In this document: positions 1-64,000 of the stretch, piece by piece
How the letters are laid out: the number at the start of each line of letters is the position of its first letter
Position numbering within the stretch: the stretch's first letter is position 1
NCBI GenBank assembly: GCA_964016885.1
Contig: OZ024743.1
Span: 90,396,001 to 90,460,000, forward strand
DNA from: Eledone cirrhosa
Lineage: Eukaryota
Length of the DNA: 64,000 nt
Reading direction: 5' to 3'
Notes under the pieces: model-generated
The model's input: only the letters and a program-made list of their open reading frames with translations
The model's database searches: none
What the model was told of the DNA's origin: nothing
Position numbers and translations under genes: made by a program

Positions 1-3000
1 ATCTACACACTGTATCTATACGGTCAACATCTACACACTGTATCTATCTATACAGTCAACATCTATACACTGTATCTATATAGGCAACATCTACACACTG
101 TATCTATACAGTCAACATCTACACACTGTACCTATACAGTCAACATCTAAACACCGTATCTATCTATATAGTCAACATCTACACACTGTATCTATCTATA
201 CAGTCAACATCTACACACTGTATCTATCTATACAGTCAACATCTACACACTGTATCTATATAGTCAACATCTACACACTGAATCTATATATATAGTCAAC
301 ATCTACACACTGTATCTATATAGTCAACATCTACACACTGTATCTATATATATAGTCAACTTCTACACACTGTATCTATGTATATAGTCAACATCTACAC
401 ACTGTGTCTATCTATACAGTCAACAACTACACACTGTATCTATCTATACAGTCAACATCTACACACTGTATCTATATATATATAGTCAACATCTACACAC
501 TGTATCTTTCTATACAGTCAACATCTACACACTGTATCTATACAGTCAACATCTACACACTGTATATATCTATACAGTCAACATCTACACACTGTATATA
601 TACAGTCAACATCTACACACTGTATCTATATAGTCAACATCTACACACTGTATCTATACAGTCAGCATCTACACACTGTATCTATACAGTCAACATCTAC
701 ACACTGTATCTATCTATACAGTCAACATCTACACAGGGTATCTATATAGTCAACACCTACACACTGTATCTATCTATACAGTCAACATCTACACACTATA
801 TCTATATAGTCAACATCTACACACTGTATCTATCTATACTGTCAACATCTACACACTGTATCTATCTATACAGTCAACATCTACACACTGTGTCTATCTA
901 TACAGTCAACATCTACACACTGTATCTATAGTCAACATCTACACACTATCTATACAGTCAAAATCTACACACTGTATCTCTCTATATAGTCAACATCTAC
1001 ACACTGTATCTATATAGTCAACATCTACACATTGTATCTATCTATACAGTCAACATCTACACACTGTATCTATATAGTCAACATCTACACACTGTATCTA
1101 TACAGTCAACATCTACACACTGTATCTATCTATACAGTCAACATCTATACACTGTATCTATATAGTCAACATCTACACACTGTATCTATATAGTCAACAT
1201 CTACACACTGTATCTATATAGTCAACATCTACACACTGTATCTATCTATAAAGTCAACATCTACACACTGTATCTATCTATAAAGTCAACATCTACACAC
1301 TGTATCTATCTATATAGTCAACATCTACACACTGTATCTATATAGTCAACATCTACACACTGTATCTATATAGTCAACATCTACACACTGTATCTATATA
1401 GTCAACATCTACACACTGTATCTATATAGTCAACATCTACACACTGTATCTATACAGTCAACATCTACACGCTGTATCTATCTATACAGTCAATATCTAT
1501 ACACTGTATCTATATAGTCAACATCTACACACTGTATCTATCTATACAGTCAACGTCTATACACTGTATCTATATAGGCAACATCTACACACTGTATCTA
1601 TACAGTCAACATCTACACACTGTATCTATACAGTCAACATCTACACACTGTATCTATCTATATAGTCAACATCTACACACTGTATCTATATAGTCAACAT
1701 CTACACACTGTATCTATATAGTCAACATCTACACACTGCATCTATATAGTCAACATCTACACACTGTATCTATATAGTCAACATATACACACTGTATCTA
1801 TATAGTCAACATCTACACACTGTATCTATACAGTCAACATCTACACGCTGTATCTATACAGTCAACATCTATACACTGTATCTATATAGGCAACATCTAC
1901 ACACTGTATCTATACAGTCAACATCTACACACTGTATCTATACAGTCAACATCTACACACTATCTATACAGTCAAAATCTACACACTGTATCTCTCTATA
2001 TAGTCAACATCTACACACTGTATCTATATAGTCAACATCTACAAATTGTATCTATCTATACAGTCAACATCTACAAATTGTATCTATCTATACAGTCAAC
2101 ATCTACACACTGTATCTATATAGTCAACATCTACACACTGTATCTATACAGTCAACATCTACACACTGTATCTATCTATACAGTCAACATCTATACACTG
2201 TATCTATATAGTCAACATCTACACACTGTATCTATATAGTCAACATCTACACACTGTATCTATCTATAAAGTCAACATCTACACACTGTATCTATCTATA
2301 TAGTCAACATCTACACACTGTATCTATATCGTCAACATCTACACACTGTATCTATATAGTCAACATCTACACACTGTATCTATATAGTCAACATCTACAC
2401 ACTGTATCTATATAGTCAACATCTACACACTGTATCTATACGGTCAACATCTACACACTGTATCTATCTATACAGTCAACATCTATACACTGTATCTATA
2501 TAGGCAACATCTACACACTGTATCTATACAGTCAACATCTACACACTGTACCTATACAGTCAACATCTACACACCGTATCTATCTATATAGTCAACATCT
2601 ACACACTGTATCTATCTATACAGTCAACATCTACACACTGTATCTATCTATACAGTCAACATCTACACACTGTATCTATATAGTCAACATCTACACACTG
2701 TATCTATATATATAGTCAACATCTACACACTGTATCTATATAGTCAACATCTACACACTGTATCTATACAGTCAACATCTACACACTGTATTTATATAGT
2801 CAACATCTACACACTGTATCTATCTATACAGTCAACATGTACACACTGTATCTATACAGTCAACATCTATACACTGTATCTATCTATACAGTCGACATCT
2901 ACACACTGTATCTATCTATATAGTCAACATCTACACACTGTATCTATATAGTCAACATCTACACACTGTATCTATATAGTCAACATCTACACACTGTATC

Positions 3001-6000
3001 TATATAGTCAACATCTACACACTGTATCTATATAGTCAACATCTCCACACTGTATCTATACAGTCAACATCTACACACTGTATCTATACAGTCAACATCT
3101 ACACACTGAATCTATCTATACAGTCAACATGGACACACTGTATCTATCTATATAGTCAACATCTACACATTGTATCTATATAGTCAACATCTACACACTG
3201 TATCTATACAGTCAACATCTACACACTGTATCTATACAGTCAACATCTACACACTGTATCTATACAGTCAACATCTACACACTGTATCTATCTATACAGT
3301 CAACATCTACACACTGTATCTATATAGTCAACATCTACACACTGTATCTATGTATAGAGTCAACATCTACACACTGTATCTATCTATACAGTCAACATCT
3401 ACACACTGTATCTATATAGTCAACATCTACACACTGTATCTATACAGTCAACATCTACACACTGTATCTATCTATACAGTCAACATCTATACACTGTATC
3501 TATATAGTCAACATCTACACACTGTATCTATATAGTCAACATCTACACACTGTATCTATCTATAAAGTCAACATCTACACACTGTATCTATCTATAAAGG
3601 CAACATCTACACACCGTATCTATCTATATAGTCAACATCTACACACTGTATCTATATAGTCAACATCTACACACTGTATCTATATAGTCAACATCTACAC
3701 ACTGTATCTATATAGTCAACATCTACACACTGTATCTATATATTCAACATCTACACACTGTATCTATATAGTCAACATCTACACACTGTATCTATACAGT
3801 CAACATCTACACGCTGAATCTATCTATACAGTCAATATCTATACACTGTATCTATCTATACAGTCAACATCTATACACTGTATCTATATAGGCAACATCT
3901 ACACACTGTATCTATACAGTCAACATCTACACACTGTATCTATACAGTCAACATCTACACACTGTATCTATCTATATAGTCAACATCTACACACTGTATC
4001 TATATAGTCAACATCTACACACTGTATCTATATAGTCAACATCTACACACTGTATCTATATAGTCAACATCTACACACTGTATCTATGTAGTCAACATCT
4101 ACACACTGTATCTATATAGTCAACATCTACACACTGTATCTATACAGTCAACATCTACATGCTGTATCTATCTATACAGTCAATATATATACACTGTATC
4201 TATATAGTCAACATCTACACACTGTATCTATCTATACAGTCAACATCTATACACTGTATCTATATAGGCAACATCTACACACTGTATCTATACAGTCAAC
4301 ATCTACACACTGTATCTATACAGTCAACATCTACACACTGTATCTATCTATATAGTCAACATCTACACACTGTATCTATATAGTCAACATCTACACACTG
4401 TATCTATATAGTCAACATCTACACACTGTATCTATATAGTCAACATCTACACACTGTATCTATCTATATAGTCAACATCTACACTGTATCTATACAGTCA
4501 ACATCTACACACTGTATCTATACAGTCAACATCTACACACTGTATTTATATAGTCAACATCTACACACTGTATCTATCTATACAGTCAACATCTACACAC
4601 TGTATCTATACAGTCAACATCTACACACTGTATCTATATAGTCAACATCTACACACTGTATCTATATAGTCAACATCTACACACTGTATCTATATAGTCA
4701 ACATCTACACACTGTATCTATATAGTCAACATCTACACGCTGTATCTATCTATACAGTCAATATCTATACACTGTATCTATATAGTCAACATCTACACAC
4801 TGTATCTATCTATACAGTCAACATCTATACACTGTATCTATACAGTCAACATCGACACACTGTATCTATACAGTCAACATCTACACACTGTATCTATACA
4901 GTCAACATCTACACACTGTATCTATATAGTCAACATCTACACACTGTATCTATATAGTCAACATCTACACACTGTATCTATATAGTCAACATCTACACAC
5001 TGTATCTATCTATACAGGCAACATCTACACACTGTATCTATACAGTCAACATCTACACACTGTATCTATACAGTCAACATCTACACACTGTATCTATCTA
5101 TATAGTCAACATCTACACACTGTATCTATATAGTCAACATCTACACACTGTATCTATATAGTCAACATCTACACACTGTATCTATATAGTCTACATCTAC
5201 ACACTGTATCTATATAGTCAACATCTACACACTGTATCTATATAGTCAACATCTACACACTGTATCTATACAGTCAACATCTACAAGCTGTATCTATCTA
5301 TACAGTCAATATCTATACACTGTATCTATATAGTCAACATCTACACACTGTATCTATCTATACAGTCAACATCTATACACTGTATCTATATAGGCAACAT
5401 CTACACACTGTATCTATACAGTCAACATCTACACACTGTATCTATACAGTCAACATCTACACACTGTATCTATCTATATAGTCAACATCTACACACTGTA
5501 TCTATATAGTCAACATCTACACACTGTATCTATCTATACAGTCAACATCTACACACTATATCTATACAGTCAACATCTACACACTGTATTTATATAGTCA
5601 ACATCTACACACTGTATCTATATATACAGTCAACATGTACACACTGTATCTATACAGTCAACATCTATACACTGTGACTATCTATACAGTCAGCATCTAC
5701 ATACTTTCTCTATCTATATAGTCAACATCTACACACTGTATCTATCTATACAGTCAACATCTACACACTGTATCTATATAGTCAACATCTACACACTGTA
5801 TCTATATAGTCAACATCTACACACTGTATCTATCTATATAGTCAACATCTATACACTGTATTTATATAGTCAACATCTACACACTGTATCTATACAGGCA
5901 ACATCTACATACTGTATCTATCTATATAGTCAACATCTATACACTGTATTTATATAGTCAACATCTACACACTGTATCTATCTATACTGTCAACATCTAC

Positions 6001-9000
6001 ACACTGTATCTATCTATACAGTCAAAATCTACACACTGTGTCTATCTATCCAGTCAACATCTACACACTGTATCAATACAGTCAACATCGACACACTGTA
6101 TCTAAACAGCCAACATCTACAGACTGTATCTATATAGTCAACATCTACACACTGTATCTATATATATAGTCAACATCTACAAACTGAATCTATATAGTCA
6201 ACATCTACACACGGTATCTATACAGTCAACATCTACACACTGTATCTATACAGTCAACATCTACACACTGTATCTATACAGTCAACATCTACACACTCTA
6301 TCTATATAGTCAACATCTACACACTGTATCTATATAGTCAACATCTACACACTGTATCTATATAGTCAACATCTACACACTGTATCTATCTATATAGTCA
6401 ACATCTACACACTGTATCTATACAGTCAATATCTACACACTGTAACTATCTATATAGTCAACATCTACACACTGTATCTATATAGTCAACATCTACACAC
6501 TGTATCTATATAGTCAACATCTACACACTGAATCTATATATATAGTCAACATCTACACACTGTATCTATATAGTCAACATCTACACACTGTATCTATATA
6601 TATAGTCAACTTCTACACACTGTATCTATGTATATAGTCAACATCTACACACTGTGTCTATCTATACAGTCAACAACTACACACTGTATCTATCTATACA
6701 GTCAACATCTACACACTGTATCTATATATATATAGTCAACATCTACACACTGTATCTTTCTATACAGTCAACATCTACACACTGTATCTATACAGTCAAC
6801 ATCTACACACTGTATATATCTATACAGTCAACATCTACACACTGTATATATACAGTCAACATCTACACACTGTATCTATATAGTCAACATCTACACACTG
6901 TATCTATACAGTCAGCATCTACACACTGTATCTATACAGTCAACATCTACACACTGTATCTATCTATACAGTCAACATCTACACAGGGTATCTATATAGT
7001 CAACACCTACACACTGTATCTATCTATACAGTCAACATCTACACACTATATCTATATAGTCAACATCTACACACTGTATCTATCTATACTGTCAACATCT
7101 ACACACTGTATCTATCTATACAGTCAACATCTACACACTGTGTCTATCTATACAGTCAACATCTACACACTGTATCTATAGTCAACATCTACACACTATC
7201 TATACAGTCAAAATCTACACACTGTATCTCTCTATATAGTCAACATCTACACACTGTATCTATATAGTCAACATCTACACATTGTATCTATCTATACAGT
7301 CAACATCTACACACTGTATCTATATAGTCAACATCTACACACTGTATCTATACAGTCAACATCTACACACTGTATCTATCTATACAGTCAACATCTATAC
7401 ACTGTATCTATATAGGCAACATCTACACACTGTATCTATACAGTCAACATCTACACACTGTATCTATACAGTCAACATCTACACACTGTATCTATCTATA
7501 TAGTCAACATTTACACACTGTATCTATATAGTCAACATCTACACACTGTATCTATACAGTCAACATCTACACACTGTATTTATATAGTCAACATCTACAC
7601 ACTGTATCTATCTATACAGTCAACATGTACACACTGTATCTATACAGTCAACATCTATACACTGTATCTATCTATACAGTCGACATCTACACACTGTATC
7701 TATCTATATAGTCAACATCTACACACTGTATCTATATAGTCAACATCTACACACTGTATCTATATAGTCAACATCTACACACTGTATCTATATAGTCAAC
7801 ATCTACACACTGTATCTATATAGTCAACATCTCCACACTGTATCTATACAGTCAACATCTACACACTGTATCTATACAGTCAACATCTACACACTGAATC
7901 TATCTATACAGTCAACATGGACACACTGTATCTATCTATATAGTCAACATCTACACATTGTATCTATATAGTCAACATCTACACACTGTATCTATACAGT
8001 CAACATCTACACACTGTATCTATACAGTCAACATCTACACACTGTATCTATACAGTCAACATCTACACACTGTATCTATCTATACAGTCAACATCTACAC
8101 ACTGTATCTATGTATAGAGTCAACATCTACACACTGTATCTATCTATACAGTCAACATCTACACACTGTATCTATATAGTCAACATCTACACACTGTATC
8201 TATACAGTCAACATCTACACACTGTATCTATCTATACAGTCAACATCTATACACTGTATCTATATAGTCAACATCTACACACTGTATCTATATAGTCAAC
8301 ATCTACACACTGTATCTATCTATAAAGTCAACATCTACACACTGTATCTATCTATAAAGGCAACATCTACACACCGTATCTATCTATATAGTCAACATCT
8401 ACACACTGTATCTATATAGTCAACATCTACACACTGTATCTATATAGTCAACATCTACACACTGTATCTATATAGTCAACATCTACACACTGTATCTATA
8501 TATTCAACATCTACACACTGTATCTATATAGTCAACATCTACACACTGTATCTATACAGTCAACATCTACACGCTGAATCTATCTATACAGTCAATATCT
8601 ATACACTGTATCTATCTATACAGTCAACATCTATACACTGTATCTATATAGGCAACATCTACACACTGTATCTATACAGTCAACATCTACACACTGTATC
8701 TATACAGTCAACATCTACACACTGTATCTATCTATATAGTCAACATCTACACACTGTATCTATATAGTCAACATCTACACACTGTATCTATATAGTCAAC
8801 ATCTACACACTGTATCTATATAGTCAACATCTACACACTGTATCTATGTAGTCAACATCTACACACTGTATCTATATAGTCAACATCTACACACTGTATC
8901 TATACAGTCAACATCTACATGCTGTATCTATCTATACAGTCAATATATATACACTGTATCTATATAGTCAACATCTACACACTGTATCTATCTATACAGT

Positions 9001-12000
9001 CAACATCTATACACTGTATCTATATAGGCAACATCTACACACTGTATCTATACAGTCAACATCTACACACTGTATCTATACAGTCAACATCTACACACTG
9101 TATCTATCTATATAGTCAACATCTACACACTGTATCTATATAGTCAACATCTACACACTGTATCTATATAGTCAACATCTACACACTGTATCTATATAGT
9201 CAACATCTACACACTGTATCTATCTATATAGTCAACATCTACACTGTATCTATACAGTCAACATCTACACACTGTATCTATACAGTCAACATCTACACAC
9301 TGTATTTATATAGTCAACATCTACACACTGTATCTATCTATACAGTCAACATCTACACACTGTATCTATACAGTCAACATCTACACACTGTATCTATATA
9401 GTCAACATCTACACACTGTATCTATATAGTCAACATCTACACACTGTATCTATATAGTCAACATCTACACACTGTATCTATATAGTCAACATCTACACGC
9501 TGTATCTATCTATACAGTCAATATCTATACACTGTATCTATATAGTCAACATCTACACACTGTATCTATCTATACAGTCAACATCTATACACTGTATCTA
9601 TACAGTCAACATCGACACACTGTATCTATACAGTCAACATCTACACACTGTATCTATACAGTCAACATCTACACACTGTATCTATATAGTCAACATCTAC
9701 ACACTGTATCTATATAGTCAACATCTACACACTGTATCTATATAGTCAACATCTACACACTGTATCTATCTATACAGGCAACATCTACACACTGTATCTA
9801 TACAGTCAACATCTACACACTGTATCTATACAGTCAACATCTACACACTGTATCTATCTATATAGTCAACATCTACACACTGTATCTATATAGTCAACAT
9901 CTACACACTGTATCTATATAGTCAACATCTACACACTGTATCTATATAGTCTACATCTACACACTGTATCTATATAGTCAACATCTACACACTGTATCTA
10001 TATAGTCAACATCTACACACTGTATCTATACAGTCAACATCTACAAGCTGTATCTATCTATACAGTCAATATCTATACACTGTATCTATATAGTCAACAT
10101 CTACACACTGTATCTATCTATACAGTCAACATCTATACACTGTATCTATATAGGCAACATCTACACACTGTATCTATACAGTCAACATCTACACACTGTA
10201 TCTATACAGTCAACATCTACACACTGTATCTATCTATATAGTCAACATCTACACACTGTATCTATATAGTCAACATCTACACACTGTATCTATCTATACA
10301 GTCAACTTCTACACACTATATCTATACAGTCAACATCTACACACTGTATTTATATAGTCAACATCTACACACTGTATCTATATATACAGTCAACATGTAC
10401 ACACTGTATCTATACAGTCAACATCTATACACTGTGACTATCTATACAGTCAGCATCTACATACTTTCTCTATGTATATAGTCAACATCTACACACTGTA
10501 TCTATCTATACAGTCAACATCTACACACTGTATCTATATAGTCAACATCTACACACTGTATCTATATAGTCAACATCTACACACTGTATCTATCTATATA
10601 GTCAACATCTATACACTGTATTTATATAGTCAACATCTACACACTGTATCTATACAGGCAACATCTACATACTGTATCTATCTATATAGTCAACATCTAT
10701 ACACTGTATTTATATAGTCAACATCTACACACTGTATCTATCTATACTGTCAACATCTACACACTGTATCTATCTATACAGTCAAAATCTACACACTGTG
10801 TCTATCTATCCAGTCAACATCTACACACTGTATCAATACAGTCAACATCGACACACTGTATCTAAACAGCCAACATCTACAGACTGTATCTATATAGTCA
10901 ACATCTACACACTGTATCTATATATATAGTCAACATCTACAAACTGAATCTATATAGTCAACATCTACACACGGTATCTATACAGTCAACATCTACACAC
11001 TGTATCTATACAGTCAACATCTACACACTGTATCTATACAGTCAACATCTACACACTCTATCTATATAGTCAACATCTACACACTGTATCTATATAGTCA
11101 ACATCTACACACTGTATCTATATAGTCAACATCTACACACTGTATCTATCTATATAGTCAACATCTACACACTGTATCTATACAGTCAATATCTACACAC
11201 TGTAACTATCTATATAGTCAACATCTACACACTGTATCTATATAGTCAACATCTACACACTGTATCTATATAGTCAACATCTACACACTGTATCTATATA
11301 GTCAACATCTACACACTGTATCTATATAGTCAACATCTACACACTGTATCTATATAGTCAACATCTACACACTGTATCTATACGGTCAACATCTACACAC
11401 TGTATCTATCTATACAGTCAACATCTATACACTGTATCTATATAGGCAACATCTACACACTGTATCTATACAGTCAACATCTACACACTGTACCTATACA
11501 GTCAACATCTAAACACCGTATCTATCTATATAGTCAACATCTACACACTGTATCTATCTATACAGTCAACATCTACACACTGTATCTATCTATACAGTCA
11601 ACATCTACACACTGTATCTATATAGTCAACATCTACACACTGAATCTATATATATAGTCAACATCTACACACTGTATCTATATAGTCAACATCTACACAC
11701 TGTATCTATATATATAGTCAACTTCTACACACTGTATCTATGTATATAGTCAACATCTACACACTGTGTCTATCTATACAGTCAACAACTACACACTGTA
11801 TCTATCTATACAGTCAACATCTACACACTGTATCTATATATATATAGTCAACATCTACACACTGTATCTTTCTATACAGTCAACATCTACACACTGTATC
11901 TATACAGTCAACATCTACACACTGTATATATCTATACAGTCAACATCTACACACTGTATATATACAGTCAACATCTACACACTGTATCTATATAGTCAAC

Positions 12001-15000
12001 ATCTACACACTGTATCTATACAGTCAGCATCTACACACTGTATCTATACAGTCAACATCTACACACTGTATCTATCTATACAGTCAACATCTACACAGGG
12101 TATCTATATAGTCAACACCTACACACTGTATCTATCTATACAGTCAACATCTACACACTATATCTATATAGTCAACATCTACACACTGTATCTATCTATA
12201 CTGTCAACATCTACACACTGTATCTATCTATACAGTCAACATCTACACACTGTGTCTATCTATACAGTCAACATCTACACACTGTATCTATAGTCAACAT
12301 CTACACACTATCTATACAGTCAAAATCTACACACTGTATCTCTCTATATAGTCAACATCTACACACTGTATCTATATAGTCAACATCTACACATTGTATC
12401 TATCTATACAGTCAACATCTACACACTGTATCTATATAGTCAACATCTACACACTGTATCTATACAGTCAACATCTACACACTGTATCTATCTATACAGT
12501 CAACATCTATACACTGTATCTATATAGTCAACATCTACACACTGTATCTATATAGTCAACATCTACACACTGTATCTATATAGTCAACATCTACACACTG
12601 TATCTATCTATAAAGTCAACATCTACACACTGTATCTATCTATAAAGTCAACATCTACACACTGTATCTATCTATATAGTCAACATCTACACACTGTATC
12701 TATATAGTCAACATCTACACACTGTATCTATATAGTCAACATCTACACACTGTATCTATATAGTCAACATCTACACACTGTATCTATATAGTCAACATCT
12801 ACACACTGTATCTATACAGTCAACATCTACACGCTGTATCTATCTATACAGTCAATATCTATACACTGTATCTATATAGTCAACATCTACACACTGTATC
12901 TATCTATACAGTCAACGTCTATACACTGTATCTATATAGGCAACATCTACACACTGTATCTATACAGTCAACATCTACACACTGTATCTATACAGTCAAC
13001 ATCTACACACTGTATCTATCTATATAGTCAACATCTACACACTGTATCTATATAGTCAACATCTACACACTGTATCTATATAGTCAACATCTACACACTG
13101 CATCTATATAGTCAACATCTACACACTGTATCTATATAGTCAACATATACACACTGTATCTATATAGTCAACATCTACACACTGTATCTATACAGTCAAC
13201 ATCTACACGCTGTATCTATACAGTCAACATCTATACACTGTATCTATATAGGCAACATCTACACACTGTATCTATACAGTCAACATCTACACACTGTATC
13301 TATACAGTCAACATCTACACACTATCTATACAGTCAAAATCTACACACTGTATCTCTCTATATAGTCAACATCTACACACTGTATCTATATAGTCAACAT
13401 CTACAAATTGTATCTATCTATACAGTCAACATCTACAAATTGTATCTATCTATACAGTCAACATCTACACACTGTATCTATATAGTCAACATCTACACAC
13501 TGTATCTATACAGTCAACATCTACACACTGTATCTATCTATACAGTCAACATCTATACACTGTATCTATATAGTCAACATCTACACACTGTATCTATATA
13601 GTCAACATCTACACACTGTATCTATCTATAAAGTCAACATCTACACACTGTATCTATCTATATAGTCAACATCTACACACTGTATCTATATCGTCAACAT
13701 CTACACACTGTATCTATATAGTCAACATCTACACACTGTATCTATATAGTCAACATCTACACACTGTATCTATATAGTCAACATCTACACACTGTATCTA
13801 TACGGTCAACATCTACACACTGTATCTATCTATACAGTCAACATCTATACACTGTATCTATATAGGCAACATCTACACACTGTATCTATACAGTCAACAT
13901 CTACACACTGTACCTATACAGTCAACATCTACACACCGTATCTATCTATATAGTCAACATCTACACACTGTATCTATCTATACAGTCAACATCTACACAC
14001 TGTATCTATCTATACAGTCAACATCTACACACTGTATCTATATAGTCAACATCTACACACTGTATCTATATATATAGTCAACATCTACACACTGTATCTA
14101 TATAGTCAACATCTACACACTGTATCTATATATATAGTCAACATCTACACACTGTATCTATATATATAGTCAACATCTACACACTGTATCTATCTATACA
14201 GTCAACAACTACACACTGTATCTATCTATACAGTCAACATCTACACACTGTATCTATATATATATAGTCAACATCTACACACTGTATCTTTCTATACAGT
14301 CAACATCTACACACTGTATCTATACAGTCAACATCTACACACTGTATATATCTATACAGTCAACATCTACACACTGTGTCTATCTATACAGTCAACATCT
14401 ACACACTGTATATATACAGTCAACATCTACACACTGTATCTATATAGTCAACATCTACACACTGTATCTATACAGTCAACATCTACACACTGTATCTATA
14501 CAGTCAACATCTACACACTGTATCTATCTATACAGTCAACATCTACACAGGGTATCTATATAGTCAACACCTACACACTGTATCTATCTATACAGTCAAC
14601 ATCTACACACTGTGTCTATCTATACAGTCAACATCTACACACTGTATCTATACAGTCAACATCTACACACTATCTATACAGTCAAAATCTACACACTGTA
14701 TCTCTCTATATAGTCAACATCTACACACTGTATCTATATAGTCAACATCTACACTTTGTATCTATCTATACAGTCAACATCTACACACTGTATCTATATA
14801 GTCAACATCTACACACTGTATCTATACAGTCAACATCTACACACTGTATCTATCTATACAGTCAACATCTATACACTGTATCTATATAGTCAACATCTAC
14901 ACACTGTATCTATATAGTCAACATCTACACACTGTATCTATCTATAAAGTCAACATCTACACACTGTATCTATCTATAAAGTCAACATCTACACACTGTA

Positions 15001-18000
15001 TCTATCTATATAGTCAACATCTACACACTGTATCTATATAGTCAACATCTACACACTGTATCTATATAGTCAACATCTACACACTGTATCTATATAGTCA
15101 ACATCTACACACTGTATCTATACAGTCAACATCTACACGCTGTATCTATCTATACAGTCAATATCTATACACTCTATCTATATAGTCAACATCTACACAC
15201 TGTATCTATCTATACAGTCAACATCTATACACTGTATCTATATAGGCAACATCTACACACTGTATCTATACAGTCAACATCTACACACTGTATCTATACA
15301 GTCAAAATCTACACACTGTATCTATCTATATAGTCAACATCTACACACTGTATCTATATAGTCAACATCTACACACTGTATCTATATAGTCAACATCTAC
15401 ACACTGTATCTATATAGTCAACATCTACACACTGCATCTATATAGTCAACATCTACACACTGTATCTATATAGTCAACATCTACACACTGTATCTATATA
15501 GTCAACATCTACACACTGTATCTATACAGTCAACATCTACACGCTGTACCTATCTATACAGTCAATATCTATACACTCTATCTATATAGTCAACATCTAC
15601 ACACTGTATCTATCTATACAGTCAACATCTATACACTGTATCTATATAGGCAACATCTACACACTGTATCTATACAGTCAACATCTACACACTGTATCTA
15701 TACAGTCAACATCTACACACTATCTATACAGTCAAAATCTACACACTGTATCTCTCTATATAGTCAACATCTACACACTTTATCTATATAGTCAACATCT
15801 ACAAATTGCATCTATCTATACAGTCAATATCTACACACTGTATCTATATAGTCAACATCTACACACTGTATCTATACAGTCAACATCTACACACTGTATC
15901 TATCTATACAGTCAACATCTATACACTGTATCTATATAGTCAACATCTACACACTGTATCTATATAGTCAACATCTACACACTGTATCTATCTATAAAGT
16001 CAACATCTACACACTGTATCTATCTATAAAGTCAACATCTACACACTGTATCTATCTATATAGTCAACATCTACACACTGTATCTATATCGTCAACATCT
16101 ACACACTGTATCTATATAGTCAAGATCTACACACTGTATCTATATAGTCAACATCTACACACTGTATCTATATAGTCAACATCTACACACTGTATCTATA
16201 TAGTCAACATCTACACACTGTATCTATATAGTCAACATCTACACACTGTATCTATACAGTCAACATCTACACGCTGCATCTATCTATACAGTCAATATCT
16301 ATACACTGTATCTATATAGTCAACATCTACACACTGTATCTATCTATACAGTCAACATCTATACACTGTATCTATCTATATAGTCAACATCTACACACTG
16401 TATCTATCTATAAAGTCAACATCTACACACTGTATCTATCTATATAGTCAACATCTACACACTGTATCTATCTATATAGTCATCATCTACACACTGTATC
16501 TATATAGTCAACATCTACACACTGTATCTATATAGTCAACATCTACACACTGTATCTATATAGTCAACATCTACACACTGTATCTATATAGTCAACATCT
16601 ACACACTGTATCTATACAGTCAACATCTACACGCTATATCTATCTATACAGTCAATATCTATACACTGTATCTATATAGTCAACATCTACACACTGTATC
16701 TATCTATACAGTCAACATCTATACACTGTATCTATATAGGCAACATCTACACACTGTATCTATACAGTCAACATCTACACACTGTATCTATCTATATAGT
16801 CAACATCTACACACTGTATCTATACAATCAACATCTACACACTGTATCTATCTATATAGTCAACATCTACACACTGTATCTATCTATATAGTCAACATCT
16901 ACACACTGTATCTATATAGTCAACATCTACACACTGTATCTATCTATACAGTCAACATCTATACACTGTATCTATATAGGCAACATCTACACACTGTATC
17001 TATACAGTCAACATCTACACACTGTATCTATACAGTCAACATCTACACACTGTATCTATCTATATAGTCAACATTTACACACTGTATCTATATAGTCAAC
17101 ATCTACACACTGTATCTATACAGTCAACATCTACACACTGTATTTATATAGTCAACATCTACACACTGTATCTATCTATACAGTCAACATGTACACACTG
17201 TATCTATACAGTCAACATCTATACACTGTATCTATCTATACAGTCGACATCTACACACTGTATCTATCTATATAGTCAACATCTACACACTGTATCTATA
17301 TAGTCAACATCTACACACTGTATCTATATAGTCAACATCTACACACTGTATCTATATAGTCAACATCTACACACTGTATCTATATAGTCAACATCTCCAC
17401 ACTGTATCTATACAGTCAACATCTACACACTGTATCTATACAGTCAACATCTACACACTGAATCTATCTATACAGTCAACATGTACACACTGTATCTATC
17501 TATATAGTCAACATCTACACATTGTATCTATATAGTCAACATCTACACACTGTATCTATACAGTCAACATCTACACACTGTATCTATACAGTCAACATCT
17601 ACACACTGTATCTATACAGTCAACATCTACACACTGTATCTATCTATACAGTCAACATCTACACACTGTATCTATATAGTCAACATCTACACACTGTATC
17701 TATGTATAGAGTCAACATCTACACACTGTATCTATCTATATAGTCAACATCTACACACTATGTATCTATACAGTCAACATCTACACACTGTATCTATATA
17801 GTCAACATCTACACACTGTATCTATCTATACAGTCAACATCTACACACTGTATCTATCTATACAGTCAATATCTACACACTGTATCTATATAGTCAACAT
17901 CTACACACTGTATCTATCTATACAGTCAACATCTACACACTGTATCTATCTATATAGTCAACATCTACACACTGTATCTATATAGTCAACATCTACACAC

Positions 18001-19640
18001 TGTATCTATCTATACAGTCAAGATCTACACACTGTATCTATATAATCAACATCTACACACTGTATCTATCTATACAGTTAATATCTACACACTGTATCTA
18101 TACAGTCAACATCTACACACTGAATCTATACAGTCAACATCTACACACTGAATCTATACAGTCAACATCTACACACTGTATCTATCTATACAGTCAACAT
18201 CTACACACTGTATCTATACGGTCAACATCTACACACTGTATCTATCTATAGTCAACATCTACACACTGAATCTATCTATACAGTCAACATCTACACACTG
18301 TATCTATATAGTCAACAACTACACACTGTATCTATTTATATAGTCAACATCTACACACTGTATCTATACAGTCAACCTCTACACACTGTGTATATCTATA
18401 CAGTCAGCATCTACATACTTTCTCTATCTATATAGTCAACATCTACACACTGTATCTATCTATATAGTCAACATCTACACACTGTATCTATACAGTCAAC
18501 ATCTACACACTGTGTCTATCTATATAGTCAACATCTACACACTGTATCTATATAGTCAACATCTACACACTGTATCTATCTATACAGTCAACATCTACAC
18601 ACTGTATATATCTATACAGTCAACATCTACACACTGTCTCTATCTATACAGTCAACATCTACACACTGTCTATCTATACAGTCAACATCTACACACCGTA
18701 TCTATCTATACAGTCAACATCTACACACTGTATCTATCTATACCGTCAACATCTACACAGTCTATATAGTCAACATCTACACACTGTATCTATATAGTCA
18801 ACATCTACACACTATATCTATCTATACAGTCAACATCTACACACTGTATCTATATAGTCAACAGCTACACACTGTATCTATCTATATAGTCAACATCTAC
18901 ACACTGTATCTATACAGTCAACATCTACACACTGTATCTATATAGTCAACATCTACATACTGTATCTATCTATATAGTCAACATCTACACACTGTAACTA
19001 AAAAGTCAACATCTACACACTGTATCTATATAGTCAACATCTACACACTGTATCTATACAGTCAACATCTACACACTGTATCTATCTATACAGTCAACAT
19101 CTACACACTGTATCTATCTATATAGTCAACATCTACACACTGTATCTATATAGTCAACATCTACACACTGTATCTATCTATATAGTCAACATCTACACAC
19201 TGTATCTAAATGGTCAATATCTACACACTGTATCTATACAGTCAACATCTACACACTGTATCTATATATACAGTCAACATCTACACACTATATCTATCTA
19301 TATAGTCAACATCTTCACACTGTATCGATACAGTCAACATCTACACACAGTATCTATACAGTCAACATCTACACACAGTATCTATCTATCTGAAAGATAT
19401 CTATCTATGCAGTCAACATCTACACACTGTATCTATCTATGCAGTCAACATCTACACACTGTATCTATCTATGCAGTCAACATCTACACACTGTATCTAT
19501 GCAGTCAACATCTACACACTGTATCTATCTATATAGTCAACATCTACAGGCTGTGTTTATCTATCTATCCGAAAGATATCTATCTATGCAGTCAACAACT
19601 TTACACTTTAACTATCAATACAGTCAACATCTACACACTG
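1..19640. repeat. Satellite array, 29/33-bp monomer AGTCAACATCTACACACTGTATCT(ATCT)ATAY, ~19.6 kb, open at the left edge; intronic to the M6 gene
   Basis: Uninterrupted tandem monomers throughout; length variants differ by one TCTA unit; monomers degenerate from ~17.8 kb to the right edge. Confidence 0.98.
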
Positions 19641-19659
19641 TGGCTCCAAAACATTTTTT

Positions 19660-19850
19660 CACACACAGGACACATTTCAGAACATGCATGCATGTGTATG
19701 CAGAGGAAATATCAGGTGTAGTGTTGACGAATTTCAGGAAGCATGCAAGTTTTGAAGGGTGCAGTGTCGCAACGGCTAACAACTGATGCAGGTAGTTTGT
19801 TCCATGCTTCGGCAACTCTGAACGTTAAAAGATGTTTCCGATAGTCATTT
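19660..19850 (-). mobile_element. CR1-like LINE 3' fragment
   Basis: Translates as RKHLLTFRVAEAWNKLPASVVS..., matching the C-terminus of the CR1-like element at 29.6-32.1 kb (HFFTLRVAEAWNKLPVSVVS). Confidence 0.85.
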
Positions 19851-19868
19851 TTAAAAATGTATGTGACT

Positions 19869-22293
19869 AAACCTTTAAATTTTTCACTTACTGTTGCAAG
19901 TGAGACCACACTGTATATATAAACTACGTTTCATTTACCATTATTAGTAAGACCACAATGTATATATAAACTAGGTTTCATTTACCATTGCAAGTGAGAC
20001 CACAATGTATATATAAACTAGGTTTCATTTACCATTGCAAGTGAGACCACAATGTATATATAAAGTAGGTTTCATTTACCATTGCAAGTGACACCACAAT
20101 GTATATATAAAGTAGGTTTCATTTACCATTGCAAGTGACACCACAATGTATATATAAAGTAAGTTTCATTTACCATTGCAAGTGAGACCACAATGTATAT
20201 ATAAAGTAGGTTTCATTTACCATTGCAAGTGACACCACAATGTATATATAAAGTAAGTTTCATTTACCATTGCAAGTGAGACCACAATGTATATATAAAC
20301 TAGGTTTCATTTACCATTGCAAGTGAGACCACAATGTATATATAAAGTAGGTTTCATTTACCATTGCAAGTGACACCACAATGTATATATAAAGTAAGTT
20401 TCATTTACCATTGCAAGTGAGACCACAATGTATATATAAACTAGGTTTCATTTACCATTACAAGTGAGACTACAATGTATATATAAACTAGGTTTCATTT
20501 ACCATTGCAAGTGAGACCACAATGTATATGTAAAGTAGGTTTCATTTACCATTGCAAGTAAGACCACAATGTATATATAAACTAGGTTTTATTTACCATT
20601 GCAAGTAAGACCACAATGTATATATAGACTAGGTTTCATTTACCATTACAAGTAAGACCACAATGTATATATAAACTAGGTTTCATTTAGCATTATAAGT
20701 GAGACCACAATGTATATATAAACTAGGTTTCATTTAGCATTATAAGTGAGACCACAATGTATATATAAACTAGGTTTCATTTACCATTACAAGTGAGACC
20801 ACAATGTATATATAAACTAGGTTTCATTTAGCATTATAAGTGAGACCACAACGTATATATAAACTAGGTTTCATTTACCATTGCAAGTGAGACCACAATG
20901 TATATATAAACTAGGTTTCATTTACCATTGCAAGTGAGACCACACTGTATATATAAACTAGGTTTCATTTACCATTACAAGTGAGACCACAATGTATATA
21001 TAAACTAGGTTTCATTTACCATTACAAATGAGACCACAATGTATATATAAACTAGGTTTCATTTACCATTACAAGTGAGACCACGATGTATATATAAACT
21101 AGGTTTCATTTACCATTACAAGTGAGACCACAATGTATATATAAACTAGGTTTCATTTACCATTGGAAGTGAGACCACAATGTATATATAATCTAGGTTT
21201 CAATTACCATTACAAGTGAGACCACACTGTATATATAAACTAGGTTTCATTTACCATTACAAGTGAGACCACGATGTATATATACACTAGGTTTCATTTA
21301 CCATTACAAATGAGACCACAATGTATATATAAACTAGGTTTCATTTACCATTACAAGTGAGACCACGATGTATATATAAACTAGGTTTCATTTACCATTA
21401 CAAGTGAGACCACGATGTATATATAAACTAGGTTTCATTTACCATTACAAGTGAGACCACAATGTATATATAAACTAGGTTTCATTTACCATTGGAAGTG
21501 AGACCACAATGTATATATAATCTAGGTTTCAATTACCATTACAAGTGAGACCACACTGTATATATAAACTAGGTTTCATTTACCATTACAAGTGAGACCA
21601 CGATGTATATATACACTAGGTTTCATTTACCATTACAAGTGAGACCACAATGTATATATAAACTAGGTTTCGTTTAGCATTATAAGTGAGACCACAATGT
21701 ATATATAAACTAGGTTTCATTTACCATTACAAGTGAGACCACACTGTATATAAAAACTAGGTTTCATTTACCATTACAAGTGAGACCACGATGTATATAT
21801 ACACTAGGTTTCATTTACCATTACAAGTGAGACCACAATGTATATATAAACTAGGTTTCATTTAGCATTATAAGTGAGACCACAATGTATATATAAACTA
21901 GGTTTCATTTAGCATTATAAGTGTGACCACATTGTATATATAAACTAGGTTTCATTTACCATTACAAGTGAGACCACAATGTATATATAAACTAGGTTTC
22001 ATTTACCATTACAAGTGAGACCACAATGTATATATAAACTAGGTTTCATTTAGCATTATAAGTGAGACCACAACGTATATATAAACTAGGTTTCATTTAC
22101 CATTGCAAGTGAGACCACAATGTATATATAAACTAGGTTTCATTTAGCATTATAAGTGAGACCACAATGTATATATAAACTAGGTTTCATTTACCATCAC
22201 AAGTGAGACCACAATTTATATATATAAACTAGGTTTCATTTACCATTGGAAGTGAGACCACAATGTATATGTAAACTAGGTTTCATTTACCAT
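19869..22293 (+). repeat. 47-bp satellite, left block (~51 units; ACCATTRCAAGTGAGACCACAATGTATATATAAACTAGGTTTCATTT)
   Basis: Direct tandem periodicity of 47 bp (e.g. TTTACCATT at 19981 and 20028). Confidence 0.97.
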
Positions 22294-23525
22294 TTATATA
22301 TACATTGTGGTCTCACATCCAATGGTAAATGAAACCTAGTTTATATACACAGTGTGGTCTCACTTGCAATGGTAAATGAAACCTAGTTTAAATATACATT
22401 GTGGTCTCACTTGCAATGGTAAATGAAACCTAGTTTATATATACATTGTGGTCTCACATCCAATGGTAAATGAAACCTAGTTTATATGTACTTTGTGGTC
22501 TCACTTGCAATGGTAAATGAAACCTAGTTTATATATATAGTGTGGTCACACTTGTAATGGTAAATGAAACCTAGTTTATATATACAGTGTGGTCTCACTT
22601 ATAATGGTAAATGAAACCTAGTTATATATACATTGTGGTCTCACTTGCATTGGGAAGTGAAACCTAGTTTATATATACATTGTGGTCTCACTTGCAATGA
22701 CAAATGAAACCTAGTTTATATATACAGTGTGGTTTCACTTGTAATGGTAAATGAAACCTAGTTTATATATACTTTGTGGTCTCACTTGCAATGGTAAATG
22801 AAACCTAGTTTATATATATAGTGTGGTCACACATGTAATGGTAAATGAAACCTAGTTTATATATACATTGTGGTCTCACTTGTAATGGTAAATGAAACCT
22901 AGTTTATATATACATCGTGGTCTCACTTGTAATGGTAAATGAAACCTAGTTTATATATACAGTGTGGTCTCACTTGTAATGGTAAATGAAACCTAGTTTA
23001 TATATACATTGTGGTCTCACTTCCAATGGTAAATGAAACCTAGTTTATATATATAAATTGTGGTCTCACTTGTAATGGTAAATGAAACCTAGTTTATATG
23101 TACATTGTGGTCTTACTTGCAATGGTAAATGAAACCTAGTTTATATACACATTGTGGTCTCACATCCAATGGTAAATGAAACCTAGTTTATATACACAGT
23201 GTGGTCTCACTTGCAATGGTAAATGAAACCTAGTTTATATATACATTGTGGTCTTACTTGCAATGGTAAATGAAACCTAGTTTATATATACATTGTGGCC
23301 TCACATCCAATGGTAAATGAAACCTAGTTTATATACACAGTGTGGTCTCACTTGCAATGGTAAATGAAACCTAGTTTAAATATACATTGTGGTCTCACTT
23401 GCAATGGTAAATGAAACCTAGTTTAAATATACATTGTGGTCTCACTTGCAATGGTAAATGAAACCTAGTTTATATATACATTGTGGTCTCACTTGTAATG
23501 GTAAATGAAACCTAGTATATATATA
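22294..23525 (-). repeat. 47-bp satellite, inverted block (~26 units)
   Basis: Same monomer as reverse complement (CATTGTGGTCTCACTTGCAATGGTAAATGAAACCTAGTTTATATATA); abrupt orientation switch at ...CATTTACCAT|TTATATATACATTGTGG. Confidence 0.97.
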
Positions 23526-23672
23526 CACACTTACACCTCTCCAAGACAATGTCACTGGACCGAGACCTTTGGCGGTACTCAGTAACAGAGAAGACCCGCC
23601 TTACCTATAGTAAAACCTACTAGAGCCAGTAGGCATCTCTAACAAAATACCCCCCCTCCGCCCCCCCATCCA
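23526..23672 (+). repeat. Non-satellite spacer; diverged fragment of a dispersed SINE-associated repeat
   Basis: TTACACCTCT...GACCGAGACCTTTGGCG...CAGTAACAGAGAAGACCCG aligns by eye with 39022-39150 and 54913-55030. Confidence 0.65.
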
Positions 23673-25434
23673 CACTAGGTTTCATTTACCATTGCAAGTG
23701 AGACCACACTGTATATTTAAACTGGCTTTCATTTACAATTGCAAATGAGACCACACTGTGTATATAAACTAGGTTTCATTTACCATTGCAAGTGAGAGCA
23801 CAATGTATATTTAAACTAGGTTTCATTTACCATTGCAAGTAAGACCACCACACTGTATATATAAACTAGATTTCATTTACCATTACAAGTGAGACCACAC
23901 TGTATATATAAACTAGGTTTCATTTACCATTATAAGTGAGACCACACTCTATATATATATACTAGATTTCATTTATCATTACAAGTGAGACCACGTTGTA
24001 TATATAAACTAGATTTCATATACCATTACAAGTGAGACCACACTGTATATACAAACTAGGTTTCATTTACCATTACAAGTGAGACCACACTGTATATATA
24101 AACTAGGTTTCATTTACCATTGCAAGTGAGACCACAAAGTATATATAAACTAGGTTTCATTTACCATTACAAGTGAAACCACACTGTAAATATAAACTAG
24201 GTTTCATTTACCATTGCAAGTGAGACCACAATGTATATATAAACTAGGTTTCACTTCCCATTGCAAGTGAGACCACAATGTATATATAAACTAGGTTTCA
24301 TTTACCATTATAAGTGAGACCACAATGTATATATAAACTAGTTTTCATTTACCATTGCAAGTGAGACCACACTGTGTATATAAACTAGGTTTCATTTACC
24401 ATTGCAAGTGAGACCACACTGTATATATAAACTAGGTTTCATTTACCATTACAAGTAAGACCACAATGTATATATAAACTAGGTTTCATTTACCATTACA
24501 AGACCACAATGTATATATAAACTAGCTTTCATTTACCATTGCAAGTGAGACCACAATGTATATTTAAACTAGGTTTCATTTACCATTACAAGTGAGACTA
24601 CAATGTATATATAATCTAGGTTTCATTTACCATTACAAGTGAAACCACAATGTATATATAAACTAGGTTTCATTTACCATTGCAAGTGAGACCACAAAGT
24701 ATATATAAACTAGGTTTCATTTACCATTGCAAGTGAGACCACAATGTATATATAAACTAGGTTTCATTTACCATTGCAAGTGAGACCACACTGTATATAT
24801 AAACTAGGTTTCATTTACCATTACAAGTAAGACCACAATGTATATATAATCTAGGTTTCATTTACCATTACAAGTGAGACCACAATGTATATATAATCTA
24901 GGTTTCATTTACCATTACAAGTGAGACCACAATGTATATATAAACTAGGTTTCATTTACCATTGGAAGTGAGACCACAATGTATATATAAACTAGGTTTC
25001 ATTTACCATTGCAAGTGAGACCACAATGTATATATAAACTAGGTTTCATTTACCATTGCCAGTGAGACCACACTGTATATATAAACTAGGTTTCATTTAC
25101 CATTGCAAGTGAGACCACAATGTATATATAATCTAGGTTTCATTTACCATTGCCAGTGAGACCACACTGTATATATAAACTAGGTTTCATTTACCATTAC
25201 AAGTGAGACCACACTGTATATATAAACTAGGTTTCATTTACCATTACAAGTGAGACCACACTGTATATATAAACTAGGTTTCATTTACCATTGGAAGTGA
25301 GACTACAATGTATATATAAACTAGGTTTCATTTACCATTACAAGTGAGACCACACAGTATATATAAACTAGGTTTCATTTACCATTACAAGTGAAGCCAC
25401 AATGTATATATAAACCTTTAAATGTTTCACTTAC
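23673..25434 (+). repeat. 47-bp satellite, right block (~37 units), abutting an M6 splice donor
   Basis: 47-bp periodicity; grades into the exon/intron junction sequence at 25412-25452. Confidence 0.97.
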
Positions 25435-25500
25435 CATTGCAAGGGAGGCCACAAATGCACCAATATAAGAAACAATAAAGAGTTGGCCTGACTCTTCAAT
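25435..25500 (-). CDS. M6: M6/proteolipid (PLP/DM20/GPM6 family) coding exon 6, TM4: IEESGQLFIVSYIGAFVASLAM
   Basis: ttattttacag acceptor, ATG|gtaagt donor, 66 nt, phase 0/0; resembles the GPM6 TM4 segment LFIVALAGAGAAVIAM. Confidence 0.88.
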
Positions 25501-25588
25501 CTGTAAAATAACAAATAAACAAAAACACAAGTTTAAAATCTTAATGTATTGTTAATTATTGTCAATTGCTAATTTAATAACATAGAAT

Positions 25589-26205
25589 GGAGTTTCAATG
25601 AAGCAGGTGGAAAAGTTCAAGTATCTCGGGTCTGTGTTCATGAGTGATAGAAAACAGAAGACTGAATTAAGTACAAGAATTGCAGGAGCTGGTGCAGTAA
25701 TGCACCAGCTTCAGCATTCAGTAATCAGTAATCAGAAGAAGGGTGGTAGGTGTAACAGCCAAACTCGCTGTCTTCAATTCAGTATTTCTGTCAACCCTTA
25801 CCTATAGTTATGAATTATGGGTAATTACACAAGCGGCCAAATTGGGGTTCACTGAAGGGCTTTTGGAGTAACGTTACTCAATAGAGTGCGTAGCTCGGAG
25901 ATCAGAGAGTTGCTCCAAATAGAGCCTCTACTTCATCGTTCACAGCTCTGATACTATGAGCATGTGGTTAGAATGTCTCAGGAAAGAATTGCTGGTCAGA
26001 TTTTACAGGCAAAACCAATCAGCAGGAGACCCAAGGGTAGACCCTGAGCAAGATTGTTTGATAACATTCATGAGCTTGGCTAGTCACAGTTGGGGATCAA
26101 GCCGGATCAGTTTGAAAAGGTTGCTTCTGACAGGACCCACCGGAGGGAGTATTTGAGGACTCTGCTTCAACGACCCTCTCAGGAATAAGTGGGCAAAGAA
26201 GGAGT
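25589..26205 (+). mobile_element. 5'-truncated RTE-clade LINE
   Basis: KQVEKFKYLGSVF motif followed by a decayed RTE C-terminus; 12-bp TSD ATAACATAGAAT at 25577-25588 and 26206-26217. Confidence 0.88.
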
Positions 26206-27162
26206 ATAACATAGAATTGCTAATCTAATGATTTTTGTTTGTTCATTTTGCTGATATTTTATGTTTTGAATAATTGTTTTATTTTATGTCAATTATATTT
26301 TAGAAACAAAAGTTTTATAATGATGAAAATATTAAAAAAAGATTTCAAAAAATTAAGTAACAACAAAAGGGAGAAGGAGGAAAGAAGGGCAGATCTGACT
26401 GTATAGTAAAGTAAAGGAAAGGACTATAAAAGCCACAAATGAGAAGAAAAGGAGGGAAAGAGCAAGGACTATTTGATGGTACAGACTTATCAATCGAATG
26501 GTATATTTGATAAAGATTCTAATCCTTAACTATAATACCTTAGAAATGATGTTATCAAACAGACAGACACATCTGAACACCTGTCCAACCAGGTAGACAG
26601 TGATAGTAATGTCATAAAAGAAATCATTATAAATAAACATGTTACAATATCAACGTAAAAAACAATCACAAACTTAAAGCCCCCATTCCACCCAGTTATG
26701 ACAGACCAGGAAAGTCCCTCTCCAAAGCACAAGCCTGGTCAAGGTGGTTTTGTGGAAGACCAACAGTACCAATCCATGCCAGTCAGTTCTCTCTATATAC
26801 CCAATTTTGTCCAAAGGAAAACCAAGGCCAATACAGCTTGTCACCGGGCCAGATTAAATCCTTTTGATCTTCTAAGTACTTAAAAGATTATGGTGTCCCC
26901 ATCCATATATAAAGAATGCAAAAAAGAAATTGGTGATTGGTGGAGAATGACAAATACAAGTGATTTGAATAAAATGGTTCCCCGCTTCCTTGATGCCCTA
27001 AGTATGTGTTTATTTTATATAATGGTTAACCCAACTTCTTCCTCAAAGCACAACACATGTCTGGGAATTGAAGTCATGACATATTACTGTTATGAGACTA
27101 ACACCCTAACTACTAAGCCATGGCCTTTCATTTAATCACAAAGTTAATAAATATATAATTAC

Positions 27163-27251
27163 ACGAGTACACATCCGTCGCAAATTGGTTGGTGAGCAAA
27201 GAACTGACGGAGCCGAATCAACAGTCTTTTGGGTGCTGTTGCTAAAAATAC
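27163..27251 (-). CDS. M6: M6/proteolipid coding exon 5, second extracellular loop: (G)IFSNSTQKTVDSAPSVLCSPTNLRRMCTR
   Basis: ctctctttcag acceptor, gtaatt donor, 89 nt, phase 1/0; supplies the 3rd and 4th conserved loop cysteines. Confidence 0.82.
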
Positions 27252-27519
27252 CTGAAAGAGAGTATAAGAAGCATATTATTTTAAACATATCAGGACAAAT
27301 ACTAAATTTCAGTCAGTTTAATGTTTATAATGTTCAAAGAATGACACTAAATAACATGAATAAATTTATCTCCAAACATCTTCAAATGTTATATTAACTC
27401 TTAACATCTTGTTATAAATTAACAAAAACTTCTTTAAAAATAGGTTTGTTAAGTCAAATGTTTTTAGAGTCTTTATTAGTGAACAGATTGTTGCGAAAAA
27501 ATTGCATTATTAGAGTTAG

Positions 27520-27712
27520 AGCGGTGGACTGGCAGTATCAGTAGAGCGTCAGACACCATGCTTTGCAGCACAGAGTTATGGCCATTTACGTTCTGAGTTC
27601 AAATCCCGCTGAGGTTAATTTTGCCTTTTATCCTTGCGGGGTCGAGAAAATAAAGCACCAGTAATGCACTGGGGTAGTTGCTGGCCCTGTGCCAAAAGTA
27701 GAAACAATTATT
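27520..27712 (+). mobile_element. tRNA-derived SINE with Deu/Nin-type core
   Basis: B-box GAGTTCAAATCCC; core TTTGCCTTTTATCCTT...GGGGTCGA...AAATAAAGCACCAG; TSD ATTATTAGAGTTAGA. Confidence 0.85.
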
Positions 27713-28675
27713 AGAGTTAGATTCCAACTTTTAATGTGCTGCAGTCATAGTGCTGTTTTATACTTTTAAACGACTAATGCAGTTTGATGTGGTTATTCTA
27801 TTTATGAACTGCTTTCTAGAGACAATTGATTTTAACCCTTTTGATATCAAACCACCTGAAACTGCACAAGATTTTATGATGCAAACTGCTTATATATAAG
27901 CAGTTTGATCAGGTTTGATGAGGGATTTTGAGACCAGGAACAGGTAGCAACGTAACCACTAGTTGATATGCTTATATATCAATCTACCACGATCAATCAA
28001 CTCACTGAAACAATTGTAAAACAATGAACTAATTAACTACCTACCTGTGACTTCTGTTTTATTTTCATTGTTCAACACACACACACATATATGTGCAGAT
28101 CCCAAGTTAAATCGGGGGTAACCACAGTAAATAAGATACTCAAATTACTAGATATTATATTATTAGTAGAGATTATATATATGTATATATACACACGCAC
28201 ACCTTACCTCATAATTTCATGTAGGAACATTTTTTAAGTTATGCTCCAAACACCAGCTTAATAATGAGACAGTTAGTTATACCAAATCCCTTTAAATTCT
28301 TGATTATTTTCAAAACTATTTGAAAATCCCAGACAGTGTCAATCATTAGGAATATGGTAATGAAAGAACTAACCAAATTATAGTAACAATTATAGTTGAA
28401 TGTTTTTCAATAATTTTCATTAATAGGTAACACTGGTTCATTCTTTTAAACCAGTCATGGACAAACTGCGGCTCATTTGGCTTTCTGAATAGTACACCTA
28501 ATATCAAAATTGCCTTGATTATTTTAGTAGTGCGGCCTGCTTTGTGATGATCCACATCTTCGGCGGCCCACAGCTTGAAAAAGGTTGCCCATGCCCGTTT
28601 TAAATTAACATTTTAAGATCTAGCAGTAACAATTAGACTCTGCCTAGCTGATAAGGTGTAATGAAACTGAACCAT

Positions 28676-29577
28676 CTATCTATCTAAGGCGGGTAAAATT
28701 CCCGAGATCCATGGACGAGTTCTCTCCAGCGGTCTCTGTCCCTCATTATCGCTGCCATATCCTGCATCTCCAACAGACCAGTGTCTGTCCTTAGGGCATC
28801 AACATATGTTAACCTTGGTCTTCCCCTTCTAGTGTGTCCATGTAGGGGCTCCCAAAGGAGCACTGAGTGCAATGTCAACTCTGGATGTCGGTGAGCATGT
28901 CCAACCAACCTCAGTCTCCTCTGTGTCACTTTTGAGCTGACTTTTGGGATGCTCCCATACAGCTCTGAGTTTTTCATCCTCAGTGTATACTGATTAATGT
29001 TCAGAGCCATCCTCAGCATTCTCGTGTAGCACCCATCCACCATCTGAGTGAGTCTCTTGGTCAGTGTCCAAGTCTCAGACCCATACAGCAGCAGAGACTC
29101 CACTACAGCAATGAAGAGGCGGATTTTCAGGTCTCTACGAAGGTCCGACTTCCACACCGATCTCAAGCTGTGACACGTTGGCTCCCTACCTTTTTATCAT
29201 TGTAGTGGACTATTGTATGCGCCTTGCACTGGAGAAACACCAGGACTCTGGCTTTACTGTAGCACCGGCTCAGAGCAGGAGAGTTGGGGCGAAAAAGGTA
29301 TCGGATGCTGAATTTGCCGACGACATAGTTTTGGTGACAAATACAGTGAAGGAGGCAGAGGATTTGATGCGGGAGGTTGAGACTGTGTCGATGAGTGTGG
29401 GGCTGAGAATGAATGAGACTAAAACAAAATATCTGGTAGAGAATGTTGAGAAGCCAGAGGGGATCACTAATGTAGGCGGGAAGCCGCTGGAATTGGTTGA
29501 GGAATTCCTGTATTTGGGAGCAAAGATTGGGAATACAGAAGATGATGTGGTTGAGAGGAAGAGCACAGCCTGGGCGG
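28676..29577 (-). mobile_element. RTE-clade LINE insertion with 5' inversion (twin-priming structure)
   Basis: 28684-29176 (-) carries the RTE C-terminus (ESLLLYGSETW...RRGRP) and a (GATA)n tail; 29177-29577 (+) carries RT PYLFIIVVD...FADD...FLYLG; TSD ACTGAACCAT at 28666-28675 and 29578-29587. Confidence 0.92.
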
Positions 29578-29599
29578 ACTGAACCATGCTCAGAGTTAA

Positions 29600-32085
29600 T
29601 AATAATGAAAATATTGTGTAGTGCTCAGGTGCACTACAACTCATCAAAAGTGTATGTATAGTACATAGGGTAATGTACAAACATCAGGAAAATGAACAAT
29701 GCATGAGTCATGATATACACGTGTGCATGTGTATGGAAGGGGGACATCAGGTATAGTTTTTGCGAATTTCGGTAGCATGAGGGTTTTAAAGGATGCAGCG
29801 TCTCGGCAGCTAACAACTGACACAGGCAGTTTGTTCCATGCTTCAGCAACTCTAAGCGTGAAAAAATGTTTCTGAAAGTCATGGGAGCTGTGCTGTTTTC
29901 TGACTTTGTAGGCATGTCCACATGTGTTAGACACATGGAGATCAAAAAGGTGCTCAGGGTTGTTGTTGGGGAGATGGTTAATAACTTTGTGGGTGTTTAC
30001 CAAGTCCATTGCCAGATGTCGGAGCTTCACTGAATCCATGCTCAGGGAAGCAAGGCTTTCAGAGTATGATAGGTGTCTGATGGAGGGTATGCGCTTGGTT
30101 GCACGTCTCTGAACAGTTTCCAGGAGAGATAGGGTTCCAGACTGATGATGCAAGATAGGGGTTCCAGACTGATGATGCAAATGCTAAGTGTGGTCGTACC
30201 ATAGCTGTATACAGCTTTAAATAGATGGCTGGAGAGCGGCTAACAAAGGTCTTGCTGAGCGATGCCAAGACACCCTCGGCCTTCTTGACAATTTTAGAGA
30301 TGTGCATTGTCCAAGGCAAATCGCTGCTGACAGTAATGCCCAGGTCACATTCACAAGAGGACTTCTTGATATCAGTGTTGTGGAGGGAGTATGTGGACGC
30401 TGGATTTTTCCACTCAAAATGCATGGTGGTACACTTGTCCACAGCTAGCTTCAGTTGCCAGTCTGTGATCCATTGCTGCATTGTGTCCAGGTCTGATTGT
30501 AGGAAAGAGTTATAGATTTCAGGATCTGTCCTTTTGATTTAAAGGTACAGCTTGATGTCATCTGCATATTTCAGTACCGTGGCATTCTTTAAGTTGGCAT
30601 CTATGTCATTAATGTATGCAATAAACAAAATGGGACCAAGAACAGATCCCTGTGGTACACCAGATGACATCTCATATGGTGAAGAATGCTGTCCTAGAAC
30701 CGTGACCACCTCTTTTCGGCTGAGAATGAAGGATTTCAACCAGTTAAAAAGATCATCCCTCACACCCATTGCAGAGAGTTTTGCCATAAGTCTTTTGTGT
30801 GACACAGAATTAAAAGCCTTAACGAAGTCAAGGTAAACAACATCCACCCATGAGCCGCTGTCAGTGATCCGGGTAATGTCTTCAAGGAACTCAATAAGCT
30901 GATCACAGCAGCTGGAGTTAGGGATAAATCCAAATTGCGAGGGCTGGATGTAGCTGTGAGAGCTCCAGAAGTTCCAAAGTGTTTCTCTGACACAGGATTC
31001 CATCAGTTTGGCAATGCAGCTAGTAAGACTGACTGGACAATAGTTGACAGGTGACGTGCAGTCACCCTTTTTGAACAGGGGAATGACACTGGCTGTTTTC
31101 CACTGCTCCGAAGTAGCACCATTGTTGAGACAGTATTGAAAGAAGAAAGAAAGCTGGTGCAAAAGGAAGTACCCGCCACGTTTGAGAAGCAGGTATGTAA
31201 CACCATCAAGACCAGGGGAGGTATAGTTGCGCTTATTCTTAAGGTGACGTCGCAGCATTGGAGGTGTAAATTCCATAGTTGTTATGGAATTTGATGTTAG
31301 AGATGGTGGAGATGGTACATTCTAGTTTTCAACAGTAAAAATGCTTGCATAGCACTCAGCAATGAGTTCTACGCATTCTTTGGGATCGTCAGTGATCTGG
31401 CTTGTGTGGGGATTGCGAAGAGGACCAACTGGAGAGTGAAGTCTCTGCTTTGAATGTACATATTTCCAGAACACCTTACTGTCAGGATTGGTTGTTATGC
31501 ACTGTTCAAATTCAAGCACTACCTTTTTTGTCACTTGCTTGAGATGGTTGGAAGATTTATTCCGCTTTTTTCTGTTGGCATCTGATTTATGCAGTTTATA
31601 TTCCCGTTCAGCATTCCAACGTTTTTCCTGGCAAGTCAGACCGCTGAAGTTTCCCAAATTGCACTTTTGGGGTGGTTTTTTTTCTGCTTATGTGGCACTG
31701 ATGCTGCACAGCTATCCATATTGAGTCCAGGATGCTCTGGAGTATAGTGTTCACATCTCCAGAGTTATAGAACTCATGCCAGTTTTGGCACTGTAGCTCA
31801 GTGCAGTACAAGTTCCAATCTGCTTTCTTCCAATCAAAGCAAGCAGATTGGAGATGGTTCTGGTTTTTGTTGCTGCCCACAAGAGCCAGATTGGCAATGA
31901 TCATAGCATGATCAGAGTCGCCTAGAGGTTCCTCAGCAGTACAACTGATAACCACTTCAGGAGTAGTAGTGAAGAGCAGATCCAAAGTGTTGTCACCTCT
32001 TATTGGAGAGGTGACTACTTGTGACCAGTTTGAGTCCAGCACTAGCTCAAGGAAATTGTTTGCACTTTGTCACCACACTGCCAAA
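29600..32085 (-). mobile_element. CR1-like LINE, 5'-truncated, decayed ORF2
   Basis: End of endonuclease (LDLLFT...LGDSDH), RT motifs (PVSLTS, QFGF, YLDFVKAF, GVPQGSVLGP, YADD), C-terminal HFFTLRVAEAWNKLP and ATT-type tail; several frameshifts. Confidence 0.95.
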
Positions 32086-32557
32086 GATCAGATTCATTTC
32101 CCACTGCATTCTATATTTAATTTATTGGCTATTAAGCTAATGATTTTTTCTCCCTATTAAGAGCCAAATTTTAATTAATATTTCTTGCCTCACTACATTC
32201 AGAATATAAGCATCCACTTTACTATTACAGGTAATACAAGAATAAAAACCACTAAACAAGATGTTTAAAAGTCTTCTCTGAGCAATCTTCAGTACAAGTC
32301 ACATAAAATGTACAATTCTATTCCCTAATATTGCTAAAACAATCATTCGAAACATTTCAGAATTGCATAAAAACAGATTTAACAACAGCGGTGACATCAA
32401 ACTTAGTTGACCTCGATGGGATTTGAACTCAGAGAGTAGAGAACCAGAACAAATACTGCAAAGCATTCTATCCGACATTCTAATGACTGAGCTAATTTGT
32501 GGCCTTACACTGTGGTTTACAAAAGATGAAAAATAAGTAAATAATATTTGTACACAC

Positions 32558-32720
32558 CAAAATTACTAAGATCCAAACAAAATTTGACATCACTGGCTTT
32601 TTTGTTTAATACGTGTTCATTGCAAATAGCATTGAACATAATAAATACAAGAATTGGTACGACACTCAGTGATACTATAATGACCCATGCTATATTGCAG
32701 ATATAGGTGATAACCATTAG
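32558..32720 (-). CDS. M6: M6/proteolipid coding exon 4, TM3 and loop: LMVITYICNIAWVIIVSLSVVPILVFIMFNAICNEHVLNKKASDVKFCLDLSNF(G)
   Basis: ttatatttcag acceptor, G|gtgtgt donor, 163 nt, phase 0/1; TY..x..W..P TM3 pattern; CLDLSNFG corresponds to the family C.D.RQ[YF]G motif. Confidence 0.9.
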
Positions 32721-32789
32721 CTGAAATATAAATAAAAAGAAACAGTCATAATGACATTGAATTCATCATTACCATCATCATCAAAATCA

Positions 32790-33085
32790 GAAAACAGTAC
32801 AGCTTCCATAACATTCAGAAACATATTTCCATGCTCAGAGTTGCTGCAGCATGGAACAAACCACCTGCCTCAGTTGTTAGCTGTCGGGACACTGCATCCT
32901 TCAAAACTGCCATGCTTCCCAAAATTCGCCAACACTACACTCGATATTCCCCCTCAATACACACACACATCTGTGTGTGTGTGTATATCATGACTCATAC
33001 ACTGTTCACTTTCCTGACATTAGTAAATTATTCTATGTACTATACATGCACCTTTGATGAGTTGTAGTGCACCTGAACACTGTAC
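32790..33085 (+). mobile_element. CR1-like LINE 3' fragment
   Basis: LRVAAAWNKPPASVVSCRD and the 3' tail TTTGATGAGTTGTAGTGCACCTGA shared with 29600-29900. Confidence 0.88.
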
Positions 33086-33490
33086 AGGGCGGTGGATTGG
33101 CAGTATCGGTAGAGAGTCGGACGCCATACTTTCCAGCATAGTTACGTCCCTTTACGGTCTGAGTTCAAATCCCGCCGAGGTTAACTTTGCCTTTCATCCT
33201 TACGGGGTCGATAAAATAAAGTACCAGTAATGTACTGGGTAATTGCTGGCCTTGTGCCAAAAAAGTAGAAACAATTATTATTATTATCATCAATGGTGGT
33301 GGATTGGCAGTATCGGGAGAGGCTCTGGCGCCATGCTTTGCAACAAATAGTTACGGACCTTTATGGTCTGAATTCAAATCCCGCCGAGGTTAACTTTGCC
33401 TTTCATCCTTACAGGGTCGATAAAATAAAGTACCAGTAATACACTGGGATAATTGCTGGCCTTGCGCCAAAAAGTAAAAACAATTATTAT
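33086..33490 (+). mobile_element. Two tandem Deu/Nin-type tRNA-SINE copies (33086-33283, 33292-33490)
   Basis: GGCGGTGGATTGGCAGTATCGG head, GTTCAAATCCCGCC B-box, GCCTTTCATCCTTACGGGGTCGATAAAATAAAGTACCAG core, (ATT)n tail. Confidence 0.9.
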
Positions 33491-34575
33491 CATCATCATC
33501 ATCGCTTTATGTCCTTTTTCCATGCTGTCATATGTTGGATGGAAAGGGGCGAACACAGTCTGAAACTAGACTGGTCTGAGAATTACACTACTCGTACTTT
33601 CCAGTTTTGGCATGGTTTCTACAGCTGGTTGCCCTTCCTTAAGCCAACCACCATACAGCATGTACTGGGTATATTTTATTGTGGCACCATCACTGCTACT
33701 TTACAATGTGCATTTTATTCTGGCACCAAAACCACTACTTTACAGAGTGTACTGGGTACATTTTATTGTGGCACCATCACTCCCACTTTACAGAGTGTAT
33801 TGGCTGTGTTTTATTATGGTACCATCACTACCACTTTACAGAGTGTATTGGCTGTGTTTTATTGTGGTACCATCACTACCACTTTACAGAGTGTATTGGC
33901 TGTGTTTTATTATGGTACCATCACTACCACTTTACAGAGTGTATTGGCTGTGTTTTATTGTGGTACCATCACTACCACTTTACAGAGTGTATTGGCTGTG
34001 TTTTATTATGGTACCATCACTACCACTTTACAGAGTGTATTGGCTGTGTTTTATTATGGTACCATCACTACCACTTTACAGAGTGTATTGGCTGTGTTTT
34101 ATTGTGGTACCATCACTACCACTTTACAGAGTGTATTGGCTGTGTTTTATTGTGGTACCATCACTACCACTTTACAGAGTGTATTGGCTGTGTTTTATTG
34201 TGGTACCATCACTACCACTTTACAGAGTGTATTGGCTGTGTTTTATTGTGGTACCATCACTACCACTTTACAGAGTGTATTGGCTGTGTTTTATTATGGT
34301 ACCATCACTACCACTTTACAGAGTGTATTGGCTGTGTTTTATTGTGGTACCATCACTACCACTTTTCAGAGTGTATTGGCTGTGTTTTATTGTGGTACCA
34401 TCACTACCACTTTTCAGAGTGTATTGGCTGTGTTTTATTGTGGTACCATCACTACCACTTTACAGAGTGTATTGGCTGTGTTTTATTGTGGTACCATCAC
34501 TACCACTTTACAGAGTGTATTGGCTGTGTTTTATTGTGACACCAGAAAAACAAGCTTACAGAATGTACTAAGTGC
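33488..34575 (-). repeat. RTE-tailed SINE whose internal 48-bp module is expanded to ~19 tandem copies (33650-34575)
   Basis: Unit ACTACCACTTTACAGAGTGTATTGGCTGTGTTTTATTRTGGTACCATC; flanked by (CAT)n tail and GGTTTCTACAGCTGG..GCCCTTCCT motif also seen in reverse at 39240-39410, 41540-41830, 42200-42500 and 55080-55340. Confidence 0.9.
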
Positions 34576-34684
34576 ATTTTATAGCAGCACTACTACCTGC
34601 TTGAAACCATGCATGTTTTATGACAGAAACTTGCTCATAGTTATATTAATACCTTCTATCATAATTTCCTTATTTACACTCTTA

Positions 34685-35130
34685 TTCCTTAGTGAGTCGT
34701 GAGGGCAGTCTTCAAACACTCCTTCCAGTGGTCAGAAGCAACCATCTCCAACTGATCCGGTTGGATCCCAAAGCGAGACCAGCCAAGCTCATAAATATTA
34801 TACAACCATCTTGCTCAGGGTCTATCCCTGGGTCTCCTGCCGGTTTGTTTTGCCAGTATATGTCCAGCGATTCTTTCCTGAGACATTCTAACCACATGGC
34901 CATAGTGTCAGAACTATGATCTCTCTGAATTCAGAGAAGTAGCTGCTCTACCTGGAGTGACTCCTTGATCTCTAAGAGTAACATTACTCTAAAGACTCTA
35001 TTGAGTAACATTACTCTAAAGACTCTATTGAGTAACATTACTCTAAAGACTCTATTGAGTAACATTACTCTAAAGACTCTATTGAGTAACATTACTCTAA
35101 AGACTCTTTGGAGGAACTCCATTTTGGCCA
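34685..35130 (-). mobile_element. RTE LINE 3' fragment with an internal 27-bp tandem expansion (~5 copies, 34976-35108)
   Basis: Homologous to 25830-26190; unit GAGTAACATTACTCTAAAGACTCTATT. Confidence 0.82.
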
Positions 35131-36066
35131 TTTGTATTTGTGATAGTATATTTAAGAAATTTTTGACAAAGTTTGTTATTTTATCAAATTCCTCCAATTT
35201 TTGGCTTATTTGCAAAATTAACTGAAACACAAAGGCAGTGTTTTTTATATTTGAAATATAGTAATTAAATGGTTAATAGTCTTGGCCAAGACTGTCCAAA
35301 GAAAGATATGTATGTATATATGGACTGTAATTACTGATAGAGTTGTAAACCTGGCAGAGGCACACACATCCCCCTTTCCAGGTCTGAACAAAACCAATTT
35401 CTTCCAGAGAAAGAGGGAGAGGGGGCAAGAAAACGTAGCAATAAATAGATATAGAGGAAAAAAATCATCCTAGTACTGAAGAGGTACTTTTTTTTTATTG
35501 ACCATAAAGGGATGAATGTCAAAATTGACTTCAACAGGATTTGAACTCAGAGAGTGCAGTGAGCTGGAACGAATACTGCAAAGCATTCTATCCAATGATG
35601 TTCTAATGACTGCAAATTTATGATCTACAACTGCCGGGGAAACGCCTTCTCTATTCTGTCTGCTGGGACAGCGGGGCAGCCAGTGTGTGGGCTCCCATTT
35701 GCTTATAATAGAGATGGGGAGAGTAAGAGAAACAGAGTCAGTGAGTGAAAGAGAGAGAAAATCAATGCACACATGCACTTGATGAAACATTTATATTATA
35801 ACACACACACTGACAAAAACATAGAGACACACACACAAACTTAGCTTATGTGTTCTAAACTGTACTATCAATTACTGATCTACATAATTCTTTCTCTGAC
35901 TAAATCACAGATTTCAATGCATCTAAAGCCATAAATAAAGAGAATGATGATTAATTGAAATCAACAATTCCAAACTCAATTCATACTAGTATGGAAAACA
36001 TTCACCAGAACTGTAATGATTCAGTTTGGAATCAAACAAAAATATAATTACATATTACACACTTAC

Positions 36067-36226
36067 AAAAAGTGCCGATGTCTGTCCACCCATTATACAT
36101 GTCATCCCAGCATATACTTGGTTCCGTGTTGCACGAGTTACTAGCAAACCAAACAGCAGAAGAAACAGTACATAAAGTGCCATTGCAATTGCAATAACCA
36201 AAAACACATCTTGCAGAGTTTCCAAC
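36067..36226 (-). CDS. M6: M6/proteolipid coding exon 3, TM2 and cytoplasmic loop: (W)LETLQDVFLVIAIAMALYVLFLLLFGLLVTRATRNQVYAGMTCIMGGQTSALF
   Basis: tttttttttag acceptor, gtaagt donor, 160 nt, phase 2/0; matches the invertebrate M6 motif G.L.TGATR...Y....C..GG. Confidence 0.92.
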
Positions 36227-36269
36227 CTAAAAAAAAAGTAATAAAACAATGTATATACATATATATATA

Positions 36270-36651
36270 TGTAGTGACCTACATTCCGCGGGCTCACATA
36301 CATTCTCTGTGCGTGATTTGGCTCAGCCAATCAACGGCAGTAGAAGAGGATGTATCCCTACGCGCCCTGAGGGAGAAATTCCCCGCGAAGATTTGAAGAA
36401 TCTCTCTCTCGCACCCGGAACTTCGAACCAGCAACACATACAACATGTGATGGTGAGATTTTGCACTTTGGCCTGCCGGCTTTCCTTGGGCCTGGAACAA
36501 TGGTACATTCTCTTTTGTAACCTCATTTTATGTGTAACTTCAACCATACAAGTTAACAAACATTATTTGTGCTACAACAAAAATAAACATACATTTCATC
36601 TCTAATTTCTGCTGTTGACATCATTATTATGTTACTCGTGTCTCAATAACA
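36270..36651 (+). mobile_element. Probable solo LTR
   Basis: TGT...ACA termini, ~380 bp, GC-richer than its flanks, CCAAT and AATAAA inside, inserted in a TA tract; no clean TSD. Confidence 0.45.
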
Positions 36652-36679
36652 TTTATATACTATGCTGCTAAATATATAT

Positions 36680-38525
36680 AAATCAGGATGTTGTTAGAGA
36701 TAAATGTGTCCGGAATGATGCCAGTGTACTTAGTGTCATGAATGATCAGAAAAAGGAGGCCTGGAAATGTCATTATGAGAGACTGATGAATGTGGAGAAC
36801 GAATGGGAGAGAGAAATTACCCTCAGTAGATCCGACAGAGGGACCAGCTATTGAGATTGACGAATATAGGGTCCAAGAGGCGATTAAAGAAATGAAAAAT
36901 GGTAAGGCTGCTGGACCACCGGGGATAGTTGCTGAGATGCTAAAGGCATCAGGGGACATAGGCACTAAACTGGTTGCACGCATCACCAATCAGGCTATAT
37001 ATGGTGGTGTCATACCCAAAGACTGGTGCAGCAGTATTCTCATAAATTGCTACAAAGGTAAAGGGGGTGCTCTGGAGAGGAGCAATTATAGGGGTATAAA
37101 ACTGATGGATCAGGTTATGAAAGTAGCAGAAAGGATATTAGCCCAACTAATTAGAGAACGGGTCAAACTAGATGAGATGCAGTTTGGTTTTGTGCCTGGG
37201 AAGAGTACAACAGATGCCCTCTTCTTGGTGAGACAATTACAAGAGAGCTTCTAAGAGAAAAATAAGCCACTATACTTAGCCTTTGTTGACCTAGAGAAGG
37301 CCTTTGATAGGGTACCCCGATCTGTCATCTGGTGGTCCCTAAGGAAAGGCTTGTGAGGACAGTGCAAACTTTGTACAGAGGTACTGTCAGTAAAGTCAGG
37401 GTAGGAATGGAGTTTAGTGAGGAATTCCAGATACAAGTAGGAGTACATCAAGGTTCGGTCCTCAGCCCGCTCTTGTTCATTATAGTCCTCCAAGCCATAA
37501 CAGAGGAGTTTAAGACTGGCTGTCCATGGGAGCTTCTCTATGCTGACGATCTGGTTCTTATAGCAGAATCAGTAGAGGAGCTAGAGAATAAATTCTGGCT
37601 ATGGAAACAGCAGTTGGAAACAAGAGGACTGAGAGTGAACCTAGCTAAGACAAAAGTGTTGATGAGTAGAAAAGAGGACAAAACTCTGATTCCGTCAGGG
37701 AAATGGCCATGTTCGATATGCAGAAAAGGAACTGGCATAAATTCTATAAAATGCACACAATGCAGATCTTGGGTACACAAGAGATGTAGTGGGATAGCAG
37801 GCAAACTAACAGGTAGGGAGAAATACGTATGCAGTAGATGTACAGGGAAATTAGACAGTAGAAGTCGCATTGATAGACACATTTTTCAAATGCAGGCGGG
37901 TGCTATAGAAGTGGTGGATAACTTCCGGTACCTCAGATTAGCATGGGAGGGGGGGGGGGGGTCCAAGGCCATAATATCTAGAATAAGGACGGGTTGGAAG
38001 AAGTTTAGGGAGCTACTTCCTCTGCTGACAAAGAAGGGTTTCTCCCTGTGTACGAAAGGCCGGTTATATGATGCTTGTGTGAGGAGCGCGATGCTGCATG
38101 GTAGTGAGACATGGGCAGCAACTGCAGAGGATATGCTACAGCTGGAGAGAAATGAGGCAAGCATGCTCCGTTGGATGTGCAATGTCAATGTGCGTGAACG
38201 ACCCAGCATGAATGTGTTGAGAGAGAAACTGTGTCTGAGAGGGATAGAATGTAGTGTACGAGAGAGGAGACTGAGGTGGTATGGACATGTGATGCGCATG
38301 GGGGATGACCGATGGGTGAAGAAGTGCCAGGAAATGCCAGTTGAAGGAAGACGTGGTAGAGGTAGACCATGAAAAACATGGGCGGAGGTGGTGAGAACAG
38401 ACCTCAGATCACTGAAGTTCATGGTGGAGATGACGAAGGACCGTGACAAGTGGAGAGATGGTGTGCTGAATAAGACCCGCCCGACCCTTGCAAGCAGAGA
38501 AAAGCAGACGTATGATGATGATGAT
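36680..38525 (+). mobile_element. RTE-clade LINE, 5'-truncated, with Cys/His (PHD-like) insert after the RT core
   Basis: NYRGIKL, QFGFVPG, FVDLEKAFD, GVHQGSVLSP, YADD, HGSETW and RGRGRP motifs; (GAT)n tail; stop at ~37252 plus a frameshift. Confidence 0.95.
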
Positions 38526-38604
38526 ATATATATATATATAGGCAAAAGGCAAATAGAAATAACAAAGAAATATATTATTAGTTTTATGCTTGATATAGTA
38601 GGAA

Positions 38605-38648
38605 GAGAGTCTTAACGTTTCAGACGCTAGTCCTTCATCAGAAAATAG
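38605..38648 (-). ncRNA. Minimal hammerhead-ribozyme-like motif
   Basis: Minus strand reads CTGATGA-AGGAC-TAGC-GTCT-GAAAC-GTTA; stem I pairing is weak. Confidence 0.45.
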
Positions 38649-38788
38649 AATGAGAAATTAAATAAGTAATAGAAAGATTGAAGAGATAGGCAGGGCAGAA
38701 ACTGAAAAAATATTTTAGAAAAAAATAATAGGTCCATTCATGTTGCCATCTCTTGGAAAACCAATGGTGGCATTTTGTGTATGATAAA

Positions 38789-38831
<43 letters not shown>

Positions 38832-38929
38832 CATAAATTTACACCACCCCCCACACACATACATACACACATACACATGAATACATATACACACAGTTCT
38901 ATGATACAAAGCTGCTTATTTTAAAGTGC

Positions 38930-39415
38930 ATTATCTAGAAGTCGACAGAAGTCGACGGAAGCCGCAGAGTGGGGAGACCCAAGAAGACCTGGGATGAGGT
39001 GATAAAAGCCAACCATAACCAATTACACCTCTCAAAGGAGGTGACACACGACCGTGACCTCTGGCGTCACGCAGTAATACAGAAGACCCGACCCGCCACG
39101 GATACAAGCCGAAGCTGAAGCATATAGACAATATGCCCCCACCCCCTCCCACTGTAAAGTGGTCATGGAAGTGCCACGGCAAAAAAGGACCCAGCCCACA
39201 CTGTAAAGTGGACATGTAGGCGCCACGGAAAAAAGCACCCAGCACTCACTGTAAATGAGGTTGGTGTTAGGAAGGGCATCCAGCTGTAGAAATCAAGCCA
39301 GAATCAGTTCCTGAGCAAGGGAAGGTCAGCCGACCAGACACTGCCCACAACAGGACAACCCGTCTAACCCATGCTAGCGTGGAAGAACGGACATAAAACG
39401 GTGATGATGATGATT
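38930..39415 (+). mobile_element. RTE-tailed SINE-like repeat
   Basis: CACCCAGCAC..CTGTAAA..GGTTGGTGTTAGGAAGGGCATCCAGC modules; tail CTAACCCATGCTAGCGTGGAA...(GAT)n resembling the RTE 3' end; related copies at 41530-41840, 42200-42500 and 54820-55340. Confidence 0.8.
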
Positions 39416-40185
39416 ATCATCATCATTCCAGTTTAATGTCTATTTACCATGCTTGCATGGTTAAGACGGCTTGTCATGTACTAAGGCTAGATTGGTCAGG
39501 TGATCATGTCTTGCTCGTACATTATAATTTGGGCTTGGTTTCTACAGCTGCATGCCCTTCCTAATGCCAAACATTAGCATGTAATGAGAGCATTTTATTG
39601 TGACTTCAGCATTACCACCTCACAGGGTGGAATAGGTTGGGGGGGGGGGGTCATAGTACTTTGCCTTAAAGGGAGGACTAGATGCTTTTTATTGTAGCAT
39701 CAGCACTATTATAATTATCTAAAAACCTATCATAATTTTATGCAAGAACCTGTGTTAAGTTATACTCCAAACACCAACTTAATAATAAAAAAGGTAGTTA
39801 AATTACTAAATCTCACTAGATTCTTATTTTCAAAATTAATTGAAAATCCAAAATAATATCTTTCTTTAGAAATATGATGGAAAATTTAAGGTAAATTTAA
39901 TATAGATATAACTACAGTTTTTTTAATTAGAAGCTTTCATTGAGAAAAGAATGAAGTGTAAACACTTTCAACTACCACAAGGCTTGGTTGGCTTACAAAG
40001 CAGTGGGAAATTTGAAAATATAATCACCACACTGCAGATAACTATAGATAATAATTTTGAAAAATTAGGTAAAGTATCCCTGGAGACAGAAAAATATGGA
40101 CAGAGACACATGTCTACTTTTTTCTAGAGGTTTATTTACCATATTTTTCCTACTGTTGTCTATAGTTATCAAATATTATATGGAA

Positions 40186-40572
40186 GGGCGGTGGATTGGC
40201 AGTATCGTTAAAGAGTCGGACACCATGCTTTGAAGCATAGAGTTACGTCCCTTTATGATCTGAGTTCAAATCCCGCCGAGGTTAACTTTGCCTTTCATCT
40301 TTACGGGGTCGATAAAATAAAGTACCAGTAATGTACTGGGTAATTGATGGCCTTGTGCCTAATATAGAAACAATTATTATATTGGATTGGCAGTATCGGT
40401 AGAGGGTCGGACGCCATGCTTTGCATCAAAGAGTTGCGGCCCTTTACAGTCTGAGTTCAAATCCCGCCGAGGTTAACTTTGCCTTTCATCCTTACGGGGT
40501 CGATAAAATAAAGTACCAGTAATACACTGGGATAATTGCTGGCCTTGTGCGAAAAGTAGAAACAATTATTAT
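40186..40572 (+). mobile_element. Two tandem Deu/Nin-type tRNA-SINE copies
   Basis: Same head, core and tail as 33086-33490. Confidence 0.9.
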
Positions 40573-40763
40573 AGTTGTCTGTATTGTGGCAAATACATTT
40601 TCAAATAAGAGATTAATTATCATTATGCATTTTTCATAAATTATGTTGCCAAATATATGAACATTATACAAATTAACTGACTATTTCAGCTTTATTCTAC
40701 ATCTTGCTTGACATGGGTAGCATTCCTATTGTAATATTACTCTGCGTACAGAATCATCAAGGT

Positions 40764-40810
40764 ATCATTTTCTGATGAGGAGACAAAAATCTCTGAAATG
40801 CATAAAGATT
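40764..40810 (+). ncRNA. Minimal hammerhead-ribozyme-like motif
   Basis: ATCATTTT-CTGATGA-GGAGA-CAAAAA-TCTCT-GAAA-TGCATA-AAGAT: core, stem II, palindromic stem III and bulged stem I. Confidence 0.5.
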
Positions 40811-41993
40811 ATCTCCTGTGTTTTTCTACTCTAGTAAAATCTGCCTTGAATTTATCTTAAAGAATGTACTGGATGCATTTTATCATGACACCAGCACTAC
40901 CACTTTACAGAGTATACTAGGTGAATCTTATTATGGCCCCAACATCACTTCAAGCTAATTGAACACTCATTAACTACACAAAGATAAGCAAATGAGTGAC
41001 CTACATGGTTACTCAGTCTGTTAGAAATAGCACCTAAATTTTTCTCAAATCCCATTCTCTTGTCTTTTATTAAAAATAGTATCAAAATCTCATAGATCCA
41101 ATATTATGTGAGGTAAAGCTTTTACCATGAAAATGTAATAGTAAATATAATAGTATATATAGAGTAATATAAATGCTAAAGGGTTAATACTTTGTTACCA
41201 TATTTCTAATGAAAAACACTGTCTGTATGTTTCAAGTAATTTTGAAAATAATCAGTAATTTGGAGGGATTTAGTAATATGACTAACTTTCTTATTAAGCT
41301 AGCATTTGGAACAAAGATTCTTGCATAAAATTATATGTTTTTAGATAAATATAAACACTGTATTTCTAATGAAAGAAACTGCCTATGATTTTCAAATAAT
41401 TTTGAAAATTATCAAGAATTTGGTGGGATTTAATGATGTAACTAACTTTCTCATTATTAAGCTGGTGTTTGGAAGATGACTTAACGGAAGTTCTCAGATA
41501 AAATTACAATGGAAGGTTTTTAAAATAAATATAATGGTGACATGACAAAAAGCCCCAGCCCACACTGTAAAGTGGTTGTGTAGGTGACATGGCAAAAAGC
41601 ACCCAGCCCACATTGTAAAGTGGTTGTGTGGGTGTCACGGCAAAAAGCGTCCCGCCCACTCTGAAAAGTGGTAGGCTTTAGGAAGGGCACCCAACCATAG
41701 AAACCAAACCAAAATCAGTTCTGTATAAGTAAGGCGCAGTCATCTAATCTGGCATGTCTCACAACAGGATAGCTCATCTAACCAATGATAGCGCAAAAAA
41801 TGGACATTAAATGGTGCTGATGATGAAGATGATGACAATGATAAACATTTAAAAATAAGCAGTTTTGTATCATAGAACTAAGACTGGTTTGGTATCAAAA
41901 ATGTTAAAGAACCTCTAGAACAAAAATATCAATGCTGTTAATAAATAAAAATTACAGAGGAACTAAAAAAAAAATGAAAGTAAGGTTTCTTAC

Positions 41994-42150
41994 CAATTCA
42001 ATCTGTAATGAAACAAATCTTGAAATATGGATACTGTGAAGATGCTCAGCGCTTTATACATAGTACCAGCAAACAGTGAAATACTAATGATGCCAATAAT
42101 AGCAGCTATTAACGAAGCATATGGAACAGCATTCAATTTAGAAGAGTAAC
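41994..42150 (-). CDS. M6: M6/proteolipid coding exon 2, TM1: (G)YSSKLNAVPYASLIAAIIGIISISLFAGTMYKALSIFTVSIFQDLFHYRLN(W)
   Basis: tttcttccag acceptor, gtaaga donor, 157 nt, phase 1/2; VPYASLIA is the PLP/DM20/M6 signature. Confidence 0.93.
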
Positions 42151-42509
42151 CTGGAAGAAAAATCAAAGTTTAATGTACAATGAATTTATTGAAATATGGT
42201 CATGATGGCGACACGGCAAAAAGCACCCATCCCACACTGTAACGTGGTCGTATAGGTGTCACAACAAAATGCATCCAGTCCACAATGTAAAATGATCGTT
42301 TAGACGTCATGACAAAAAGTACCCAGTACTCACAGCAAATAAAGTTAGCATTAGGAAGGCCATCCAACTGTAGAAACCAAACCAAAATCAGTTCTGTATA
42401 AGCAAAATATGGTCATCTGACCTGGCGTTGCCCACAACAGGACAACTCGTCTAACCCATGCTAGCATGGAAGAATGGACGTTAAATGATGATGATGATGT
42501 ACAATGTAA

Positions 42510-42860
42510 GTAGGAATGAAAGGCAGAGCTTGGACAAGTTGAGGGAGAGGCTGGGTTTAAGAGGAATCTAAGGTGGTGAGCAGGAGAGAAGGCTGCATTA
42601 GTATGGACATGTGATGCACATGAACAATGATCGCTGGGTGAAGAAGTGCCAGGAAATCCCAGTGGAAGGAAGCTGCAGTAGAGGATGACCAAGAAAGACC
42701 TGGACACAGGTTATGAGAGCTGACCTCAGACATCTAAGACTCACCGAGGAGATGACAAAGGAACGCAATGAGTGGAGAGATGCTGTGCTGAGAAGGACCT
42801 GTCTAACCCATGCAAGCATGGAAAAACGAACGTAAAAACGAACGTAAAAACGATGATGAT
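42510..42860 (+). mobile_element. RTE LINE 3' fragment
   Basis: Homologous to 38200-38525 (YGHVM..., KKCQEIPVEG), (GAT)n tail. Confidence 0.85.
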
Positions 42861-42888
42861 GTACAGATTGTATTATAGTTCAGTGTTA

Positions 42889-43280
42889 GGGCAGTGGATT
42901 GGCAGTGTCAGGGCATCGGACAACATGCTTCACCTTTTGACTCCAAGCCACCAAAGTTAGCTTTGCCTTTCATCCTTACAAGGGTCGATAAAACAAAGTA
43001 CCAGTAACACACTGGGTCAATTTAATCGATTTACCTCTTCCTTTCAAATTACAGGGCCTTGTGGCAAAAGTAGAACAATTATAATTCAGTCCTATGGCAG
43101 TGGATTGGCATAATAGAGTGCTGAACAAAATGCTTTGTGGCATTTAGTTATGGACCTTTTCAATCTGAGTTCAAATACTACCCAGGTCAACTTTGCTTTT
43201 CATCTTTATGGATCGATAAAATAAAGTACCAGTTAAAAATTTCCTTTCTTCCTAAAATTGCTGGCCTAAATTAGAAACCA
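42889..43280 (+). mobile_element. Two older tandem Deu/Nin-type SINE copies
   Basis: GGCAGTGGATTGGCA heads and TTTGCCTTTCATC...TCGATAAAA..AAGTACCAG cores. Confidence 0.8.
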
Positions 43281-43764
43281 AGTCAGTACTCATGTGGAGC
43301 CACTGACTTTTTGGATGGGCAAGGAGCCTGCATCATGCTTACATACTTTCTAGCATTCTACTGGGAGTGTAGCTCTTCCATCATACAATTGGCAAGAGTT
43401 ATTGGTAAGGTCACAGATTGTGAAAAAAGGACTTTGAAGCTTTATTAATTTCTTAATAATATATATTTTATTTTAATGAAACTTTGTGAAGACACTTTAT
43501 CAAAGATATATATTACGATTATCTTGATTAAAAGAAAATATTATTCGGGGGGGGGGGGGGGGGTATTTTCCCCCGCAATTTATAGCTGTAGAAACGATAT
43601 AGCGTCCATGTAGAAATTTTACATGACATTATCCTAGTTGATATTCATTGTCAACATGAAATTGGAAGGCATTATGAAAAAACTTCAAGTTTATGTTTAG
43701 CCTCTTACAAACGCAAATCGAAAGTACGACAATGAAAGCATTAACAAACAGAACTAAATACAAT

Positions 43765-43925
43765 AGTGGTTTCTGATTTAAGCATAAGGCCAGCAATTTT
43801 GGTGGGGAAGCGAATGTCGATTAAATCGACCCAGTGCGTGACTGGTACTCTATCGACCCCGTAAGGATGAAAGGCAAAGCTAACCTCGGCGGGATTTGAA
43901 CTCAGAATGTAAAGGGCCGTAACTA
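43765..43925 (-). mobile_element. Deu/Nin-type SINE copy
   Basis: TCGACCCCGTAAGGATGAAAGGCAAAG..AACCTCGGCGGGATTTGAACTCAG. Confidence 0.85.
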
Positions 43926-45921
43926 TATACAATAATGAAAGCATTTAAAAAATTAACTCTACATTGTGGAAAACGTATCGCCGCAAAATTTCATTTAAAA
44001 TATGCATTAAGAAGAAAGTTATGAGGAAACAAAGTAGGGCAATAAACTGTAGTTATGCCGAATATTATTCTGTCTAAGAAATAAAAACAGAAAATTTCTT
44101 GATAAATCAACGAGGAACTGTGTGCTGGTGTTTAATTTTATTTTCTACAGCAGACGAAATCACCAACATTATCACCAACAATAAACTCATTAGAAGAACA
44201 GTCGTTCAAGCGAATAAAAATAGCAACCAAATCACCCTCAACACATATCACTTTAAAAAAGGGGAAGGTCACATTAAATAATGTAGTCCTAGATTTTCTG
44301 GGGAATGCTAAAACATTCACAGCATTGACAGAGATGATAGCGAGCCTAAGGCGCTGAAATAGTCAAGCACCCTTGCAGGCATTACTTAATACTTTAAGCC
44401 GTCAACAATGACAAGAAAGATCTCCTCAGAAAATCTTGAATGTCACAAGCTGAAAAGAAAATATAGTGTTGTGAATGTCTTGGCTTGCTTCAAAATATTT
44501 TAGAGGGCGACACGAACATCCCCTGTTGTAGTATATATCTAAATATGCACGTCTTCTCTCGTACTCTTTTATGATAATTTCTGACTATTATTTTAGTGAT
44601 TTGTTCCTTTTACATATCATAACCACACCTATGCTGCTTTTATTGATTTCTTTCTTTTGTAAATCATATTCAGAATAAAATGGTCTATTTTATTTTACTG
44701 GTAAATTTTCATTATTAGATCCACTCTGGAGATGGATGGAACAGTAAACAAACTTTATAATTTTAAAGGTAGTTAGTTGATAGATTTGGTAAGAATTTTG
44801 AGAGTAAATTTTGTTTATCCTATGATAGTTTTGAACGAATATAGCCTTCAAAACTGCCGTAAATCATTCGTTTTCTGTGGTTCTTCTCCCACCAAACAAC
44901 TTCATAACACCTGTCTCAAAGACGAGTGTGTAATTAAATAATATACATTTGCCTTTGGGGAGGGGGTTACTTAAGTCATTTATTCATCTAGTTACTCATT
45001 ATTTCGTCGATCATCTTTATATGATTGAAAATATTCTGGGGTTCCGAAAGATAAGGTGTCTTAATAAAATCTAATAAAAATACTTTTTTTTGTTATTTCT
45101 ATATAAAAGTATTTCATTGCGATTCAGTTAGTACAACATTTTCTTTAAGATTTGTTAACTGGCTTCTTCGTGGTTTATATAGTATTCTAAGAATTCAGAA
45201 ACCTCGGCAAGAGAAAATTAACTTGCTCAAAGGTTCAATTGTATGAAATAATAGTAGGTATGCCTTCAATTATTAAGTGATTCATCTGCTATGAATGGAA
45301 TGTATGTAACCCAAATACGCGTTGTTAAAGACAACTCCTTTGGATTACACTTATTATATGGAATAACACATAATAAATCACAGCTGTATATCTGTTAGTA
45401 TATATGTGAAAACATCTACGTATGTCTTGGATGGCTTCAAAATTGCTTAAGAAGGGAAACACCAGCATTACATGTTGTAGTGTATATGTCGTATGGCTTC
45501 TCTGATTCATTTCTATTGATTTGTTATTGTAAATCATATTTATTTGTTCCTTTTGTAAAACAGAAACATTATTTAATTGAAACAAAAGAAACGGTATATA
45601 TATATATATATAAGTGGTAACACAATTGTTCTCGGTATGGTGAACTAACTGTATTACCACTTCTACCTAACTCGTCCCATGGACTGAGTGCTCTACCACT
45701 ACGGATATTACCTTCCAGTGTTTTAACTTTCTCTCATATATATATATATATATATATAATAGAATAATCGAGTATCGGAAAATCAGCTCACGAATTAACG
45801 ATAAACAATATCCGATATGAGTGACAATGTGCTAAACAAAATTATATTAATTTAGAAAGTTAGAATATATATTTAAGTATATGTGTGTATGTATTCTCAA
45901 TACAGTATTGATAATACTCAC

Positions 45922-45925
45922 CCAT
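45922..45925 (-). CDS. M6: Candidate M6 start exon (ATG+G) within a 15-nt micro-exon 45922-45936
   Basis: atttcttacag|CTCGTCTAAATATGG|gtgagt; the phase-1 donor joins exon 2 to give MGYSSKL, like the Met+G first coding exon of vertebrate PLP1. Confidence 0.65.
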
Positions 45926-46840
45926 ATTTAGACGAGCTGTAAGAAATATACAGGTAAAAATATATATTTAGTTTCACAGCAACATTTAAAATGCGGAATG
46001 TTTGTTTTTTTTATGATGTCCGACACTGAGAATGGGGAAGTGACGACACCTGTTGTCACAGGTGGGAGTTAATTAAAGCAAAGGTGAGAGAAACATGAAT
46101 ACAGTAGTGGGAGGGACACTATATAGAAGTTAGAGAAATATATATTTAAATAATAGGAGTAGCTTTAAATGTGACGCAGAGCGAAAAGAAATATAGGAAA
46201 AAAGTATAATAAAACGAAAATATATATATAGGACATTACTATTTCGATAGGAAAGCAGGAAAAGAAGAAACGCAAACTTCAGAAATAAGAGGCTCATTAA
46301 AGCCAAAACTTCGAAGTCACTGCCTCGTTTTTCTTTGAAAAATAAAATCTATATATCTATATATATATTAGAAAGTGAGGTTTTTTTTACAAAATGAAAA
46401 ATAACCGAGGTGTCCTACACGAGTGAAAGTATAAAGAAAAAAAGATGAAATCGAAAATGCAACTGGAGTCTTATTTTTAAAAATATATATATATTTATTT
46501 GGGCATACGTTAAGTTTAACGTTCGAGAAAATGAAAGTAAATTTTCTGACAAGTGAATGTGTTTGTTTTTTTTTTTTACAATGAAAGTTACGATACACTG
46601 TTTTTTTATTTACAACAGGTTTCTATAGTGATATGGTGTTAATTAGTATTGCGTGCGTGATTATTTTTTCTTTTTCTTTTTTTGTGTATTGTGTGTACGG
46701 AAAATGACATTGTGTGTTGAAAGAAATAAATTTTTTTTAAATAACTACATAGTTAGACGTTTGTTGCATAGAACATATAAATTGACGTACTTTATCAACA
46801 TCCTTATTCTGGACGCTGCTGCCTCATCTTAACGTATGCC

Positions 46841-46977
46841 ATTTATTTGGTTCCTTTACCGGTTTCGCAGTTCTTCTGCTTTTCAAAAGTAGAGTTGAGA
46901 TGGAGAGTCTGTGGTTTTTCAACTCTACTTTTGAAAAGCAGAAGAACTGCGAAACCGGTAAAGGAACCAAATAAATA
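46841..46977. repeat. Perfect inverted repeat (~58-bp arms, ~20-nt loop); each arm carries a variant hammerhead-like motif
   Basis: ATTTATTTGGTTCC...AAAAGTAGAGTTGA / TCAACTCTACTTTT...GGAACCAAATAAAT; TTGAAAA-GCAG-AAGAA-CTGC-GAAACCGGTA. Confidence 0.9.
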
Positions 46978-47026
46978 TATATATATTTTTTTTAAATAAG
47001 ACTCCAGTTGCATTTTCGATTTCATC

Positions 47027-47059
<33 letters not shown>

Positions 47060-47369
47060 AGCAAGGAAGGGAAAAGAAATCGATCCGACAAGATCTCAGA
47101 CCTCATTAATTTACCGAGTGGGGTAGAACTCGTCAAATCGGTCCAAAGTAACAATGTTTTCAATTCCTGGTAAAAAGAGCAGTGTGAAATAAAGTGTTTT
47201 TTCTCCCAGTCCGGGATTCGAACTCGCAACTTCACGATTGTGTATTCAATACTCTAACCACATAGCAAAGAACCTCCACATGCTAGCAAGGAAAGTCGAC
47301 GTTAAATGCTGATAATGATGAGGATTATGATGATGATATACGTATGTATACACACACACATACATAATC

Positions 47370-48890
47370 ATCATCGTTTTTACGTCCGTTTTTCTACCAA
47401 GCTCGCATTGGTTGAACGAGTCTTTTTCAGTACAGTGTCTTTCCACTCGCCGTGTTCTTTCATCATCTCTTCTGTGAGTCTCAGCGATTTGAGATCAGCT
47501 TTCACCACCACTGACCAGGTCTTTCTTGGTCTACTTCAACTGCGGCTTCCATCCCTGCTGTCCTTTCCTGGCACTTCAAGTGATCATCATCCATCACATG
47601 TCCATACCAACACAGTCTTCTCACTTGCACACCACTTTTGATTCCTCTTAGACCCAGTTTCTCCCTCAGTTCATCTAAATTCTGCCTTTCTCTTACATAT
47701 TCATTGCACATCCACTGAAGCATGGTTGTTTCATTTTTCTCCAACCAATGCATGTCCTCTGCAGTCATTGCCCATGTTTCACTACCATGCAGCATTGCAC
47801 TTTGCACACAGGTGTGATAAAGTTGTCCTTTTGCACATAGAGAGAAACCTTTTGTTGTCAACAATAGGAGTAGCTCTCTAAATTTCTTCTATCCTATCCT
47901 TATTCTAGCTATTATGCTCTTGGAGCATAGTAGGAATCAGAGTCCTATCCTCTTTCTTACTTACTAGCACTTTACTTTTGGCTAAGTTTACTCTCAGACC
48001 TTTTGATTCCAAATTCTGTTTCTATAGTCAGAACTTATTCTCCAGTTCTTTTATGGATTCAGCTATAAGGACCAGATCATCCACATAAAGAAGTTCCCAT
48101 TAAGAGCCAGTTTTAAATTCCTCTGTTGTGGCCTGGAGAACTATGATGAACATCAGTGGGCTTTGAATCCAACCCTGATGAACTCCTATCTGTATCTTGA
48201 ATTTCTCGCTAAACTCACTTCCTCACTTTACTCACAAGCTATTCTTCTACAACTAATTTTCTTAACCTTCAACACGCTGTCGACAACAAATTGCAATGAG
48301 AGTAATCTCCCCTTAATGCATAATGCAGTGTCAAGGGAAGCAATTCATAAAAAATTCAAAGATCGAGGTACTCTGTCAAAGACCTTTTCTAGAGCTACAA
48401 AAGCTAAATACAGCAGCTTATTCTTGGCAAGGGATTTCTCTTGGAGATGTTTCAGAGGGCATCTGTAGTACTTTGCCTAGACATGAAACCTAACTGCATC
48501 TCATCTAATTTGACTTTTTCCCTAATTAGTTGTGTGATAACTCTTTCAGTCACTTTCATAACTTGGTCCATTAGATTTATTCTTCTGCAGTTGCTCCTTT
48601 CTAGAGCATCACCTTTACCCTTGTAGCAATTTATGATTGTACTGCTGTGCTAGTCATTGGGGGTAAGACTCCATCCTCTATTACCTGATTGACTATACGG
48701 GTTACTTGTTCAACTCCTACTCCTCCCGATGCTTTTAGCATCTCGACAACTATCTCTGATAATCCCGCAGCTTTACTATTCTTCATCTTCTTGATTGCTT
48801 CTTTGACTCTATAAGTGTCAATTTCAATACCTAGTCATTCTGTTGTGTAAGTTGGAGGTATTCTATCCTCCTTCCATTCATTTCCTGTGT
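47370..48890 (-). mobile_element. Decayed RTE LINE, same family as 36680-38525
   Basis: SAMLHGSETW, LCWYGHVM and degenerate RT motifs; many stops and deletions; (CAT)n tail. Confidence 0.9.
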
Positions 48891-49020
48891 GCACTATATA
48901 CTTGTATGCCCTAAACAAATGACTAAAATGGTTGATGTCAGGAAGAGCATCTGGCTATGAAAAATTGCCCAAAGAAGCCTCATCCAACCCATGCCAGCAT
49001 GGAAAGGTCGACAATGATGA

Positions 49021-49160
49021 TATATATATATATTATTAGTACAGATTAAACGTTTAAGCAATGAATTTTTGCTTTCACCCTAAGCAGAATCATTGATGCC
49101 ATTTAGGGTAAAAGCAAAAATTCTTTTCTTAAACTTTTAATCTGTACTAATAATATATAT
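49021..49160. repeat. Imperfect inverted repeat (~60-bp arms)
   Basis: TATTATTAGTACAGATTAAA...AATTTTTGCTTTCACCCTAA / TTAGGGTAAAAGCAAAAATT...TTTAATCTGTACTAATAATA. Confidence 0.85.
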
Positions 49161-51018
49161 TTGCTCTATGGATTTATATATACTTATATATATACAACCT
49201 TTATCGAGTTTTCTTGGGATTTTGGTCTTTGCATTTATTATTACTATGTATATATATGTGTGTGTGTGTGTGTAAAATGAGAAGAATGATAGCAGGAAAA
49301 GTAAAACTAGCAGCAACAGCAGCAGTAACATCATGAACAACAATAACAAAGATATGTAAACAGCAAAAGAAATGTCAACTGGAAGTTAAATTTTGGATGG
49401 AAGCAGTCAGTAAATGTTTGTTGGGGTTTTGTGAGGGTTTTTTTTTTTACCAATATATCAGCTGAAAGAATTTCTGTTAGAACACTTTTCATTGAGGAAT
49501 TTTCTCAACTCAACTGCCTCATTATTCAATTGTTTTTTGTTTTGTTTTGTTTTTGTTCACTGAAGACCTGTCTATCTGCCACATTTACACGCCATTCAAC
49601 TCTTTATTCTCTCGTTAAAACTCATTCTAAATCATTTCTGATATTTTACCATTTCTTGAATTATAGAGAATCGTTATGAGAAAGTATTACAAGTGAAAAT
49701 TAATTTTGCCAATGTTTTACTCACTCTCGTGTCATGCCAGTAGGTTCTTGAAGAACAGATGTTACAACAATACACTACTAGAAATACCTAACTCTGCTGG
49801 TGATGTAGATAACACCTACACCATTATGGCAGGTAAAAATTATGGTATCAACATACCTCTGCATTACATAGCTTGACTAAAATTATGAAAAGAGCAAGTT
49901 TTTAGGAAAGCATGAAAAACAGATAGTTGAGGAAACAACAGAGGCAGGGGAAAGGGGAAAAACTGATGAAGCTGAAGAATAATGAAAACCTATTTACTTT
50001 TATTTGAGTATCAATATCTTGTATGTCTTAGTGTGGACTGTTGTTGAGTATAGATGCAAGCTAGCAAAATCAGCATCTTCATGTTGATGATGATGATCAT
50101 TATTATCATCACTATCATCATCATCATTTTTAATGTCAACTTTTCCATCCTGGCATGGGTTGGATGGAACTTTTTGGGGCAATGTTTTACAACCAGATGC
50201 CCTTTTTGACACCAGCCCTTTTAATCACTTTTTATGACACGCCTTGGACCAAACAAAGACTTGTGTGTGAAGTTGCTTTGAACGAAACTATGTGGAAGTT
50301 TGGCATATGACTGGATGTGTTTTATCATGTCGCCAACACTAGAGAGGTTGTCCTGTCCTTGACACAACTAAACTGGACTCTCATCACTTTGTTGGCATAG
50401 ATATACAGCTGGATGCACTTCATATCACCAATCACTTCACAGGGTGTACTGGGGGCATTTTTTATTACACCAGAACTAGAAGGGTTGTCATGTCATGATT
50501 GAAGTGTTCCCTCAACCTATTTTAGCATGATTTTTACAGCTGTAGACCCTTCCTAACACTAACTCCTTTAAAGGAGGTTGTCAGTCATTGATTTGCTTAA
50601 AGAGCTCTCTCTATCTTATGAGGAGAGAGGGATATGATTAAAAGGAGGTAAAAAGGATGTAATTATCTCATGGGTAAGTGACAGTAGGTAGGAGAGGGGA
50701 TGACATAATGTCATGGGTGTATGGCAAGTAGGGGTGGGTGAGGAGTATGTCATGGGATAGGACCAGTGTGGTGGAATTTGGCAAGATGATGAGTGGCAGA
50801 GTGGAGTCACTATGATGATGAGAACAGCTACTAGGAAGTTATGAATGGTATTAGAATATAAGAGAGATGGGGTAATCCTTAATAGAGTGGGGCTGTTGTG
50901 GTGGGCTGTACAGTGTTGATGGAGGAGAGAAAGTGAGGAGTGGACAGTGTTGATATATATATAGTGGTAGAACACTGGAAGGTAATATCCATAGTGGTAG
51001 AGCACTCAGTCCATGGGA

Positions 51019-51056
51019 CGAGCTGAGGATCCGCTAAGGTGAAACAATTGTTCTCG
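51019..51056 (+). ncRNA. Minimal type I hammerhead-ribozyme-like motif
   Basis: CGAG-CTGAGGA-TCC-GCTAA-GGT-GAAAC-AATT-GTT-CTCG: stem I CGAG/CTCG, palindromic stem III ACAATTGT, one mismatch at the base of stem II. Confidence 0.55.
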
Positions 51057-51134
51057 GTATGGTGAACTAACTGGTGTCTATATATATATATGTGTGTGTG
51101 TGTGTATATGTATATACACACACACACACACATA

Positions 51135-51480
51135 GAGGCTAGAAAAAAATGAGCCGAGTATGTTCCGATGAATGTACAATGTTAGTGTGTAAGAGCAACA
51201 TAGCATAAGCAAATTGAGGGAAAAATTTGGCATAAGAGGAATTGGTTGTAGTGTGCAAGAGAGAAGACTGCATTGGTATGGCCATGTGATGCACATGGTA
51301 GATAGCAGCTGCAAAAAGAAATGCAGAGAAATCCCAGTGGCTAGGACCCATGGAAGAGGCAGACCTAGGAAGACATGAGATTAGGTTGTAAGGACTGACT
51401 TTAGAAAGCTAAACATTACAACAAAAATGACTAAAGACCACGAAGGCTGGCACTATCCAGTGCTGAAGAAGACCCTACCT
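51135..51480 (+). mobile_element. RTE LINE 3' fragment
   Basis: LEKNE..., LHWYGHVM and GRGRPRKT remnants. Confidence 0.8.
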
Positions 51481-52189
51481 GCAGGTTACAATGTGACCTG
51501 ACCTACCCTCACCCTTCCACTAACACTCCCTAACAGTTATTCTCAATTTCACTACTTCAAACACCCCACACACACACAAACAGACATTCCTGGCAACCCC
51601 CCCTTTCTGTGAAGTGGTTGTTGATAGGAAGGGCTTCCAGCCATGGAAAGCTTGCCAAGCAAACAAACAAAAGGTCGGAAGGACTCTTCAGTTGTGTCAT
51701 GGATATGACAGCCCCCCTAGTATTTGGTGATCTACATGATAAATGGTCTCAGTACACACTGTAAAGCAGTTGGTGATAGGAAGGGTATCCGGCCATAGAA
51801 AACTTGCCAGTCAAAGGGTCGGGAGGACCTTCCAGTCATGTCAAAGGCATGAGAACCTCCTTAGTGTTGGTGATTTACACAATAAACACACCCAGTACAT
51901 GCTATAAAGTGGTTGGTGATAGGAAGGGCATCCAGCTGCAGAAATCTTGCCAAACAAAGGGTTGGGAGGACCCTCAGTTGTGTCAAAGACATGACAACCT
52001 CTCCTGAGCACTCAATGGAATGTGAGACTATACATAAGCACACAGGTTCCTGGCTTGCCTGGGAGATCAGTGGCTCTGCTTCCATACTGACTTGGTCTAT
52101 ATAGACCACTCCAACTCATGTTAGCAGGGAAAATAGATGTTAAAATGACAATGATGATGATATGTATATATATATATATATATATATAT

Positions 52190-52406
52190 CATCATTCATC
52201 ATTTCATTTTACGTCCGCTTTTCCCTGCTTGCAAGGGTGGGACGGGAACTGATTCTGTCTTGATTTCTACAGCTGGATGCCTTTCCTAACAGCAACCTCA
52301 TTTACAGTGAGTGCTGGGTGCTTTTTTGCCGTGGCACCTCCATGACCACTTTGCAGTGGAATGATATGGACCCCAGTCCCTATCATCTCATTTCTACAGC
52401 TGAGTA
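52190..52406 (-). mobile_element. 5'-truncated SINE copy, inverted partner of 52589-52925
   Basis: Near-identical reverse complement of 52713-52925. Confidence 0.88.
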
Positions 52407-52588
52407 TATATATACATAGGTTGAGTCAGTGACTTGTTTCTCTGAAGTTTTATCTGTATTCACAGTTATCATGAAATACTACTAATTGGCATTCTTACAC
52501 AGTTACTGAAGTAGCTGTGACATGGATCATAGCTTAGAATACCCACAGTGAGACTTATGTATGTTTATTATACATGAACATATTGTAT

Positions 52589-52925
52589 GGAGGCACATGG
52601 CTTAGTGGTTAGAGCATTGGGCTTGCAATCGAAAGGTTGTGAGTTCAATTCTCAGACCGGGTGATGTGTTGTTTCCTTGAGCAAGACACTTTATTTCACA
52701 TTGCTCCAGTTTACTCAGCTGTAGAAATGAGATGATAGGACTGGGGTCCCTATCATTCCACTGCAAAGTGGTCGTGTAGGTGCCACGGAAAAAAAGCACC
52801 CAGCACTCACTGTAAATGAGGTTGGTGTTAGGAAGGGCATCCAGCTGTAGAAATCAAGCCAGAATCAGTTCCCGTCCCACCCTTGCAAGCAGGGAAAAGC
52901 GGACGTAAAAATGAAATGAATGAAA
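52589..52925 (+). mobile_element. Full-length tRNA-SINE with V/Meta-like core and RTE-like tail
   Basis: A-box TGGCTTAGTGG, B-box GAGTTCAATTC, core TCCTTGAGCAAGACACTT; tail CCCACCCTTGCAAGCAGGGAAAAGCGGACGTA matches the RTE 3' end at 38480-38512. Confidence 0.88.
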
Positions 52926-53211
52926 TGTCATATATTCCACTGTTATATATTAAAAAAAGTTAATATCTGTCCCAAGCCCAAGAGACTCACCAGGCCATTG
53001 CTTATCCTCGTTTCCAATCATAGGGTTAAGCCCCAGCAGCTGCTAGTACTCGTTTTCAGCTGAGTGTACTAGAGCAACATGAAATGAAGTGTTTTGCTCA
53101 AGAATGCAATGTGTAACCCAATCCAGGAAAAAACTTACGACATTGTGATTGTAAGTCCAACACTCTAACCACTAGGCCACATGTCTTCCTATTATTTATT
53201 ACATATTCAAG

Positions 53212-53385
53212 AGCAGTGGATTGGCAAAATCGGTAGGGCATTGGACAATATGCTTTGCGGCATAGAGTTACGGCCCTTTGCGTTCTGAGTTCAAATCCAG
53301 CCCAGGTCGATAAATAAAGCACCAGTAATGCACTGGGGTCAATTTAATTGACTTTCCCCTTCCCTTCTGAATCAGAAACCATTAT
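53212..53385 (+). mobile_element. Deu/Nin-type SINE copy with internal deletion
   Basis: GCAGTGGATTGGCA head, GAGTTCAAATCC, GGTCGATAAATAAAGCACCAG. Confidence 0.8.
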
Positions 53386-54419
53386 TTATTACATATACAC
53401 AATAAAGTCATCATCATTTAACGTGTTTTTCCATATTTGCATGGGTTAGACAGGTTTTTTCCAGCAGAGTCTCCCTTCCTCATCTCCTCTGTGAAGTTCA
53501 GGGATTTGGGATCAGTTCGAGGAATATGCATCCTGCTTACGTATGGTCATACCGAGTGCAGAGGAGAAGTTGTCATGTCTTTTGACACAGACTGAAGGGG
53601 CTTTCTATGGCTGGATGCCCTTCCTATCACCAACCACTTTACAGCATGTACTGGGTGTATTTATTGTGTAAATTACCAACACTAAAGAGGTTGTGTCTTT
53701 AACACAACCCTTTTAAGCATGGTTTCTACAATGGGGTGCCCTTCCTGTCACCTATCACCTTTACAGAGTGTACCAGGTGCATTTTCATGGCACCATTACT
53801 AGAGAGGTGTTGATCATAGACCCAACTGTAGAGCCCTCTCAGCTCTGGGGAGGGAGGCAATAGGGTAGGGAGATAAGTATGAAGTTATAGGTGTTTATGG
53901 AGATCTTACAAGGCAAATAGTAAAGAGTAGGGGTGGCTGATTAGTGTACAGGGATGTAGTGGTGTGAGAGATGTGGTCAATATGGTAGGGGTGAGGAGAG
54001 TGGTGAAGAGAAAGGTAGGGGGTAAAGGATGAGTAATAGGTAGGGGTAACTGGTTTGGGTATGGGGAGAGATGTACTGGTGTGGGGGATGTGGTCAATAC
54101 AGAGAAGGGGTTGTGGTTGAGAGATAGGTAAGAGGGTAAGGGGGTGGGGGGTAGTGAGTGGAACAAAGGGTAGACAGAGTAGCTACTAGGGTGCTATCAT
54201 GAGGATATCTAAGATCTTTAGAGGGAAATAATAGTTAAGGAGTGACCTTAAGAAACTAAGCCTCACAATTGAGATGACAAAAGATCGTGAGGGCTGGCAC
54301 TATGCTGTGATGATGAAGACACAGCCAGAAGCACAAATATGATCTGACCCCCCGCCCCTCCCTCACACTAGCAGTCCCCACCATCTATCCTCATTACTAT
54401 TGCACCCATCACTCATACC

Positions 54420-54705
54420 CGCTCCAGAACCACTCATCCCATGTCTTCCTGGGTCTGCCTTTTCTTCAGATTCCAGGATTGCTCTGCATTTCTTTATGCA
54501 GCTGCTATCCTCCATACACATCACATGTTCATACCAATACAGTCTCCTCTCTTGCACATTACATCCAATTCTTCTTATGCCAAGTTTTTCTCTTAGTTCT
54601 CTTATGCTACATCATTCATACACACTATCATTACACATCCATTGGAGCATACTTGCTTCATTTCTCTCCAGCCTTTGCAGCTCTTCTGTGGTTAAGGTCC
54701 ATGTT
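54420..54705 (-). mobile_element. RTE LINE 3' fragment
   Basis: QERRLYWYEHVM..CIKKC and LERNEASML remnants. Confidence 0.8.
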
Positions 54706-55343
54706 TCATTTAATATAATTAGTTCAAGAAATGATAAGTCAAACACAGAGATTCAAAAACACAAAAACTTATTAGTATCACACCTATAAGGAAGCAGAAT
54801 ATATATAAATATATATATGCCCCAGCATGGCCTCAGTCAGGTGGCTGGAACAAGTAAAAGAATAAGAGTATATATATATATTGGATGAGGTGATAACAGC
54901 TGACCTTGCTCAATTGCACCTCTCACAGGACTGAGATCTCTGGCGTTACACAGTAATACAGAAGACTTGACTTCCCACCGGCACGGGCCGAAGCTGAAGC
55001 ATATATAGTGTATGCCCCACCCCACCCTCCCATACATCCCCCATGAGGACAGGTCGAAGTATGCATCCACTGAAACCCCCAGCCCACACTGTAAAGTGGT
55101 CGTGATGGTGACATGGCAAAAGGCGCCCAGCCCACTCTGTAAAGTGGGCGTGTAGATGTCACGACAAAAGTCACCCTGTAAATGAGGTTAGCACTAAGTA
55201 AAGCATCCAGCTGTAGAAACCAAGCCAAAATCAGTTCTGTGTGAGCAAGACATGGTCACCTGACCTAGCATTGCCCACAACAGTACAACTCATCTAACGC
55301 TTGCTAGCGTGGAAGAATGGACGTAAAACGGTGATGATCATCA

Positions 55344-56400
55344 TCTATATATATAAAACTGAGGATGTCTGTCTGTGTGAGTTTGAATCCCTAAAACTCG
55401 AGAACCACCCAACCGACCGTTTTCAAACTTTACACATGTAATACTTATGTTTCAGGGAGTGTTCTGAGCAAAAAAAAAATTTCAAATTTTCACTGCCCTA
55501 GGGACCACATTAGGCGATTTAGCGATCTCTCTCTATAATTCTTAGTCTTTCTCTTTTTAGATAGATACATACATATAACGTTGCGCCTTTATAATTGTTT
55601 CTACTTTTGGCACAAGGCCAGCAATTACCCACAGTGCATTACTGGTACTTTATTTTATCGACCCCGTAAGGATGAAAGGCAAAGTCAACCTCAGCGGGAT
55701 TTGAACTCAGATCGTAAAGGGACGTAACTATGCTGGAAAGCATGGCGTCCGACCCACTACCGACACTGTCAATCCACGCCTTTATAATATCTGTCTGTAT
55801 GTCTGTATGTCTGCATTACGTCACTTCCCTGAGGATGTCTGTCTCTGTGTGTGTGTCTGTGAGTTTGAATCCCTAAAACTCGAGAGGTACCCAACCGATT
55901 TTGTTCAAACTTTACATGTGTATTACTTATGTTTCAGGGAGTGTTAGGTGAAAAACTGCATTTTTAAAGCTTTTTAGGGGTTTTATGAGGCTTTACGTCA
56001 GACCGATTTCCTTGAAATTGTAACTATGTATTAGTCAGTCTCTTCTTCATACCGTGAGCAAAGAAAATCCAACTTTTTTATGGCCTAGGGTGAAAAACTT
56101 CATTTTTTCAGCTTTTTAGCGCTTTTTTGAGGCGTTACGTTACGATTTTCAAGGAAATTTCAAGGCATATTATGCACATTAAAAAAATTCATTTTCTTGA
56201 TCCCCTAGGGCCCGCATTAGGTGAAAAGCTGCATTTTTCCTGCTTCATCGACGAAAATCCTAAAGATTATCCAGCCATCAGAGTATTCGGTTTATTTTCT
56301 TTACATATTATCCAGGCATGCAGTTTTTCCACGATTAGGTCTGTTGGCAGCCCGCCTTCCAAAATACCTTATCCCGTGCAACGCCGGGTACCACTACTAG
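55344..56400 (+). mobile_element. Non-autonomous Helitron
   Basis: A|TCTATATATATAAAA 5' end, (GTCT)n, subterminal hairpin CCCGTGCAACGCCGGG, 3' CTAG|T; 5' segment duplicated internally (55359-55470, 55829-55945). Confidence 0.85.
55590..55780 (-). mobile_element. Deu/Nin-type SINE nested in the Helitron
   Basis: Full head, core and tail; TSD CGCCTTTATAAT on both sides. Confidence 0.9.
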
Positions 56401-56749
56401 TTATATATATATATATGCGCACACACACACATGTATATATAGCTATTTATTACACTAATCAATCATGCTTCCAGATACACGTTTCATTGACTTTATCAAA
56501 TCTTCAGTTCCACCATCTACAAATGGTTGCATTCATTCACTTCTCTTTAATAAAAGAGCTCTAAAGAAAGGGTAATAATTAGATATGTTAGATATGTAGT
56601 GATGTAATTCTCTTCCTCGGGTTGTTTTGTGTAAAATAACAGATAAAGGGAGCTAGTAGGTTAATATTAACAAAGTGTTTTTGAAAATTATTGGGAAACT
56701 ATATAGGGTTGACAAAACAAGAATATACCTCTTAGCAATACTCCCACGC

Positions 56750-58700
56750 TTTCTCGAAGACCTGTTACAGTATGAATATTTGGGCAGCTGTGCTGCGTCT
56801 AGGGTGAAAACCAAACTGTTCATCAGCTAGCTTGGGCTTGATAATCTCCCTGCATATCTTTGCCAGATACTTAGCATATACTTTACCAGAGAGGATTAAC
56901 AAGGAGATCCTCTCTGTAATTGGAACAATCTCTCTTGTCTCCTTTTTTGATTATCACTCCCAATTGCCATTGCTTAGGTGCCTTTCCAGAGATCCAGGCT
57001 ACCCAGCACACACAAGTCAGCCAGAGAATACCTTCTCTATTTAAGGCTTTTAATATCTTGGGCTGGATTTCATCTTCCTCAGTGGCATTGCCAGAACACT
57101 TGATTTGCTGATCTAAAGTTGGATTTCAGCTTAACCCCAAAGTCCTCCCATGTCTTAACTTTGGATGCCTTTACTGTCTCTGCTGCGATTCTTTGTGCCT
57201 GCTTGTATTGCAAGTGCAAGAGGGACTTATTTCCAATCCAAGCTTTGTAAGCCTCCTTTGCTCGGATGACATCTTTGACTTCTTGATTTAACAGCTGAAC
57301 CAGAAACTGCTGTGCTGAACAATCTCAATGCTGTCTCAATGTCCTCAGTTTGCTCAGGGAGTTCTCTGAATTTCGATGCAATAGTATTTGCATACCTGGT
57401 CCTGACTTCCTTATCCACCAATGCTTCCCACTTTATCCTGTAGGTCACCCTGGACCTGCCAGTTTTGTGGACATCCTTGGCTTTAGTTAGTCTCAAGTTG
57501 CAGATAACTATAAGGTGATCAGTTGACAGCTCAACCACTCTCTTAACACGAACATCCAGCACAGAATCAAAGACAATAACAAAATCAATTATTGATCTGT
57601 CCCTGATTCCCCCTTATATAATGTATATTTATGGATGTCTCTGTGCTGGAAGGTGTTCATAATAGACAGTCCATTGCTAGTAAGGCCTTTCCATTCGTAT
57701 TTAGATAGGGGTCACCATTCCTTCCAGTCACTCTTTTCCATGTCAGGTGGTCAATGCCAACATGTACATTGAAATCTCACATCAGAATATATGACTCAGT
57801 CTTAACTACATCTAACACTGCAGTGACTTCATCAAGGAAGGACCTGTATTTAGACTCCTTGTTTCATGCATAAACTTACACCACCCACAAAGACCTATTT
57901 TTCGGCCTAAGCTTCAAGAGGCAAATCCTCCTTCCTAATGGGATCCAGTCCATAACACATTCTGGCAGTCAGGAGCTTCAGTGTCCCCACTCCCACCTGT
58001 GCAGTAATTTCTGGCACCAAACCTGAATAGTGGAGTTTCCATCCTCCATCCAAATCTACAATATCAAAGCCACGGAACTTTGTTGAGGAAACCCCGACTA
58101 TATCTAGACTCCTCCACTAGTTCCTGCTCCTTACCTGTAAGGGTTGTGATGTTCCAGGTTCCAACTGTTCAGGTTTGCTCCTTTCCAAACTCTCTTTGGG
58201 GGTCTTAGGATACACAAACTTTGTACATCCATCCCATGCCTTCCAGGGCAGGTTGCAGGCCTATCACGAGTTTTTGCAGCATGAAATGGAAACTGCTATA
58301 TATTTTTCAAACAAGCCCCTCTACCTAAGGCCTGAACACGTCCTTTGTTAACCCACATGAAGGACAACGCGGTATGGTTTGTTTTTGGCTTCCTCGTCAT
58401 ATTGCAGTTTCAGTTTCAGTGGTCTTATTCGCACCAGTCACCAATTTGGTACTTTGTCAAACCCGCGAAGACTAGGCAGCCTTTAATCACCTTGTCTTAG
58501 CTACGTCACTGAATTGTGAGAATTTTCTTGGGAGCTACAGGTGTCACCCATTGCTTCATTTCCCCAAACCAACAGCAGTAAACTATTACCGCTGTTTGTT
58601 CGGGGTTGCTTCTTTGTTCAGCAATTGCCCACTTATATCGCAACTAGCCATTATATCTAGTGGATGTATCGCTCTCCGCCACCTGCAACCCGTTCTCTAG
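56750..58700 (-). mobile_element. RTE-clade LINE 5' part (putative 5' UTR plus APE endonuclease), decayed
   Basis: VGTWNITTLTGKEQELV, LDIVGVS, IDFVIV and DVRVKRVVELSTDHLIV endonuclease motifs; the right boundary is approximate. Confidence 0.85.
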
Positions 58701-58714
58701 CAGAACAGCTCTGC

Positions 58715-59158
58715 TGCATATGACCATGTTCCTCAGGACCTGCTGTGGAAGGTTCTGCAGGAGTATGGGATTGATGGTCAGCTCTTTGCTGCCTTGCTGT
58801 CTCTATATGAATGCCCAAGTATTTGTGTTCAGATAAATGGTGCTAAATCGAAACCATTCAATGTGGAAGACAGACTCCGCCAAGGGTGCATACTGTCACC
58901 TCTCCTATTCATTATTTACATGAACAGGATTGACATGCACAGCCAGATTGGAAGTGGTATCATGACTGGCAGGTGTAAAATCAGTCAGCTGCAATTTGCA
59001 GGCGGCATGGTTTTACTTAACTCGACAGGAGGTGCTCTCCAACTTGTACTTGATAGGTTTGATGCCAAGTACTACATGGCTGGAATGAAAATTAATGCTG
59101 TAAAAACTGAGACGCTCATCCTCTCAAGGAAGCCTGCATTCTACATGTAAATGGAGTT
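58715..59158 (+). mobile_element. RTE-clade RT fragment, opposite in orientation to the adjacent endonuclease part
   Basis: AYDHVP..LWKVLQEYGI, LRQGCILSPLLFIIYM, degenerate FADD (FAGG), GMKIN..KTE. Confidence 0.88.
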
Positions 59159-59389
59159 CATTTTTTTAAAACCAGAATTAGTCGTTTACTTAACATATTG
59201 AGACTCAAACCCATCCTATTTATTTTAGAATGTACGGGATTTCTAGTAATGTACTTTTTTTGTCATATAAAATGTTTTTTAATGTATAAATAAAATTAAA
59301 ATAAAATTTCACCAGCAAAATTAAATGAGTGAGAGTGGGGGAGGTCTGAAAAATTAATAAGCAGGGTGGGGGACGATTATTGAGTAGTT

Positions 59390-60330
59390 GGTCTAAGTCT
59401 AGTAAAGTCTTTGAAATCTGTCAAACTGGGTGAATCTAAATACGTTAGTGTTACTAAGGGTGTTAAACCAATTTATTACTGTTTGACTATTTTTCCCACT
59501 GGTTAAGATTGGTTTGGTCCGTATTGACGTGATTAGATTGTATTGTTTTACTAACTTGTCCTATTTCATTTCGGGCAGGGTTGATAAGCCTGAAAATGGA
59601 ATTTTTAGTGAAATTTGGTTAATGGTCTTTCAGAGTAATTGAAGGCCTCGCATTTGCTAAACATTCTAGTTTTTTGTCCACATTAAAGGAGCTGCCTAAG
59701 GATTTGGTCTCACCGTTGATGTCATAATAATCTGTAGGGTCTGCCTTTTTATATTTAGAAGTTATGGTTTTATGTATAAGGTAATTTATGTCAGACCTGT
59801 CAACTATCCCAGTCGGACGGGGAGATCTCTCACCCACTTTGGGGTGGGTGAGAGAGATGTCTTCTCTTGTGAAAATTGGTATAGCTTTCATTGTTTAATA
59901 TCTCACCATTTTGCCTCATTTCTCACGTTTTGAGGCACTTCTTTTCATGTTATTCCCCGCTGGGCGATTTTAGAGGTTTGCATGTCCGATATGTAGTTTG
60001 GTCTAGTTTATATAGGTTGTTAGTTTTATCAGATATTTCGAAAGATTTATTACAGGATCTAAAAGTTATGAGGCCTCTGTTGTTGTTTTCGAAAATGGTG
60101 GAGTATTTATTGAAAGAAATATTGGAGACTAAGTCAAGAAGGTCGCCCTCGAAAGGGGTGAGGTTATTTACCTTAGGATCGGGAAGGGGTAGATCCTAGA
60201 TTTTAGGTAGAAAAAGTCGGCTGTTCCAGTCGAGTAAGTTAAGCTGGAAAGGGTGGGAATAGGAGTAATCGATTTCATGAAGTTCCATTCCTGTTAGATA
60301 AGGTCCTTGGATATGTAGAACGCTCACAAG
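59390..60330 (-). mobile_element. Penelope-like element RT remnant
   Basis: ITSKYKKA...PSITLKDH(stop)PNF...FRLINPARNEIGQVSK, typical of the PLE RT N-terminal region; fragmented; boundaries approximate. Confidence 0.7.
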
Positions 60331-60570
60331 ATAGAGTGGATTGCCAAATTTATACGGGATAAAAGCGTGAAGAATCTGCGAAACCGGATAAGTCCTTGGA
60401 GATGGGTGGGTAGTGTGTAAATAAAGAAATATATTCATTGCCTATAAAACACGTAAATACATAAATAGTCGTGTTAATATATGAATACGTATTTACCAAG
60501 GGAGGTAACTGATGTATCGCTCTCTATTATCTGAGATTATTTCATTATTTGTGGTTTGTTTCCTGTAAAA

Positions 60571-60693
60571 ATGGTTGGTGTAAACATTAAAGTCAGTGGA
60601 ACCACTTCTGCCAAACCTAATTTTAAAAAGAAAGAAAACACTACTGAATCTGCATTTGATTTAGAACAACATTTCATTTTGAGATTGCCACCG
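60571..60693 (+). CDS. TAF7: TFIID subunit 7, coding exon 1: MVGVNIKVSGTTSAKPNFKKKENTTESAFDLEQHFILRLPP
   Basis: AAAATGG start context; LEQHFILRLPP matches the TAF7/TAFII55 N-terminal motif (ELESQFILRLPP); CCG|gtaaat donor, phase 0. Confidence 0.93.
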
Positions 60694-60985
60694 GTAAATA
60701 ACTAAAATTACATTATTTGTATATGTTTTGTGTATAATAGAACATATCTTCAATTTCATCCCATAGTTGTTATCATACATATAATGACGTTACCAGAATA
60801 ATATATCTATACTAGTGAGCCTGTACCGTCAATAAAGGTTTCTAATTTAAGCACAAGTCCAAAAATGTACGTGGGGGGAGGGGGGGCGATTGCATTGACC
60901 TCAATTCGTGACTGGTACTTTATTTTATTGACCTCGGAAGGATGGAGGGCCATATATTTACCAGGATTATTGGATATATATATAA

Positions 60986-61175
60986 GGGCCGTGGATTGGC
61001 AGTATCGGTAGAGGGTCGGACGCCATGCTTTCCATCATAGTTACGTCCCTTTACGATCTAAGTTCAAGTCCCGCCGAGGTTCACTTTGCCTTTCACCCGT
61101 ACGGGGTCGATAAAATAAAGTACCAGTAATGAACTGGGTAATTGCTGGCCTTGTGCCTAAAGTAGAAACAATTAT
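60986..61175 (+). mobile_element. Deu/Nin-type SINE in TAF7 intron 1
   Basis: Full head, core and tail; ATTATTGGATATAT duplicated on both sides. Confidence 0.9.
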
Positions 61176-61356
61176 TGGATATATGAATAATAATAATACA
61201 AACTGGGAAATTTGCGTTTTGATAAATTTATGGTTTGCATAAGAGAAATCCTATAGTTTATGTTGATTACTGACGCGTGTAAGTGATTAAGAATGAAATA
61301 AATATGATACTTTAATCATTTATTCCTAGGATCAATTTACTTAAATGTTCAGCATG

Positions 61357-61742
61357 TATGCTCAGGTCTTGAATAATCGCTCCCCACGCCGCTTATTCAT
61401 TTTTCAGATTTTTTTCCATGCTCCTCTGCTTTTATTCCATCCCACGCTACCCCTTCATTTATTAAAGTTTGTTAATCTATCTCCGGCGAAATTTTATCGT
61501 AAGTTATTCATATTGATACAACAGCTGGAGAATCTAATAATGATTTTATTTTACATTAAAAAACATATATGACAAAAAAATAACATTACAAGAAATCCCG
61601 TATTTACAAACGAACTTTACGAGCGTACACGTTACAATTACCGACGCTCCCCCTTCCCGCTTATAAGAATTTAAACAAATGTCCACCACCACCACCCACC
61701 CCTGCTTATTCCAACCCCCTTATTATTTGGGACCCTAGAGTA
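61357..61742. mobile_element. MITE / non-autonomous DNA transposon (TA-flanked, imperfect TIRs); partial inverted copy at 59160-59385
   Basis: Ends TATGCTCAGGTCTTGAATAAT / ATTATTTGGGACCCTAGAGTA; internal segments match the reverse complement of 59232-59298 and 59345-59385. Confidence 0.6.
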
Positions 61743-61881
61743 CAAGATTAAACGTATGCATACTTAAGATAAATAACTATTTACTGGAGCAAATGTAAGA
61801 TTAGAACCCTGGACCTTGTGATTAGAAAGCTAGTGTATGAGATGATGATAATATTGATTCTTAAAATGTTGTTGTGACCAG

Positions 61882-62013
61882 GGTGCTGCAGCCGCACTTC
61901 GTCAAGATGTTCAATCGGGAGCTGTTTCTTTGAAGGATAAATTAAGTATTGAAATTCAGAGTGATATTCGACATGGTACAGTACGTTATGGTAGTGAAGT
62001 ATTCACTGTTAAG
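61882..62013 (+). CDS. TAF7: TFIID subunit 7, coding exon 2: GAAAALRQDVQSGAVSLKDKLSIEIQSDIRHGTVRYGSEVFTVK (gene continues beyond the window)
   Basis: tgaccag acceptor, AAG|gtttgt donor, 132 nt, phase 0/0; matches TAF7 VQSG..NLKDRL.IE...D.RHG.VR. Confidence 0.93.
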
Positions 62014-62166
62014 GTTTGTATTTATAACATTTTATTTGATTTTTCTATAACATTCTCTATAAGATAACATCCTCTAGAAAAATGCAAAAGTATTTTCTTG
62101 TGTAGAACTTTCAGCCCAGCTGAAATGCTACAAATAACACAAATTGTTCCCCTTTAATTTAAGGAT

Positions 62167-62406
62167 TAACCCTTTCATGTCAGCATTTCTAATGAAATAC
62201 ACTCTATTTCAGTTAATTAATTAAGGATTTTTTAGAGTTTTACTAAAATTATTAATTATTTCATTACTAAAGTAGTAACTTAATGTAAAGTTCTTATATA
62301 AAATTATGTTGGTAGATTTTAATTTAAATTGGAAACCTTTAAAATAGGTGGTTTTATTTCATAGAACCAGAGCTGGTTTTGGCCAGGTTGGTAACTAAAT
62401 GGTTAA
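62167..62406. mobile_element. TTAA-flanked MITE-like repeat (piggyBac-type ends); related copies near 27830-28390, 39720-39880, 41190-41910 and 62610-63560
   Basis: TTAACCCTTT...AAATGGTTAA termini; shared ATTTCTAATGAAA and CATAGAAC....CTGGTTT motifs. Confidence 0.6.
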
Positions 62407-62411
62407 AAAAA

Positions 62412-62597
62412 ATAATTGTTTCTACTTTTGGCACAAGGCCAGCAATTACCCAGTACATTACTGGTACTTTATTTTATCGACCCCATAAGGATGAAAGGCA
62501 AAGTGAACCTCGGCGGGATTTGAACTCAGACCGTAAAGGGACGTAACTATGCTGGAAAGCATGGCATCCGACTCTCTACCGATGCTGCCAATCCACA
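62412..62597 (-). mobile_element. Young Deu/Nin-type SINE in TAF7 intron 2
   Basis: Full length; long TSD ATGGTTAAAAAAAATAAT on both sides. Confidence 0.92.
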
Positions 62598-64000
62598 TGG
62601 TTAAAAAAAATAATGAACTCTTCCGTTATCATATTTCTAAGGAACTTCAACTGTATTTCAATTAATTAATGAAGATTTTTTTTTTGTTTTTTTTGTTTTT
62701 TTATTTATGAATATTAATGAAGAATTTATAGGGATTTACTATGAATATTGATTAGTTGATTGCTAAAATAGTAACTTAATATGTGGTTCTTAGATGAAAT
62801 TATGTTGAGAGATTTTAAATTTTATTAGTTTTATTAAGTTTTAAATATATACATAAATAACACTACAAATTGCTCATAGATTGAAAATATAAACACATAT
62901 AACAAATACAATTAACCATTGCTAGGAACCTCATAAATACAACCCACCAAAATATATGACCAGAGCGAGAGAAAGAAAAAAAAAGGGAAACGAAAACGAC
63001 CATCAATTCACCACTAGTGCGACAATTGGCTGCACATCACAAGGATCAACCGGAATATTTTGAGCAAGCCAAAAAGCTTGCAGCATTACCACAGGTGGTG
63101 GAGAGGTTAAGGCGCTGAAACAACCAGGCACCCTCACAGGCATCACCTGTCACCTCAGTTAAGCGATGACAAGAACTTCGCTGTCAACAGTCAAACTCCA
63201 CCAAACGTCTCTAACGCCACAGACTGGAGAAAATAATTGTTAGATAGATTTCCGGATTCTATTCTATTTGGCAACAGAAGCAGTGACTCTCACATTAACC
63301 ACGGCATCCATGATGTGGGAGGGAGCAATAGAGTCACTGACTATGGCGTCCCAGATGAGACATCTGCCCCTTCGCAGGGACAAAGGGCAACGCCGTCTGG
63401 TCTCTTCCCATCACTTCTGGATAATCCAGCCGGCTCCAGAACCGAGGGGATATTTAGCCAAGCCAGAGCTGTTTAATGATCAGATTTAGCTTGGGGATTT
63501 TAATTTAGATAAACCTTGTAAATGGGCCGGTTTTGGCTAGACTGGTATCAAAAAATGTTAACAGCATTTAATTTATTTTAAATAAACTAAGAGAAATTGA
63601 TTCTGTAAATTGACTGCTCATCAAATTGCCAAATGTAATTCAGCAGAAGATTTTGTTTCAGAAATAGTTATTTTAGGATCTATTTAAGTAGCATTCAGAT
63701 TTTGTCATTATCATCATAATCATTATCACATCTGGTTTACGCTGGCATGGGTTGAACGAGGTTTTTAGAAGCAGTGTTTAATAGAAGAAGGCTCTTTCTA
63801 ATGCCAACCCTTTTTGTTGCCTCTTATAATTTGTAAGGATATCGTGTACCTGTTCTAAAAACTGTGATGCATACATTAATGAAATGGCAAAATAGTAAGT
63901 GAAGCATTTATTGAATTCAAAGTTATGCTGGAGGACATCATTTCTGGCCAAAATTATTATGAATTTTTGTTTGATAAACCTCGTAAAGTAAATAGAAGGA

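Follow-up and report, generated by a model that had tools for sequence, protein, structure and literature searches.

Host gene and last coding junction

The window (64,000 nt of Eledone cirrhosa DNA, contig OZ024743.1, positions 90,396,001 to 90,460,000) carries the following coding features on its minus strand. Judged by sequence comparison, their gene is an octopod member of the M6/proteolipid protein (PLP) family (PF01275).

41994..42150, minus strand: M6/PLP coding exon, 157 nt, donor TTG|GTAAGA (PF01275 positions 8-49, E 3e-9)
36067..36226, minus strand: M6/PLP coding exon, 160 nt, donor TTT|GTAAGT (PF01275 positions 63-111, E 1.7e-4)
32558..32720, minus strand: M6/PLP coding exon, 163 nt, donor TTG|GTGTGT (PF01275 positions 114-165, E 6e-8)
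27163..27251, minus strand: M6/PLP coding exon, 89 nt, donor CGT|GTAATT without +5 G (placed by alignment to molluscan M6; alone no Pfam match)
25435..25500, minus strand: penultimate coding exon, 66 nt or 22 codons, which contributes its last 23 nt to the repeat (molluscan/octopod M6 alignment)
25429..25437, minus strand: authentic 5' splice site ATG|GTAAGT, donor at 25434, opening the last intron

The Myelin_PLP profile PF01275 gives colinear matches on the three upstream exons, in order. The 66-nt exon alone yielded no match in the Pfam search, and a homologue search with one single M6 exon as query also returned none. The identity of the 66-nt exon is derived from frame continuity and from the octopod protein matches. 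Compared with three distant relatives, its score was reached by 0, 1423, and 220 of 2000 shuffles, i.e., shuffles were beaten in one of the three cases. The six M6 exons agree at 74% with Octopus vulgaris M6-a-like and at 72% with Argonauta, the junction being ungapped in both, and the exon junction of the array is likewise present in the Octopus vulgaris protein. Ungapped alignment at this site was found in 81 of 88 relatives (at least 150 aa). The colinear profile matches and the octopod proteins bear out the initial annotation of 25435..25500 as an M6 exon. The label "neural" for this gene is unsupported; Drosophila M6 acts at epithelial tricellular junctions too (PMC11698045).

The last intron measures 125,147 nt and ends outside the window; the last M6 exon extends from contig position 90296287 downward. 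Most of this intron is filled by a different repeat.

1..19548, no strand assigned: unrelated 28/32-bp satellite, continuing to contig position 90297022 (~118.5 kb)

Structure of the array

A 47-bp array was located by TRF at 19882..25415 with 116.9 copies. Counting donor by donor, and excluding one fuzzy false match at 23741, gives 115 junction copies behind the authentic donor in this one assembly, namely 88 internal sense copies, one terminal copy, and 26 inverted copies. This agrees with the ~114 tandem copies, ~88 of them in sense downstream of the donor, reported initially. The tandem array that was then called a satellite is real, but single-locus minisatellite is the better term.

25406..25457, minus strand: first unit, spanning the junction, beginning at the exon's CATTT and retaining the long intron start (sequence alignment)
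23676..25405, minus strand: sense block 1, 37 copies of the 47-bp unit (donor-by-donor count)
23525..23675, plus strand: 151-bp fragment from within a dispersed LINE (ORF end and start of the 3' UTR) at an inversion joint
22296..23524, plus strand: inverted block of ~1.2 kb, 26 copies antisense to the transcript (read from the assembly)
19914..22295, minus strand: sense block 2, 51 copies (donor-by-donor count)
19855..19913, minus strand: terminal unit with long intron start and ACA|GTAAGT at 19891; the second CATTT comes directly behind it, then unique intron

On the transcript strand, the LINE fragment carries TAG|GTAAGG (23604) and GGT|GTAAGT (23534). Neither this fragment nor the 26-copy inverted block within the array was mentioned in the initial annotation.

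The inner units are homogenised, with a mean distance to the consensus of 4.4% across 106 units of 47 bp. The first and last units stand outside this homogenisation and both keep the longer intron start, a form that had already been recognised at the far end. The unit said to follow the junction immediately is the typical one; three bases set the actual first copy apart from it. Divergence is alike within and between blocks (6.7-7.7%) and gives no date for the inversion. Self-BLAST at word 60 revealed no inner duplication of at least 150 bp at 97% within the array. In short-read contigs from two runs of one sample, which may itself be the source, monomer-like pieces occur at high summed depth and unique sequence at ~10. 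Among the pieces listed for this sample, the 66-nt exon is uncovered and the inversion joint is unbridged by at least 31 bases on both sides.

Origin in place

The proposal that an exon end and its 5' splice site were amplified is supported by the exon being a real M6/PLP exon and by the array being single-locus. The monomer aligns to the junction with a local score of 56, while none of 12,556 background windows exceeded 38. With nothing but the last 23 exon bases, the score is 32, which was reached by none of 34,252 background windows. A genome-wide pattern search (up to 3 mismatches in 27, 3.0 Gb), which would miss more diverged copies, placed 113 of 113 matches inside the array. All 53 exact matches lie there as well, and the DNA search gave one candidate locus. 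The array is concluded to have arisen in place because every genome-wide pattern match falls in it, which answers the single-locus test proposed initially. That a dispersed satellite landed beside a look-alike donor is a reading with no finding in its favour and has next to no probability, given a 3.0-Gb genome without a further match at this threshold and array edges that grade into unique exon sequence on one side and unique intron sequence on the other. A dispersed satellite DNA family was rejected, as it would require several loci and one locus only was found.

The first unit begins with CATTT, and the word recurs directly after the last unit, the two being 55 bases apart in the origin model; locally, an exact 5-mer is repeated 55 nt further on at 81 of 38,400 positions. 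There is precedent for an origin model with direct repeats of 5-10 bp (PMC3389668). Initially, the 55-bp interval delimited by the CATTT words would have been duplicated through slippage or unequal exchange. The inner unit may then have shrunk to 47 bp and gained about ten changes including +5 G>A, before it was presumably amplified and homogenised, with the edge units staying behind. A later break would have produced the 1.2-kb inverted block with the LINE fragment at one joint. The putative original unit differs from the typical unit by 5 substitutions and 5 gaps, +5 among them. The +5 G>A change is likely a single founder change spread by amplification rather than 85 events, and one among roughly ten changes.

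The locus is best described, with good confidence, as a single-locus minisatellite in an octopod M6 gene, with its first unit lying across the gene's last exon-intron junction, that likely arose through a local duplication accident and whose spare splice signals are likely unused.

Copies of the donor and their predicted use

As first noted, nearly all copies carry A at +5 (85/88 sense, 25/26 antisense). Most copies retain the GT (78 of 88 sense, 24 of 26 antisense), so that the splice signal is reiterated, but with +5 A. A transcript contains 74 ATG|GTAAAT sites. Paired with the U1 end of this genome, the copies reach -5.3 kcal/mol compared to -9.9 kcal/mol for the real donor, these energies being calculated for bare RNA duplexes, ignoring pseudouridine and proteins.

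It had been suggested that the array is tolerated because its decoys are weakened. In a reading by selection, it could grow only after +5 G>A cut competition with the real donor. Besides the weaker U1 pairing, this is in line with the finding that GT and +5 G occur together in zero inner copies. The copies with +5 G are all weakened elsewhere (GGAAGT at 24258 with its inverted twin at 22653, and ACA|GTAAGT at 19891). The second weakening change fits a purging of strong copies, albeit in just two events, and the GGAAGT unit may survive from a time when the 47-mer still had +5 G. Selection of this kind is nevertheless unlikely. Sense copies show no significant excess of GT loss (10/88 versus 2/26 antisense, Fisher p 0.73), and variant types per position number 1.2 in the donor core and 1.0 elsewhere (p 0.44); in neither measure were signs of selection on the copy donors found. 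The +5 change is merely one of the 5 substitutions and 5 gaps, the M6 exon at 27163 itself uses a donor without +5 G, and the LINE fragment within the array contains, with TAG|GTAAGG at 23604, a site that equals the real donor in strength (-9.9 kcal/mol). Recursive splicing at this site was considered and set aside, as its pyrimidine tract is poor, two AG stand just upstream, and only 1.8 of 125 kb would be removed.

The explanation by weakened decoys is also not needed in view of the ECM29 gene, located on another contig (C9) of the same genome. It holds two junction-born arrays (45 bp x ~335 and 41 bp x ~115), which resemble the M6 array in that an exon end and donor were amplified in place. 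Unlike in M6, most of their donors (232/332 and 113/114) are identical to the real one, and TRF shows no inversion. A microhomology origin was sought for these arrays and not demonstrated. Judged from the ECM29 region, with 29 arrays, these two included, covering 61.7 kb in 200 kb, minisatellites are routine in this genome. By a hand estimate from ~14 arrays, at least 8 donors, and 68 kb of non-array DNA, ~0.07 donor-covering births are expected there; one array that had not been selected in advance was observed, which is no more than a hint.

The copies had also been proposed as a source of alternative donors. Used as a donor, copy 1 would shift the frame, and a stop just after its donor blocks all later copies. 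With copies 2-4, a stop would precede the junction by 39, 86, and 133 nt. No in-frame product was found among the four copies examined, and any copy donor used would frameshift or truncate M6.

Leaky use of the first copies could still tune the M6 level by yielding unproductive mRNA depending on copy number or tissue. The intact GT of 78/88 sense copies speaks for this, as does the pairing of the copies with U1, which exceeds that of the 89-nt exon's real donor (-2.1 kcal/mol). Under the 50-nt rule, transcripts made with the later of these copies would be decay targets. There are also precedents in 6-16 and CBS (PMC1557585) and ABCA7 (PMC13747324). The lack of an in-frame product, the blocking stop after copy 1, and a real donor that is both stronger and upstream make leaky tuning improbable, slightly more so than selection for weak decoys.

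The U1 snRNP is present at roughly a million per human cell. It is very improbable that the array titrates U1, as two gene copies face a very abundant snRNP. A role as a shield of the 125-kb intron against early polyadenylation is equally so, despite the 74 sites per transcript and the very long intron, since the array sites are weak and the intron has only 3 AATAAA and 2 ATTAAA, one of these made by the array.

The best reading remains that of a near-neutral minisatellite in which the first donor would win. The spliceosome would keep the most upstream donor, leaving the mRNA normal, with rare copy use giving a truncated protein. This upstream donor is also stronger than every other copy of the junction and neighbours the acceptor of its exon. 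A functional reading of the array is weak, and the initially proposed roles as U1 sink or splicing modulator are unsupported.

Inverted block and predicted RNA duplex

The 1.2-kb inverted block is predicted to fold the pre-mRNA into a long double-stranded RNA. Folded together with block 1, 1119 of 1220 antisense bases are predicted to pair with that block, in a stem that also takes up the real junction; in a predicted whole-array fold, 1174 of 1224 pair. Such a hairpin might hide the decoys or the real donor, and its editing by ADAR, turning +5 A into G-like inosine, might rebuild strong donors or loosen the stem over the real donor, so that the editing level would set productive M6 splicing. 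A 125-kb intron would allow folding time, donors can be created by editing (PMC9105294), and editing is extensive in squid nerve (PMC4384741). Both the hairpin switch and its control by editing are nevertheless highly unlikely. The antisense block is predicted to bind copies far better than the real junction (-77.6 versus -46.1), freeing the real donor would cost just 7.3 kcal/mol, below the U1 pairing gain, and the whole-array fold leaves this donor unpaired with the inverted block. Furthermore, 26 antisense copies are too few to cover 88, editing other donor A's gives no help, and the block is read from the assembly, its joints being unbridged among the short-read pieces listed. If true, an accident-born repeat would have turned into an editing-controlled splice switch in animals whose nerve has high editing.

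Relation to known junction-spanning minisatellites

The M6 array belongs to a known kind, the junction-spanning minisatellites, such as the F7-type VNTR and the lancelet mirages. Its first unit lies across a real boundary, it occupies a single locus, its signal is reiterated, and its edges are left out. The copies are regarded as likely unused because of the mammalian and lancelet precedents.

The 37-bp VNTR in human F7 intron 7 (Borensztajn et al. 2006, PMC1557585) likewise has its first unit across the junction and an intronic donor ladder. It has 5-9 identical copies and 4 exon bases, whereas the M6 array has 115 copies, 22 exon bases, a changed +5, an inverted block, and a LINE fragment. 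The F7 splicing is known by test and the M6 array here from DNA. In F7 the first donor wins, and identical or stronger pseudo-sites stay unused, so that tolerance through weakened decoys is again not needed as an explanation. The same paper describes donor-spanning minisatellites of 10-25 copies in human 6-16 intron 2, CBS intron 13, lamin B2, and PDGF. Unlike in F7, two pseudo-sites, the nearest, are used beside the real one in 6-16 and CBS; the M6 array differs from these in its higher copy number and in giving an in-frame product from none of the four copies examined.

Lancelet mirages (Adh3, globins BflGb6/BflGb9, PGBD5, troponin C) are tandem exon-intron boundary copies in an invertebrate (PMC3087553, PMC3902484). 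They undergo concerted evolution, have unhomogenised edge units, and reportedly leave splicing undisturbed. Those reported comprise few copies (3-7 in globin and PGBD5), while the M6 array is long, carries an inner inversion, and is found in a mollusc. The 25-bp VNTR in human ABCA7 intron 18 is also a long repeat at a donor, with tens to more than 200 copies (PMC13747324). Its use of intronic donors leads to premature stops, and repeat length goes with aberrant splicing. In contrast to the M6 array, it is described as a neighbour of the donor and not as a repeated exon end, and disease and splicing data exist for it.

Among the top literature matches, an octopod case was not found. The M6 array adds a further, large case to a familiar curiosity and extends the class to octopods; its importance would grow only if regulated copy use were seen in RNA. 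Its inverted block adds a predicted long duplex beside a donor, in animals known for heavy RNA editing. M6, with weakened copies, beside ECM29, with intact ones, constitutes a natural test of "first donor wins" in a mollusc, with more than 100 competing sites.

The M6 gene and its last intron

A genome search with PF01275 gave 21 matches at E values up to 10, three of them in the window, and two of these three lie at or over the cut-off. Each scanned alone, three upstream exons match Myelin_PLP in order (profile 8-49, 63-111 and 114-165), and the 89-nt and 66-nt exons scanned alone against Pfam give no match. Six M6 exons, in a model that leaves out the start exon, yield one open frame. Over 238 residues the product matches M6-a-like of Octopus vulgaris at 74% and the Argonauta protein at 72%, ungapped across the junction of the 66-nt exon; of 88 relatives at least 150 aa long, 81 are likewise ungapped there. 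Because of the open frame, the octopod matches and the ungapped junction, 25435-25500 is a real exon with a real donor, in agreement with the initial annotation.

27251-27163, minus strand: 89-nt M6 exon
25500-25435, minus strand: 66-nt M6 exon
G000:C4:90296287 (M6 contig, outside the window): last M6 exon

The last intron measures 125,147 nt. It comprises the 47-bp array (5.6 kb), a 311-nt spacer, a 28/32-bp satellite of about 118.5 kb that is unrelated to the array, and a 735-nt tail. This satellite, which makes up most of the intron, extends from window position 1-19548 on to G000:C4:90297022, gapless and in a single orientation. Its DNA search returned 261 matches, and the best 150 of the 261 are all inside this block. 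Poly(A) signals and GTRAG sites are almost absent from it. Reading into the intron, the earliest poly(A) hexamer is an AATAAA that one array copy has acquired (20593, minus strand).

Structure of the array

Direct reading of the sequence bears out the junction and the array on the minus strand. TRF delimits 116.9 copies of 47 bp at 19882-25415. A site-by-site count, with one fuzzy false match left out, gives the authentic donor ATG|GTAAGT at 25434, 88 inner sense sites, as the initial annotation had estimated, the terminal ACA|GTAAGT at 19891 and 26 antisense sites. Its claim of +5 G>A in nearly all copies also holds, with A at +5 in 85/88 sense and 25/26 antisense copies; GT is kept in 78/88 and 24/26, respectively. 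The same count resolves three blocks, a structure absent from that annotation:

37 copies, sense (block 1, next to the real donor)
26 copies, inverted
51 copies, sense

The longer form reported at the far end is present in both the first and last units, each with a longer intron start. Divergence from the consensus averages 4.4% over 106 units of 47 bp. Aligned to the junction, the monomer scores 56 against a background maximum of 38 (12,556 windows), and the last 23 exon bases alone score 32, a value reached in 0/34,252 background windows. The likeness of monomer and junction lies far beyond chance. The inverted units at 22296-23515, when read along the transcript, carry 23 weak donor-like sites, mostly CAA|GTGAGA (about -4.6 kcal/mol).

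A LINE fragment at the inversion joint

One joint of the inverted block holds a 151-bp piece of a dispersed element (23525-23675) with 467 candidates in the genome. In four copies of the element, the piece corresponds to the last part of a LINE ORF plus the beginning of the 3' UTR, and the element continues on both sides, so the piece is an inner LINE fragment. The element presumably belongs to the RTE clade, a label taken from motifs. The fragment is joined to the array through a few shared bases, and the joint looks like break repair rather than retrotransposition. Among the short-read contig matches listed, none bridges the inversion joint by 31 or more bases on both sides; the support for the inversion comes from the assembly. 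At 23604 (minus strand), the fragment contains TAG|GTAAGG, an acceptor-like AG plus a strong donor that resembles a recursive splice site with a poor pyrimidine tract. Repeats of 48 bp at 33713-34538, 39150-39255, 41536-41672, 42217-42327 and 55078-55170 resemble the 3' tail behind LINE copies (L057-L060); one such repeat reaches 17 copies in another M6 intron.

Origin of the array

A 27-nt monomer pattern with up to three mismatches has 113 matches in 3.0 Gb, and the best 100 of the 113 are all in the array; the window alone holds 26 + 87 = 113, which accounts for the whole genome total. The exact pattern lies in the array in 53/53 cases, and DNA search yields one candidate locus, in searches that would miss more diverged copies. 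This single locus supports the proposed in situ origin. The first unit starts at an exonic CATTT word and a second CATTT lies directly after the last unit, and with the array edges joined they are 55 nt apart; an exact 5-mer recurs at this spacing at 81/38,400 local positions. The pair fits a model outlined in PMC3389668 (citing Haber and Louis): slippage or unequal crossing-over duplicates a sequence that lies between direct repeats of 5-10 bp. The 55-nt stretch would have been duplicated in this way. The putative original unit differs from the typical one by five substitutions and five gaps, +5 G>A included, and the typical unit may have derived from it by these changes, of which +5 G>A is just one.

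Donor strength and tolerance

With the U1 5' end of the Eledone cirrhosa genome itself, the real donor has a duplex energy of -9.9 kcal/mol versus -5.3 for a typical copy; the terminal copy reaches -6.4. The authentic donor that follows the 89-nt exon, also without +5 G, has -2.1 kcal/mol. The copies are thus modelled as weaker than the real donor, yet not dead. The initial annotation proposed that the array may be tolerated because its decoys are weakened. The weakening stands, and in favour of this view GT plus +5 G occur together in no inner copy; +5 G survives only in GGAAGT (present twice, from one event) and in the terminal ACA|GTAAGT, and a case built on two events counts for little. 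Weakening as a condition of tolerance is spoken against by several observations. Sense and antisense copies have lost GT alike (p 0.73), donor positions are no more variable than other monomer positions (p 0.44), and the LINE fragment adds TAG|GTAAGG (-9.9) and GGT|GTAAGT (-8.3 kcal/mol) inside the array. In addition, a junction-born array follows each of two successive ECM29 exons (PF13001 122-174 and 175-245) in a 200-kb stretch of the same genome:

G000:C9:10591760-10599244: ECM29 junction-born array
G000:C9:10605412-10620320: ECM29 junction-born array

Their copies are mostly identical to the first donor (CAA|GTAAGT at 232/332 sites, TAG|GTGAGT at 113/114). The 41-bp ECM29 array lies in two blocks with about 2.7 kb of other DNA between them. 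The stretch holds 29 minisatellite arrays totalling 61.7 kb. Another array on this contig (G000:C9:10473574-10476011, L090; 40 bp x 61) carries CAG|GTAAAC in every unit, and no exon was recognised in front of it.

Consequences of copy use and RNA folding

In a conceptual reading, splicing at copy 1 would lengthen the mRNA by 52 nt and put the last exon out of frame. With copies 2-4, translation would end at a stop that closely follows the donor of copy 1; it lies 39, 86 and 133 nt ahead of the respective new junctions. By this reading, the ladder cannot give a new full-length M6 isoform. A long RNA duplex is predicted: in the fold of 25520-22300, block 1 pairs with 1119/1220 antisense bases, in a stem that the real junction prolongs. 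Binding to the antisense block is -77.6 for a copy versus -46.1 for the real junction, and keeping the real donor open would cost 7.3 kcal/mol. In the whole-array fold, 1174/1224 antisense bases pair with copies and the real donor is unpaired with the inverted block; predicted masking of this donor is not robust. Donors can arise through RNA editing (PMC9105294), and squid nerve shows extensive editing (PMC4384741), so the +5 A of the copies is a curious candidate target.

Relation to known minisatellites

The M6 array belongs to an already known kind, the junction-spanning minisatellites of human and lancelet genes; no cephalopod case was found among the top-ranked literature matches. PMC1557585 describes human minisatellites (F7, 6-16, CBS, lamin B2 and PDGF) that begin with a unit lying across an exon-intron boundary, and shows that in F7 splicing takes the donor furthest upstream even against stronger downstream sites, short of a perfect consensus. 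Lancelet 'mirages' are described as spliced normally, with edge units outside homogenisation (PMC3087553, PMC3902484). A long donor-adjacent repeat is tied to aberrant splicing in PMC13747324. On the DNA evidence, use of the copy donors, RNA editing of the array and an effect on M6 are hypothetical, and the M6 array is most likely near-neutral.

Follow-up and report, generated by a model that had tools for sequence, protein, structure and literature searches.

The window, that is, the whole stretch of 64,000 nucleotides analysed, contains a gene of the PLP/M6 family on the minus strand, and a tandem array of a 47-bp monomer sits in one of its introns. Three of the upstream exons matched PF01275 with profile order kept (E 3e-9, 2e-4, and 6e-8), and the 29-aa upstream exon had no PF01275 match in Pfam. 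A further 66-nt coding exon has AG/GT ends and a frame that is open and in phase with the upstream exons; it had no Pfam match of its own. The GT donor of this exon at 25434 immediately precedes the array in transcript direction, and the 47-bp monomer derives from the 3′ end of the exon and its donor. The intron of the array runs beyond the window, and the next exon lies outside it. Two single-exon protein searches gave no scored relative (4 and 25 candidates), the ESM Atlas returned only unnamed clusters, and a search of Rfam over 19600-27500 gave 0 matches. The features, in the order of transcription, are as follows.

42150-41994, 36226-36067, 32720-32558, and 27251-27163, minus strand: upstream exons of the host gene (PF01275 matches on three)
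25435..25500, minus strand: 66-nt coding exon of the host gene
25429..25434, minus strand: true 5′ splice site GTAAGT (predicted U1 pairing -9.9 kcal/mol; unpaired in the predicted nascent fold)
23674..25440, plus strand: forward block F2, 37 monomers with 33 donor-like sites, starting at monomer position 42-44
23674..23675, no strand: joint between the 3′ side of the element and F2, probably 2 bp common to both
23526..23673, plus strand: 148-bp spacer, a 5′-truncated piece of a very high-copy LINE-like (RTE-like) family
23524..23527, no strand: joint between the R start and the 5′-truncated side of the element, 3-4 bp common to both
22293..23527 (start 22293/22295, end 23525/23527), minus strand: inverted block R, 26 monomers of 47 bp
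22293..22294, no strand: left joint F1/R, 2-bp TT microhomology
19882-22294, plus strand: forward block F1, 51 whole monomers and 12-14 bp, with 43 donor-like sites

A preliminary description of this DNA had reported an inverted block of monomers between two forward blocks, and our analysis bore this out (26 monomers, 22293-23527). F2 is the first part of the array in the pre-mRNA. R is antisense to the decoy donors there and contains 0 donor-like sites. At the left joint, position 12-14 of the forward monomer abuts position 40-42 of a monomer on the opposite strand, with no insert. R starts at monomer position 31-34; satellite matches extend up to 23527, and contigs of the LINE-like family align from 23524/23525. 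Comparison of the F1 end with the R start showed that at least 16 bp are absent between monomer positions 14 and 31. The microhomology is short, and 20% of forward-reverse joins made at random within the array have 2 bp or more of it. The element side of joint 23674..23675 was placed from one loose end in each of two sequencing runs (X1 and X2). The monomer position at the end of R is 40-42 and that at the start of F2 is 42-44; whole monomers could conceivably have been lost between the two. By our estimate, a register match of this kind would by itself occur by chance about 1 time in 10.

The 148-bp gap at 23526-23673, left unexplained in the preliminary description, is a LINE-like fragment. 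It consists of the last 31 codons of an ORF, a stop codon (23621-23623), and ~50 nt of 3′UTR with a C-rich tract at the end. The fragment forms the loop of the hairpin, and its coding sense points towards F2. Within the window it is 77% similar to 39020-39090 and 82% similar to 54923-54966. Its peptide is 52% identical over 21 aa to the frame that follows an RVT_1 ORF at 37311-38369; the peptide had no match to the RT ORF proper (E 1.3) and no match in Pfam. Among contigs of sequencing runs, thousands cover the spacer and diverge from the window at both edges. Family contigs extend 5′ of 23524-23526, and they continue past the right edge of the spacer with C/A-rich letters. A search at the spacer found no element tail and no target-site duplication (joint overlap 0-1 bp); the relatives in the window that are 77% alike extend 250-300 nt further, to a (GAT)n tail. 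Neither metagenome nor viral contigs matched a 24-nt pattern from the spacer (0 hits). The element is putatively RTE; the likeness observed is a C-terminal one to the neighbouring RVT_1 element. RTE LINEs carry microsatellite tails, according to the available text of one study (10.1101/2022.11.04.512097). A LINE 3 kb upstream is twin-primed and has a target duplication of 10 bp, indicating that LINE insertions with inversions occur in this genome.

Rare variants had been described as occurring in mirror order in R and both of its neighbours. The motifs on which this claim was based are present: CTTCCC at 24254, GAAACCACA at 24175, and CACAAAGT at 24133 on one side, and GGGAAG at 22652, TGTGGTTTC at 22728, and ACTTTGTG at 22771 on the other. 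A monomer with a TT insertion was confirmed at 22213 and 23046, as were CATTGGAAG at 22244 and its complement at 23020. Some of these motifs recur: there are 5 forward sites for CATTGGAAG and 2 for each of GAAACCACA, CACAAAGT, and ACTTTGTG. The mirror order held for F2, where 0/400 shuffles reached it. It was weak for F1 (10/400), and the F1 mirror pair that had been cited spans just 2 monomers.

The mirror order had been attributed to a fold-back or template-switch duplication instead of a simple flip. Our findings did not support this, because R has no source copy on either side. Alignment of R with its neighbours gave 81-110 mismatches in ~1,180 columns in all 39/39 registers (7-9% difference), and the longest exact inverted matches of R were 125 and 96 bp. 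In the best mirror register of R versus F2, the axis was displaced by 6 monomers from the spacer and was also distant from the left joint. When R was flipped back, 42 + 5 nt formed a 47-nt monomer with F2, and its 2 differences from the consensus are R's own variants. A 3-monomer pattern continued across the flipped-back R/F2 joint, and 0/84 alternative joins scored as high. An older direct duplication of ~20 monomers, in which R2-R19 resemble R23-F2_13, also spans the flipped-back joint; its score was 39.1 vs. 26.0 for R against F2 alone, with 0/400 shuffles reaching it. Removal of R's last monomers reduced the score to 23-31. Dropping of 1-4 leading F2 monomers did not lower it (39.6-43.0), and the crossing is thus loose on the F2 side. 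The mirrored variant order arises because this older duplication crosses the R/F2 joint. Variants private to R are A18T, seen in 5 monomers, and T35C, seen in 2. On the F1/R side, flip-back gave no continuity (score -1.81). F2_0-7 carry 22 changes absent from their duplicates, vs. 6 in the reverse direction; the mutation cluster is marginal (8/24 singletons, p = 0.057), and R22-R25 have no singleton variants. The lack of a source copy and the restored monomer suggest that the outcome of the event was most likely copy-neutral, with R flipped and not duplicated.

The right-hand joints were compared with contigs of four of the 8 listed runs over 23470-23760 only; X1 and X2 represent one sample. 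X1 and X2 had depth in 28/30 bins of this interval. Among the 32 of 5,419 pieces listed, none had 31 letters on both sides of a right-hand joint. X5 had no depth on the satellite flanks and X4 had none on the F2 flank, and these two runs are evidence neither way. Five of the 8 listed runs (2 studies) contain the stretch or part of it, with 0.50-0.56 of the sampled words in the best runs. Among the listed runs that contain it there is no RNA run, which has no bearing on whether the locus is expressed.

On balance, the arrangement probably arose in a single copy-neutral event coupled to a LINE-like insertion. The once uniform array would have broken at monomer position 41-43. Its right-hand end, F2, would have been joined to the 3′ side of the 148-bp LINE piece, like a primary reverse-transcription end, presumably with participation of the LINE machinery. 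After resection, the left-hand end would have been inverted over 1,232 bp and attached to F1 via the 2-bp microhomology. At the far break, the 5′-truncated side of the LINE piece would have been attached, with a loss there of at least 16 bp and possibly of whole monomers. Hairpin self-annealing may have produced the flip (cf. 10.1101/2024.12.14.628481). The same source, in its available text, describes this layout for human L1 as 'L1 insertion with inversion on the reciprocal end', with a 917-bp example, and gives one published human L1 case with a deletion in place of overlap. At our locus, an insert is present at one inversion junction only (the spacer is LINE-like and the left joint has no insert). 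The inversion breakpoint lies beside the break at the element's 3′ side, where the monomer is restored and the variant pattern continues, and the 5′-truncated side lies on the far breakpoint with the deletion of at least 16 bp. The observation is probably real, the event is probably of a known kind, and its function is probably neutral.

Double-strand-break repair or replication template switching could have made the same copy-neutral inversion, by polymerase-theta end joining or MMBIR; the LINE piece would then be filler captured as DNA or cDNA and not a target-primed insertion. We consider this unlikely, though it carries appreciable weight: the LINE-like family is abundant and is therefore likely filler, the spacer seems to have no element tail, and all three joints show 2-4 bp of microhomology. 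Human inversions that lack flanking inverted repeats and have adjacent deletions or insertions are ascribed to Alt-NHEJ/MMEJ/MMBIR in the available text of one report (10.1101/2021.12.20.472354). Repair does not predict that the 3′ side of the element lies on the clean break and the 5′ side on the far break, although chance fairly often gives this result. Error-prone synthesis could account for the excess of changes in F2_0-7; however, the cluster of mutations is only marginal. That excess would also fit a long time spent beside non-array DNA, as expected if the LINE piece had first entered the forward array and an unrelated inversion had later occurred at or inside its edge. Flip-back of R alone places the spacer in register at monomer position 42, as such a two-step history would have it. 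Nevertheless, we find this history improbable; it needs a second break exactly at the element edge or an extra deletion, the left joint has no LINE remnant, and R22-R25, which would once have flanked the element too, are free of singleton variants.

An assembly artefact is very improbable, and a chimeric fold-back read was rejected. The absence of a joint-spanning contig among the 32/5,419 pieces, in a check limited to right-hand joints, and the partial content of sampled words in the best runs speak for such an error. However, a fold-back chimera re-reads its neighbour near-exactly and symmetrically, whereas R differs by 7-9% in every register tried and has its private variants; moreover, joints that are out of phase on the present strand yield a restored monomer on flip-back. 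The model first proposed, in which fold-back or template switching duplicated nearby monomers in inverted orientation, was likewise rejected as highly improbable. R11-R19 do mirror F2_4-13 beyond chance (0/400), and the R-spacer-F2 layout resembles an inverted duplication with spacer as described in PMC3907307. The off-centre mirror axis is against it, as are the 38 differences among the 14 best-matched monomer pairs and the junction-centred registers, which have 1-2 rare variants in common only. Fold-back duplication further needs local single-copy DNA in the loop and a near-identical symmetric inverted arm; the spacer is a piece of a dispersed high-copy LINE, and no such arm was found in 39/39 registers.

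The LINE-coupled inversion that we favour would have consequences for the transcript. The inverted copies lie inside one transcription unit and can pair in cis, as judged from predicted folds and from the host exons and donor. The duplex of more than 1 kb put forward in the preliminary description is predicted by computation if the intron is transcribed, with 1,174/1,232 nt of R in long-range pairs. The predicted fold had -2058 kcal/mol vs. -812 for the flipped-back control. Over ~1.2 kb, the arms of the R duplex can pair in many registers with an identity of 91-93%; the next best inverted pair in the host gene has 300 bp at 81%. Helices of at least 21 bp made up 24/63 of those predicted, and Dicer processing would be possible by length. 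R has 26 monomers vs. 76 donor-like sites in the forward blocks, and 37/77 such sites were paired in the minimum-energy fold. Predicted U1 pairing was -5.3 kcal/mol for the common decoy vs. the far stronger value for the true donor. The proposed masking of decoy donors by the duplex is therefore weak, and we rejected it as a general silencer; the duplex covers at most about half of the decoys, and these pair weakly with U1 even when unmasked.

According to PMC9068888, introns and UTRs of squid undergo repeat-directed editing, and repeats within introns are commonplace targets of ADAR there. By analogy with inverted Alu pairs, the pre-mRNA would fold into an imperfect ~1.2 kb duplex, which would probably undergo editing and be lost together with the intron, and the effect on splicing would be small. 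The 11-mer of the true donor differs from that of 73 decoys only at +5, where the decoys have A instead of G. An editing-controlled splice switch, in which A-to-I at +5 would recreate the true donor and ADAR would open downstream donors instead of masking them, thus appears conceivable, but we rate it as a long shot. In this scenario only the inverted block would allow such editing, and the array would otherwise be a silent one of weak decoys. If it existed, use of decoys would extend the exon into a frameshift or stop and lower M6 protein on the inverted allele, and the drop would be stronger where the tissue or the temperature brings high editing.

Tandem arrays commonly show strand switches, the origin of which is rarely readable. 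In this array the breakpoints can be located to within 2-4 bases from the monomer register and the order of variants, and both point to a local inversion coupled to a LINE. In the literature we found this class for human L1 in cell lines and tumours only; bioRxiv supplements may hold more cases. If confirmed, the event would mean that retrotransposons flip satellite DNA in an invertebrate lineage and, in a single step, create intronic dsRNA of kb length. As the repeat unit holds a copy of the splice donor, inverted and uninverted alleles would constitute a natural experiment that tells whether splice sites are masked or created by intronic dsRNA and editing. Failing allele or RNA support, the locus would be an ordinary structural variant in a repeat-rich intron.

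The locus resembles the human L1 reciprocal-end inversions in having a kb-scale local inversion that adjoins a retrotransposon insert, with the insert at one junction only. In both, one breakpoint adjoins the break bearing the element's 3′ side, the truncated side lies on the far breakpoint, and there is junction microhomology and a small deletion. The human cases, as described in the available text (10.1101/2024.12.14.628481), come from cell lines and tumours and have polyadenylated inserts and target-duplication-like overlaps of 4-15 bp; ours comes from an invertebrate assembly and has an RTE-like piece with no tail found and a 0-1 bp overlap, inside a minisatellite. Fold-back inverted duplications with a disomic spacer likewise have two inverted arms and a short spacer, with 2-8 bp microhomologies (PMC3907307, available part). 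However, their arms are copies and their spacer is local and single-copy, whereas at our locus neither arm is a copy of the other and a dispersed element forms the spacer. Intronic inverted Alus form dsRNA in cis that ADAR can edit and that can shift the use of nearby splice sites, e.g., in RABL5 (PMC11263572, available part). Inverted copies in one intron are predicted to give cis dsRNA here too; unlike the Alus described there, they extend for ~1.2 kb in many registers, and a copy of the host gene's donor is part of the repeat unit. Orientation changes inside a tandem array are also known from human beta-satellite, HSat3, and alpha-satellite, where strand switches and inversions are regarded as stochastic by-products of array turnover (10.64898/2026.07.22.740206, available part). 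Those are large centromeric arrays, in contrast to the present 5.5-kb intronic array, which stems from an exon/donor boundary and has breakpoints readable at base level.

The host PLP/M6-family gene is represented by five exons, each with AG/GT ends and matching phase:

42150-41994, minus strand, exon
36226-36067, minus strand, exon
32720-32558, minus strand, exon
27251-27163, minus strand, exon
25500-25435, minus strand, last exon seen

Three of the five matched Myelin_PLP (PF01275), in profile order. Because the profile was not exhausted and the remaining left part of the window is 28-bp satellite, the next exon would lie outside the window, beyond an intron of >25 kb. The 28-bp satellite, the second in this intron, occupies 1-19641 (at least 19.6 kb) with strong C-over-G skew; no inverted block was found in it. 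In another intron, a 48-bp array of 17 copies (33713-34538) was apparently amplified from the 3′UTR repeat unit of a LINE-like family.

Tandem Repeats Finder placed a 47-bp array at 19882-25415. Its monomer nearly duplicates a stretch made up of the end of the last exon seen, the donor of that exon, and the opening bases of the intron. At both array ends (19860-19900 and 25405-25460) the exon/donor sequence persists in its original form, with GTAAGT leading into the same first intron bases; the array thus grew as the exon-intron boundary was duplicated in tandem. Monomer splitting gave the following layout:

up to 22292-22294, plus strand, left forward block (F1): 51 complete forward monomers; block end at monomer position 12-14
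22293-23527, minus strand, inverted block (R): 26 reversed monomers
23526-23673, spacer: 148 bp of non-array DNA, with R on one side and F2 on the other
from 23674, plus strand, right forward block (F2): 37 forward monomers, starting at monomer position 42-44

A contig from another organism (a single record) matched the R-side monomer (23471-23525) over 55 nt with 4 differences. This is a weak hint that the 47-bp repeat predates the species; other species may share the array, which could then give the uninverted state.

The preliminary description attributed R to fold-back or template-switch duplication, citing rare variants in mirror order. All quoted variants were found in the sequence, although several were not unique. 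Comparisons used 113 monomers, the final partial F2 monomer being omitted. In 12 registers against F2 and 27 against F1, R always showed 81-110 mismatches in ~1,180 columns. Its longest exact inverted matches were 125 bp with F1 and 96 bp with F2, on scattered axes. The best variant-level register lay 6 monomers off the spacer (7 rare variants in common in 20 pairs); with the register centred on one or the other junction, only 1-2 were in common. Variants private to R were A18T in five monomers and T35C in two. The mismatches, off-centre registers, and private variants argue against both a fold-back duplication and a chimeric fold-back read, and R departed from fold-back inverted duplication, as described in PMC3907307, in two defining tests. 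Duplication is a very improbable origin of R.

Judged from the sequence, R is most likely a simple flip. On flip-back, the last 42 nt of R and the first 5 nt of F2 formed a 47-nt monomer whose sole variants were R's own two, and a local 3-monomer pattern ran on across this R/F2 joint (the clean break), with a score as high in 0 of 84 alternative joins. Gapped monomer-level alignment revealed one direct duplication, monomers R2-R19 versus R23-F2_13, whose second copy starts in R and finishes in F2. Its score of 39.1 was reached by 0 of 400 shuffles, and R versus F2 alone scored 26.0. The mirror variant order would thus result from an inversion that cut through an older direct duplication. A comparable duplication, of 6-7 monomers, lies within F1. 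Two points weigh against the flip. The register of the R2-R19/R23-F2_13 duplication is loose on the F2 side, because dropping 1-4 leading F2 monomers did not lower its score, and flip-back gave no continuity at the F1/R joint, where at least 16 bp are missing and whole monomers were perhaps also lost.

The first 8 monomers of F2 (23680-24060) are unusually decayed, with 22 changes lacking a counterpart in their R duplicates versus 6 in reverse; of the 24 singleton variants, 8 fall here (scan p = 0.057). Error-prone repair, lost homogenisation beside the LINE, or palindrome-centre erosion could account for this decay.

The spacer resembles 39020-39090 (77%) and 54923-54966 (82%). Its frame has 31 open codons and then a stop, and the peptide matched the frame after a neighbouring RVT_1 ORF (52% over 21 aa; pairwise E 4e-6). 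Four public runs yielded 2,455, 2,124, 672, and 167 contigs aligned on the spacer, and contigs of this family continue unlike the window past both spacer edges. These findings indicate that the spacer is a 5′-truncated piece of a high-copy LINE-like family, putatively RTE. Its 3′ side faces F2 at the clean break, and its 5′ side joins R at the far end. The joints share 3-4 bases (spacer 5′ side/R) and 2 bases (F1/R), which is weak evidence because random joins often yield such overlaps (≥2 bp in 20%, ≥3 bp in 7%). Elsewhere, the 5′ part of a LINE at 28666-29587 is inverted (the RVT_1 piece is on the plus strand, the 3′ end with its short tandem tail on the minus strand), and a 10-bp direct repeat lies on either side, at 28666 and 29578; this arrangement looks like twin priming.

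We slightly favour a single event in which the inversion was coupled to LINE insertion. All positional features match L1 reciprocal-end inversion as published (10.1101/2024.12.14.628481), in which one human L1 insertion flips 917 bp. However, the mark of target-primed insertion was not seen: the spacer stops at a C-rich tract, whereas its relatives in the window reach a (GAT)n tail 250-300 nt further on. A less probable reading is break repair that captured a LINE piece, and an origin in two steps is unlikely. Common to LINE coupling, break repair, and two steps is a real copy-neutral inversion, which we consider highly probable. An assembly artefact seems improbable. Around the spacer, two runs of one sample gave depth in 28 of 30 bins; in a contig test of the spacer with ~1-2 monomers each side, none of the 32 pieces viewed, out of 5,419, bridged a spacer joint, and contigs generally break in repeats.

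The long intronic duplex proposed in the preliminary description was reproduced by folding, in equilibrium models rather than observations. Read along the minus strand, the exon comes first, followed by F2, the spacer, R, and F1. For nascent RNA reaching from the exon through R, the predicted energy was -2058 kcal/mol, versus -812 after R was flipped back; long-range pairs took in 1,174 of 1,232 R bases, 24 of 63 helices were ≥21 bp (longest 73 bp), and the true donor (25429-25434) was left unpaired. With F1 included, the modelled pairing of R divided between F1 (706 pairs) and F2 (438). The duplex stands out locally, since the gene's next-best inverted pair reaches 300 bp at 81%. Squid show ubiquitous editing, most of it in repeats of introns and 3′UTRs (PMC9068888); editing of the hairpin would therefore be expected and would not by itself be a sign of function.

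Masking of decoys, the donor-like sites in the monomers, would be partial and hardly needed. The forward blocks contain 76 such sites, 73 of them identical, and R supplies 26 monomers. In the whole-array fold, 37 of 77 sites (76 plus one in the spacer) lay in long-range pairs, and R was predicted to favour decoys (-72.9) over the true donor (-42.2). The common decoy is weak, with a predicted U1 pairing of -5.3 versus -9.9 kcal/mol for the true donor. At the left array end the -1 base is changed and predicted pairing is weaker (-6.4). The LINE piece lies antisense in the pre-mRNA and has, on the minus strand, donor-like sites at 23527-23537 and 23597-23607, within the hairpin's loop region; their predicted pairing of -8.3 and -9.9 kcal/mol approaches or matches that of the true donor. 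Only position +5 separates the common decoy from the true donor, and A-to-I editing there would restore the true donor exactly; edits at +3 or +4 would bring no benefit. That editing would open downstream donors, the reverse of masking, is a bold and very improbable prospect. A thin search of titles and abstract openings revealed no case of editing-made cryptic donors or of intronic minisatellites carrying donors.

Intronic inverted repeats have been studied extensively (PMC11263572), and strand switches in satellites are described as common and read as by-products (10.64898/2026.07.22.740206). Inversions with adjoining insertions and deletions form a known minority class (10.1101/2021.12.20.472354), L1-bridged inversions are known in tumours (10.1101/2024.08.27.596794), and recently active RTE LINEs have been reported in Octopus vulgaris (PMC13282606). 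The inversion is an unusually readable case of an already known kind of event.
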